32,000 bases of DNA, taken from Candidatus Peribacter riflensis (GTDB taxonomy: Bacteria > Patescibacteriota > Gracilibacteria > Peribacterales > Peribacteraceae). The stretch is taken from positions 1,080,001 to 1,112,000 of the forward strand of contig CP013062.1 of NCBI GenBank assembly GCA_001430755.1, in the 5' to 3' direction. The translations under genes and the position numbers were made by a program. This document shows positions 1-32,000 of this stretch, in pieces. The notes below the pieces were generated by a model. The model worked only from the letters and a program-made list of their open reading frames with translations, was not told the origin of the DNA and searched no databases. Position 1 is the stretch's first letter, and each line of letters starts with the position of its first letter.

Positions 1-1022
1 TCCGCCCCCGGGTGCGCTGCCGTGGAAAGATAATCGCGCGTGGTGAGCATGGCGACGAGGGGGCGCGGCCAGAGGGCCGCGAATAATCCAGCTGTCGTTC
101 CGAGCAGGAGGAGAACCAGAAAAGTCTTGCCCAGCAGGTCGCTCGTGTTTTCTCCCCGCTCGCGCCGCTCACTCACGACCGGGAGGATGGAGTTCAGCAG
201 GAACGTGGGGATGAGAAATCCCATCTCTCCCATCCGGAGGACGAAACCGTAGTAGGCATTCTGAATCTGAAAATCAGGACGGAGGAGTGCGATCATCGTC
301 ATATCGAACTGGCGGCAGAGCGCAAGGAGCAGGTACGCGGTCCCAAAGGGGAGTGCGCTCTGGAGCAGATACCGCATGGTTGGCCAATGCCAGCGGGCTG
401 CGAAAGTCACAAATCTTCGTGCGTAGATATACGAGAGGATGAGCAGCAGGAGCGCGCCGATGCCGCCAATGAGCGTGCAGAAGTAGAAGAGGTTCACATT
501 GTCGCTTCCCCGTGCCCCCAGAAAGACGACCATGCCCAACATGGCGGTGGTCAGCAGGCGCTGGCTGACCTCGGCGATGAAGACGTAATTCAGGCGGTAG
601 TGAATCTGGAAGACGGAGCGCAATGTGCCGGCGAGCAGGGTGAAGAACGGCGTGAAGGCGGCGAGTGTGATGCCGAGAGGCAGAGGGGTGCCGTGCCAGC
701 TCGGCAGAATCCATGCGAGCAGGATGGCCGAACCAAGCGAGAGCGTCAGGATGATTGAGCGCAGGAAGATGAGGGCGCTCAGTACTTCTTCTTTCCGGTC
801 CGAGCGGCTCATCTCGCGCACTGAAACTGCGTAGAGACCGAAATCTGCGAGAATGCCGAAGACCTGCAGGTATCCGTAGGAGGAGTTGTAGTATCCGGCC
901 ATTTCAAGGCTTAAGGCCGTCGCAACGAATTTAATGCCCAGAATCGACAGTGCAGCCATGGTGATCTGGCTGGCCAGTTGCCACAGTGTGGATGCGACGA
1001 TCTTTTTTCCGGCAGAAGGCAT
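1..1022 (-). CDS. Polysaccharide/oligosaccharide flippase, MOP (Wzx/PST-like) family; N-terminal ~340 aa, gene continues past window start
   Basis: Absent from the ORF track because it runs off the edge. Hand translation of the minus strand from ATG (1022..1020) gives an open frame: MPSAGKKIVASTLWQLASQITMAALSILGIKFVATALSLEMAGYYNSSYGYLQVFGILADFGLYAVSVREM... It continues as successive hydrophobic helices, a layout typical of PST/Wzx flippases. Confidence 0.6.
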   Translation of the reverse strand, partial: MPSAGKKIVASTLWQLASQITMAALSILGIKFVATALSLEMAGYYNSSYGYLQVFGILADFGLYAVSVREMSRSDRKEEVLSALIFLRSIILTLSLGSAILLAWILPSWHGTPLPLGITLAAFTPFFTLLAGTLRSVFQIHYRLNYVFIAEVSQRLLTTAMLGMVVFLGARGSDNVNLFYFCTLIGGIGALLLLILSYIYARRFVTFAARWHWPTMRYLLQSALPFGTAYLLLALCRQFDMTMIALLRPDFQIQNAYYGFVLRMGEMGFLIPTFLLNSILPVVSERRERGENTSDLLGKTFLVLLLLGTTAGLFAALWPRPLVAMLTTRDYLSTAAHPGA

Positions 1023-1115
1023 CGCAGCCGATTGTACGCGAAGAAAACGGGCCTGTCCCCCTCTCTGTCGCGGTGTAGACATCGCCCTGCCGCCGTCATA
1101 CGCTACTACCACCTT

Positions 1116-2033
1116 ATGCCGCTCCCCTTCCGCCACCTCACCTCAACGAAGCAGTTCTCGCGCAGTGATACAGATGCAGTACTCCAGGTGGCGGAGAAGA
1201 TGGAAAAGGTGCTCGCGAAGGGCGGGAGTGATCTGCTCGCGGGCAAGATTCTCGCTGCGCTCTTCTACGAGCCCAGCACCCGCACGCGCCTGAGTTTTGA
1301 AACGGCCATGCAGCGGCTGGGCGGCAACGTCATCACGGCCGACGGACTCCAATTCAGTTCGATGTACAAGGGCGAGACGGTGGAAGATACGATGATGGTG
1401 GTGGGGCAGTACGCCGATCTCATTGTCATGCGGCATCCCGAACAGGGCAGTGCCGATCGCGCCGCGTCGGTCTCGCCGGTGCCGTTCATCAATGCGGGAG
1501 ACGGGCCAGGGCAACACCCCACACAGGCGCTGCTCGACCTCTATACCATCCAGAAGGAGCGCGGCACGCTCGACGGCATTCACATCGCCATGGTCGGTGA
1601 TCTCAAATTCGGCCGCACGGTGCACTCCCTTTCCTTCCTGCTGGGTCTCTACCGCGATATCCGTTTCACACTCATCGCGCCCAAAGAGCTCGTCATGCCG
1701 CCGAAGGTGACGAGCTTTCTCAAAGAGAAGGGCATTTTCTATACCGAAACAGAAAATATGGAACAGGGGCTGGATGCCGATGTGCTCTACATGACGCGCG
1801 TACAGAAAGAGCGATTCGAGAAACCCGAGGAGTACGAGCGGCTTAAATTGAAATACATCCTGCGGCCCGAACAGGTGAGCGGTCGTTCCGTCACCGTGCT
1901 CCATCCGCTTCCGCGTGTCGGGGAAATCACTCCCGATGTCGATGCCCTCCCCAATGCCGCCTACTTCCGGCAGGTCCGTAACGGCGTAGTGGTCCGGATG
2001 GCTCTTTTGGCGATGCTTCTTCAAAAAGCATGA
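1116..2033 (+). CDS. pyrB: Aspartate carbamoyltransferase catalytic subunit
   Basis: ORF 978..2033 trimmed to the first ATG. The track start at 978 is a TTG and would overlap the divergent flippase start. Motifs present: EPSTRTRLSFE, GQHPTQALLD, HPLPR. The stop overlaps the pyrC start (ATGA at 2030). Confidence 0.9.
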   Translation: MPLPFRHLTSTKQFSRSDTDAVLQVAEKMEKVLAKGGSDLLAGKILAALFYEPSTRTRLSFETAMQRLGGNVITADGLQFSSMYKGETVEDTMMVVGQYADLIVMRHPEQGSADRAASVSPVPFINAGDGPGQHPTQALLDLYTIQKERGTLDGIHIAMVGDLKFGRTVHSLSFLLGLYRDIRFTLIAPKELVMPPKVTSFLKEKGIFYTETENMEQGLDADVLYMTRVQKERFEKPEEYERLKLKYILRPEQVSGRSVTVLHPLPRVGEITPDVDALPNAAYFRQVRNGVVVRMALLAMLLQKA

Positions 2034-3358
2034 CATCCCTTCTCGTTCGTGGAGGCACCATCGTTCGCCCGATGGGGGACGAGCGGGCAGATGTGCTCGT
2101 GAACGAAGGGATCATTCAGGAAATTCATGTGCGCACCACGAGTCCGCAGAAACTTCTGGCTGCCGATCAAACGATCGAGGCGGCGGGGCAACTCCTCTTC
2201 CCTGGTTTCATTGACACGCATGTGCACTTTCGCGAGCCGGGCCTGGAACACAAGGGGACGATGGAAACAGAATCACAGAGCGCGCTTGCCGGGGGGATCA
2301 CGACGGTCTGCGATATGCCGAATACCAATCCTCCCACTGTCTCTCTTGCCGCCCTTCACGAGAAAGTGCGCATTGCACAGGGGGTGTCTGCGTGCGATAT
2401 CCGTTTCTTTTTCGGAATCACTCAATCGTCGCATCTCACCGAACTGAGACAGCTGTGGACAGAACAGGAGCACGCGTCGCTCCGTGCCCACTGCGCCGGA
2501 GTGAAGCTCTACCTCGATCATTCCACCGGCAACCAGAAAGCGGTCAAGGGCGTTGCCGAGGAGACATTCCGTGTCTGCGCTGAACTAAAGATTCCGGTGG
2601 TCGCTCACTGCGAGGACCCGGTCCTCAATGCGCGCTCGGCGAAATTGAATGCACGTGACGACATTGCAGCGCACTCATCCATCCGCTCACCCGAGTCTGA
2701 GCAGCGTGCAATCTCCGTGGCGATTGAGCAGGCGAAGGCAGCCGGTGCGCACCTGCACATCGCGCATCTCTCCACCAGGCGCGGGCTGGAATTCGTGCGC
2801 CAGGCAAAGGCAGATGGCCTGTCTGTGACGTGCGAAGTGGCGCCCCACCATCTCTTCCTCTCCACCGAAGACTACGAATCCCTCGGAGCCCTTGCCAAAA
2901 TGAATCCCCCCCTGCGCACACCTGATCACGCAGAGGCGCTCTGGGGAGGAATTCAGGATGGCACAGTCGACTGCATCGCCAGCGATCACGCCCCGCACAC
3001 TCTGGAAGAGAAACAGGCGTTGCCGGCCCTCTCCGCTCCGAGTGGCGTTCCGGGAGTGGAAACAATGATCCCGCTTCTCCTCACCGTTGCGGCAGGGTGC
3101 TGGCCGCATCCCCGCCGCCGCCTTCCCGCCCCCAAACTGCTCTACACCGACATCCGCCGCCTCTGCTTCGATCGCCCCAATCAGATTTTCTCCCTGGGAT
3201 GCAGAATGATGGAGAAGGGAGCGCCCGCCAACATCGTGCTTGTCCATCCCGAAGAGGAATGGGAGCTGAAAGGAGCCAAGCTGCACAGCAAGTGCGGCTG
3301 GACGCCGTACGAGGGCTGGAAGGTAATGGGGAAGGCGACGGTCGTCGGACGGTGGTAA
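2030..3358 (+). CDS. pyrC: Dihydroorotase (cyclic amidohydrolase family)
   Basis: Motifs FPGFIDTHVHFREPG (HxH metal site), VVAHCED and ASDHAPH. Translationally coupled to pyrB. Confidence 0.85.
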   Translation: MTSLLVRGGTIVRPMGDERADVLVNEGIIQEIHVRTTSPQKLLAADQTIEAAGQLLFPGFIDTHVHFREPGLEHKGTMETESQSALAGGITTVCDMPNTNPPTVSLAALHEKVRIAQGVSACDIRFFFGITQSSHLTELRQLWTEQEHASLRAHCAGVKLYLDHSTGNQKAVKGVAEETFRVCAELKIPVVAHCEDPVLNARSAKLNARDDIAAHSSIRSPESEQRAISVAIEQAKAAGAHLHIAHLSTRRGLEFVRQAKADGLSVTCEVAPHHLFLSTEDYESLGALAKMNPPLRTPDHAEALWGGIQDGTVDCIASDHAPHTLEEKQALPALSAPSGVPGVETMIPLLLTVAAGCWPHPRRRLPAPKLLYTDIRRLCFDRPNQIFSLGCRMMEKGAPANIVLVHPEEEWELKGAKLHSKCGWTPYEGWKVMGKATVVGRW

Positions 3359-3626
3359 AAAAAGAGCCCCGTATGAGGAAGCCCTGTTTTTGTGTACCGA
3401 TGATGTGCGCTGGGATTCTTTATCCTCTGCGTCCCCATTCTTGGGTCATTGGGTGTGTTGGAAATGAAATAGAAATTATGAGAGTGCCGAGGTCAGATTT
3501 CCACGATAAGCGGAATCACCATCCCCCTTCGCCCCCAGTTACTCGGGAGGGGCATCATGCGTAATGATTCTTGAGTCATGGGAGGCTACGGGGGACGAGA
3601 AGTGAAAGTTAATGAAAGTATTGAGA

Positions 3627-5555
3627 TCAGACCTCCACAATGAGAGGAATGACCATCGGTTCGCGGTCGAGTTTGCGGTCGAAGTAGCGGTAGAGGGCGC
3701 CGCTGACGGCGCGCTTGATGGCATGACGATCCGTCTCGCCGCGCGCAACGGCTTCGTCATAAGCCTTACGGACCACGTCGGAGGCGTTTTTGGTGATGAC
3801 GACCTGTTCCGATCCATAGATGAGTCCGCGCGAGATGATGTCGGGATCCCCGACGAGGCGCTTGCTCTGGGCGTACGCGCGCAGCATGACGATGATCACG
3901 CCGGCCGAGCTCATCACCTTGCGGTCGTTGAGCACGCGCTGGCCTTCGCCGGCGCTGCCGAGTCCGTCGATGATGACATCCTGGATGAGGAACTTCTGCT
4001 TACTCTTGCGGGCGTTCCCCTGCTGGTCGAACTCCAGAATATCGCCGTTCACGAGTGAGTGGATGCGGTTTTCCTCATAGCCCAACCTGCGGGCGAGATC
4101 TGCATGTGCGGCGCACATGTAGGGTTCGCCGTGTTCTGGAATGATGTGCTTGGCACGAACGAGCTGGTGCATGAGCAGGATGTCGCCCTGCTGGCCGTGG
4201 CCGGTCGTGTGCAGAGCGAGATCCGCATTGGTCTTCACGATCGCGCCTTTCAAATGAAGGTTATTGATGACCTTCGAGACGGCGCGCTCGTTGCCGATAA
4301 TGGGGTTGCTGCTCAGGATAACGGTATCACCGGCCTTGATGGAGATGTGTCGGTGTGTGCCCAGCCCGATGCGGGCGAGCCCTGCCATCTCTTCGCCCTG
4401 GCTGCCCGTGGTGATGATGATGGTTTCGCGGTCGGGGGTCTTCTCCATGCCGGGGCCTGCCTTGCGGATGAGACCGCGCGGAGCTCTGAGGTAGCCCAGG
4501 TTCTGGGCGATCTCGAAGTTTGTCTCCATGCTGCGGCCCGAGATGAAGACCTTGCGGTTGTAGGTGCGCGCATGATCGATGATCTGTTGCATGCGGTTCA
4601 AGAGCGAGCTGAAGGTCGAGATGATGATCCGTCCCTTCGCGTCGCGGATGAGCCCGTGAAGCGTTTCGGAAATTTCCTTTTCGCTCTTACTGTTCCCCGG
4701 CTTGGTGGCGTTGGTGGAATCCGCGACAATGGCGAGGACACCCTTTTCTCCCAGCTGAGCGAAGCGCTGAAAGTCCGCCGCCGGTTCATTCATGGGGGTT
4801 AAGTCGAATTTGAAATCCCCCGTGTGGAGGATCGTCCCATACGGAGTGTGCACGGCGATCGAGGCGGAATCCGGGATACTGTGCGTCACGCGAAGGAATT
4901 CCACTTCAACGCGCCCGATGCGGATTTTCTGCCCGTAGTTCACGTTGTTGAGCCGCGCCTTGGAGGTGATATGCGTCTCATCTAGGCGCTTGCGCACGAA
5001 AGCCATAGTGAGCTTCGTGCCGAACATGGGCGGAAAGTGGAGTTGCGGCAGCAGATGCTGCACGGCTCCAATGTGGTCCAAGTGCCCGTGCGTGAACAGC
5101 AGGGCCTTGATGCGGTTCTCCTTTCCCTTTAAAGGAGAGATATCCGGCACGAGATAATCGATGCCGAGCATGTCTTCGTCCGGGAATTGGAGGCCCAAAT
5201 CGATGATGTAGAGATCGCCATCAACATCAATGACGAAGCAGTTGCGTCCGACTTGCTCGAACCCGCCGAGCGGATAGAGCTTGAGTCCCCCGCGTCCGCG
5301 GGGCTGGTTCTGCTGCGGCTGCTGCTGCGGCCGGATGTTCGGTCCATTCCCCATAGGGGGGCGTGGAGCCGGGCGTTGCTGCGGAACGAAGGAACGCGGA
5401 GGCTTTCCCCTGGGGTGAGCATTGTCGAATCCCTGGTCGCCTGTGCGAGGGGGAGGAGGTGTAGACCCCGTTGCGCTCTGCGCGAGGTGCGGGGTGGAAG
5501 AGGACGGTGGTTGATCCCCAAGTTTCTTCTGTAACCACTCACTGACTGTTTTCAT
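3627..5555 (-). CDS. rnj: Ribonuclease J with a ~115-aa Pro/Gln/Arg-rich N-terminal extension
   Basis: LKLYPLGGFEQVGRNCFVIDV followed by LFTHGHLDHIGAV (HxHxDH metallo-beta-lactamase), then beta-CASP and a C-terminal domain. I chose the start MKTVSEW (ATG at 5555). The alternative ATG at 5633 adds 26 implausible residues. Confidence 0.85.
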   Translation of the reverse strand: MKTVSEWLQKKLGDQPPSSSTPHLAQSATGSTPPPPRTGDQGFDNAHPRGKPPRSFVPQQRPAPRPPMGNGPNIRPQQQPQQNQPRGRGGLKLYPLGGFEQVGRNCFVIDVDGDLYIIDLGLQFPDEDMLGIDYLVPDISPLKGKENRIKALLFTHGHLDHIGAVQHLLPQLHFPPMFGTKLTMAFVRKRLDETHITSKARLNNVNYGQKIRIGRVEVEFLRVTHSIPDSASIAVHTPYGTILHTGDFKFDLTPMNEPAADFQRFAQLGEKGVLAIVADSTNATKPGNSKSEKEISETLHGLIRDAKGRIIISTFSSLLNRMQQIIDHARTYNRKVFISGRSMETNFEIAQNLGYLRAPRGLIRKAGPGMEKTPDRETIIITTGSQGEEMAGLARIGLGTHRHISIKAGDTVILSSNPIIGNERAVSKVINNLHLKGAIVKTNADLALHTTGHGQQGDILLMHQLVRAKHIIPEHGEPYMCAAHADLARRLGYEENRIHSLVNGDILEFDQQGNARKSKQKFLIQDVIIDGLGSAGEGQRVLNDRKVMSSAGVIIVMLRAYAQSKRLVGDPDIISRGLIYGSEQVVITKNASDVVRKAYDEAVARGETDRHAIKRAVSGALYRYFDRKLDREPMVIPLIVEV

Positions 5556-5781
5556 TACGTGATGATTGAAAGTAAACGATGTATGCCACCATGGTACTCC
5601 CGTGAGGCTAAAAAAGCAACCATGACTTGTCATATATTCGAGATTTTGGCTTCAGCTCAACAAATTTTTAGTTTCATTTTTTGCTCCACAGCTCTGTCGG
5701 GCTGTCGTGGAGGAGGCGGGGGATCCTCCCAAAACAGGCGCTTGCTCCTTTTACGCAACCTAGGGTAGCCTGAGCCCCTGT

Positions 5782-7731
5782 ATGGACGTGACGGTCCAGA
5801 CGGGCATGACCAAATCGACAAAAGGGGTTTCCCTCGTCGCTCTTTCGTTTGTCTCGTCGCAGAAGGAACAGGTGTGTCTCCTCCTCGAGACAGAGGCAGA
5901 TGCATCAGAGGCCAAGACCGTGGAGAAAGAATGTGTTGCTGTGGTGGAGCATGCCCTGCTCGAGACCGACGGCGGGGCGGCAGAACGGCTGGATGGCACA
6001 CTCAAGGAACTGAATGGGCTCCTGAAAGGGCTCATCCTCTCCAAGGCCATTGATGGCATTCATGCCATTGTCGCCATCGTGGACCGCGATCTGACGCTCC
6101 ATGTTTCTCATGCGGGGAGTGCGGAGGCCTATATCATCCGTGCGGGAGCGGCCAGCCAGATTACGGAATACACGCGCGGCAAACCCGTTCCTGCCTTCGT
6201 GCACATTGCCAGCGGGCGGGTGGAGGCACGCGATACAGTGGTGTTCTCGACGCAGCGGCTTCTGCGGGCGGTCACTCCGGCGCAGCTGGCTCAGCACGCG
6301 CAGCACGGGGATCAGCTCCTCGATGAATTGGTGAATACGCTGGAATCGGAGCGTGAGCACGCAGCACTTGCAGTGATGCATGCCAGCGGCGGGCAGATGA
6401 AAATCGGCGAGACATCCGGACGGTCAGTTGCCCGGGCGCTGCCAGCCAGGCGCGATCGGCGCGGGCGGAGCTGGGGGGCCATGGCCGCCGTCGCAAAAAT
6501 CGGCGAGCGGGGCAAGGAGTTTCTTTCGCTCGACATCTTCCGCCGGGGTTGGGAGAAGCTCAGTGGCTGGACGGCAGGTTTTCTTGTCGATCTCAAGCAT
6601 CCCCAGCGCAAGCGCCGGGCACACCTGCTCATTGTTGCGGGGGCGCTGGCGATTTTCATCGTGCTCTGGGTCATCGTGAATCTCTCGGCTTCGACGGAGC
6701 GTGGGAAGACCAAAGCAGAGCTCACGCAGCTCATGGAGCAGATCGATCAGGAAATCCGCACGTCAGAGAACCGCCAGCTGAGCGGCGACATCGACGGGGC
6801 CAACCTCGTTCTTGACCGCGCGCAGGAAGAGGCTGAGCAGATCATGAATAACGAGAGCGGCCTCTACCGCCGCGAGGCCTTGGACCTTCTCGATCGCATT
6901 CGGACGAAAAAAGAAGAGATCAACCACATCGTGCGCCTCTCGCCGCGCCTCGTCGTGAATGCGACGGCCAAGAGTGCCAGTATCACCCTCATCGGCATGG
7001 TGGGGCTCACAGACGGAGAGTTTGTGCTCTATGACCAGCAGAACCACTACCGTGCCCTGCTGAACGCCATTGATGATCCTCAGAAGATCTCTGCCCAAGA
7101 GACCATCACCGACGCCGCAGGGTTTGCGCGGTATCAGACAGTCATCTTCCAGACAGCCGCCAACAGCATCATCGAGACGATCGGCGGGCAGCCCACCACC
7201 ATGAAAACGGAGGACCCGGCGGGCTGGATCAGCGGAACAGATATCAAAACCTACCTCCGGTTTCTCTATCTGCTCTCGCCCGAGAACAATCAGATCTACA
7301 AGTACGAGCGCCTCAGTAACCGCTACGGAGCGCCCACTGAGTACAACGTGAATGGCAAGCTGGAGGGGGCGATCGATATGGCGGTGGACGGAGCGATCTT
7401 CATACTCAAGCGCGGGGGAGAGGTGGTGAAGCTCTTCCGCGGCGAAGTGCAGCCCTTTGCGATCCGCCATGCGCCAGAAGAGAAGATCCTCGCGACGGCC
7501 ACCAAGGTCTTCAAGGTCCCGGGCGGCAATCTCTACTTCCTCGATCCGACGGGCGCACGGGTGATTGTGGCCACCGATGGCGGAACCATGGGAGAATCTT
7601 CCTACAAGATGCAGTATGTGCTCGAGGGCGATCAGATTGGCACGCTCAAGGATCTGTTCGTCGATGCGGACGAAGCGCACCTCTACGTGCTGGATGAGAA
7701 GCGGCTGCACGTTGTGGATCTGGCGAAATAG
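5782..7731 (+). CDS. Membrane protein: degenerate PP2C-like N-terminal domain, one TM helix, coiled coil, beta-rich repeat C-terminal domain
   Basis: 649-aa ORF with an ATG start. LTLHVSHAGSAEAYIIRAGAASQITE resembles the PP2C 'lyvanvGDSRayl.r.g...qlT' block, but GDSR is replaced by AGSA. TM helix AHLLIVAGALAIFIVLWVIVNL. The C-terminus carries repeated 'lY.LD' style strands. Confidence 0.55.
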   Translation: MDVTVQTGMTKSTKGVSLVALSFVSSQKEQVCLLLETEADASEAKTVEKECVAVVEHALLETDGGAAERLDGTLKELNGLLKGLILSKAIDGIHAIVAIVDRDLTLHVSHAGSAEAYIIRAGAASQITEYTRGKPVPAFVHIASGRVEARDTVVFSTQRLLRAVTPAQLAQHAQHGDQLLDELVNTLESEREHAALAVMHASGGQMKIGETSGRSVARALPARRDRRGRSWGAMAAVAKIGERGKEFLSLDIFRRGWEKLSGWTAGFLVDLKHPQRKRRAHLLIVAGALAIFIVLWVIVNLSASTERGKTKAELTQLMEQIDQEIRTSENRQLSGDIDGANLVLDRAQEEAEQIMNNESGLYRREALDLLDRIRTKKEEINHIVRLSPRLVVNATAKSASITLIGMVGLTDGEFVLYDQQNHYRALLNAIDDPQKISAQETITDAAGFARYQTVIFQTAANSIIETIGGQPTTMKTEDPAGWISGTDIKTYLRFLYLLSPENNQIYKYERLSNRYGAPTEYNVNGKLEGAIDMAVDGAIFILKRGGEVVKLFRGEVQPFAIRHAPEEKILATATKVFKVPGGNLYFLDPTGARVIVATDGGTMGESSYKMQYVLEGDQIGTLKDLFVDADEAHLYVLDEKRLHVVDLAK

Positions 7732-7898
7732 CTTTATGGAAGTGATGGTGCAGTCGAAGAGGAATTAGGAATAAAGAATTAAGAATCAGGCACGAAAAAT
7801 CAAAAGAAATCGGCATGGGGATTTAGATCCGTTATTTATCAATCATTATTCTTTATTCATAATTCTTACTTCTTCCAAAAAATCAGAAATACTTCCAC

Positions 7899-7904
7899 TA
7901 TCAT
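7899..7904 (+). promoter_or_regulatory. Candidate -10 box (TATCAT) 6 nt upstream of the ATG at 7911; implies a leaderless or near-leaderless mRNA
   Basis: Sequence cacTATCATccatacATG at the end of a 180-nt AT-rich spacer. The same hexamer occurs in the response-regulator promoter at 17699. Confidence 0.35.
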
Positions 7905-7910
7905 CCATAC

Positions 7911-8297
7911 ATGAGAGTCCTCATCTTCGGAACCTTCGACCAACTGCACCCGGGACACCGGTTCGTCCTGGAGCAGGCGCGTATGCGCGGGGATCTGACC
8001 GTGGTCGTTTCGCGCGATGCCACAGTGGAGCGGTGCAAGGGCAGACTCCCGATTCAGACGGAGGAGGAGCGGCGTCTGGCGGTTGAACAGATGATGCCCG
8101 GCGTACGTGTCGTTCTGGGGGACCGGCAAGATTACCTCAGGCCCGTCAGAGAACTGCTGCCCGCTCTCATCCTGCTCGGGTACGACCAGGAGCTTCCACA
8201 GGGTGTTCAGGCAGAATCCCTGCCCTGCCCGCTGGAACGCCTGCCGGCGTTTCACCCCGAGCTCTACAAGAGCAGCCTGCAGCGGGGCCACCGATAG
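7911..8297 (+). CDS. Cytidylyltransferase-like nucleotidyltransferase (RibL/FAD synthase or PPAT-like small family)
   Basis: N-terminal MRVLIFGTFDQLHPGH carries the (T/H)xGH nucleotidyltransferase signature. Size is 128 aa. Confidence 0.6.
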   Translation: MRVLIFGTFDQLHPGHRFVLEQARMRGDLTVVVSRDATVERCKGRLPIQTEEERRLAVEQMMPGVRVVLGDRQDYLRPVRELLPALILLGYDQELPQGVQAESLPCPLERLPAFHPELYKSSLQRGHR

Positions 8298-8344
8298 CCG
8301 CTCCAGCTGCGCATGTCTGCAGGATGGTAAGAGTGGCACATTTC

Positions 8345-8353
8345 TGCTATAAT
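8345..8353 (+). promoter_or_regulatory. Extended -10 promoter TGCTATAAT, 20 nt upstream of the ATG at 8374
   Basis: TGnTATAAT match. Its spacing to the start codon is identical to the promoters at 17699 and 27489. Confidence 0.45.
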
Positions 8354-8373
8354 GATGAGATTTCTCATCTCTC

Positions 8374-8982
8374 ATGGAAACAAACAACACACGCCGCCCC
8401 TCCCTTTGGAAACAGCTCCTCGGTGCCGTAGGTGGCGCCGCGATTGCCCTGCTGCTCTATCAGGCATACAAGGTCAGCGCCCCGATCGTTACGGCATGGC
8501 TCGTTGTGCCCCAGTCACAGATCGATGCGGAGCATCCGGGGGCAACGCGCGTGAATGCCGAAGTGAGTGACTACGAATTCGATCGACTCACCGCGAAGGC
8601 CAGGGAAATCTACGAGCGCTTCGCAGCGGAACAGGGGCCGCAGGCCAACGTGCTCCCGGGAGGGATTGAGGTGACACAGCCCACTCCCATCAGCTCCAGC
8701 TCGATCGCACGGGTGGATCTGGAAGATCTGGTTGCCAGCTCCTCCTCGGCAGCGTTCTCTGCCATGGCCGTGGAGACCGCGTCTTCTTCGGTGATGGCTC
8801 AGGCAGAGCAGGTTGTCCTTGCGACAGAGAGCGCCTCTTCGGCCCGTGTACGTGCCGACACGCAGCTTCAGGCGAAGCTGGCTGGCGAAAGCCTCCCCAG
8901 TTCCGGCATCGGAACGACGCTGGCTGCCGCGCTCGCGCTCGGTGCCGCGGCAACGTTCCACAGAAAGCAGAAGGCGCGGTGA
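8374..8982 (+). CDS. Ser/Ala-rich surface protein with N-terminal signal-anchor and C-terminal sortase-type sorting signal (LPSSG, hydrophobic stretch, basic tail)
   Basis: N-terminal TM LLGAVGGAAIALLLYQAY. The C-terminus is ...ESLPSSGIGTTLAAALALGAAATFHRKQKAR*. Confidence 0.6.
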   Translation: METNNTRRPSLWKQLLGAVGGAAIALLLYQAYKVSAPIVTAWLVVPQSQIDAEHPGATRVNAEVSDYEFDRLTAKAREIYERFAAEQGPQANVLPGGIEVTQPTPISSSSIARVDLEDLVASSSSAAFSAMAVETASSSVMAQAEQVVLATESASSARVRADTQLQAKLAGESLPSSGIGTTLAAALALGAAATFHRKQKAR

Positions 8983-9021
8983 GCTATCCGTCGCACTGCG
9001 AATCCACTACAGTGAGGAACG

Positions 9022-9780
9022 ATGTATGTTCCTGATTTGTCTTTAGCCATTCTTTTTGGGATTCTTGGTCTTGTGTTCGGGAGTTTCGGCACCGTGCTGA
9101 TCGCGCGTCTCCCGGCGGGGCAGCACATAGGCGGCCGGTCCCGCTGCCCCAGATGCAAGCACATGCTCGGGGTGGCTGAGCTCATCCCGCTCGTGAGCTA
9201 TTGCTTTCTCTCCGGGCGCTGTCGTCACTGTCGAAGATCCATTGGCGTGCTCTACCCGCTCATCGAGCTTGGGTCCGCACTTCTCTTCCTCCTTGCGCTG
9301 CTCCTCGTCAAAGAGGCGCTTTCTTCCCTCCTCCTCGCGCTTGCGCTCTGGTTGCTCCTGCTTATTGCCGTGATGGACGCGCGAACGCAGAGCATCCATG
9401 ACCTCCTCAATTTCTCTCTCATTGCGTTCGCCGTTGCCTATGCAGTGAGTGTGGGGAGCGTGCAGATTGCCGCCCCCCTTCTTCTCGGCGCGTTCTTTGG
9501 CGGGCAGTGGGTGCTCAGCCGGGGGCGGTGGGTGGGGAGCGGAGACATCCTCCTCGGTATCGGCGTCGGGTTTCTTCTGGGGGACTGGATGCGAGCCCTG
9601 CTCTGCCTCGGTCTGGCATACATCCTGGGGGCAATGGTGGCCTCGTACCTGCTTCTTCTCCATAAAGCCTCCCGCAAGAGCCACATTCCCTTCGGGCCGT
9701 TTCTGGCTGGAGCGGCCCTGCTCACGATCATGTTTGGAGATCGGATACTCGGCCTGCTTGTCCCAGGGTTCTTTCTCTAG
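9022..9780 (+). CDS. pilD: Prepilin peptidase (A24 family, PilD/ComC-like)
   Basis: CPRCKHMLGVAELIPLVSYCFLSGRCRHCRRSI (two CxxC pairs), a multi-TM body, and Asp motifs VMDARTQSI and GSGDILLG. Confidence 0.85.
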   Translation: MYVPDLSLAILFGILGLVFGSFGTVLIARLPAGQHIGGRSRCPRCKHMLGVAELIPLVSYCFLSGRCRHCRRSIGVLYPLIELGSALLFLLALLLVKEALSSLLLALALWLLLLIAVMDARTQSIHDLLNFSLIAFAVAYAVSVGSVQIAAPLLLGAFFGGQWVLSRGRWVGSGDILLGIGVGFLLGDWMRALLCLGLAYILGAMVASYLLLLHKASRKSHIPFGPFLAGAALLTIMFGDRILGLLVPGFFL

Positions 9781-9800
9781 GCTTTCGTTCCCCGGGTATT

Positions 9801-9842
9801 AAAAAGTGGGCTCTCGCCCGACAAGAGTTGGGCAAGAGCCCA
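9801..9842 (-). terminator. Stem-loop (13 bp, 1 mismatch) followed by T5 when read on the minus strand
   Basis: tgggctctcgccc (9807..9819) pairs with gggcaagagccca (9830..9842). AAAAA at 9801..9805 on the plus strand is TTTTT downstream on the minus strand. There is no U-tract on the plus side. Confidence 0.4.
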
Positions 9843-10034
9843 TAGATGTACCATCGTTCACACTATTCGCCCGGAAAACCGGAGCGCCGCCGATGAGAAA
9901 GACTCAACGAGGAGTTTTATGATGGCTTCTGTATCGTACAGAAAGTCTCAGGAATGTCAAGTTAAGCGATTTCTGCCCATCCTGCGCAGGGAACGGGCTG
10001 GCTGATTCCCCCTCCCTCGCGCATACTCTGCGCG

Positions 10035-10472
10035 ATGAAGGTCATCGCCGAGAACCGCCGGGCGCGCTTTGATTACGAGATCCTCGAGACGGTCGAAGCC
10101 GGCATCATGCTCACGGGTCCTGAGGTGAAATCCTGCCGCGCAGGGCATGTGAATCTGGCGGGGGCCTATGTTTCGTTTCGGGATGGGAAAGCGATTTTGA
10201 AGAATGTCTCCATTTCTGCCTATGCTTTTGCGGCCAATATTCCGCACGAAGAAAAGCGCGATCGCACGATGCTTCTAAAGTCCTCGGAACTGAAGAAACT
10301 CACGACACGGGCGGAAGAAAAAGGCCTCTCAGTTGTCCCTCTCGCCATGCATGTGGGGCGCTTCGTGAAGGTGCTGCTGGGCATCGGGCGCGGGCGCAAG
10401 AAAACCGACAAGCGCCAGCGCATCAAAGAGCGCGAAGTCGCCCGCAAGCTCAAGCAGACGGGGGATTATTGA
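10035..10472 (+). CDS. smpB: SsrA-binding protein SmpB
   Basis: Canonical N-terminus IAENRRARFDYEILETVEAGIMLTGPEVKS and a basic C-terminal tail. Confidence 0.9.
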   Translation: MKVIAENRRARFDYEILETVEAGIMLTGPEVKSCRAGHVNLAGAYVSFRDGKAILKNVSISAYAFAANIPHEEKRDRTMLLKSSELKKLTTRAEEKGLSVVPLAMHVGRFVKVLLGIGRGRKKTDKRQRIKEREVARKLKQTGDY

Positions 10473-10528
10473 GAAGAGAGAAAACACATTCTCTCCGCCT
10501 GCCGCATCCTGCATACTGCACCCTGTCC

Positions 10529-11125
10529 ATGTCGCTCCTCCCTCCGCAAATCACCAAAGCCATCGAGGAATTCTCGAAGCTCCCGGGCATCGGGCCCAAG
10601 TCCGCCGAGCGTCTGACGTTTCACCTGCTGCGCAGCTCCAAAGCCTCGCCCGAGAATCTGGGCAAGGCACTGTCGGACCTCAAGATGGAGCTCAAGTACT
10701 GCCGGAACTGCCAGATGGTCACCCTGCAGGAGGAATGTTCCATCTGTGCCGACACCTCCCGCGATCATGCGACGGTGCTCGTCGTCGAAAACCCACTCGA
10801 TGTCATCGCGTTCGAACGCTCCGGTTTTAAAGGCGTCTACCATGTGCTGCATGGGGTACTCTCGCCGATCGATGGCATGGGGCCGGAACAGCTGCGCCTC
10901 AAAGAGCTCACGGACCGGTGTGCGGATGGCGCAGTGGGAGAGGTGATTGTGGCGACAAATCCGGACATTGAAGGGGAGGCCACTGCCAGCTTCATCCGTG
11001 AGCGTCTGAAGGAGAAAGTGCAGAAGATCACCCGCCTCGCGCACGGGCTTCCTATGGGCGCAGATATTGAGTTTGCCGATCAGGTGACGCTGAAAGAGGC
11101 GGTGGAGGGGAGACGGAACCTGTGA
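10529..11125 (+). CDS. recR: Recombination protein RecR
   Basis: LPGIGPKSAERLTFHLL (HhH), CRNCQMVTLQEECSICAD (C4 zinc finger), Toprim VLVVENPLDVIAFE. The track start at 10469 is a TTG, so I trimmed to the ATG at 10529. Confidence 0.9.
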   Translation: MSLLPPQITKAIEEFSKLPGIGPKSAERLTFHLLRSSKASPENLGKALSDLKMELKYCRNCQMVTLQEECSICADTSRDHATVLVVENPLDVIAFERSGFKGVYHVLHGVLSPIDGMGPEQLRLKELTDRCADGAVGEVIVATNPDIEGEATASFIRERLKEKVQKITRLAHGLPMGADIEFADQVTLKEAVEGRRNL

Positions 11126-11191
11126 GGTCCCCTTTAAACAGAGGAGGTCCTCGGAGACCCCCTCTGCGCGTCGTGGATTGCGCACAATGAC

Positions 11192-11725
11192 TCAGGACGA
11201 GGTACTCGAAGAACTGGAAGAACTCAGAGACGAACTCGCACTGGACCCGGCACCCACTGCGGCGCTGATTGTTGCCGAGATGTCAGTGCGGAGCGCGAGG
11301 AGCGCGCTATGGATCTTCGCAAGAATATTGCTGTAGAGCTGGGCGCGCGCCTCCAACGAAAGTGCTGCAATGCCACTGCCAGCATTACGGAGTTGCACCT
11401 TGAGCCAGGCACTGAATGTATTCAATTCCAAACGCAAGCCACTGACCAGTTTCCCGTAGGAGGCGCGCGCCTCTATGACGGCTCCGGTTTGAGCTTTGAC
11501 CTTCGCTTCTACTTTTGCCTTCACTTCCACATGCCGCTCTGTGCGGAGAAGGATGCGCTCGGCACGCGTTTTGGCACGCGCAAGTACAACGCTGGCCGCC
11601 ACAGAATCCCTGTCGTCATCATTGTCATTATTGGAATCCTGGGAAGCGTAGGCGGGAGCTATCTGCCCCACCAGAAGTCCCATCATCATTGCCAGTGCGA
11701 TGAAAGGGCGTGAAAAGGTACTCAT
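11192..11725 (-). CDS. Secreted helical protein of unknown function with a poly-Ser C-terminus
   Basis: Signal peptide MSTFSRPFIALAMMMGLLVGQIAPAYA/SQ, an Asp/Asn-rich segment, predicted helices, and a tail SSASSSLSSSSSSSTSS. It lies directly downstream of the sigma/anti-sigma pair. Confidence 0.55.
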   Translation of the reverse strand: MSTFSRPFIALAMMMGLLVGQIAPAYASQDSNNDNDDDRDSVAASVVLARAKTRAERILLRTERHVEVKAKVEAKVKAQTGAVIEARASYGKLVSGLRLELNTFSAWLKVQLRNAGSGIAALSLEARAQLYSNILAKIHSALLALRTDISATISAAVGAGSSASSSLSSSSSSSTSS

Positions 11726-11781
11726 AAAGAAAGGGGGAAAGAAATAGGGACATCACAGAAGACGATGCAGGCAGCCGATTC

Positions 11782-12900
11782 TTACCGCCCGTCTTCTTTG
11801 GGCTCTTTCTCCTTTCTCTCTTCCCTCTCATGGTTCTCCTCTTCTCGAGAGGAAGAGGAGCGTATAGGGCTGGTGAAAAACATCTCGGATGACGATGCGG
11901 CGGAAGAGCGGGGCGGTGTTTCCTGTAGCAGGCGGAGGAGAGATCGTGCGGCATTCTCGCGCCGTTCTTTTCTTTCTCCCCCCGAGAGGATTTCGGATGT
12001 CTCTTCACTGGAGGAAGAAGCATGGCTGAATGCAGAAGAGGACGCGGCTGATGCCTCTTGCCGCTCCTCTTCATTTCGGGGAGGGGCGACTACCCTCCTC
12101 TCCTCTTTTTCTTCAAGTTTCTTTTCCATCCTCTCGCGATTCTGCTTTTCCTCTGCGCTGGAAGAGGAAGATGCGTCATCACGGTCGTTTTCATCGAGCT
12201 CATCGGCGGCGTCCTCCATGAGCGTTTTTAGTGTCTGGGGGATTCCAATGGCCGCCTGAACCTGCAGGAGCGATTTCTGATGTTGGGTGAGTTCCAGCAG
12301 GAGATCCCTGCGGATTGCCTTCCTCTCTTCAGCAGGAAGGCTGTGCAGATATTTCTGAAGGCTGACAGCGTTCTCTTCCATTTGAGAGCGGAGGGTCGCT
12401 CCCCGATCATCGGAATCCGATTCCTGGTCCAGGGTATTGGCCTCATCAAGCCTTCGTTCGATGGTCCGGATCGTCCACTGCGCACGTCTGGCGGAAGTGA
12501 TGGAAAGGCCGGAAATGACGGGTTCCGTAATATGCACCTTGATGGGATAGAGCAGGTCACCCGGCATCGAACCCTCTGCGGCGTACGCCATGCCTCCTCC
12601 GGCAAGCAAGACGATGCATGCAGAGACGAGCGTGGCGGCCAAAGGCCTGGAGAAGACAGAGAAGAGAGAGAGCCTCCGTTCCTCGAGGGGATTACTTCGC
12701 ATGAAGCTGAGGAGTTTCGCGCGGCCGATGGCCTTCTCATAATCGGTTAATCGGAGGGAGCCAGATGATGCCCGCAGCACATCAGAGGGCGCGAAACTCA
12801 TCGTATGTGCCGTGAGCGCGGCGCGCACCTGCGCGTGTTCCACGGGCGAGAGCGTGCAGGAGCGGGCGGCGGCCAGGAATGCGGTGACGCGCTTATCCAT
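11782..12900 (-). CDS. Putative membrane anti-sigma factor (DUF5667-like extracytoplasmic domain) with a highly charged low-complexity C-terminus
   Basis: Its start overlaps the sigma-factor stop by 8 nt (ATGGATAA). It has a short cytoplasmic N-terminus, the TM helix LAATLVSACIVLLAGGGMAYAA, then the PGDLLYPIKVHITEPV block that I associate with DUF5667. The last ~150 aa are E/R/S-rich. Confidence 0.5.
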   Translation of the reverse strand: MDKRVTAFLAAARSCTLSPVEHAQVRAALTAHTMSFAPSDVLRASSGSLRLTDYEKAIGRAKLLSFMRSNPLEERRLSLFSVFSRPLAATLVSACIVLLAGGGMAYAAEGSMPGDLLYPIKVHITEPVISGLSITSARRAQWTIRTIERRLDEANTLDQESDSDDRGATLRSQMEENAVSLQKYLHSLPAEERKAIRRDLLLELTQHQKSLLQVQAAIGIPQTLKTLMEDAADELDENDRDDASSSSSAEEKQNRERMEKKLEEKEERRVVAPPRNEEERQEASAASSSAFSHASSSSEETSEILSGGERKERRENAARSLLRLLQETPPRSSAASSSEMFFTSPIRSSSSREEENHEREERKEKEPKEDGR

Positions 12901-13393
12901 GAGGGCTTAAGAGGGACTGGAGCTTTTCGATGCCACGGTTCACGCGAACAGAAATCACATTGGGGGAGACATCAAGGAGCGCGGCGATCTCGCGCGGGGG
13001 GAGCCCATCAATAAAACGCAGAATGACGGCTGTCCGGTACGGCTCCTCGATGTTCTGAAATGCTTCAAGCACGAAACGCTCTTCGAATACCGCAGCGGGA
13101 CCTTTTTCGCGGCTGGGAGGGTTGAACCCCGTTTCCATCATCTCCTCCAGAGAGGAGGTGGGCCGGCGCTTTCTGCGACGGACCATATCAATGATGAGAT
13201 TGTTGGCGACACGGTAGAGGTAGGCGCGCATATTCCGGACGGTGATGCCGCCGACAATGGCCTCCCATGCGCGGATGAACGTATCCTGCATGAGGTCTTT
13301 GCCCTCTTCGCGGTCGCCGAGTCGCAGCGCGCAGTGGCGGAAAATCGCATCCGCGTAGCTGTCGTAGGCCTCCAGAAACTCCTGTTGGGTCAT
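12893..13393 (-). CDS. ECF-type RNA polymerase sigma factor (sigma-70 family)
   Basis: Region 2 GKDLMQDTFIRAWEAI...YLYRVANNLIIDMVRRR. Region 4 HTH PPREIAALLDVSPNVISVRVNRGIEKL. The track start at 13411 is a TTG, so I use the ATG at 13393 (MTQQEF). Confidence 0.85.
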   Translation of the reverse strand: MTQQEFLEAYDSYADAIFRHCALRLGDREEGKDLMQDTFIRAWEAIVGGITVRNMRAYLYRVANNLIIDMVRRRKRRPTSSLEEMMETGFNPPSREKGPAAVFEERFVLEAFQNIEEPYRTAVILRFIDGLPPREIAALLDVSPNVISVRVNRGIEKLQSLLSPHG

Positions 13394-13465
13394 CGAGAGG
13401 GTGGGTGACAAAGGGAAGACGCTCGCGAATGCCTATTCTTACACAGATCGACCCGAAAATAGCGA

Positions 13466-14983
13466 TCAATGCTTGAACCCCCGCACCCCCGTAAACACCA
13501 TCGGAATCTTGAGCGCATTTGCCTTTGCGATCACCTCTTCATCCCGCACGGAGCCCCCCGGCTGGACAATGGCGGCAATGCCGAACTTGGCAGCCTCCTC
13601 TACACTATCCGGGAAGGGAAAGAACGCGTCTGAGGCCATGACGGCGTCTTTGGCTTTCTCTCCGGCTCGTCGCGCGGCAATGATCGTCGAATCCACCCGG
13701 CTCGTCTGGCCGGCACCGATGCCCACCGTGCAGGCGTCTTTCACAAAGACGATGGCGTTCGATTTGGCGTGCTTCACGACCTTCCAGGCGAAGAGTAGAT
13801 CGCGGGTCTGCTCCTTTGTCGGCTTGGTTTCCGTCACACACGTGAGATCCTTTTCCGTCACCACGCGCGTATCGAGATTCTGCACGAGCATGCCGCCGAG
13901 CGCGGTGCGGAACGAAACGATCTCGGCATTGGGCTTCATGCAGTGATTTTCAATGACGCGGATTTTTGGCTTCTGCCTGAGAAGTTCCAAGGCTCCCGGT
14001 TCGTAACTTGGCGCGATGATGATCTCGACGAAGATTTTCTGTTCCAAAATCTTTTCGATGACTGCTTTCGTGCATAGCCGGTTCAGAGCGATGATCACGC
14101 CGAAGGCAGAGAGCCTGTCGGCGTCATAGGCGCGCTGAAACGCCTCGGCAATGTCTGCGTGCGAGGCGACCCCAGACGGATTGGCGTGCTTGATACATGC
14201 GGCGGTCGGCTCCTGAAACTCGCAGACCAGATTCCACGCACCATCGGCATCCAGAATGTTCAAGTAACTCATCTGCTTCTCCTCCTGCTGCAGCACGACC
14301 CAATCCGGAGGATTCCCCGGCACTTCGTAGAAGGCTCCCCACTGGTGCGGGTTCTCGCCGTAGCGAAGAGGCGTGCGGTTCGTGAGGAGCACGCCCGTGT
14401 GCAGACGATCCGAGAGCGTACGGGTAATGGCGGTATCGTAGGCGGCCGTGTGCAGGAACACCTTTTCGGCAAGCATCTTCCGCGTTTCCGGTTTCGTCTC
14501 TCCGGCACTCTTCAGTTCCGCCAGAACAGAAGCGTAATCCTGCGGATCGCACACGACAGTCACGCTCTCCGCATTCTTGGCGGCAGCCCGAAGGAGACTG
14601 GGCCCGCCGATATCAATCTGCTCGATTATCTCTTCACGTGTCGCGCCGAGCTTTGCCGCCGTCGTTTCAAACGGGTAGAGGTTCACGCACACGAGGTCGA
14701 TCGGTTCGATGTGTAATTTCTTCGCCTCGGCCACGTGCTCTTTGTCGTCGCGCTTGAAGAGAATACCGCCGAAAATGAGGGGATGGAGTGTCTTGAGTCT
14801 TCCGCCGAAGCACTCGGAAAAGCCCGTCACTTTCTCGACGGGTGTCACAGGGATTTTGGCTTTCTCCAGGGCGACCTTCGTTCCTCCGGTCGAGATGATT
14901 TTGAATCCGAGTTCAGTCAGTCCCCGGGCGAATTCCTCGATGCCGTGTTTGTCACTGACCGAGAGGAGGGCGTAGCGAAGCAT
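13466..14983 (-). CDS. purH: Bifunctional AICAR transformylase / IMP cyclohydrolase
   Basis: MLRYALLSVSDKHGIEEFARGL (MGS-like domain), then KHAKSNAIVFVKD, GIGAGQTSRVDS and ASDAFFPFPD. The track start at 15031 is a TTG, so I trimmed to the ATG at 14983. Confidence 0.9.
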   Translation of the reverse strand: MLRYALLSVSDKHGIEEFARGLTELGFKIISTGGTKVALEKAKIPVTPVEKVTGFSECFGGRLKTLHPLIFGGILFKRDDKEHVAEAKKLHIEPIDLVCVNLYPFETTAAKLGATREEIIEQIDIGGPSLLRAAAKNAESVTVVCDPQDYASVLAELKSAGETKPETRKMLAEKVFLHTAAYDTAITRTLSDRLHTGVLLTNRTPLRYGENPHQWGAFYEVPGNPPDWVVLQQEEKQMSYLNILDADGAWNLVCEFQEPTAACIKHANPSGVASHADIAEAFQRAYDADRLSAFGVIIALNRLCTKAVIEKILEQKIFVEIIIAPSYEPGALELLRQKPKIRVIENHCMKPNAEIVSFRTALGGMLVQNLDTRVVTEKDLTCVTETKPTKEQTRDLLFAWKVVKHAKSNAIVFVKDACTVGIGAGQTSRVDSTIIAARRAGEKAKDAVMASDAFFPFPDSVEEAAKFGIAAIVQPGGSVRDEEVIAKANALKIPMVFTGVRGFKH

Positions 14984-15353
14984 GAAAAGAAACGAGCGGA
15001 AGGAGTCTAGCGTGAAGAAGGAGAAAATCAATAATTTGAGCTCCTACATGCGTTGACCGAAGCATTTGACAAAGATAGATTATATTTAGATCTGATGAAA
15101 ACCAGATCTGTTCATTCAAAGTGTCGGCGAGCAAGTTCCGAGGCAGTTCCTCTTCCACATTTTCAGAAAGAGAACCAACGATGGACGACTTCGGTCACGT
15201 TTGGGCGAGCATCACACTTGCCCTTGTCATGCTGGCAAGTGTTGCCAGTGTGTGGCTGTACTAACTTGCTGACCCACTTTCCCTCCCGAGTTCTGGATAA
15301 GAATTCGGGAGGTTGTCATATTCAAATGAGATTTGGAAAAATATGCGGGGTTT

Positions 15354-15393
15354 CCAAAATCCGTAGCGGAAGATCGCGAGCTTCCGCTACGGA
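15354..15393 (-). terminator. Rho-independent terminator of the pyrophosphatase gene
   Basis: Perfect 13-bp stem tccgtagcggaag (15360..15372) / cttccgctacgga (15381..15393). On the minus strand it is followed by TTTTGG and lies 20 nt after the stop codon. Confidence 0.65.
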
Positions 15394-15413
15394 GATGAAC
15401 AGAAAAAACAGAA

Positions 15414-17531
15414 TCAGATGAACAGCGCCGCGAGTGCGAGTGTCAGGGTCGAGAAGAGCTTGATCAGCACGTGCAGGCTGGGGCCGGCGGTGTCTTTGAA
15501 AGGATCGCCGACCGTATCGCCCGTAACGGCAGCCTGGTGCGCGGGGCTCTTCTTGCCGCCGTAGGCACCCGACTCGATGAACTTCTTCGCGTTATCCCAT
15601 GCGCCGCCGGAGTTGTTGAGGTAGGCAGCAAGGATGACACCCGTGATGGTGCCGACCATCAGGAAACCGGCAACCGCTTCGGCGCGGAAGATGATGCCCA
15701 CTGCAATCGGGGCAACGATCGCGACGAGGCCGGGGAGCACCATCTCTTTGAGGGCGCCGCGAGTGGCGATATCCACTGCCGCAGCGTAATCCGGCTCCTC
15801 CGTTCCCTGCATGATGCCCGCATGCTCCCGGAATTGCTTGCGTACCTCTTCCACGATCACGCCTGCAGCGCGCCCCACAGCTCGGATGGTGAGGGAGGTG
15901 AAGAAGAAGACGATGACTGCACCGAGGAATGCCCCGATGAAGACGGGAACTTTGGCAAGGTCGACCACTGAGATGCGCGCCTCTTCCAGGAATGCCGAGA
16001 AGAGCAGGAAGGCGGCGAGTGCTGCGGAGCCGACGGCGTAGCCCTTCGTGAGGGCCTTGGTCGTGTTGCCGCACGCATCGAGCTCATCCGTGACGAGACG
16101 CAGCTCATCCGGGGCTTTGCTCATCTCCACAATGCCTCCGGCGTTGTCTGTAATGGGTCCGAACATATCCATCGCGAGCACGTAGCCCACCATCGTGAGC
16201 ATGCCCATGGTGGCGACGGCCGTGCCGTACAGGCCGCCCGAGGGGAGGCCCGTCTGCTCACCGAACCAGTAGGAGGCCAGAAGGGCGGCGCACACCGTCA
16301 GCACCGAGAGCCCCGTGGACTCCATGCCGATGGCCGTACCCGAGATGATGTTCGTCGCATGCCCGGTCGTGGAGGCCTTGGCAATCGCCTGTACCGGACG
16401 GTGATCCTTGCTCGTGTAGTAGTCCGTGATGTAAACGAAGGCCACACTCGTCAGGATGCCCACGACCCCGCAGAGAAAGAACCACGGAGCGGCGTTGGCG
16501 AGCTGGAAGAAGGCAACAAAAGAGCCCACGACGCTCCCGGAGGAGGCCGTAGAAAGCATGAGTGCGGAACAGCCGAAGAGTGCGATCGTCGTGAGGCCGG
16601 TCGTCACCCAGTAGCCGCGTACCATCGCCCCCATGGGGGTATCACCCTCTTTGGCGCGCACCGAGTACACGCCGAAGATCGTTGCGATGAGACCGAAGGC
16701 ACGGAGGATCAGAGGGAAGAGAATGCCCTTGAGCCCGAAGACCGGGTAGAGGGCGACTCCCAACACCATCGCGCCGATATTCTCGGCCGAGATGGATTCG
16801 AACAAGTCCGCCCCGCGGCCCGCGCAGTCGCCGACGTTGTCGCCGACGAGGTCCGCGATCACGGCGGGGTTACGGGGATCATCCTCCGGAATGCCGGCCT
16901 CAATCTTGCCCACGAGGTCCGCACCCACATCCGCCGCCTTGGTGTAGATTCCGCCGCCGAGTTGTGCGAAGAGCGCCACGAAGCTCGCTCCGAATCCGTA
17001 GCCGACGATGAGGGCGGGAATCTGCTCTGCAGGAACTCCCATACCGACGCGGTAGAACAAGTAGAGTCCGCTGATGCCGAGGAGTGAGAGTGCGGTGATG
17101 ACGAGTGCCGAGACCGTACCGCTCCGCAAGGCCATCTTGAGTGCGCTGTCGAGACCGGTGCGCGCGCTGGCGGCCACTTTCAGGTTCGCGCGTGTGGCGA
17201 CGACCATGCTCACCACGCCGGCTATTCCTGAGAGCAAACAACCGAGGAGGAACGAGATTCCTATCTCAAATCCGTGTGCCCAGCTGTTCTCTCCTCCCAC
17301 GAGGCCGTACACAATGATCATGAGCAGGCCGACCGTAATCGAGAGGAGCGTGATAGTGCGGTACTGGCGCCGGATGAAGGCGCGTGCCCCCACCGAGATC
17401 GCGCGTGCGACCTTTTCCATGGCGGGAGTGCCGGTGGGCGCAGCTTTCACGGCATTCCAGAACACAAGGCTGTAGGCAAGACCGCCGACGGCGATGACGG
17501 GGGCCAGAAGCTCGAGGAACAAGGAGTTCAT
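15414..17531 (-). CDS. hppA: Membrane-bound proton-translocating pyrophosphatase, K+-independent subtype
   Basis: 705 aa, about 16 TM helices. [18 protein letters not shown] has Lys in the GNTT(K/A) position, the published K+-independence determinant. Also [16 protein letters not shown] and [16 protein letters not shown]. Confidence 0.9.
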
Positions 17532-17675
17532 ACAGAGAGGGGAGAAAAGTGTACGAAAGCATCCCGCGCGGGGAACGAAGGCCTCGCCATCGCTCCGGGG
17601 ACGTCGCCAGAGAGCCTAGGGGTGGGGCTCCTATTCCGTCAACCGGGAGGCCCGGGAACCTGCCGTTCAGGAACT

Positions 17676-17704
17676 TTGCAGAAAGTGCCTTTCTGTGCTA
17701 TCAT
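17676..17704 (+). promoter_or_regulatory. Sigma-70-type promoter TTGCAG-N17-TATCAT (with TGc extended -10) for the response regulator
   Basis: -35 at 17676..17681, -10 at 17699..17704, 20 nt to the ATG at 17725. The segment is 25/32 identical to the histidine-kinase promoter/leader at 27486..27517. Confidence 0.5.
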
Positions 17705-17724
17705 ACATAGTCAGATACACAATT

Positions 17725-18183
17725 ATGCCCACACCCAAAAAACATGTTCCTGCGGGAGAACCGGGCCCGGAAAAGGCCGCTCCACCGGCAGCGGATACGG
17801 CCGCTCCCCCGGTGCAGAATTCGAACGGAAAACGCATCCTCATTGTGGAGGACGAGCGTCCGCTTGCGCATGCTCTGGAACTCAAATTCCACCATGAGGG
17901 CTTCGATACGCACATCTGTCTGGATGGCGAAGAGGCGCTCAAAGAGGCAACCGAAGGAACGTACAACGTCATTCTGCTCGATCTCATCATGCCGCGCATG
18001 GATGGCTTCACCTTTCTGCAGGAGATGAAGAGTCGCGGCGTGAAAACACCTACGGTCATTCTCAGCAACCTCGGACAAGACGAAGACCGTGCGCGCGCCC
18101 AGGAGCTGGGAGCGGTGGGGTACTACGTGAAATCCAATACGCCGATCATGGAGATCATCAAACAAGTGCAATCCCTTCTCTGA
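17725..18183 (+). CDS. Stand-alone receiver-domain response regulator (CheY-like, no output domain)
   Basis: ILIVEDE, phospho-acceptor context VILLDLIMPRMDG, VILSN, YYVKS. The track start at 17695 is a GTG, so I chose the ATG at 17725. The stop is 2 nt before the pilB start. Confidence 0.85.
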   Translation: MPTPKKHVPAGEPGPEKAAPPAADTAAPPVQNSNGKRILIVEDERPLAHALELKFHHEGFDTHICLDGEEALKEATEGTYNVILLDLIMPRMDGFTFLQEMKSRGVKTPTVILSNLGQDEDRARAQELGAVGYYVKSNTPIMEIIKQVQSLL

Positions 18184-18185
18184 CG

Positions 18186-20009
18186 ATGCCTCTTTCTGAC
18201 ACCGATCTCGGCCCCATCCTCGTCCAACAGAATTATCTTTCTGAGGAGGATCTGAAGCGCGTGACGGCGCTGGCCAAGGAGCGGAATCTCCCGCTTCTTT
18301 CGATTCTGTTCGAACAGGGGCTTCTCACACAGGATCTGTACGAGGGAGCCATAGCGGAACACTACAAACTTCCCTTCTTCGATCTACAGGCGCACCTGCC
18401 CTCGCCGGAAGTCATTGCGAAACTCCCCGAGGAAATTGCACAGGCCTACCACACCGTGGTGGCGGAATTCGCCACCGACCGCGCGACGATCGCGACATCG
18501 GAACCGGGACGGGAGAATCTGGAGGAGGTCATGCGGCTCAATCTGGGGCAGAAAGAACCGGTGGTGCCGCCCCAGGAAACCAAAGACAAATCAGGGGAGG
18601 GTGCAGAAGCACCTCAGCAGAAAAAGGTCGTGCAGCGCCTGCTCTCCATTGGAAAGAAAGAAGAGAAAGAGACCGCCCCACAACGGTTTGCCGGCACGAT
18701 CACCTTTGTCTACACCCCCCAGTCGGGCATCGACGCCGCATGCCAGCACTACCGCAAACCTCTCTCCACGCGTTTTCAGTCGATCATCCAGAACGAGAAA
18801 AAAGTCGCACCCGAAATTCTGGAAGAGATCATCAATGATGCCATTGAACTCAGAGCCTCGGACGTACACTTCGAGCCGCAGGAGAAAATCGTTGTCGTCC
18901 GTTTCCGCATCGATGGCGTGATGCACGAAGCGGGACGCATTCCCAAAGAGCATTACGAGGGCGTGGTGAACCGCATCAAGATTCAGGCGAATATGCGCAT
19001 CGACGAGCATTACGCGGCGCAAGACGGTGCCATTCGGTACTCCACTCCGCGCAATGCGTTGGATATCCGCGTCTCGATCGTTCCGCTCGTGGAGGGCGAA
19101 AAGGTGGTGATGCGTCTTCTCTCCTCCTACGTCCGATCCATCACCCTTCTCGATCTGGGTTTCTCGGTCAAAAATCAGGAGATTATCACCGATGCGGCCC
19201 ACAAGCCGTTCGGCATGTTGCTCACGACAGGGCCGACAGGATCGGGAAAGTCCACGACCCTCACGGCGCTCCTGAAGATGCGCAACACACCTGATGTGAA
19301 TATCTCCACCATCGAAGATCCGGTGGAGTACAAGATCCCCGGCGTGAACCACATTCAGGTGAATCCGAAAACCAATCTCACCTTTGCCTCCGGTCTGCGC
19401 GCACTCGTGCGCCAGGACCCGGATATCGTCCTCGTCGGAGAAATCCGTGACGGCGAAACGGCAGATATCTCGGTCAATGCCGCACTCACCGGTCACCTGG
19501 TGCTCTCCACCCTGCACAGTAACGATGCGGCTACGGCCATTCCGCGTCTGCTCGACATGGGCGTGGAGCCCTTCCTGCTCGCGTCCACGTTGGAGCTGGT
19601 GATTGGCCAGCGCCTCGTGCGTCGCGTGTGTCCGCGCTGCCGTCTGAGTGTGAGCGTGCCCATCGAAAAGGCACACACGCTTTTCCCCGGAGCGGACAAG
19701 ATGATTCCTGGGGGAAAGCCGCTCACTCTCTACCGTGGCAAGGGATGCGAAGCCTGCAGCTCTACGGGGTATCGCGGGCGTATCGGTATCTATGAGCTTC
19801 TGGTCATCACACCGAAGATCGAAGAACTCATTCTGCGCCGTGCCTCCAGCTCCGAGCTCAATGAAACCGCAGTGAAGGAGGGCATGCGTCTCATGTTCGA
19901 AGACGGTCTCGAGAAAGTGCTGGCCGGCGTGACGACGATTGAAGAACTGCTCCGCGTGGCGGCTCCGCCTGCCATTGTTCTCAACCCGTCGCATGGCCGA
20001 GACGAATAA
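18186..20009 (+). CDS. pilB: Type IV pilus / type II secretion assembly ATPase (PilB/GspE/ComGA family)
   Basis: N-terminal MshEN/GSPII-N-like domain, Walker A GPTGSGKSTT, Asp box DPDIVLVGEIRD, His box GHLVLSTLHSNDA, and a tetracysteine CPRC...CEAC. Confidence 0.9.
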   Translation: MPLSDTDLGPILVQQNYLSEEDLKRVTALAKERNLPLLSILFEQGLLTQDLYEGAIAEHYKLPFFDLQAHLPSPEVIAKLPEEIAQAYHTVVAEFATDRATIATSEPGRENLEEVMRLNLGQKEPVVPPQETKDKSGEGAEAPQQKKVVQRLLSIGKKEEKETAPQRFAGTITFVYTPQSGIDAACQHYRKPLSTRFQSIIQNEKKVAPEILEEIINDAIELRASDVHFEPQEKIVVVRFRIDGVMHEAGRIPKEHYEGVVNRIKIQANMRIDEHYAAQDGAIRYSTPRNALDIRVSIVPLVEGEKVVMRLLSSYVRSITLLDLGFSVKNQEIITDAAHKPFGMLLTTGPTGSGKSTTLTALLKMRNTPDVNISTIEDPVEYKIPGVNHIQVNPKTNLTFASGLRALVRQDPDIVLVGEIRDGETADISVNAALTGHLVLSTLHSNDAATAIPRLLDMGVEPFLLASTLELVIGQRLVRRVCPRCRLSVSVPIEKAHTLFPGADKMIPGGKPLTLYRGKGCEACSSTGYRGRIGIYELLVITPKIEELILRRASSSELNETAVKEGMRLMFEDGLEKVLAGVTTIEELLRVAAPPAIVLNPSHGRDE

Positions 20010-21198
20010 CACGCCTGCGGCCCAGCCCGTCACGCCCCCTCCAGCCACTGCGCCGGAGGCTGCTTTGCCTGAGATCACCCCAAAACAGCAGCCGTCGCGC
20101 TATGCCGCGCAGCGACAGGAGTTCCGCAAGTTTCTCTCCTCGCTGCAGCACCTGGGCATGGGCAAGCAGCGGATGGTGTTCATTCAGAGTATGTCGCTGA
20201 TGCTCACGGCCGGCCTTTCGCTGGTGGATGCCTTGAAAACACAACTTCTTGAAACCAGATCCAAGGCAGTGCGCACGCTCATTCAAAATATCATCACCGC
20301 AGTCGAATCGGGCTCGCCCCTGTGGAAGGCGATGGATGACCAGTCGTTGTTCTCCCCCTACGAAATCGCGCTCGTCCACATCGGCGAGGAGGGAGGCAAC
20401 TTGGCGCGCAATATGCAGTACCTCTCGGAGCAACAGGAGAAAGACCATGCTCTCAAACAGAAGGTGAAGATGGCGATGATCTATCCGTCGATCGTCGTGG
20501 TCCTTGTCTTCATTCTCATCATGGGGTTGGGACTCTTCGTGCTGCCGAATCTCGTGCAGGTGCTCTACTCGCTGCGGGTGGAGCTTCCGCTCGCCACGCG
20601 TGTCGTGATCGCGTTTTCGCAATTCTTTGAGGCGCACGGCGTGCTCGTAACGCCGCTGCTCATCTTTGCGCTCATTAACCTTTTCCTTCTCGGCAAATAC
20701 ACGCGGCTGCGTGTGGCTTCCCAGTGGCTGGTCTTTCATACCCCCGGCATCGGCAGTCTGGCGCGCGAAGCCACCATTGCGCAGTTCGGCGTGATCATGG
20801 GCGGGCTTCTGCGCGCAGGTGTTCCGTTGGTGGAGGCCCTGCATTCACTGGTGGAGGTGACGAACATTGTCGTCTATCACAACTTCTACGAGCGCCTGCT
20901 CGAACATGTGAATGCCGGCGATTCATTCAGCAAGAGCTTTGCCGCCCTGCCCGAGAGCAGCCATCTCCTCCCTATTTCGGTGCAGCAGCTCATCGTGACC
21001 GGCGAACGATCGGGGGCATTGGCCGAGGTGCTCATGAAGATCGCAGACATGTACGACAAGAAAGCCTCTGAGACGGCAGAGAGACTTCCGGTGATCCTGG
21101 AGCCACTTCTGCTCATTATCATCGGCGGCATCGTCGCAGGCATCGCATTTGCTATCATAGTCCCTATCTACAAAGTCGTCGGGAACATCGGTAACTGA
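19993..21198 (+). CDS. pilC: Type IV pilus platform protein (PilC/GspF/ComGB family)
   Basis: Two GspF-type repeats (SPYEIALVHIGEEGGNL and LPISVQQLIVTGERSGAL) and three TM segments. The track start at 19939 is a TTG. The ATG at 19993 (MAETNNT) overlaps the pilB end by 17 nt. Confidence 0.85.
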   Translation: MAETNNTPAAQPVTPPPATAPEAALPEITPKQQPSRYAAQRQEFRKFLSSLQHLGMGKQRMVFIQSMSLMLTAGLSLVDALKTQLLETRSKAVRTLIQNIITAVESGSPLWKAMDDQSLFSPYEIALVHIGEEGGNLARNMQYLSEQQEKDHALKQKVKMAMIYPSIVVVLVFILIMGLGLFVLPNLVQVLYSLRVELPLATRVVIAFSQFFEAHGVLVTPLLIFALINLFLLGKYTRLRVASQWLVFHTPGIGSLAREATIAQFGVIMGGLLRAGVPLVEALHSLVEVTNIVVYHNFYERLLEHVNAGDSFSKSFAALPESSHLLPISVQQLIVTGERSGALAEVLMKIADMYDKKASETAERLPVILEPLLLIIIGGIVAGIAFAIIVPIYKVVGNIGN

Positions 21199-21226
21199 TG
21201 TTTTCCCATTCCTTCCCCCCTTCCTC

Positions 21227-24106
21227 ATGTCGCACCGCGGGTTCACTGCAGTCGAAGTACTGCTCACGCTCGGCATCGTCGCAGTCACAGCCGGTATCAG
21301 CATGCCGCTCTATCGCACCTACCAACTCCGCAGCGAGTTGGATACTGCCATCGAGCAGGCCAAGCACGCCCTCGAGCGCGCCCAAGTGCTGGCACGGGCA
21401 GGGCAGAACGACTCTATGTGGGGCTATGCCACACAGGAGGGCATTCTCTTTCAGGGAGAGGCCTTCGCGATCCGCGAGCCCCAGTCGGATGAGGCGTACA
21501 TTGTGCCGGCCTCCGTAGAGGTCTTGGGCCTGACGGAGGTGGTCTTTCAGCGTGTAACCGGTGAGCCGTTAGTCGGCGGGGAGATCATCTTTCAGGCAGA
21601 CAACGGGGAATGGCGCACCATTACAGTGACAGAGGGGGGGTCGGTGGCTTCGAGTGAATTGTTTCCGCCAGAGAGCAGCTCGAGTAGCACCGTGGCCAGT
21701 GTGGGTGGGAGCAGTACATCTTCCGATATCAGCAGTACCGGCAGCGTTGGTTCGGGCGGCAGCAGTGCGGGCATGTCCGGAGGGTCCGAAGGCAGCACTG
21801 CCTCCGGAGGAGAGACGGGAGGGGGAGATACAGAGAGCTCCAGCAGCGCCGCAACCTGTGATGATGCGTTCACGCTCCTGCCCGATGGCACCATTGAGAC
21901 AACAGGGACGGTGGATGCCACCGTGAAAGTTCTCGGCTCGCAGGTGAGCGAAGGGGCGGGCGGCCCTGCCGCCAGGATCGTTGTATCGATGAGTACGGAT
22001 GAGGGTGATACGTGGGTTCCGCTCTTCGACGGACAAACCGTCCGTGGCGGAGAGGAAGATGTCGTCCAGAATCTCCCTTCGGGTACCAAGCTTCTCATCC
22101 GGGTCAACGGCCGGCACTCCTGGCTCTTCAACCGGACGTTCCTTTCTAATAATTCCGCGGGGCACATGCTGGCCCTGCGCAACGGGCACCGGCTTCCTGT
22201 CGGTTCCTATGACGCCTTCGGCAATCCTGCCGGACTCGCCTCTTTCCTTCGCGCGATCATTGAGGATGGCCGTATCAAGATCCATCCAAAATCCGTCGTC
22301 TTCCTCACAGAGCTCGATGCCCTCTGGAAAGGCGCCTCCAAGTTCCAGGATGCCGTCGTGCAGGTGACCTTTGCCGCAAAGCCCGGCAGCTGCGCGCAGG
22401 CCACCGATCCAAAAGTGAAGATCGTCTTCGACCGGCTCGAGAATCAGAACGCAGGCGATGTCCGTCCCCGGGTATACGTGGGCGAGCAGGGTATCCTCTT
22501 CGCGGAGGATCAGTGGATTCCCCTGTCGGTGGCGGGCGTGACGATGGCCGATTCCTCCCTTGTCGAGAATGTCCCCGGCATGGCTGTAGAACGCCGCAGC
22601 GGAGTATTGCGCGTGCTCCTGCATGGATCGCACATCATTCCATCCGGCAAGGAGCTCGTGGATGCACGCATCATCTTCGATCGTGCCGTCGTGACTTCCA
22701 TCGAGAATGACATGGGGGCCGATACCACCGAAAATCCCACCGACGGCGTCGTGAACGACGGCACGGGCGGGGATGAGGTGACCATTGCGGATGACCGCGG
22801 CTCGGTACGGTTCCAGACGCGCGTCACCAGCGCGGATGATGCCATCTTCATTCACTGGGCAATCGGCATGGCCAGTTCCAGCTCCAGTGCCGCTTCGGGG
22901 GCCAGTTCCGCAGCGTCGAGTCAGGCCTCTTCCGGATCTGCGCAGTCAGCGAGCAGTGAAGGGCAGACCGGCAGTGAGGGCGAAACCGGCAGCGAAGCGA
23001 GTGTCGCACCCGATGCCTGTGCCGCCGCATACACGATGGATGATCGGGGGCGCATGGTGCTCGGCGAGAAGGCCGATGTCTCGTTCACCGTTCTTGGATC
23101 CTATGCCACGTACGGTGCCAACGGTCCGATGATTCACGTGCGCCTGAATGCGAGTCTGGACGGAGGTGGCACGTGGCGCGGGCTCTTCAATTTCCGCGAT
23201 ATCATCACGGGCGACACGCAGACCATACGGGATGTTCCTTCGGGATCCGTACTCACCCTCTCGGCTGAGGGGCGTTACTCCTGGCTCTTCAAGCGTGTCG
23301 CGCGCATCGAAGATGACGGAGACCGCGTGCGCGTGCTCCGGCCCGGCTCGGTGGTCCCCGGCATCGGCTTGCTCTTGAACCCCATGCGCCTGAAGCCTTT
23401 CCTGCGGGAGCGCATTTCCGAAGGCAGAGTGCTCCTCACCGGCCGGCAGGTGCTGGCGCTTGTGGAGCTGCAGACACTGGATGACACGGCAGATTATCAG
23501 GATGCCGTGGTGCTGGTCACGATTGCGAAGCCGGTGAGCAGCGGCGGACCCTGTGCACAGGAAGATGCTGCGCTCAGCAGTCAGTCGAGCGTTCCTGCGG
23601 GAACGAGCAGTACTTCTTCCACTTCCTCGGTGGCAGGCCCGAGAATCACGATCTGTCACTTCACCAGCGCAGACCGGCTGCATCCAGCCACAATGGAAAT
23701 CAATGAATCTGCCTGGTCTGCGCACAGCGCGATCGGCGATCGTCTGGGTGCCTGTGAAGCCGACGAGGACGGTGACGGCATTCCGAATGCACAAGACTTC
23801 TGCTCCGGCACGTACCTGCCCGAGTCCGTACCGACCGAGTTCATGCTCTTCAACCGGTATGCCCTCACGGGGTCGAGCGGCGTGTTCCGCGAGGGGCCGC
23901 GCAAGAGGGTGAGTTCCTTCTCCCTCTCCGATACCCGCGGTTGCAGCTGCGAACAGCTTGTGGCGGTGGCCGAGGGCGAGCGGGATTACTACTTCCCGCA
24001 CGAGCCTCTGCTCCATCGGGAGCTCAAGAGCCTCTTCCCGTTCTATACGAACGGCGCACGGCAATTCGGTTGCGGGGCGGCGATCCTGCGCATGTCGCGG
24101 CCGTAA
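21227..24106 (+). CDS. Giant (959 aa) modular type IV pilin-like protein: prepilin N-terminus, three Ser/Gly linkers, two paralogous 181-aa Cys-bounded domains, Cys-rich C-terminal domain
   Basis: Class III signal MSHRG/FTAVEVLLTLGIVAV (Gly-1, Phe+1, Glu+5). The internal repeats are at 21857..22399 and 23018..23560. The C-terminal domain contains DEDGDGIPNAQD (TSP3-like Ca2+ motif) and ITICH...GDRLGAC. Confidence 0.75.
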   Translation: MSHRGFTAVEVLLTLGIVAVTAGISMPLYRTYQLRSELDTAIEQAKHALERAQVLARAGQNDSMWGYATQEGILFQGEAFAIREPQSDEAYIVPASVEVLGLTEVVFQRVTGEPLVGGEIIFQADNGEWRTITVTEGGSVASSELFPPESSSSSTVASVGGSSTSSDISSTGSVGSGGSSAGMSGGSEGSTASGGETGGGDTESSSSAATCDDAFTLLPDGTIETTGTVDATVKVLGSQVSEGAGGPAARIVVSMSTDEGDTWVPLFDGQTVRGGEEDVVQNLPSGTKLLIRVNGRHSWLFNRTFLSNNSAGHMLALRNGHRLPVGSYDAFGNPAGLASFLRAIIEDGRIKIHPKSVVFLTELDALWKGASKFQDAVVQVTFAAKPGSCAQATDPKVKIVFDRLENQNAGDVRPRVYVGEQGILFAEDQWIPLSVAGVTMADSSLVENVPGMAVERRSGVLRVLLHGSHIIPSGKELVDARIIFDRAVVTSIENDMGADTTENPTDGVVNDGTGGDEVTIADDRGSVRFQTRVTSADDAIFIHWAIGMASSSSSAASGASSAASSQASSGSAQSASSEGQTGSEGETGSEASVAPDACAAAYTMDDRGRMVLGEKADVSFTVLGSYATYGANGPMIHVRLNASLDGGGTWRGLFNFRDIITGDTQTIRDVPSGSVLTLSAEGRYSWLFKRVARIEDDGDRVRVLRPGSVVPGIGLLLNPMRLKPFLRERISEGRVLLTGRQVLALVELQTLDDTADYQDAVVLVTIAKPVSSGGPCAQEDAALSSQSSVPAGTSSTSSTSSVAGPRITICHFTSADRLHPATMEINESAWSAHSAIGDRLGACEADEDGDGIPNAQDFCSGTYLPESVPTEFMLFNRYALTGSSGVFREGPRKRVSSFSLSDTRGCSCEQLVAVAEGERDYYFPHEPLLHRELKSLFPFYTNGARQFGCGAAILRMSRP
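21857..22399 (+). repeat. Copy A of the intragenic 181-aa domain duplication (protein level) inside the giant pilin
   Basis: CDDAFT...KPGSCAQ. Aligned to copy B with no gaps over the first 114 positions, I count about 36 identities, including VLGS, GP, TW, LF, PSG, GR.SWLF.R. The end shares QDAVV.VT.AKP and CAQ. Confidence 0.8.
23018..23560 (+). repeat. Copy B of the intragenic 181-aa domain duplication
   Basis: CAAAYT...SSGGPCAQ. It has the same length as copy A and the same Cys...CAQ boundaries. Confidence 0.8.
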
Positions 24107-24132
24107 GTGTTATTCGTCACTTAAGAAAAGCG

Positions 24133-25725
24133 GTGTCACCCCGAGCACAGTCGAAGGGCGGCACCGCGTTTCTAGAGTTCGTTCCCCGGCGGAGTGTATC
24201 CCGAGCGAGTCGAAGGGCTCGGAATGACAAGCTCTCTGCGCTCCTTCAAAGAGCCTTCCCTGTATACTGCAGAACTGTTCCCTTCTCCTCCCGTCCGCGA
24301 TCCGGCTCGCTGCTGCTCGAAGCCCTGCTGGGCGTAGCCATCTTTGCGATTCTCGCGGGGGCGGTGAGCACGGTACTCTTCGTGGGGCAGGAAGGTGCAC
24401 TCAAGAGCGGAGACAGGATACGTGCGGTCTTTCTCGCTTCCGAGGCGCTGGCTGCCGCTCGCACAATGCGGGATGCCTCTTTCGATCAGCTCGTGGATGG
24501 GAAGCATGGGGTCTGTATCGGAGCAGCCGGAACATGGGAATTCTGCGGCCAGGAGAATGTGGCTGCAGATGGTTTCCGTACGACGCTCACTGTGCAGACG
24601 CTTGCCGAGAGTCACGTGCGCCTCTCTGCAGAGACGCGTTGGCAGGGGGGTGCCATAGGTTCCGGATCGGTTCTGATTGCCGAAGAGCTGACAGACTGGC
24701 GTGTGGTGAAGCCGATTGGCGACTGGGCGACCGTGCACGAGGAGGGCGGTTTCACCATCGAGGGCCAGCCGCTCTTCTCCGCGATCGCGCTCAACGATGG
24801 TGCCGCTTTCGTCGCCAGTGCGTACGGAGAGGGCGGTAAGGGGCTGCATGTCTTCTCGTACGCGGAGGGCGGCGATCCCCTGCCCATTGCGGCCGGATTC
24901 GATTTGGGTGTTGCCGCTTACGCGGTGCTGGTGGATGGGGATGTGCTGTATGTTGCGACCGCAGACACTTCTGCAGAAGTGCAGATCTTCGATGTGTCCG
25001 CACCGGCGGAATTCTCTATGACCAAGCGGCTCGCGACGATCAATGTGCCCGGAGACGGACGAGCACGGTCTCTCGCGTTCTTCAATAACACACTCTTCGT
25101 GGGTGCGACCGAGGACATTATAGAAGCCGAACTCTACGCATTCGATGTGGCGGATGCGGGGGATCCGGCTCTTCTGGATATTCTGGATGACACCGCCTCG
25201 TACTTCGGGCTTAGCCTGCACGAAGGGTTCGCCTATGTTGCGAGCTCTATGGATTCCATGGAACTGCGGGTCATCGACGTCTTCGATCCCGCCGATCTCT
25301 CCGTTGCAGTTGGCGAGGGGTACAACCTCACGGATGTGCAGGATGGGCTCGCCATGGCGACCGTCAACAGCGACGTGCTCATCGGCAGGCGCAGTGGAGA
25401 GGCCATTGAGGAACTCGTGCTTCTCGATGTGAGCAGTGGAGCGGTTCCTTCCCCGCCACCCGGTCCGTGGTATCAGGAAATGGGCGGGAGCGTTCCCGCT
25501 CTCACCGTGGAGCCGGGAGGACGCTACGCGTTCATCGCCACCGATAACATCGCCGCGCAATTGCAGGTGGCGGACCTGCAGGCCTTTCGTGCGGGTCAGT
25601 TCCCCATCATCTCCTCCGCGCTCACCTCGACCGGCGGAGGGCGGGCAGTCGCCTACGATGCACAGCGTGACCGCGTGCTCCTCGCCACGGATCGCGGAAT
25701 TCTCCTCTACCGTCCCGGTACATGA
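24133..25725 (+). CDS. Pseudopilin fused to an LVIVD-like beta-propeller repeat domain; start codon uncertain
   Basis: Prepilin-type segment RSG/SLLLEALLGVAIFAILAGAV (Glu+5) at 24295..24360. Four or more repeats of the type LYVA...EVQIFDVSAP, LFVG...ELYAFDVADAGDP, AYVA...ELRVIDVFDP, ELVLLDVSSG. The only in-frame ATG/GTG/TTG between the upstream stop and the cleavage motif is GTG 24133. Confidence 0.6.
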   Translation: MSPRAQSKGGTAFLEFVPRRSVSRASRRARNDKLSALLQRAFPVYCRTVPFSSRPRSGSLLLEALLGVAIFAILAGAVSTVLFVGQEGALKSGDRIRAVFLASEALAAARTMRDASFDQLVDGKHGVCIGAAGTWEFCGQENVAADGFRTTLTVQTLAESHVRLSAETRWQGGAIGSGSVLIAEELTDWRVVKPIGDWATVHEEGGFTIEGQPLFSAIALNDGAAFVASAYGEGGKGLHVFSYAEGGDPLPIAAGFDLGVAAYAVLVDGDVLYVATADTSAEVQIFDVSAPAEFSMTKRLATINVPGDGRARSLAFFNNTLFVGATEDIIEAELYAFDVADAGDPALLDILDDTASYFGLSLHEGFAYVASSMDSMELRVIDVFDPADLSVAVGEGYNLTDVQDGLAMATVNSDVLIGRRSGEAIEELVLLDVSSGAVPSPPPGPWYQEMGGSVPALTVEPGGRYAFIATDNIAAQLQVADLQAFRAGQFPIISSALTSTGGGRAVAYDAQRDRVLLATDRGILLYRPGT

Positions 25726-26144
25726 TGCAATTGCGCTCCCGATCCGGCTACGTTTTCCTCTTGAGCATTATCATGGTGGGTGCCATCGCTGTGGCGACAC
25801 TGGGATCCCTGCTCATGATCGGCGTCGGTTCCCTGCAGATCGGCGGAACCGTGCAGCAGTCGGAACAGGCGCGCTCGCTCGCTCAGACCTGTGCGGAACG
25901 CGCACTCCGGTCTTTGTGGGAAGATGGCGCCTATATCGGCTCCGAGGAATTCACCTTTGCAGAGGGGACCTGCGCGATCTGGCGCGTGGGGGGGTCGGGG
26001 AATGAGAATCGTTCCCTCTGTACTGAGGGCAATGTGGGGTCGACCGTACGGCGTTACGAGATCCTGCTCCAGCGTGTCCTCCCCTCCATTCAGGTCTATG
26101 CCTGGCGCGAGGTGGAGCAATTCACTGCCTGTGCTTTCGAATGA
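25722..26144 (+). CDS. PilX/ComGG-like minor pseudopilin (no Glu+5)
   Basis: MMQLRSRSG/YVFLLSIIMVGAIAVATLGSLL. 140 aa, four Cys. ATGA overlaps on both sides couple it to the neighbouring genes. Confidence 0.55.
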   Translation: MMQLRSRSGYVFLLSIIMVGAIAVATLGSLLMIGVGSLQIGGTVQQSEQARSLAQTCAERALRSLWEDGAYIGSEEFTFAEGTCAIWRVGGSGNENRSLCTEGNVGSTVRRYEILLQRVLPSIQVYAWREVEQFTACAFE

Positions 26145-26788
26145 TGCATTTCTCCCCTCAGCGCCGGCCGGGTACCACGCTCGTGGAGCTTCTGCTCTTC
26201 CTCGCCTTTTTCGCCGTGGTGGGGGGGACTGTTGTTTCCATTCTCTTCGCAACGAGCGACCAGCGTGCGCGCCAGCAGACCATCGTATCTGTGGAGCGTA
26301 CGGGACTCCAGATTCTCCAGAGCCTGCGTTGGCGCATCGAGCATGCCGAGCGCATTTTCGATCCCGCGAACGGGGCGACTGGGGCGATCCTCGCGCTGCA
26401 AATGGCATCAGAATCGGACCATCCTCTCATTGTGGGCCTCGAGGACGGTGCCTTGGTTCTGGTGCTGCGCGATACCAAGAAGACACTCACGACGGAGGGC
26501 ATGACTATTACACATTTCACGGTCCGCAATACCTCCCCCGCCAGCACACATCCGAGCGTTTTGATCTCATTCGACCTCACTCAGTCGTATCCGCTCCCTT
26601 CTGCTGCCGTTCCCGAGTACACCCGGAATTTCGAGATGCTCGTCTCGCTCCTTCCCAAAGACCACACAGTGGGTGACGACTGCGGCTGTGCAGCGCCATC
26701 ATGCCAGGGGGCCATCTATCAGTGGGAGATCTGTTCCGGGACCAGCTGTTCCGCAGCGCCGATCACTCTGCCGTGTCCTGCGCTGTAG
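26141..26788 (+). CDS. Minor pseudopilin with a Cys-rich C-terminus
   Basis: MMHFSPQRRPG/TTLVELLLFLAFFAVVGG (Gly-1, Glu+5). The last 40 aa contain 7 Cys (GDDCGCAAPSCQGAIYQWEICSGTSCSAAPITLPCPAL). Confidence 0.7.
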   Translation: MMHFSPQRRPGTTLVELLLFLAFFAVVGGTVVSILFATSDQRARQQTIVSVERTGLQILQSLRWRIEHAERIFDPANGATGAILALQMASESDHPLIVGLEDGALVLVLRDTKKTLTTEGMTITHFTVRNTSPASTHPSVLISFDLTQSYPLPSAAVPEYTRNFEMLVSLLPKDHTVGDDCGCAAPSCQGAIYQWEICSGTSCSAAPITLPCPAL

Positions 26789-26919
26789 CGATTGCAGACT
26801 CTTTTTTTTGACCGTCAATGCAATCGTCTCGTGCGGAGAGAAAAATTGTTACACTGTTGCGGAGCATTCAGAGTGGAGTGCTCCTCCTCTTCTTTTCTAT
26901 CTCTTCCCCATTTTCTTCT

Positions 26920-27366
26920 ATGAAACTTCGCCTCTCCCGAGCAGGGTTCACGCTCATTGAGCTCCTCCTCGTCATTGGGATCATCGCGATCCTCGCTTCC
27001 ATCGTCATCGTGGCCATCAACCCCACCAAGCAGATGGGTGATGCACGCAACGCACAGCGCCGCAGCGATGTGAACACCGTTCTGAACGCGGTTTATCAGT
27101 ACGCCATTGATAACAACGGCACCATGCCGGGCTGTCTGGCATCGGGTACCGGAGGAAATATCTGCGTGAAGGGCTCTTCCTGCACGGGTGTGACAGGTGG
27201 CTGCGACCTCGATTCACTCACCACGTCGTACATCGTGGATCTGCCCACAGATCCTTCTGGCGCAACGGGCAATGACACGAACTATGATGTTGCCATCACC
27301 AGCGGACGCGTAACGGTCTCGGCTCCCGAAGCCGAGCAGAGTCAGACCATCAGCGTGACACGCTAA
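26920..27366 (+). CDS. Type IV major pilin candidate (148 aa)
   Basis: MKLRLSRAG/FTLIELLLVIGIIAILASIVIVAINP is a textbook prepilin leader and N-methylation/cleavage motif. The globular part has 3 Cys. A strong terminator follows. The track start at 26818 adds 34 implausible residues. Confidence 0.85.
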   Translation: MKLRLSRAGFTLIELLLVIGIIAILASIVIVAINPTKQMGDARNAQRRSDVNTVLNAVYQYAIDNNGTMPGCLASGTGGNICVKGSSCTGVTGGCDLDSLTTSYIVDLPTDPSGATGNDTNYDVAITSGRVTVSAPEAEQSQTISVTR

Positions 27367-27390
27367 GGAGGAAGTCAGACTGTCCACTCG

Positions 27391-27434
27391 ACCCCGCATC
27401 TACTCTTTCAGGAAAGGGTGCGGGGTTTTCGTTT
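27391..27434 (+). terminator. Rho-independent terminator after the pilin gene
   Basis: accccgca (27391..27398) pairs with tgcggggt (27419..27426), followed by TTTTCGTTT. Confidence 0.7.
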
Positions 27435-27465
27435 GGAATGCGATAATTTGCGGGTGAATCGACCA

Positions 27466-27494
27466 TTGTGAGTATTATATAAATATGGTATAAT
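27466..27494 (+). promoter_or_regulatory. Sigma-70-type promoter TTGTGA-N17-TATAAT (TGg extended -10) for the histidine kinase
   Basis: -35 at 27466..27471, -10 at 27489..27494, 20 nt to the ATG at 27515. It sits in an AT-rich island and is homologous to 17694..17727. Confidence 0.55.
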
Positions 27495-27514
27495 CACTAT
27501 TCAGATACACAACT

Positions 27515-29089
27515 ATGCAGGCTCCCCTTGCTCCGCCCCGGCCGGACCCTCCGCGCACATCTGCACGTGGTGAAACGCAGCGGCGCACAGGATTCGGCAT
27601 GTCCATCTTCTGGCGCACCATGCGCCAGTTCGCGCTCCTTGCCACCTTCTCGGTCGTGCTCTTCTCGGGTGCGACGGCAATCGCCGCACGGCCGCTGCCG
27701 GCATTCCTGGGCTCGCTCTTTCTCCTGCTCGGAGTGCTGGTCTTCACGCTCGCGGTGGCGCTGGCGTACTTTCTCGCACGCGGGCTGACAGGCCCCATCG
27801 TCTCGCTCAGCCGCCGCGTGGCGCGCCTGGGGCCGGATCACTGGTCCTATCAGCCTGCAGAGAACACCACCGACGAAGTCGGCACGCTCGAAGCCGTGGT
27901 GGCGGATATGGCGCATCGTCTGGAGCGAGGCTATCTCTATCTGCAGGGTGAGGTGGAGAAGCGTACGGCGGAGCTCAAAGAGCAGTACCTCAAAGACCGG
28001 ACGATCCTCTCATCCATCCACCACGGAGTGATCGTCACCGATCCTCAGGGAAGGGTGATCGATGCCAATCCCGCAGCCGTGCAGATGATGGGGCAGAGTC
28101 GGCTCGAAGAAATCCACGGGCGTTCTGTTGTTGAGGTTCTTCGTCTCTCTCATCACCACCAGTTCCTCCCAGAGCAGGAACACCCTGTGATGCACTGTCT
28201 GAAGTCCCGCACCGAAGTCCGCCCGCACCCGCAGGAGCAGAGCAGCCTGGAGCGCCCCGATCACTCGCGCATTCCGGTCATGCTCATCGCCAGCCCCCTC
28301 CTCTCTGAAGATCAACTGCTCGGGGTGGTCGTGGTGTTCCACGACGTGACCGAGGAACGCAAACTGGACTACATGAAGTCCGAATTCATCTCTCTGGCTT
28401 CCCACCAGCTCCGTACACCCCTCTCGACGATCTCATGGTACGTGGAGCTTTTGCAGACGGATGACCGTGACAAGCTTACCGAGACGCAGAAGGCCTATGT
28501 GGACGAAATGCACGTCGCCGGCCAGCGTATGGCGCGCCTGATCGATGCCCTGTTGCATGTGTCCAGGCTGGAGGGCGGCGGGATCACGCCAATGAAGCAG
28601 AATGTCGATCTCGTCGCGTTGATCCGGGATGTAGCTGAAGACGAACGAGCGCTCGCGAAGGATCGCAAAATCAGCATGGAGCTTCGGCTGCCGTCCGGTC
28701 TGACCCTGGTCACGGATCCCACGCTGGTGCAGATCATTCTGCACAACATCATCAGCAACGCGGTGAAGTACTCCGAGGCGGGGGACTCCATCGGCATTTC
28801 CCTCTCGCAGACCGAGGAGACCGTGGCGGTCACGGTGCAGGATACGGGTGTGGGCATCCCTGAGAAGGAGCAGCGCTACCTCTTCACGCGTCTCTTCCGG
28901 GCTTCCAATGCGACGAAGGTGGATACGACGGGCAGCGGGCTCGGCCTCTACATTTCCCGCATGCTCGCAGAGCAGCTCAAAGGCAGAATTTCGTTCCTCA
29001 GTACCGAGGGGAAGGGAACGTCATTCATGCTGGAGCTGCCGTTGGAGAATCCAAAGAAGCCGGATGCCCCCTCGGCCGAGGGTTCCTGA
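27515..29089 (+). CDS. Membrane sensor histidine kinase (2 TM, HAMP-like, PAS, HisKA, HATPase_c)
   Basis: H-box SEFISLASHQLRTPLSTI, N-box IILHNIISNAVKYS, G1 VQDTGVGIPEKE, G2 GSGLGLYISR. PAS segment ILSSIHHGVIVTDPQGRVIDANPAA. Confidence 0.85.
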   Translation: MQAPLAPPRPDPPRTSARGETQRRTGFGMSIFWRTMRQFALLATFSVVLFSGATAIAARPLPAFLGSLFLLLGVLVFTLAVALAYFLARGLTGPIVSLSRRVARLGPDHWSYQPAENTTDEVGTLEAVVADMAHRLERGYLYLQGEVEKRTAELKEQYLKDRTILSSIHHGVIVTDPQGRVIDANPAAVQMMGQSRLEEIHGRSVVEVLRLSHHHQFLPEQEHPVMHCLKSRTEVRPHPQEQSSLERPDHSRIPVMLIASPLLSEDQLLGVVVVFHDVTEERKLDYMKSEFISLASHQLRTPLSTISWYVELLQTDDRDKLTETQKAYVDEMHVAGQRMARLIDALLHVSRLEGGGITPMKQNVDLVALIRDVAEDERALAKDRKISMELRLPSGLTLVTDPTLVQIILHNIISNAVKYSEAGDSIGISLSQTEETVAVTVQDTGVGIPEKEQRYLFTRLFRASNATKVDTTGSGLGLYISRMLAEQLKGRISFLSTEGKGTSFMLELPLENPKKPDAPSAEGS

Positions 29090-29112
29090 GGCACGGTCAT
29101 GAGCCCGGGGAG

Positions 29113-29555
29113 GACTTCCCCAAGGCTCATGATGATAGTTGGTCCCGCTCTTCTGTACGCCGGGTTCTGTTCCCCGCGTTATGGAACGCGGGGCGATGAT
29201 CATCTCTCTGGGACCCCGGTTACCCGGTGGCCTCGACCGCGGCCCGCAGATGCGGGACGGGTACTGTGCGGAGGAGTCGTCGGTACAGCGGAACCACTGC
29301 GTGATCCAGCGACCCAAACCCTCCTTGCTCCACCTAGAGTTTGCCAACCCCGTTTGCACGGGGCCTCGGTGCTCCGAGGCGTTTCACCCCCTTGCGGGAT
29401 CGTCTCTGTGGCACTGGTCCGTGCCCGCCTTTACCGAATATATGACGGGCAGGTGGGCGTTACCCACTAGGCGTTCCAATGGAGCCCGGACGTTCCTCTC
29501 AGGCTCCGCCCCTTACGGGGCTTCGCCGGAGCGATCATCCAAAGAGCAGGAAGTC
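29113..29555 (-). ncRNA. rnpB: RNase P RNA, bacterial type A
   Basis: The minus strand reads ...GAGAGGAACGTCCGGGCTCCATTGGAACGCCTAGTGGGTAACGCC... (compare E. coli GAGGAAAGTCCGGGCTCCATAGGGCAGGGTGCCAGGTAACGCC). It also has GGGTGAAACG, GCAAACTCTAGGTGGAGCAAGG and GAACAGAACCCGGCGTAC (compare ACAGAACCCGGCTTA). The ends pair as GGATGATCGCTC/GAGCG..ATCATC and GACTTCC/GGAAGTC. Boundaries are good to about +/-15 nt. Confidence 0.85.
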
Positions 29556-29723
29556 TTATTCTCGTCTTTGATTGCCTTTGAGACAAGGACTCCGTAGGAT
29601 TTTCTTTGTCTGATCTTTTTATAATATTTGTGGCGAAGGCGGGCTTTGCCCGCCTGGAGCCACTCCACTTAGGGAAAAGAGAGTTCATGAGAGAAAAACC
29701 GTAGGTTTGTCTCTCATGCCTAG

Positions 29724-29798
29724 GCCGCTTTAGCTCAGTGGTAGAGCAACTCACTTGTAATGAGTAGGTCCGGGGTTCAAATCCCCGAAGCGGCTCCA
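29724..29798 (+). tRNA. tRNA-Thr (anticodon UGU), CCA encoded
   Basis: Cloverleaf by hand: acceptor GCCGCTT/AAGCGGC, D arm GCTC-AGTGGTA-GAGC, anticodon arm ACTCA-CTTGTAA-TGAGT, T arm CGGGG-TTCAAAT-CCCCG, discriminator T, then CCA. Confidence 0.9.
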
Positions 29799-31060
29799 TC
29801 CGGCTCCATCCCTTTATCCCGCATGCGCATGTCTCCGCTATCGGGCTGTTGGTGATCAGCGAAATAGCCTGCTGCCGCCTGGACCGCTCTGTCATGTGTC
29901 CCAGTCACCTGTCCCATCGCATCACACGCATCGAGTACGGTCTCTTTATTGGACCAGAGCCCCAGAAGCGCCACGCGCATCTCGCGCGCAGGATCCCTTT
30001 TGCCTGCGGCAAATTCCACGCCGCCGATCTGCCTGCCCCTGACCTCTTTCACGCCGAGCAATTTCTGCCGTATCGCACGGGCGTCAGTCCCCTCCGGCGT
30101 TTCGATGACACTCACGACAGACGCTCTCTTTGCCGGTTCCACCGGATTGGTGAAACCGATCTCCTCCAGACCCGCCTCCAGAGCGCGCTGGTTGATGGCA
30201 TGTTGGTTGAACATGTGCGGCAGATTGCCGTTGGCGCGATCCATGGTCATCTGCAGCGCTTTTCCCAGCGCATAGATATTCTGCACGCCCGGGGTCGCAT
30301 GGTAGATGCCCTCGTTCCAATAGCGCATGTTGGATTCGAGATCGAGGTACAGGCTGCCGGGAGGGCATCCCTGCCGTCTCCGTTCCTGAATGCGTTCCAT
30401 GGCAAGAGGCGAGACCGTAAACGGAGCCGTTCCCGGAGGGGCATTCACTCCTTTCTGGGAGCATGCGGAGACATACGCCGCCTGCCACGCGTCGGCACAC
30501 ACCGGCGCTCCGCCCAGAGCACACACTGCATCCACGCACAGCATGACACGGTAGCGGGTTGCGATGGTGCCCAATCGGACGAGGTCTGCGCGCGGGATCT
30601 CTGTGCCCGCCGAGGTTTCGATCTGCGCGACAAACGCAGCCGAGATGCCCGCCTCTCCGTATCGGGCAATCGTTTCTTCAAAGCGATTGGGATCCACGGT
30701 CTGTCCGAATTCCGTGTTCATCTCGATGATTTCTTTGGGATATCGCCTGCTGATCATGTCGCCGATGCGCCCACTGAAGAAGCCCGAATTCACGTACAGC
30801 GCCCTGTCTCCGGGATGCACGAAATTCATCACGCCTGCCTCGTTGCCCCCCGTTCCGGAGCAGGTCAGTGCCCCCGTGTGCTTATTCTCGGTGCCCATCA
30901 ATACACGGAGCAGTTGCTGCACCTGGTGGCATTCTTCCAAAAAATCCGGGTGCGTATGATTGAGTGTTTGCCGCGCCACCGCTCCCCGCACGTCCGGATG
31001 GATGCCGCTTGGTCCTGGTGTCAGCTGCAGAGTATCGGGCGTTTTCCGTCTGTGACTCAT
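29777..31060 (-). CDS. Class-V pyridoxal-phosphate aminotransferase (serine-pyruvate / alanine-glyoxylate type)
   Basis: LTPGPSGIHPDV N-terminal motif and SACSQKGVNAPPG (PLP-Lys context). The track start at 31126 is a TTG, so I trimmed to the ATG at 31060. The last ~25 codons read through the tandem repeat and into the tRNA on the opposite strand. Confidence 0.8.
   Translation of the reverse strand: MSHRRKTPDTLQLTPGPSGIHPDVRGAVARQTLNHTHPDFLEECHQVQQLLRVLMGTENKHTGALTCSGTGGNEAGVMNFVHPGDRALYVNSGFFSGRIGDMISRRYPKEIIEMNTEFGQTVDPNRFEETIARYGEAGISAAFVAQIETSAGTEIPRADLVRLGTIATRYRVMLCVDAVCALGGAPVCADAWQAAYVSACSQKGVNAPPGTAPFTVSPLAMERIQERRRQGCPPGSLYLDLESNMRYWNEGIYHATPGVQNIYALGKALQMTMDRANGNLPHMFNQHAINQRALEAGLEEIGFTNPVEPAKRASVVSVIETPEGTDARAIRQKLLGVKEVRGRQIGGVEFAAGKRDPAREMRVALLGLWSNKETVLDACDAMGQVTGTHDRAVQAAAGYFADHQQPDSGDMRMRDKGMEPDGAASGI
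29791..29810 (+). repeat. Perfect tandem 10-nt duplication CGGCTCCATC x2 covering the tRNA 3' end
   Basis: cggctccatc (29791..29800) is immediately repeated at 29801..29810. Confidence 0.8.
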
Positions 31061-31183
31061 AGAAGAAGCGAGAAGCCCAAGTGGTGGAGAGTGGGCCAGT
31101 GTCTGTTCTTCCTCTGGGGGAGTCAAGGAATCGCGAGCTTTTAGCCCACACTGCGCATCCTCCCGTAGTACACTTCCACACCA

Positions 31184-32000
31184 GTGAAACGTTCTGAGCT
31201 CCTCTTAGGCCTCCTTCGACTCCCCGTCGATGCTCTGGCGGTCATGGCGGCGCTGTTGCTCGCCTACCGGCTGCGCGAGGCGCAGATGGATCTCATTCCC
31301 GGCGTGCAGCTTCTGGAGCCGGCAACCACGCTTCCCGCGCTCCCCTTCTACGCAGACACATTCGTGGCGCCGAGTGTGGGTGCGTTCCTCCTGCTCTCGG
31401 CGGTATTGGGTCTCTATGCGTTACGCTCGACCAAGAGCGCCTGGCGCGAAATGGGGAATGTCATGATTGCCTCGCTGCTCTGGCTCGTGGCAGTGGTCGC
31501 ATGGTTCTTCTTCGTCGAGAAGCAGCTTTTCTACTCCCGCATTCTTCTCTTTCACGCCGTCTTCTTTCTGGTGGCATTCAGCATCACCGGACGGACGACG
31601 CTCGTTCTGCTCCAGCGTTCCCTGCTCCGGCTTGGCATCGGCGTGCGCACCGTCGTGTCGGTGGGCAGGCATTCCATCACTGCTCTCGCACGCCACACAC
31701 TCGAGCATGACGCGCACTATCGGTACGTCGGGCACCTGGAGGATCTTGCCGGCCTTCGCCGTCTCTCATATGAGCCCGTGATCGATCTCGTATTGCAGAC
31801 GGATCCCAATCCGGACAGCGAAGAGACCGTGACGCTCATCGATTTCTGCCGCAGCCATCACATCGGCTACGGGTTCTTCCCTCCTGTATTCTCTGATGTT
31901 CCGCACCAACTCAGAATCGAACGGCTGGGCATGCTGCCTATGATGCGCTTTCAGCCGACGCCTCTCGATGGCTGGGGACGCGTGGTGAAGCGGGCAGGAG
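31184..32000 (+). CDS. Polyprenyl-phosphate glycosyl-phosphotransferase (WbaP/exopolysaccharide priming enzyme), N-terminal part; continues past window end
   Basis: Absent from the ORF track because it runs off the edge. The hand-translated frame opens after TAG 31166 and the first start is GTG 31184: (M)KRSELLLGLLRLPVDALAVMAALLLAYRLRE... It has 4-5 TM helices, then VRTVVSVGRHS...IDLVLQTDP, a Rossmann-like linker typical of this family. The catalytic domain would lie beyond the window. Confidence 0.55.
   Translation, partial: MKRSELLLGLLRLPVDALAVMAALLLAYRLREAQMDLIPGVQLLEPATTLPALPFYADTFVAPSVGAFLLLSAVLGLYALRSTKSAWREMGNVMIASLLWLVAVVAWFFFVEKQLFYSRILLFHAVFFLVAFSITGRTTLVLLQRSLLRLGIGVRTVVSVGRHSITALARHTLEHDAHYRYVGHLEDLAGLRRLSYEPVIDLVLQTDPNPDSEETVTLIDFCRSHHIGYGFFPPVFSDVPHQLRIERLGMLPMMRFQPTPLDGWGRVVKRAG

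Follow-up and report, generated by a model that had tools for sequence, protein, structure and literature searches.

The window, the whole 32,000-nucleotide stretch of DNA that was analyzed (G000:C1:1080001-1112000), comes from Candidatus Peribacter riflensis, a tiny groundwater bacterium that is as yet uncultured, and from a genome (here G000) that consists of a single contig of 1,248,026 bp with a GC content of 58.5%; the other G-numbers used below (G001, G006, G007, and G022) denote related genomes that were compared with it. Five complete genomes of this species have been described (1,248,071 +/- 217 bp, 58.5% GC) in a text that mentions type IV pilus genes and from which promoters and two-component genes are absent (PMC4736985). 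In the window, the gene for a receiver-only response regulator is followed after 2 nt by the gene for the PilB ATPase, one of a series of type IV pilus genes that also encode the PilC platform protein, a 959-aa pilin-like protein, an LVIVD pilin-like protein, two small proteins, and, as the last of the series, the major pilin (Table 1). The operon is closed by a terminator hairpin that a simple terminator scan missed because of its long loop; the hairpin is conserved in the alignment of relatives, with a compensatory change in G007 (CCCTGCA/TGCAGGG). The histidine kinase gene that comes next is monocistronic, given that the RNase P RNA, on the minus strand, and a tRNA-Thr gene lie beyond it. 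The RNase P RNA (class A, 147 bits) occupies positions 29140-29550 of the minus strand, directly after the kinase gene, and tRNA-Thr(TGT) positions 29724-29798 of the plus strand; the promoter of the RNase P RNA may be formed by a minus-strand TATTAT box (about 29621-29626) that precedes TCAGACAAAG.

Table 1. Features of the regulator-pilus-kinase locus and of the 16S rRNA tail (window positions unless a contig is named)
Feature	Position	Strand	Description
-35-like hexamer, regulator/pilus-operon promoter	17675..17681	+	TTTGCA with 18-nt spacer, or TTGCAG with 17-nt spacer
Extended -10, regulator	17696..17704	+	TGC TATCAT; consensus scan, conserved in orthologs
12-mer, copy 1, TCAGATACACAA	17711..17722	+	Nearly the whole predicted leader of 12-14 nt
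Receiver-only response regulator, 152 aa	17725..18183	+	37-aa Pro/Ala-rich N-terminal extension; OmpR/PhoB-like receiver without output domain
Type IV pilus genes behind the regulator	18186..27366	+	From ORF table and domains
Terminator hairpin CCCCGCA ... TGCGGGG with T run	27392..27429	+	Closes the pilus operon
-35-like hexamer, kinase promoter	27466..27471	+	TTGTGA, 17-nt spacer
Extended -10, kinase	27486..27494	+	TGG TATAAT; AAATATGGTATAATC invariant across the genus
12-mer, copy 2, TCAGATACACAA	27501..27512	+	Register as in copy 1
Histidine kinase, WalK/PhoR-like	27515..29089	+	HAMP-PAS-HisKA-HATPase; monocistronic
16S rRNA 3' end, tail GGAUGGAACACUUCCUUA	G000:C1:1021378-1021402 (locus L069)		CUUCC versus CCUCC anti-Shine-Dalgarno core

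Judging by their domains and linkage, the regulator and the kinase are likely partners of one signaling system. The receiver is nearest to those of the OmpR/PhoB family, minus their output domain, and the acidic and Lys residues of its pocket are visible in the sequence; the kinase carries the HisKA and HATPase domains expected of a cognate partner. The order regulator, pilus operon, kinase, spanning about 10 kb overall, is found in about 20 genera of the family. The statement in the original prediction that the regulator lacks a DNA-binding domain is correct, the protein being receiver-only.

A consensus scan found one sigma-70-like site per locus, TTTGCA-N18-TATCAT (equally, TTGCAG-N17) before the regulator gene and TTGTGA-N17-TATAAT before the kinase gene. 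Both sites are extended -10 promoters of sigma-70 type, with a TGn motif, a TAnnnT -10, and a -35-like hexamer at 16-18 nt. The two extended -10 elements, TGC-TATCAT and TGG-TATAAT, had been predicted as such, as had a -35 at exactly 17 nt; the latter is true of the kinase promoter and is one of two equal readings at the regulator promoter. Direct reading also bears out that positions 17696-17727 and 27486-27517 are identical at 25 of 32 nucleotides, which a repeat search extends to 26 of 33, that both contain the perfect 12-mer TCAGATACACAA, and that exactly 20 nt separate the -10 from the ATG at both genes. The 12-mer was said to end 4 nt before each ATG; it in fact ends 2 nt before it, its last base lying 3 nt upstream of the A, with TT as the intervening dinucleotide at the regulator and CT at the kinase. 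Both copies begin at the 7th nucleotide after the -10. The spacer of the regulator promoter further contains a perfect 7-bp inverted repeat (CAGAAAG/CTTTCTG, 3 nt between the arms, positions 17679-17695); it was rejected as a palindromic operator, as the repeat is weaker in congeners (5-6 of 7) and absent at the kinase promoter.

In the 1.25-Mb genome the 12-mer occurs twice and has no further copies even when one mismatch is allowed, so it is not a word common across the genome. The repeat alone is not significant, because uniqueness in 1.25 Mb is expected of any 12-mer and because seven other exact 12-13-mer pairs occur by chance within positions 17400-29200. Its significance lies in the register that the two copies share with respect to both the -10 and the ATG. 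Leader pairs were compared among 83-107 candidate regions of G000 (approximately 3400-5700 pairs). Across 107 promoter-leader regions the longest common word is 12 nt, with the regulator/kinase pair ranking first; across 83 regions this pair again ranks first, with an in-register identity of 15/17 against a mean of 4.8 (standard deviation, 1.9) and a next best of 13. Chance resemblance of two short A/C-rich leaders could be argued from the frequency of exact 12-13-mer pairs in this stretch and from the mutual identity of 12-13/17 that generic CA-rich leaders reach. However, the copies have the same register to the -10 and the ATG, the top-ranking pair belongs to two signaling partners, the motif is conserved at both loci in relatives, and its derived changes are parallel (see below), all of which make a chance match very improbable. 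Searches for the exact 12-mer in other families returned matches at chance level only.

Several properties of these promoters are habits of the genome. Distances from a -10-like box to the first ATG peak at 6-10 nt genome-wide, which indicates that leaderless genes are common and places the transcription start at the 7th to 9th nucleotide after the -10. A typical promoter of G000 has a T-rich spacer, TGC or TGG, and TAnAAT, followed either by an ATG after 6-10 nt (leaderless) or, often, by N4-AGATTT and a short CA-rich or C/U-rich leader; among the 5-mers of short leaders, ACACA is the most frequent. Upstream of starts, words that could pair with the 16S rRNA tail are depleted, not enriched. 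The tail itself reads ...ACACUUCCUUA, with CUUCC replacing CCUCC, as in 10 of the 13 family genomes in which the tail is assembled; the other 3 keep CCUCC. Ribosomal protein bS21 is often missing in Peregrinibacteria (PMC9297842). Given this genome-wide occurrence, the pair is not set apart by its extended -10, its A/C-rich leader, or its lack of a Shine-Dalgarno site, and insofar as the original prediction drew on the extended -10, the missing site, and the short leader, it is not supported.

Neither leader has a Shine-Dalgarno tract 5-10 nt before the start codon, as had been noted. With 20 nt between the -10 and the ATG, both genes also fall outside the 6-10 nt that marks leaderless genes. 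Folding is weaker at both 5' ends than in shuffled sequence (z of +1.1 and +1.25), and leader and ATG are unpaired in the centroid structure of each. The best run of pairing between the leaders and 16S rRNA, 8 nt with G-U pairs included, is within the range of shuffled leaders. The promoter at position 8348 (TATAAT) has, as predicted, the 20-nt spacing without the 12-mer; it lies upstream of an unannotated 202-aa protein, after which comes a prepilin peptidase (9022-9780).

The regulator is present in 8 of 8 congeners, in seven of which the kinase is assembled. In the orthologs of the genus both promoters are conserved from the -35 through the ATG, including CTTTGCAG at the -35 of the regulator promoter in all nine, and in the congeners both carry AAGACA(C) from the 8th nucleotide after the -10; motif conservation in relatives, on which the original prediction could be checked, is thus borne out for this core. 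Where G000 has TCAGATACA, its relatives have TAAGACACA, and the ancestral counterpart of TCAGATACACAA is TAAGACACACAC. In the kinase promoter, free variation at the five bases that separate the -10 from the motif, alongside retention of TAAGACA, indicates selection on the motif itself. The 20-nt spacing is held by 8 of 9 regulator promoters (the ninth has 21 nt) and 6 of 8 kinase promoters (the other two have 23 nt), and five lineages outside the genus also have it in their regulator promoters. Close likeness of the two leaders is less constant: the regulator leaders of G006 and G001 have diverged from the corresponding kinase leaders, with an identity of 3-4/14, so that matched leaders are not indispensable.

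Similar leaders are also found farther afield. A count by eye gives 16 of 18 identical positions for the regulator and kinase leaders of G022, the sister genus; this near-identity was rejected as a private variant because the sequence equals the class consensus. Across the family, regulator and kinase leaders resemble each other more within genomes than between them (8.3 versus 6.8 of 16; permutation P of 0.0006, or 0.005 without G000), an excess to which we give little weight because it is confounded by a clade-specific generic promoter style. Kinase leaders in many genera follow the pattern GAAA-(A/T)ACACA-YC-ATG, though the kinase proteins are only 35-50% identical (loci L070-L090, L104, and L111), and regulator leaders outside the G000 clade are of a GGATTT-plus-pyrimidine type. 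Metagenome contigs hold closer orthologs of the regulator.

The motif is not confined to the signaling genes. AAGACA from the 8th nucleotide after a strong -10 occurs at four orthologous promoter groups, which account for nearly all matches when a strict -10 is demanded; with a loose -10, the motif is no more frequent than control patterns. The third group lies before the gene for a 456-aa fn3 surface protein whose tail is LPXTG-like, a gene situated in G000 just left of the window, and the fourth before that for a 145-aa membrane protein, with a STAND-type NTPase next in line; at both, most or all of the congeners searched have AAGACA in the orthologous promoter. The motif is thus fixed in position at several promoters and conserved in their orthologs, and its presence at two unrelated genes means that the ancestral likeness of the regulator and kinase leaders reflects a small promoter/leader class. 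No common function is evident among the four class genes, two of which have no link to pili. The fn3 gene of G000 (G000:C1:1078120-1079530, minus strand; locus L174) encodes a 456-aa secreted protein with a weak fn3 match and a C-terminus, LSQTG followed by a hydrophobic stretch and a basic tail, that resembles a sortase signal. In its promoter a TATAAT box is directly followed by TCAGAAAGACAA, which matches the 12-mer at 10 of 12 positions, and AAGACA stands in the class register; should a regulon exist, this gene may be its third member. The G000 copy of the 145-aa gene is at position 398487; a 559-aa gene at 255553 was rejected as the ortholog of the fourth group, which precedes the 145-aa membrane protein. 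A further site at genome position 55326 (TATCAT-N6-TCAGA) was dismissed as chance, as it lies within a long opposite-strand ORF and its own ORF is junk-like.

Against this conserved background, the leaders of G000 have a form of their own. Over the 14 nt before the ATG, its regulator and kinase leaders are identical at 13 positions, and each differs from its own orthologs at 4-6 of the 14; this private matched form is seen only in G000 among the genomes compared. From outgroup states, the ancestral bases of both sites are A at position 2 and C at position 6, and identical derived changes are found at both sites: A to C at position 2, C to T at position 6, and C to A at position 12. At positions 11 and 14, the kinase leader has in addition gained the bases that characterize the regulator leader. 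Other class members in G000 have not changed in the same way: AAGACAA is still in register at the fn3 promoter, and at the 145-aa gene AAGATCC is placed one base earlier. We infer that independent drift is a very unlikely source of this pattern, which implies either that a short tract was copied between the sites or that both were selected toward one sequence. The concerted change is a single event in one lineage.

If a tract was copied, the likeness could be historical and without a function of its own, arising by common descent within the class and then by transfer of 12-17 nt from the regulator leader to the kinase leader in G000, through gene conversion or template switching. This would account for the presence in the kinase leader both of bases derived in the regulator leader and of ancestral bases otherwise found in regulator leaders only (positions 11 and 14), and it agrees with the flanks, which on both sides retain their own orthologous character. 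Such a tract is, however, far below the usual length of a recombination substrate, the sites are 9.8 kb apart with little flanking homology, and the other seven genomes show no homogenization. Purifying selection on the motif and on the 20-nt spacing is also evident. We consider a purely historical likeness unlikely.

The original prediction attributed the shared leader to a common DNA- or RNA-binding factor. A dedicated trans-acting factor, binding DNA at the start site or acting at the 5' end of the transcript as an RNA-binding protein or small RNA, would coregulate the kinase and the regulator/pilus operon and might also act on the fn3 gene; the substitutions in G000 would then reflect coevolution of the sites with their reader. 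Conservation of the motif next to variable discriminator bases, its exact register at four promoter groups, and the same three derived substitutions at both G000 sites are all consistent with such a factor. So is the fn3 promoter of G000, which matches the 12-mer at 10 of 12 positions compared with 7 of 12 in its orthologs, although this convergence carries an ascertainment bias because the site was chosen for its resemblance to the motif. On the other side, G006 and G001 have no shared leader, the element shows neither dyad nor repeat symmetry, and no candidate reader is found nearby: the regulator is without an output domain, and the ORF that follows the kinase gene (123 aa, 29099-29470) was rejected as a DNA-binding partner because it is antisense to the RNase P RNA and its translation is junk-like. 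No intergenic antisense partner with a match of at least 10/12 was found, and Rfam has no match for the element; its matches in the window are the RNase P RNA and the tRNA only. The shared cis motif thus stands, and the search of the nearby ORF, antisense partners, and Rfam yielded no reader for it. We regard a dedicated factor as possible, if less than likely. Doubtful, too, is its most specific form, a small Peribacter regulon read at the transcript 5' end or start site by a putative protein or RNA and comprising the pilus operon with the receiver-only regulator, the kinase, the LPXTG-like fn3 protein, and the small membrane protein, in which the sites at the riflensis signaling genes would have changed together with the reader.

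The explanation we favor, with a probability of about 0.5, is that the 12-mer forms the start region and almost the whole 5' leader of two transcription units and serves to match their expression. The units are those of one pilus signaling locus, the regulator with pilB, pilC, and the pilins in one and the kinase alone in the other. Housekeeping-type RNA polymerase would recognize their extended -10 promoters and start 7-9 nt downstream, at the first bases of the 12-mer; because the 12-mer begins at the modal start position, it would comprise the start region and nearly the whole leader. The resulting mRNAs would have an unstructured A/C-rich leader of 12-14 nt without a Shine-Dalgarno site, and their translation would follow the Shine-Dalgarno-independent route that is probably used for nearly all genes of the organism. 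In this view, the most economical one, the element would be the expression signal of both units. The element itself is a member of the small conserved Peribacter class with AAGACA(C) from the 8th nucleotide after the -10. In the riflensis lineage, its two copies were made alike, which would give both units a common start context, leader length, and 5' end, and it is on this ground that we propose that their expression is matched. Both units would respond to any factor that reads the start region or the 5' end; a dedicated reader is possible, but the data do not demand one. Against this explanation stand the occurrence of the concerted change as one event in one lineage, the diverged leaders of G006 and G001, the lack of an evident common function among the four class genes, and the control-level frequency of the motif with a loose -10; nor was a reader found.

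Coregulation of the regulator/pilus unit and the kinase, as originally predicted from the shared leader, is plausible in this setting. It is favored by the likely membership of both proteins in one signaling system, by the conserved element in the start region, and by the concerted change in G000, and it is weakened by the occurrence of the core at two unrelated genes and by the loss of likeness in G006 and G001. The feature is a form, specific to this lineage, of a small conserved class of promoters and leaders; the genome around it has many leaderless genes and is devoid of Shine-Dalgarno sites.

The arrangement overlaps partially with those of several known systems. Two-component loci may have one cis motif shared by the signaling genes and their target operon, as with the Pho boxes at phoBR and pst or the control of pilA by PilS-PilR. 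As at those loci, a promoter-proximal motif is common here to the kinase, the regulator, and the controlled structure, and it would coordinate their expression. It differs from them in that the regulator has no DNA-binding output and that no reader was found. The motif, moreover, is located at the start site and in the 5' leader, not farther upstream, it accompanies promoters of the housekeeping extended -10 type, and its core is also present at two unrelated genes. Conserved sequence in the core promoter is likewise familiar from elements of the start site and initial transcribed region, such as the discriminator and the start-site context. The position at a fixed distance after the -10 (the 8th nucleotide), behind variable bases, is in keeping with such elements, whereas the restriction of the sequence to four promoter groups is not, the commoner context in G000 being N4-AGATTT.

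Initiation independent of a Shine-Dalgarno site, on leaderless mRNAs or short unstructured leaders, is known from Actinobacteria and Deinococcus-Thermus, and related cases are the Shine-Dalgarno-blind initiation of the Bacteroidia type and CA-rich enhancers. The missing Shine-Dalgarno site, the weakly folded A/C-rich leader, and the abundance of leaderless genes place the present genome close to these. In contrast to leaderless systems, both mRNAs are predicted to have a leader, with a -10-to-ATG spacing of 20 nt fixed across genera and a specific sequence at the 5' end. Gene conversion is also known to drive the concerted evolution of dispersed repeats, for example in duplicated tuf genes and rRNA operons. 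There, as here, copies within a genome are closer to each other than to their orthologs, but the tract in G000 is only 12-17 nt long, is noncoding, and lacks long flanking homology.

Bacteria of the candidate phyla radiation have not yet been grown alone, and their type IV pili are probably used for attachment to other cells. To our knowledge, nothing is known of gene regulation in these organisms. An element in exact register at the starts of the pilus operon and the kinase gene offers a testable handle on the expression of pilus signaling, and it bears on how short leaders without Shine-Dalgarno sites work in these bacteria. The matched substitutions in one lineage are also a small, clean case of concerted evolution at two regulatory sites. 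On present evidence, the finding is a modest lead and not a new mechanism.

Two further features of the window deserve mention. Besides the genes discussed above, it encodes RNase J (3627-5633) and an ECF sigma factor (12893-13411), both on the minus strand. The intergenic region between the H+-pyrophosphatase and regulator genes (17532-17675) contains the conserved blocks GAGCCTAGG and TTCGTCAAC (orthologous loci L051-L058) and, near the start of the pyrophosphatase gene, the conserved block GGGGAGAAAAGTGTACGAAAGCATCCTTCT; the blocks of this region presumably belong to the divergent promoter and leader of the pyrophosphatase.

Follow-up and report, generated by a model that had tools for sequence, protein, structure and literature searches.

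A type IVa-like pilus locus flanked by a response regulator and a histidine kinase in Candidatus Peribacter riflensis

In CPR bacteria, the type IV pilus (T4P) proteins PilB, PilC and PilD and pilins are enriched, and PilQ is absent (Meheust et al. 2019, PMC6744442). PilM/N/O are common in CPR pili, and their genes and pilT are co-localised with the others; Cys-containing CPR pilins require disulfide formation (PMC6744442). Among the Saccharibacteria, Nanosynbacter lyticus TM7x has two systems, T4P-1 and T4P-2, and a propeller-bearing minor pilin, PilX2, is required for host binding (Grossman et al., bioRxiv 2024 / ISME J 2025; PMC11623550, PMC12206443). CheY-like regulators of pilus motors have also been described, such as PilG/PilH of the Pil-Chp system, cyanobacterial PATAN-REC proteins that bind PilB1, and FimX-PilZ-PilB (PMC11656802; bioRxiv 10.1101/2021.06.11.447907). 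These receiver-domain proteins regulate T4P extension post-translationally, some of them via PilB binding. In Geobacter and Myxococcus, the PilS-PilR genes adjoin pilA, pilB and pilC.

Candidatus Peribacter is an ultrasmall bacterium of groundwater. The window, i.e., the whole 32,000-nt stretch analysed, comes from Candidatus Peribacter riflensis, a CPR/Patescibacteria bacterium (CP013064.1). All nine genes that the first-pass annotation had listed are present, at its coordinates and in its order: response regulator (RR), PilB, PilC, four minor pilins, major pilin and histidine kinase (HK), all on the + strand, as are the other features below. The ATGA overlaps at 25722 and 26141, the 17-nt pilB/pilC overlap and the 2-nt RR/pilB gap are likewise as proposed. 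We consider it likely that this locus is the genome's single type IVa-like pilus assembly operon, and that it makes an adhesive filament whose assembly is gated post-translationally by a dedicated two-component system. The filament probably serves several functions.

The reading as a secretin-less type IV pilus locus is supported, and no PilM/N/O/Q or PilT was found within the window. According to the whole-genome table, the genome encodes a single PilB and a single PilC, an orphan GspE-like ATPase of 373 aa, ComEC, DprA, several further HKs and receiver-only RRs, and PilT as gene 77, outside the locus (PMC4736985). A genome-wide check for pilT, pilM and pilQ, as had been suggested, thus finds the first elsewhere; the other two are not annotated, K02662 (PilM) and K02666 (PilQ) being missing from the KEGG table (PMC4736985). 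PilM/N/O were not found for this pilus, an absence that rests on that table. Either divergent homologues escaped detection, or the machinery is unlike that of the CPR pili characterised so far. The missing secretin is a published condition of the CPR envelope (PMC6744442). Nor is the system undescribed as a kind, as had been thought: CPR T4P with accessory-domain minor pilins have been published (PMC11623550/PMC12206443), and the genome paper itself reports type IV pili.

The PilB-type extension ATPase (18186..20009, 607 aa) has a T2SSE core (1.9e-121) and an MshEN-like N-domain, and shares 17 nt with the gene of the PilC platform protein (19993..21198, 401 aa, T2SSF). The prepilin peptidase PilD (9022..9780; A24_N_bact and Peptidase_A24) is encoded beyond the pilus locus, 7.9 kb upstream, in agreement with the distance of about 8 kb given earlier. 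It lies 4-8 kb upstream of pilB in seven of the eight full-length Peribacteria loci (L003-L009) and was not detected in the eighth, L010. PilB would drive polymerisation on the PilC platform of subunits processed by PilD, and retraction could come from the orphan PilT encoded elsewhere in the genome.

The earlier label comG-like holds for gene content only. The Firmicutes ComG operon is also of a monoderm, secretin-less type, with an ATPase, a platform and five pilins, and PilMNOPQ are lacking from the Peribacter locus. The filament might then be mainly a ComG-type (Gram-positive) competence pseudopilus, in which the accessory domains capture DNA and not cells; the ComEC and DprA genes and the need of CPR for scavenged nucleotides and DNA (PMC6744442) would suit this. 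However, PilB and PilC score far better against T4aP/T2SS models (491 and 184-212 bits) than against ComGA and ComGB (246 and 130 bits, under the ComG cut-offs), and are nearer to PilB/GspE and PilC/GspF. The label also fails on architecture, since the MshEN-type N-terminal domain of PilB is missing from ComGA. Furthermore, the Peribacter pilins are much larger, a two-component system is embedded in the operon, and the extra pilin modules described below look adhesin- or lectin-like. In TM7x, the propeller-pilin system changed host binding, not transformation (PMC11623550/PMC12206443). We regard a mainly competence-related filament as unlikely. Adhesion and DNA uptake are nevertheless compatible because the genome has one PilB/PilC only, and the same filament may take up DNA, given ComEC and DprA.

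Two of the minor pilins carry large modules. Minor pilin 1 (21227..24106, 959 aa, leader MSHRG/FTAVE, N_methyl/TIGR02532) begins with a GspH/FimU-like pilin domain (8-145). Beyond Ser/Gly linkers come domains A (208-392) and B (393-548) and a second A copy (596-776) that is 34% identical to the first; the C-terminal domain (806-959) is Cys-rich and has a TSP3-like Ca site. The domains are predicted at pLDDT ~85-92, with beta-sandwiches among the extra ones. Domains A and B are found in 282 clusters, including giant surface proteins bearing Ig, cadherin, LamG and TSP3 domains. Immediately past the stop codon, a hairpin lies within a spacer (24107..24303) that contains two REP-like copies ending AGTCGAAGGGC.

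Minor pilin 2 (24133..25725) is an LVIVD protein with the prepilin-like motif RSG/SLLLE, its G(-1) codon at 24304. No canonical start is found near this motif, either here or in the closest relative; the sole canonical in-frame start is GTG 24133 in the spacer, which gives a 58-aa leader. The model (pLDDT 88.9) comprises an alpha1 helix, a small pilin sheet and a 7-bladed beta-propeller (model residues 149-481), and matches WD40 propellers in the PDB at up to TM 0.8. Structure searches of the accessory domains returned generic folds only. Both large proteins thus combine a prepilin N-terminus and a pilin-fold N-domain with large extra domains, and the adhesive role proposed for the latter is plausible: as modelled, the propeller and the beta-sandwiches look like components of adhesins or lectins. 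At the presumed tip, both the propeller and the modular 959-aa protein would serve as adhesins toward a partner cell or surface, with a ligand that is probably glycan or protein.

Compared by description, the Saccharibacteria T4P are similar in their CPR host, T4aP-like PilB/PilC, lack of a secretin, about four minor pilins and a small major pilin, and pilins rich in Gly/Ala/Ser/Thr (in Peribacter, 33-39% in pilins vs 26-28% in cytoplasmic parts). Their minor pilins, too, carry accessory domains at the C-terminus; a 7-bladed beta-propeller among these has been implicated in host binding. In contrast, the TM7x loci contain PilM/N/O, with PilT and PilD also in T4P-1, whereas PilMNO were not found in Peribacter. 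The TM7x pilins are encoded in a locus apart from PilB2/PilC2, whereas those of Peribacter are part of one operon. The TM7x propeller has RCC1 repeats, whereas that of Peribacter matches LVIVD, and a second Peribacter pilin bears an 800-aa multi-module extension. No RR or HK is mentioned for TM7x, whereas in the Peribacter operon an RR gene comes first and an HK gene last. The CPR-wide survey (PMC6744442) describes the same combination of PilB/PilC/PilD and pilins, Cys-containing pilins included, without PilQ, but with PilM/N/O and PilT co-localised; a two-component system and module-bearing minor pilins go unmentioned in it.

Minor pilin 3 (25722..26144, 140 aa) has the N-terminus RSG/YVFLL. 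Glu at +5 is absent from every member of its family, whereas C57, C84 and W128 are invariant, and it is probably the tip-most, GspK/PilX-like subunit. Minor pilin 4 (26141..26788, 215 aa, RPG/TTLVE) has a C-terminal tail with 6 Cys that is found only in Peribacteria. The major pilin (26920..27366, 148 aa, 9-aa leader MKLRLSRAG/FTLIE, 4 Cys) shares 95% identity with its counterpart in the closest relative and would build the shaft. It has its own terminator, as had been claimed, an intrinsic one at 27391..27434 (dG -27.9 kcal/mol, z -2.47) followed by UUUUCGUUU.

The minor pilins thus form a quartet of a beta-sandwich-extended GspH/FimU-like subunit, a propeller fusion, a small subunit without Glu5 and a canonical fourth one. 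GspH-I-J-K of type II secretion (T2SS) and FimU-PilV-W-X with PilY1 of T4aP are likewise four co-encoded minor pilins, the first GspH/FimU-like and one without Glu5, although sequence similarity to GspI/J/K or PilV/W/X was not detectable. By analogy with these sets, the four would prime assembly and finish at the filament tip. The C-domain of PilY1 would then have its counterpart in a beta-propeller at the presumed tip, which in Peribacter is fused to a pilin and not a separate protein. The likeness of the quartet to GspHIJK could instead point to protein export through the wall or S-layer by a type II secretion-like pseudopilus. GspE, GspF, GspG and GspH models match the proteins, and the genome paper uses the label 'Type II secretion system', with KEGG labels fimU and gspI in its table (PMC4736985). 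However, GspD, GspC, GspL and GspM were not found by locus profile search or in the genome table, CPR have no outer membrane to cross (PMC6744442), and the genome encodes PilT. CPR cells have been observed with pili in the literature, and adhesin-like modules on pilins fit an exposed filament. A secretion pseudopilus is highly improbable.

The RR (17725..18183, 152 aa) is a receiver-only protein. Response_reg (E 5e-21) is its only domain, preceded by a 35-aa Pro/Ala-rich N-terminal tail, and a domain search found no DNA-binding or sigma-54 domain. The phospho-acceptor D86 is conserved, as are D43, S114 and K136; the phosphorylation residues are invariant in the family, which also has a specific conserved patch (P90, G94, F95, L98, N115, L116, Q118 and D121). 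A promoter-like site lies upstream (17675..17704, TTTGCA-18-TATCAT with TG), followed by the 12-mer TCAGATACACAA at 17711-17722; the ATG is 21 nt past the -10 hexamer. At the other end, the sensor HK (27515..29089, 524 aa, HAMP-PAS-HisKA-HATPase_c) has two TM helices, joined by an outer loop of ~6 residues, upstream of HAMP. Its promoter-like site (27466..27494, TTGTGA-17-TATAAT, 10/12) is followed by an identical copy of the 12-mer (27501-27512), and on sequence grounds the HK gene is a separate transcription unit with its own predicted promoter.

The membrane PAS kinase would phosphorylate the RR, which lacks a DNA-binding output and would be translated together with PilB. Most likely, the RR switches assembly on or off by acting directly on PilB or PilC, and it may thus control the timing of pilus building. 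PilG/PilH and PATAN-REC work with CheA-type kinases and MCPs, or with a degenerate REC and c-di-GMP, and no in-register fusion joins their genes to pilB. In Peribacter, one conserved operon instead combines pilB with a classical HisKA PAS kinase and a plain REC whose phospho-site is intact. PilS-PilR is also an HK/RR pair encoded next to pilus genes, but PilR belongs to the NtrC-type sigma-54 activators and carries AAA+ and HTH domains.

A distance of 9 kb separates the RR from the HK, which would be transcribed separately, so the two might be unrelated chance neighbours of the pilus genes. This is barely credible and is already contradicted by synteny: the arrangement is not due to chance because it recurs in related genomes. 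The order from RR to HK is kept in all sufficiently long Peribacteria loci (L003-L010); L010 ends without reaching an HK, and L007 without reaching the 215-aa gene, the pilin or the HK. Six Peribacteria loci extend across both flanking positions and keep both genes, with PilB identity down to 63%, and the RR is upstream of pilB in all Peribacteria loci, down to 50%. The same gene set, with variations, is found in Uhrbacteria, Nealsonbacteria, Daviesbacteria, Magasanikibacteria, Saccharimonadales and other CPR lineages. No RR is upstream of pilB in L013, L021 and L024, and no HK or pilin was seen in several CPR loci. Synteny with pilBC, on which the first-pass annotation had staked its reading, thus holds in every checkable Peribacteria relative and in other CPR phyla. 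Secretin-less CPR pili were already known; an RR gene that usually abuts pilB across many CPR phyla appears to be new, and no description of it was found in the literature searched.

The RR could also act without touching the motor, as a phosphate sink or as a relay toward PilS-PilR-like transcriptional control of pilin genes. Many single-domain RRs are sinks, the HK and RR genes have similar predicted promoters of their own, and cross-talk with the other HKs and receiver-only RRs of the genome is possible. In L013 and L024, moreover, the RR follows the HK and is not next to pilB. However, neither an Hpt protein nor a DNA-binding RR was seen in the syntenic loci, and the RR itself has no such output domain. 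Tight RR-pilB translational coupling is maintained across phyla: the distance is -1 to +190 nt in 23 loci, and 4 nt or less in nine of these. Action as a sink or relay is unlikely, and direct action on the motor is preferred. In the trees, PilB-adjacent RRs form a single clade that parallels the single clade of RR-linked PilBs, showing that the RR is co-inherited with its PilB. The HK-adjacent RR of L024 is nested within the PilB-adjacent RR clade and that of L013 is sister to it, which identifies the RR and the HK as probable partners.

The pilus locus of Candidatus Peribacter riflensis begins with the gene for a receiver-only response regulator (RR, 152 aa; 17725-18183). It continues with pilB (18186-20009), pilC (19993-21198), and the genes for a 959-aa pilin-like protein (21227-24106), an LVIVD protein referred to here as the propeller pilin (ending at 25725), and proteins of 140 aa (25722-26144) and 215 aa (26141-26788). 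The major pilin gene (148 aa; 26920-27366) and the gene for a histidine kinase (HK, 524 aa) of HAMP-PAS-HisKA-HATPase architecture (27515-29089) complete the locus. ORF listing and family scans recovered every gene named in the first-pass annotation, in the same order and with the same junctions, including the ATGA overlaps, the 17-nt overlap of pilB and pilC, and the 2-nt gap between the RR gene and pilB.

A strong hairpin with a U-run (dG -27.9, z -2.47) lies 3' of the major pilin gene at 27391-27434. The two best promoter-like sites of the region, at 17675-17704 and 27466-27494, directly precede the RR and HK genes, respectively, and both end 21 nt upstream of the start codon ATG. The genes from the RR to the major pilin are likely transcribed as one long RNA that ends at the terminator, with a separate transcript for the HK. 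An identical 12-mer, TCAGATACACAA, is found at 17711-17722 and 27501-27512, 3 nt before the ATG of the RR and HK genes, respectively. It has no third copy in the window, and none of 100 shuffles reached the observed number of near-matches. The exact 12-mer is not conserved in relatives; the only shared element is an extended -10 box, which precedes both genes in three of the six relatives checked. We therefore do not claim this element as an operator.

PilB has the T2SSE Walker core (PF00437, E 1.9e-121). Its best model is the PilB family (TIGR02538, 491 bits), yet the score is below the equivalog cut-off of 675. PilC is a polytopic platform protein of the PilC/GspF family, matched by PF00482 in two stretches (E 4.5e-50). 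The prepilin peptidase PilD is encoded at 9022-9780 (PF06750, 2.6e-26, plus PF01478, A24). With a PilB-family ATPase, a PilC/GspF platform, an A24 prepilin peptidase, and a major pilin, the system is T4aP-like. The locus had been described as comG-like, which suits its gene content but not its family. The ATPase reaches 245.6 bits with ComGA (cut-off 300) and the platform 129.8 bits with ComGB (cut-off 240), well below their PilB/GspE and GspF scores, and the models place PilB and PilC with T4aP/T2SS. Unlike a type II secretion system, the window has no GspD secretin and no GspC/L/M domains. The MshEN-like N-domain of PilB (18186-18400) scores 25 bits with the c-di-GMP-motif model, against a cut-off of 38, and MshE-type c-di-GMP input to PilB is not claimed. 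The key Arg and Gln positions of this motif are presumably not kept in this PilB. Between the N-domain and the ATPase core, residues ~120-175 form a Lys/Glu/Pro-rich low-complexity insert.

Genome-wide statements refer to the table for CP013064.1 (GCA_001430845.1, 1.248 Mb; Candidatus Peribacter riflensis, Peregrinibacteria lineage of CPR/Patescibacteria) in the supplement of the genome paper, which names type IV pili, twitching genes, and a 'type II secretion system' (PMC4736985). The window sequence is identical to part of this record, window position 1 being record position 1080087. The single PilB and single PilC in the table are those of this locus, and the only trace of GspD or GspC/L/M there is a weak gspM label on one HK. 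Also listed are an orphan GspE-like ATPase of 373 aa, two further GspG-like pilin genes, ComEC and DprA, two sortases, and several other HKs and receiver-only RRs, the latter including genes 269, 282, and 283.

Family scans of the window found nothing resembling PilM/N/O/Q or PilT. The reported lack of pilM and pilQ extends to the genome table, which has no orthologue of PilM (K02662) or PilQ (K02666). Matches to PilN/PilO in the table are insignificant, at a KEGG level of annotation that may hide divergent homologues of PilM/N/O. The absence of PilM/N/O is notable because these proteins have been reported as widespread in CPR (PMC6744442). That of PilQ is expected, since type IV pili without a secretin are a published hallmark of CPR (PMC6744442). 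The claim that PilT is missing holds within the window but not for the organism. Gene 77 of the genome table (74260-75279, 340 aa) is an orphan PilT (K02669, E 4.4e-142). In CP013064.1, outside the window, the 8 kb after this gene contain two histidine kinases and a weak GspG-like pilin gene (genes 77-83), possibly a second small pilus-related neighbourhood.

The class III signal motif, defined by Gly(-1) and Glu(+5), is present in four proteins of the locus, and a regex scan of the window found no others. The cleavage regions are MSHRG↓FTAVE in the 959-aa protein, RSG↓SLLLE in the propeller pilin, RPG↓TTLVE in the 215-aa protein, and MKLRLSRAG↓FTLIE, with F(+1), in the major pilin (N_methyl, 1.9e-6; TIGR02532). 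The 140-aa family has a comparable hydrophobic N-terminus that never carries Glu at +5, as well as two Cys and one Trp that are invariant across CPR phyla. Such an N-terminus without Glu(+5) is a hallmark of the tip-most GspK/PilX-type subunit, to which the 140-aa pilin may be likened by analogy. Assignment of the 140-aa and 215-aa pilins to GspI/J/K or PilV/W/X stays an analogy, because profile searches of both families against the PDB returned the pilin alpha1 helix or nothing. Apart from N_methyl and a single TSP3 repeat, relaxed Pfam scans of these two pilins and of the separate domains of the 959-aa protein gave no matches. Only in Peribacteria does the 215-aa pilin have its Cys-rich tail and the 140-aa pilin its extra Cys pair. 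Gly, Ala, Ser, and Thr make up 33-39% of all five pilins, compared with 26-28% of RR, PilB, PilC, and HK, which matches the published criterion for exposed pilins (PMC11623550). The major pilin is 95% identical to its counterpart in the closest relative (L003), whereas the minor pilins are 69-75% identical.

The propeller pilin has 56 homologues, nearly all from Peribacteria or Peregrinibacteria, which keep the N-terminus RxG↓(S/F/Y)LLLEAL; homologues are also found in two environmental Saccharimonadales loci (L021 and L026). The AlphaFold model, built from 32 sequences (pLDDT 88.9), has a long alpha1 helix (residues 10-67), a four-stranded pilin sheet (75-139), and a 7-bladed beta-propeller (149-481). 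The propeller superposes on WD40-type propellers of the PDB with TM up to 0.82, and in this structure search no specific functional analogue, PilY1 included, was prominent. The start of the gene is unusual. The only canonical in-frame start is GTG at 24133, which lies 58 codons upstream of the cleavage site, with two REP-like repeats in between. In L003 there is no canonical start at all and the leader is conserved in frame, while propeller pilins of more distant relatives start with ATG and have leaders of 6-20 residues. The two REP-like copies, GTGTCACCCCGAGCACAGTCGAAGGGC and GTGTATCCCGAGCGAGTCGAAGGGC, lie in the spacer that separates the 959-aa gene from that of the propeller pilin (24104-24303) and translate to 'PERVEG'-type peptides, as in the annotated N-termini of some homologues. 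A GC-rich hairpin is located in the spacer directly 3' of the stop codon of the 959-aa gene; the folding of 24104-24310 is no better than that of shuffled sequences (z -1.16).

In the 959-aa protein, the N-terminal 145 residues model as a pilin, with weak GspH/FimU-type matches (PRK10506, 1.6e-4; KEGG fimU in the genome table, 1.4e-7), and homologues bear 'GspH family' names. Ser/Gly-rich disordered linkers separate the pilin domain from domain A (residues 208-392) and domain B (393-548). A second copy of A (596-776) is 34% identical to the first, and both copies are bracketed by a conserved Cys pair. The C-terminal domain is Cys-rich and has a thrombospondin-type-3 Ca-binding motif. This long form is confined to Peribacteraceae (26 homologues). 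Counterparts in other Peribacteria have 270-850 aa, and those in other CPR phyla are mostly the ~145-aa pilin domain alone and longer in a few loci. An exhaustive search with A and B gave 282 clusters, in which A or B occurs without the other. The proteins concerned are either further pilin fusions, one of them with N_methyl, or giant surface proteins that carry Ig-like, cadherin-like, laminin-G/ConA-like, TSP3, and MopE motifs. A and B are shuffled extracellular modules. We infer that they are adhesive; Foldseek with the model of the 959-aa protein gave weak generic beta-sandwich, C2, and lectin-like matches and no confident functional analogue.

The RR and HK have the components of a classical two-component system, namely a kinase with HisKA (9.6e-18) and HATPase_c (8.7e-27) and a receiver (Response_reg, 5e-21) with a conserved Asp pocket. 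The pocket residues D43, D86, S114, and K136 are invariant in 24 orthologues. A family-specific conserved patch (P90, G94, F95, L98, N115, L116, Q118, D121) is a candidate output surface. Two established types of pilus control are excluded by domain content. In PilS-PilR, the RR carries sigma-54 AAA+ and HTH domains, whereas the RR here is a receiver domain alone. Pil-Chp uses a CheA-type kinase with Hpt, CheW, and MCP, in contrast to the HAMP-PAS-HisKA-HATPase kinase here, and no CheA, CheW, or MCP domains are found in the window.

Synteny was examined in 80 loci collected with PilB as a probe, one genome per species, by comparing every ORF with the proteins encoded in the window. In the eight Peribacteria loci of sufficient length (L003-L010; PilB identity 61-83%), the order RR-PilB-PilC-GspH-like pilin-propeller pilin-140-215-major pilin(s)-HK is kept as far as the DNA extends. 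L010 stops before any HK, L007 stops before the 215-aa gene, the pilin, and the HK, and in L008 no 140-aa gene was detected. In L003-L009, PilD lies 4-8 kb upstream. Uhrbacteria, Nealsonbacteria, Daviesbacteria, Magasanikibacteria, Moraniibacteria, Paceibacterota, and Saccharimonadales have the same gene set, with the final pair of minor pilins encoded as 215 then 140 (L013-L030) instead of 140 then 215 and with extra RRs in some loci. The RR upstream of pilB is missing from L013, L021, and L024, and no HK or pilin is seen in several loci. The RR and HK genes are accordingly syntenic with pilBC in Peribacteria and, with these variations, in other CPR phyla.

Among the 67 loci with a full PilB, 23 have an RR gene at -1 to +190 nt from pilB, and in nine of these the distance is 4 nt or less. 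The PilB-adjacent RRs form one clade in a neighbour-joining tree. This clade includes the RR of L024, which is encoded after the HK, and the RR of L013 is its sister. The RR-linked PilBs also form one clade, apart from the PilB-PilT-PilC-PilD-pilins type and the Saccharibacteria PilB-PilC-pilin type. The HKs of Peribacteria are full-length orthologues, whereas those of other phyla range from 250 to 1080 aa and have the PAS/kinase core alone in common, which suggests lineage-specific inputs. Two hints that the HK and RR are partners are their co-inheritance and the position of related RRs next to the HK in L013 and L024. A second common type of CPR pilus locus was also seen, with PilB, a short PilT-like ATPase, PilC, PilD, and several pilins and never an adjacent RR (L035, L038, L042, L047, L051-L054, L056, L060, L062, L069, L073, L074, L079, L082). 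Several MAGs with this type are labelled 'Gammaproteobacteria' in the records, though their PilB clusters with CPR.

In the proposed mechanism, PilD-processed minor pilins would prime assembly on PilC, and PilB would extend the shaft of the highly conserved major pilin. The filament tip would then present the propeller and the modular 959-aa protein to a ligand for attachment. Retraction may be carried out by PilT, and DNA uptake may be a further role of the single pilus machine. The HK probably senses a cytoplasmic or membrane cue, since it has almost no extracellular loop. The PAS kinase would phosphorylate the RR, which would then probably switch the motor, because it is made in step with PilB and has no DNA-binding domain. 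A broader reading, which we offer tentatively and with more doubt than confidence, is that throughout CPR the receiver-only RR is an ancient, dedicated, phosphorylation-dependent cofactor of PilB. It would be co-translated with PilB, phosphorylated by the operon kinase with its lineage-specific inputs, and gate assembly directly, taking over the role of PilM/N/O, c-di-GMP, or Chp-type control in minimal cells.

In Nanosynbacter lyticus TM7x (Saccharibacteria), two T4P systems have been dissected and minor pilins with C-terminal domains described (PMC11623550). Host binding by TM7x requires the propeller-bearing PilX2, whereas filament extrusion and transformation do not (PMC11623550). As in these Saccharibacteria-type pili, a minor pilin modelled here combines a pilin helix and sheet with a C-terminal 7-bladed beta-propeller. 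The first-pass annotation did not recognise the exact composition of the locus as a described system; its observation stands and its interpretation was borne out in part, and a pilus with module-bearing pilins fits recently described CPR biology. PilG/PilH, cyanobacterial PATAN-REC proteins, and FimX are known receiver-type controllers of PilB, but their kinases and gene arrangements differ from those here. The TM7x work, a review of PilB cofactors, and targeted literature searches make no mention of an RR or kinase embedded in a CPR pilus operon, and no relevant hits came from searching the literature for an RR together with PilB in CPR. The part for which we could not find a description is the conserved RR-pilB coupling with an operon-encoded kinase and without detectable PilM/N/O.

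Much of bacterial diversity belongs to CPR/Patescibacteria, which seem to live attached to other microbes; the best candidate for the structure with which they find and hold a host is the type IV pilus. Control of these pili is an openly stated gap (PMC11623550, discussion). The conserved RR-PilB-...-HK operon offers a concrete, testable regulatory circuit and names a conserved RR surface. If the CPR-wide reading of the RR is true, it would be a simple signal-to-appendage switch for when an ultrasmall episymbiont deploys its host-binding pilus. The module-bearing, putative tip pilins, with a propeller or with A/B beta-sandwich domains that also occur in giant surface proteins, are candidate host-range determinants, and a pilus operon can look functional without PilM/N/O. 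These results extend a known system and do not overturn current views.

Other features of the window were also noted. A full-length bacterial class A RNase P RNA (147 bits) is encoded on the minus strand at 29140-29550, directly downstream of the HK gene. Because of this RNA, the ORFs 29099-29470 and 29139-29597 and a 138-aa gene of the NCBI record are probably spurious. The RNA adjoins a plus-strand tRNA-Thr (TGT) at 29724-29798. The plus-strand gene at 5782-7731, located between RNase J and the PilD neighbourhood, encodes a 649-aa protein that has a central transmembrane helix and no Pfam match; a PilM-like role for it has no family support. Just upstream of PilD, a 202-aa Ser-rich protein (8374-8982, plus strand) ends in LPSSG, a hydrophobic stretch, and the basic tail HRKQKAR, which resembles a cell-wall sorting signal of the sortase (LPXTG) type. 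After the gene for an ECF-type sigma factor (12893-13411, minus strand) comes that for a 372-aa membrane protein whose tail is very rich in Ser and Glu, likely an anti-sigma factor (pair 11782-13411), and a further Ser-rich exported protein of 177 aa is encoded at 11192-11725.

Follow-up and report, generated by a model that had tools for sequence, protein, structure and literature searches.

The question raised by this locus is what a protein that begins as a type IV pilin and continues for 959 amino acids might do for Candidatus Peribacter riflensis, a member of the Peribacteria (Peregrinibacteria, CPR/Patescibacteria), which are ultrasmall and probably symbiotic bacteria. The open reading frame encoding this giant pilin runs from an ATG at 21227 to 24106 (stop codon included) in the 32,000-nt stretch of DNA analysed here (the window); it and all other features described below lie on the plus strand. 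The protein contains 10 cysteines in total and is 100% identical to a sequence from a groundwater metagenome (P0001). The evidence set out below favours the view that it is a real, conserved modular minor pilin of the type IV pilus of groundwater Peribacteria, serving as a multivalent lectin-like adhesin. As such it is a known kind of protein, the modular minor pilin (Raynaud et al. 2021), in a new architecture.

Pilin module and pilus operon

A preliminary description of this DNA had pointed to a class III prepilin N-terminus, MSHRG/FTAVE, and this is borne out: the protein begins MSHRG|FTAVEVLLTLGIVAV, with the leader MSHRG, a predicted cut after Gly5, Phe at +1 and Glu at +5. It thus has the short polar leader ending in Gly, the hydrophobic α1N segment and the Glu+5 that define the class III signal of type IV pilins (IPR012902, TIGR02532, PF07963). 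Across 24 aligned homologues Glu+5 (E10) is invariant, and residue −1 is G, A or S. The NCBIfam model TIGR02532 (IV_pilin_GFxxxE) scores 16.9, above its cut-off of 16.3, and the score for Pfam N_methyl (PF07963), 16.0, falls short of the 21.2 required. The pilin module (aa 1–147; 21227–21667) is supported by the TIGR02532 match and by the AF2 model, in which an α1 helix of about 50 residues (aa 8–58) lies on an antiparallel β-sheet (strands 65–142; pLDDT 86–93), as in the pilin fold; the whole, with the sheet reaching to about aa 142, is predicted to be a lollipop-shaped pilin module. Profile searches of the PDB with the giant pilin gave matches confined to pilin α1 helices. C-terminal to the pilin module, AF2 models four further folded domains with confidence (pLDDT 72–95, mostly 80–95); we call these D1, M, D2 and ICH, and disordered linkers (pLDDT below 50) separate them.

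The gene lies in a pilus operon. This opens with a conserved stand-alone response-regulator receiver (17695–18183; Pfam Response_reg, E = 5e-21), followed by a PilB/GspE-type assembly ATPase with an MshEN domain (18186–20009; Pfam T2SSE, E = 1.9e-121), the PilC/GspF platform protein (19939–21198, with gene callers placing the start at 20065; Pfam T2SSF, E = 4.5e-50), the giant pilin itself, three minor pilins, the major pilin and a histidine kinase. The first of the three minor pilins (24133–25725; 530 aa) is itself modular, with the class III motif RPRSG|SLLLE and an LVIVD-repeat region that is probably a β-propeller, and is conserved downstream in homologous loci. The second (25722–26144) is a 140-aa minor pilin-like protein of conserved synteny that begins SRSG|YVFLL and, as in GspK/PilX, is without Glu+5, whilst the third (26141–26788; 215 aa) has the motif RRPG|TTLVE and a Cys-rich tail. 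The probable major pilin (26920–27366; 148 aa; SRAG|FTLIELLLVIGIIAILA; Pfam N_methyl, E = 1.9e-6) has counterparts with near-identical N-termini in other genomes, and the cluster ends with a conserved HAMP–PAS histidine kinase (27515–29089). A prepilin peptidase, PilD (9022–9780; Pfam A24_N_bact, E = 2.6e-26, and Peptidase_A24), is encoded 12 kb upstream of the giant pilin gene, completing the set of ATPase, platform, prepilin peptidase and major pilin.

This synteny is conserved. It is seen in three other contigs, where the giant-pilin homologues are 41–47% identical, and the family as a whole occurs in 49 species genomes or loci from Peribacteria/Peregrinibacteria MAGs, of which one is labelled Kiritimatiellales and two are placed only in the Patescibacteria group. 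In other Peregrinibacteria the same slot (purH–RR–PilB–PilC) is occupied by a 399-aa protein composed of pilin, ICH and D modules (P0110). Signal, predicted lollipop module, operon and prepilin peptidase therefore all agree with the giant modular pilin that had been proposed.

Linkers, middle domain and C-terminal modules

A Ser/Gly/Thr linker had been noted ahead of each of the two duplicated domains; both are present, and there is a third before the C-terminal module. Linker 1 (aa 148–210; 21668–21856) is rich in Ser, Gly and Thr (38, 24 and 11%, respectively), linker 2 (about aa 547–597; 22865–23017) in Ser, Ala and Gly (37, 23 and 13% when scored as aa 546–597) and linker 3 (aa 779–805; 23561–23641) in Ser (37%), and all three are disordered by prediction (AF2 pLDDT about 28–30). 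Linker 1 is 58–197 aa long in homologues, some of which have an Asp/Gly-rich instead of a Ser/Gly-rich sequence, and Ser-linked glycosylation of the giant pilin is for this reason speculative.

The M domain (aa 392–546; 22400–22864) is modelled by AF2 as an all-β middle domain (pLDDT 72–93, mostly 80–93). It has no match in Pfam, NCBIfam or the PDB and no relatives were detected outside the giant-pilin family, M being found solely together with D. Behind linker 3 comes the ICH mini-module (aa 806–845; 23642–23761; ITICHFTSADRLHPATMEINESAWSAHSAIGDRLGAC, with C810 and C843), modelled as a β-hairpin (strands 806–811 and 821–826) and a helix (827–836), which recurs in 43 D-bearing proteins, often in the order pilin–ICH–D. 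Both ITICH...SAHSAIGDRLGAC (aa 808–843) and DEDGDGIPNAQD, singled out in the preliminary description, are present in this C-terminal part of the protein, and the thrombospondin type 3-like loop claimed there can be placed at aa 842–859 (23750–23803; ACEADEDGDGIPNAQDFC), where a single repeat matches Pfam TSP_3 (PF02412), whose Ca2+-binding loop has the form DxDxDGxxDxxD, below its gathering score (E = 1.9e-4; 21.5 bits, with the cut-off at 25). TSP_3 is matched in 20 of the 24 homologues (best E = 2e-5) and appears in the precomputed annotation for P0004. The count of seven C-terminal cysteines has to be corrected: aa 806–959 hold six (810, 843, 859, 906, 908 and 949). The last four are among the invariant residues of the C-terminal Cys module (aa 846–959; 23762–24103; PESVPT ... 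RGCSCEQ ... FGCG) in the 24 homologues. AF2 confidence is low for this module, which is related to one that forms the very C-terminus of many secreted proteins of unrelated kinds.

The duplicated D domain

The two copies of the β-sandwich D domain, supported by BLASTP, AF2 and a table of motifs, are D1 (aa 211–391; 21857–22399; C211...C389) and D2 (aa 598–778; 23018–23560; C598...C776). As had been observed, they are of equal length (181 aa), start with Cys and end with C-A-Q, and the original estimate of about one-third identity is close to the BLASTP result (35% identity, 50% positives, E = 9e-31), a likeness far beyond chance. Of the cysteines that would form the putative disulfide clamp suggested in the preliminary description, C211 and C389 are invariant in the 24 homologues and C598 and C776 at least 90% conserved. 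D1 carries the motifs STDEGDTW, GRHSWLF and ELDALWKGASKFQDAVV, and D2 the motifs SLDGGGTW, GRYSWLF and the acidic ELQTLDDTADYQDAVV. The first motif of each is a BNR/Asp-box, a β-hairpin of the form S-x-D-x-G-x-T-W, of which S48, G52 and W55 never vary among 29 D copies. BNR and sialidase matches to D are weak and restricted to this motif, and with one Asp-box per domain a sialidase propeller is ruled out. The earlier reader had no name for the duplicated domain; neither Pfam nor NCBIfam annotates it, and it has no match there or among PDB sequences. The Pfam HMM for DUF4114 (PF13448) matched none of the 29 copies even at E ≤ 10, and DUF4114 is absent from the 25 most frequent of the 30 families found in 91 wider D homologues.

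The AF2 model of D1 (pLDDT 90.6, pTM 0.89) retrieved BclA (2vnv; probability 1.00, TMt 0.65) and thrombocorticin (0.93–0.99) in a Foldseek search of the PDB, and in BFVD the top two matches were DUF4114 proteins (probabilities 1.00 and 0.96), although TM-scores are modest (TMq 0.3–0.5) and C2 domains score alike. When a profile of 189 D copies was aligned by hhalign with LecB, CV-IIL and RS-IIL, scores of 23–26 were obtained (P = 2e-4 to 7.5e-4) at a probability of only 22–25%; all 60 column-shuffled control profiles stayed below the lower of the real scores (23.3), the highest scoring 20.7. At the core of the alignment A-D-F-Q-D-A-V-V of D lies on D-N-D-Y-N-D-A-V-V of LecB, a stretch that in LecB contains Ca2+ ligands. 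The D family consensus is EL....ADFQDAVV, with Gln in place of Asn throughout. D2 keeps the acidic form E...D.DD..D-Y-Q-D-A-V-V, whereas D1 in this subclade has K-F-Q-D, so that D1 of the giant pilin has Lys at the putative Ca2+ ligand position. To judge from these residues D2 would be the likelier Ca2+/glycan-binding unit of the two, and D1 may be degenerate or re-purposed.

From fold and motif we infer a remote relationship between the D domains and Ca2+-dependent lectins of the PA-IIL/DUF4114 fold. Given the low hhalign probability, the modest TM-scores and the equal performance of C2 domains, the resemblance could instead reflect fold convergence together with a short motif. Structure prediction, Foldseek and HMM–HMM comparison, put forward at the outset as ways of placing the domain, yielded a likeness to the PA-IIL/BclA/DUF4114 fold on the one hand, and a weak profile score with no DUF4114 match in Pfam on the other. 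With DUF4114 (Myxococcus xanthus PilY1.1 and PilY1.2) and PA-IIL lectins (LecB, BclA, RS-IIL, CV-IIL), D appears to share a β-sandwich and a C-terminal acidic strand of the D-x-D-[YF]-[NQ]-D-A-V-V type. Unlike PA-IIL (114 aa), the 181-aa D domain has an Asp-box, an N-to-C-terminal Cys pair and Gln for Asn in the motif, and it is without a C-terminal carboxylate ligand; in the giant pilin such an oligomerisation-dependent ligand is impossible, because the domain is internal. In the Acanthamoeba mannose-binding protein it is the DUF4114 β-sandwich that binds mannose (PMC11934332), and EPS-dependent twitching of M. xanthus requires, through a Ca2+ site, the DUF4114 module of the pilus-tip protein PilY1.1 (PMC9109919; PMC13190605). 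Like the latter, D is found on a type IV pilus component and is proposed to bind glycans in a Ca2+-dependent manner, but whereas the DUF4114 of PilY1 sits on a non-pilin β-propeller, D is fused to a pilin.

The domain is not confined to the giant pilin. A D profile search returned 891 protein clusters at E ≤ 1e-3 (clusters at 50% identity; a lower bound). Among 91 D proteins scanned, the N-termini matched N_methyl in 19 cases, archaeal Pilin_N in 11, TadE in four, PilX_N in three and Tad in two, and no Pfam family covered the D region itself. D is mostly fused to type IV filament N-termini, of which four types are represented, namely those of bacterial pilins, PilX, TadE/TadG and archaeal pilins. 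A regular expression found explicit pilin-type N-termini in 59 of 114 full-length D proteins, and many of the remainder have N-termini that look by eye like miscalled α1 helices. D is, on these sequences, a widespread module tied to type IV filament subunits.

Are the D domains binding heads, or could they be inert, rigid β-sandwich spacers of a stalk, comparable to the Ig domains of other adhesins, leaving M or the ICH/TSP3/Cys-rich C-terminus of a modular pilin to do the binding? The lectin likeness is, as noted, weak and equalled by C2-like sandwiches, the Asp-box is a purely structural motif and a residue of the acidic motif is lost in D1. The C-terminal module is the most distal part of the protein and highly conserved, with many invariant residues, and the conserved His, Cys and Asp of ICH suggest a metal site. 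We nevertheless think it unlikely that D is a mere spacer: it is the terminal module, with at most 12 residues after it, in 59 of 114 D-bearing proteins, which is the place expected of a functional head; its E...D[FY]QD motif is nearly invariant in more than 180 copies; and the DUF4114 domains of PilY1.1 and the amoebal mannose-binding protein are functional binders.

A giant pilin as a proposed adhesin

A further question is whether the protein enters the filament at all, or whether its signal is a cleavable anchor and its 800-aa ectodomain a static adhesin or S-layer-associated protein of the cell surface. For a filament subunit the protein would carry a very large cargo, the C-terminal module is common to many non-pilin secreted proteins, and giant non-pilin surface proteins also carry D (P0078, with 15 copies, P0116 and P0166). 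In addition, the pilin module falls under the curated cut-offs of every named minor-pilin family: PRK10506 covers aa 3–134 weakly (21.6 against a cut-off of 158), and the GspH/FimU/ComGD cut-offs are not reached (TIGR01708, 14.2 against 80; ComGD, 15.9 against 70). Yet Glu+5, which is required for registration of a filament subunit, is invariant, the gene is flanked in all loci examined by PilC and the further minor pilins, and bulky modular pilins have been shown experimentally to be incorporated in monoderms (PMC8179133). We therefore consider a static surface protein quite unlikely. Very unlikely, in our opinion, is a type II secretion-like or Com-like pseudopilus for export or DNA uptake, with the giant pilin as a GspH/ComGD subunit catching cargo or DNA: although one homologue is annotated at NCBI as a 'type II secretion system GspH family protein', weak matches to GspH and ComGD are found in 13–15 of 24 homologues (13–18 counting ComGE) and no PilT retraction ATPase is encoded in the window, no module resembles a DNA-binding fold, the modules are predicted to be lectin-like or Ca2+-binding and extracellular, with disulfides, the distinct and highly conserved 148-aa major pilin is typical of T4aP and, to our knowledge, CPR bacteria have no outer membrane and no secretin for a type II secretion system.

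The reading as a modular minor pilin gains from comparison with known systems. Like GspH, FimU and ComGD, the giant pilin comes first of the minor pilins behind the platform gene and has weak similarity (aa 3–134) to PRK10506; unlike these proteins (140–190 aa, no extra modules), it is modular and scores far below their cut-offs. CofB is about 520 residues long and includes two extra domains. In this large minor pilin of the ETEC type IVb pilus, additional β-repeat and β-sandwich domains sit on a flexible linker and serve adhesion or initiation at the tip (PMC8179133); unlike the giant pilin, with which no sequence or fold match was detected, CofB belongs to the T4b class. Modular pilins act as adhesins (PMC8179133), examples being Streptococcus sanguinis PilB and PilC, whose modules are of the vWA and ConA-like lectin types, respectively (Raynaud et al. 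2021; Shahin et al. 2023). The giant pilin resembles both in being a pilus-operon minor pilin with class III signal, small pilin module, linker and bulky modules, in coming from a bacterium without an outer membrane and in its proposed role in direct adhesion. Where PilB and PilC carry a single module on a short loop, it has five or six, along with three long disordered linkers. At 959 aa it exceeds the 860-aa 'most extreme' case in the survey of Raynaud et al. (2021), and an InterPro-based survey would miss it, since none of its modules has a database signature. Comparable too are the lectin-like and β-propeller minor pilins that mediate host binding in Saccharibacteria (PMC11623550). PilX1 (β-jelly-roll) and PilX2 (C-terminal β-propeller) of TM7x are likewise CPR minor pilins with large C-terminal domains and proposed host-binding adhesins, PilX2 recalling the neighbouring 530-aa pilin with its probable β-propeller; they belong to another CPR phylum, the giant pilin is far larger and has a duplicated module, and the comparison made here is one of domain make-up.

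The preliminary description saw in this protein a pilus-tip adhesin built on a pilin stem. The modular pilin stands and the adhesin idea is refined by the lectin-like D domains, but a location at the tip is not established, as the pilin module is weakly GspH/ComGD-like and that class is placed under the tip complex. In the mechanism that we propose, PilD would cleave the leader and the α1 helix would enter the filament alongside the other minor pilins. Because there is no outer membrane or secretin, the string of modules, about 800 aa long, could be carried on the pilus, at its tip or immediately beneath. Behind the pilin would come D1 and M, D2, and then ICH, the TSP3 loop and the Cys-rich C-terminus, with the three linkers supplying reach and the Ca2+ loop and disulfides stabilising the protein outside the cell. 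The D domains, D2 being the likelier binder, would attach multivalently to glycans on the surface of a host cell or substrate. Such a protein would have originated by duplication and accretion from a shorter pilin–ICH–linker–D protein resembling P0110, which occupies the same operon slot. A bolder proposal, which we offer tentatively as possible rather than probable, is that D defines a large, unannotated family given over to the role of cargo on the type IV filaments of Bacteria and Archaea, that this family belongs to an ancient lineage of Ca2+-dependent lectins akin to PA-IIL/DUF4114, and that the tandem-D giant pilin is the host-recognition determinant of episymbiotic Peribacteria.

Host recognition and attachment in CPR/Patescibacteria are largely unknown beyond a few cultured Saccharibacteria, in which lectin-like minor pilins have been implicated. 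The giant pilin, with two lectin-like modules and Ca2+/Cys-rich ones, provides a concrete and conserved Peribacteria candidate for this function. It also brings to light three sequence-defined modules missed by domain databases (D, ICH and the C-terminal Cys module), and on account of their absence InterPro-based surveys of modular pilins undercount the class. The pattern of D suggests a tie between these proteins and the DUF4114 module of Myxococcus PilY1.1, and its presence on bacterial, Tad-type and archaeal pilins suggests a general way of making type IV filaments sticky. In the Peribacteria the giant pilin, with its lectin-like D domains, probably serves the pilus as its means of holding on to another cell or a surface.

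Modular architecture of the giant pilin

The open reading frame at 21227-24106 (forward strand) is real and encodes 959 aa, and the class III (prepilin) signal recognised in the preliminary description at its N-terminus, MSHRG/FTAVEVLLTLGIVAV (slash, cleavage site), is matched by NCBIfam TIGR02532 with a score of 16.9 against a cut-off of 16.3; Pfam N_methyl falls slightly below its own cut-off. Glu10, equivalent to Glu+5 of the mature pilin, is invariant in homologues. The pilin module also aligns with GspH, ComGD and PRK10506 (the last over aa 3-134), weakly and at scores so far below the cut-offs (14-22 bits against 70-158) that 'GspH-like' is a lead, not a family assignment.

AlphaFold2 modelling of the giant pilin (24-sequence alignment; mean pLDDT 73.9) yields a chain of modules. 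A pilin 'lollipop' (helix aa 8-58, strands to about aa 142; pLDDT 86-93) is followed by linker 1 (aa 150-208; pLDDT around 28-30), the first copy of a duplicated domain D (D1, aa 211-391), an all-beta middle domain M that directly abuts it (aa 392-546), linker 2 (aa 550-592), the second D copy (D2, aa 598-776 in the model), linker 3 (aa 777-803) and a small hairpin-plus-helix unit (aa 806-836) named ICH for its I-C-H start. The thrombospondin-type-3 (TSP3)-like loop (aa 842-859) comes next, and then a Cys-containing C-terminus that is poorly modelled yet, in the alignment, highly conserved. Foldseek of the whole model against the PDB gave just diffuse beta-sandwich matches (otoferlin and other C2 proteins, TbpB, reelin; TM <0.1), and a PDB profile search with the whole-family alignment found pilin alpha1 helices only.

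The two D copies are, as first described, of equal length (181 aa; aa 211-391 and 598-778), each beginning with Cys and ending in C-A-Q, and the paralogy proposed from a partial hand alignment holds over their full length (35% identity, E = 9e-31). Both are preceded by Ser/Gly/Thr-rich or Ser/Ala/Gly-rich segments, and a third, additional linker rich in Ser (aa 779-805) leads to the C-terminal part, in which both the ITICH...HSAIGDRLGAC motif and the DEDGDGIPNAQD loop of the preliminary description are present; the loop matches Pfam TSP_3 below the gathering score, as it does in 20 of 24 homologues. The seven Cys originally attributed to this region are in fact six in the last 154 aa (810, 843, 859, 906, 908 and 949), making ten in the whole protein, an even number compatible with five disulfides. 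Among homologues C211, C389, C859, C906, C908 and C949 are invariant, and C598 and C776 are conserved in at least 90%.

Linker positions are kept across the family but lengths are not (58-197 aa, 20-62 aa with one outlier of 245 aa, and 0-50 aa, or 13-50 aa in all but one homologue), and their chemistry varies, some lineages having Asp/Gly-rich in place of Ser/Gly-rich sequence. This variability argues for a spacer role over that of a specific glycosylation substrate: of the two functions initially suggested for the linkers the spacer stands, whereas specific O-glycosylation is downgraded, since several homologues have the Asp/Gly-rich version. TRF found in the linkers no codon-repeat arrays of the kind that suggests slippage-driven length variation. 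The Asp/Gly-rich linkers of three homologues (P0018, P0019 and P0027; D 37-50%) resemble TSP3-like Ca2+-binding repeats. Linker 1 of another homologue, P0010, is 194 aa long and Cys-rich (S 22%, D 15%, C 9%), and it is the likely site of the 'acidic double-disulfide repeat' (NCBIfam NF033662, E 7.5e-20) matched in one of 24 homologues scanned.

Domain D and the PA-IIL/DUF4114 lectins

The preliminary description could put no name to the duplicated domain, and indeed no Pfam or NCBIfam model covers D. A word-indexed homology search with the D alignment returned one fragment. A profile built from 29 copies and searched against 1.84 billion cluster representatives matched 891 proteins at E <= 1e-3 (317 at E <= 1e-10), marking D as a widespread mobile module. 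In a Pfam scan of 91 of these proteins no family fell over D itself, and most of its partner domains were signatures that mark the N-terminus of type IV filament subunits (N_methyl 19, archaeal Pilin_N 11, TadE 4, PilX_N 3, Tad 2, Tad_C 1). Among 114 matches with an intact N-terminus, a regular expression found an explicit pilin-type motif in 59; 47 N-termini were classed as 'other hydrophobic', many of them visibly pilin alpha1 helices with miscalled starts. D is the last domain in 59 of the 114. Among the named carriers are archaeal proteins from Thermoplasmatota and JGI entries titled 'Flp pilus assembly protein TadG'; one PilX-type carrier adjoins a GspH-like pilin gene, and a few are giant non-pilin surface proteins, one with 15 copies. 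Within the giant-pilin family D1 copies cluster with D1 and D2 copies with D2, so the duplication is older than the divergence of the family.

Each D copy contains one Asp-box (S-x-D-x-G-x-T-W), and the Asp-box of sialidases was the sole match in a PDB sequence profile search with the D alignment. Given the single Asp-box per domain and the sandwich fold, a sialidase/BNR-propeller reading was rejected. Pfam hints of F5/8 type C, Reelin subrepeat B and CE2_N (one to three members, E ~0.01-0.1) are too weak and inconsistent to adopt.

Modelled alone, D1 reaches a pLDDT of 90.6 and a pTM of 0.89. Foldseek found nothing close to this model in the PDB, where the lowest E-value (5e-4) belonged to a C2 domain; the matches of highest probability were the PA-IIL-family lectin BclA (2vnv; 1.00, TMt 0.65, TMq 0.48) and the PA-IIL-like thrombocorticin. 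Against BFVD, giant-virus 'DUF4114 domain-containing proteins' took the top two ranks and rank 29 (probabilities 1.00, 0.96 and 0.90). C2 sandwiches score similarly, and the Pfam DUF4114 model does not match D. The D motif E-L...D-F-Q-D-A-V-V resembles the DUF4114/PA-IIL motif, E-D...D-x-D-[YF]-N-D-x-V.

Profile alignment with hhalign used LecB, CV-IIL and RS-IIL sequences checked beforehand against the PDB. The 29-copy D alignment matched LecB alone over 15 columns (probability 12%), and a 189-copy D profile matched the three-sequence PA-IIL alignment with a score of 23-26 (P 2e-4 to 7.5e-4, probability 22-25%), which is below proof of homology; the best of 60 column-shuffled controls scored 20.7, short of the lower of the real scores (23.3), and a reversed control scored 16.1. 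At the core, A-D-F-Q-D-A-V-V of D lies over D-N-D-Y-N-D-A-V-V of LecB, a segment that supplies the Ca2+ ligands D101, N103 and D104. In the giant pilin the D2 motif, ELQTLDDTADYQDAVV, is acid-rich, and the D1 motif, ELDALWKGASKFQDAVV, has Lys where Asp is expected; D-F-Q-D is retained in D1 of more distant orthologues.

Taken together, fold and motif comparisons point to D as a putative remote relative of the PA-IIL/DUF4114 Ca2+-lectin fold, with evidence that is consistent but short of proof. DUF4114 is the N-terminal module of the Myxococcus xanthus pilus-tip proteins PilY1.1 and PilY1.2, where the D498A substitution in its Ca2+ site leaves the cells able to form pili but does away with EPS-dependent twitching at the colony level, and has been related to the PA-IIL, BclA and RS-IIL lectins (PMC9109919; PMC13190605); in the Acanthamoeba mannose-binding protein a DUF4114 beta-sandwich binds mannose resin and host cells (PMC11934332). 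We give even chances to the D domains being ligand-binding, lectin-like units of the giant pilin. That they merely form a stalk, with binding elsewhere in the protein, would sit well with the Lys of the D1 motif and with the C2-like scores, but is unlikely in view of the terminal place of D in 59 of 114 carriers, the near-invariance of the E...D[FY]QD motif across more than 180 copies and the binding function of DUF4114 modules in PilY1.1 and the amoebal protein.

The type IV pilus operon

The giant pilin gene is fourth in an operon, all on the forward strand, that opens with a stand-alone response regulator (17695-18183), a PilB-type ATPase (18186-20009) and a PilC-type platform protein (19939-21198). 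Beyond it lie a ~530-aa protein (24133-25725) with class III motif RPRSG/SLLLE and LVIVD repeats, a 140-aa protein (25722-26144) with a pilin-like hydrophobic N-terminus, SRSG/YVFLLSIIMVG, a 215-aa pilin (26141-26788; RRPG/TTLVE), a 148-aa pilin (SRAG/FTLIELLLVIG...) that is nearly invariant across genomes and likely the major pilin, and a HAMP-PAS histidine kinase (27515-29089). The 140-aa protein has no match in a Pfam scan; without Glu+5, it fits a GspK/PilX-type capping minor pilin. The PilD prepilin peptidase is encoded at 9022-9780. The locus, a type IV pilus operon, encodes one major and four minor pilins, and the first of the minor ones is the 959-aa product. The 215-aa pilin has a Cys-rich tail (C-terminal ~40 aa), DDCGCAAPSCQGAIYQWEICSGTSCSAAPITLPCP, and a like tail is kept in homologues, for example GGCGSCPIPSCENHTGKWYHCNADSC. 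Three ORFs near the peptidase gene (5782-7731, 649 aa; 8374-8982, 202 aa; 11782-12900, 372 aa) lack Pfam matches, and divergent PilM/N/O-type assembly components might be among them.

The 24133-25725 product is a second modular pilin of the same operon: its pilin N-terminus leads into ~400 aa carrying LVIVD repeats (Pfam E 4e-5) that probably fold as a beta-propeller, and it recalls PilY1 and Saccharibacteria PilX2. Its gene adjoins the giant pilin gene in all loci examined. Its class III motif is RPRSG/SLLLEALLGVAIF (within 24107-24320), and with GTG 24133 the last start codon (ATG, GTG or TTG) ahead of the cleavage site, the implied leader is 59 aa; leaders in homologues are ~14-36 aa, and gene callers disagree on the protein (419 aa on one contig, 530 aa on another). 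Between the giant pilin gene and this motif, an exact 11-nt direct repeat, AGTCGAAGGGC (24149-24159 and 24208-24218, 59 nt apart), may be a coincidence or may have a regulatory role.

The giant pilin, encoded in a window of ~59% G+C, is 100% identical to a protein on a 106.5-kb groundwater-metagenome contig (PRJNA292723). Its 26 homologues span 552-1070 aa (22 of them 937-1070 aa, the four shorter ones lying on short contigs) and are annotated as 'hypothetical' or, once, 'GspH family'; those with names come nearly all from Candidatus Peregrinibacteria or Peribacteraceae MAGs, with one Kiritimatiellales and one Patescibacteria group label. When one genome per species was scanned, 49 loci emerged, nearly all from Peribacteria/Peregrinibacteria MAGs and one labelled Kiritimatiellales. 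A 'Kiritimatiellales' MAG contig (JAIPIN010000007.1; loci L005 and L016) carries the whole Peribacteria-type operon with a 993-aa giant pilin, and is probably a mis-binned Peribacteria contig. Gene order is identical on contigs whose giant protein has just 41-47% identity. Across divergent Peregrinibacteria, purH (AICARFT/IMPCHase) is kept on the opposite strand shortly upstream of the response regulator (13466-18183 in the window; homologous loci L003, L005 and L057), here with an H+-pyrophosphatase gene (15414-17531) in between.

The giant pilin is, we are fairly sure, a modular minor pilin of a type IV pilus. The D-bearing giant non-pilin surface proteins would offer a precedent for a membrane-anchored surface protein that never polymerises, an improbable reading for a product with invariant Glu10 and a gene set among those for PilB, PilC and other pilins. 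A secretion or competence pseudopilus, to which the weak GspH and ComGD alignments and the T2SS pseudopilin label given by NCBI to one homologue (rejected as the main reading) would lead, is very improbable for an operon of this composition.

Origin and proposed role

ICH (aa 806-845; 23642-23761) is a recurrent unannotated mini-domain of ~40 aa, with consensus [IV]CHxPPGNxxNxQT[LI]x[IV]xxSAWxAHxxHGDxxGxC. It occurs in 43 D-bearing proteins (P0166, P0048 and P0073 among others), typically of ~400-540 aa and pilin-ICH-linker-D order, with up to five copies in one 3300-aa protein; its conserved Cys, His and Asp may form a metal site. One protein of pilin-ICH-D type, P0110 (399 aa, Peregrinibacteria MAG), occupies the giant gene's slot after purH, the response regulator, PilB and PilC, which suggests that the Peribacteria giant pilin grew by expansion from an older pilin of pilin-ICH-D type. 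In such an expansion D would have been duplicated, M inserted and ICH moved beside an added C-terminal module. The latter (aa 846-959; 23762-24103), whose last ~100 aa bear the TSP3 loop and the motifs PESVPT, GCSCEQ (GCSCEQII) and GC (GCS), has no Pfam model; relatives occupy the very C-terminal end of many secreted proteins of unrelated kinds (P0185-P0196), including nuclease-like, LamG, YVTN beta-propeller and phosphatase-like proteins, and it may be a sorting, anchoring or binding domain.

The pilin signal and fold, operon, peptidase, module architecture and conservation established for the giant pilin allow a model to be proposed. PilD would cut the prepilin after Gly5, and the alpha1 helix would join the filament with the three other minor pilins, which would prime assembly. 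Patescibacteria are not known to have an outer-membrane secretin, so the bulky cargo could travel outward. On the 61-residue disordered linker and the two others, the modules could move through the space surrounding the pilus end; D2, and perhaps D1, would bind glycans in a Ca2+-dependent manner, with the TSP3 Ca2+ loop and disulfides steadying the exposed chain. To judge by the response regulator and histidine kinase on either side, expression or function may be regulated. As a whole, this is the explanation we favour, with rather better than even confidence.

Adhesins of the modular minor pilin kind are already known. Modular pilins are an established class, typified by Streptococcus sanguinis PilB (vWA module) and PilC (lectin module); an InterPro survey counted >1,200 proteins in 264 architectures, CPR included, and its authors consider the class under-counted where modules have no signatures (PMC8179133). 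Evidence links Saccharibacteria minor pilins with a jelly-roll or beta-propeller domain to host binding, the receptors being probably glycans (PMC11623550). The Peribacteria genome paper refers to type IV pili and to large extracellular proteins, rich in Cys, that may serve attachment, and the giant pilin is absent from it (PMC4736985). What is new is the multi-module architecture and size of the protein, the placing of D in an extensive family that lacks annotation and is associated, in bacteria as in archaea, with type IV filament subunits, and a tentative link between that family and the PA-IIL/DUF4114 lectins. For the pilus specialist the giant pilin is a good lead rather than a shock.
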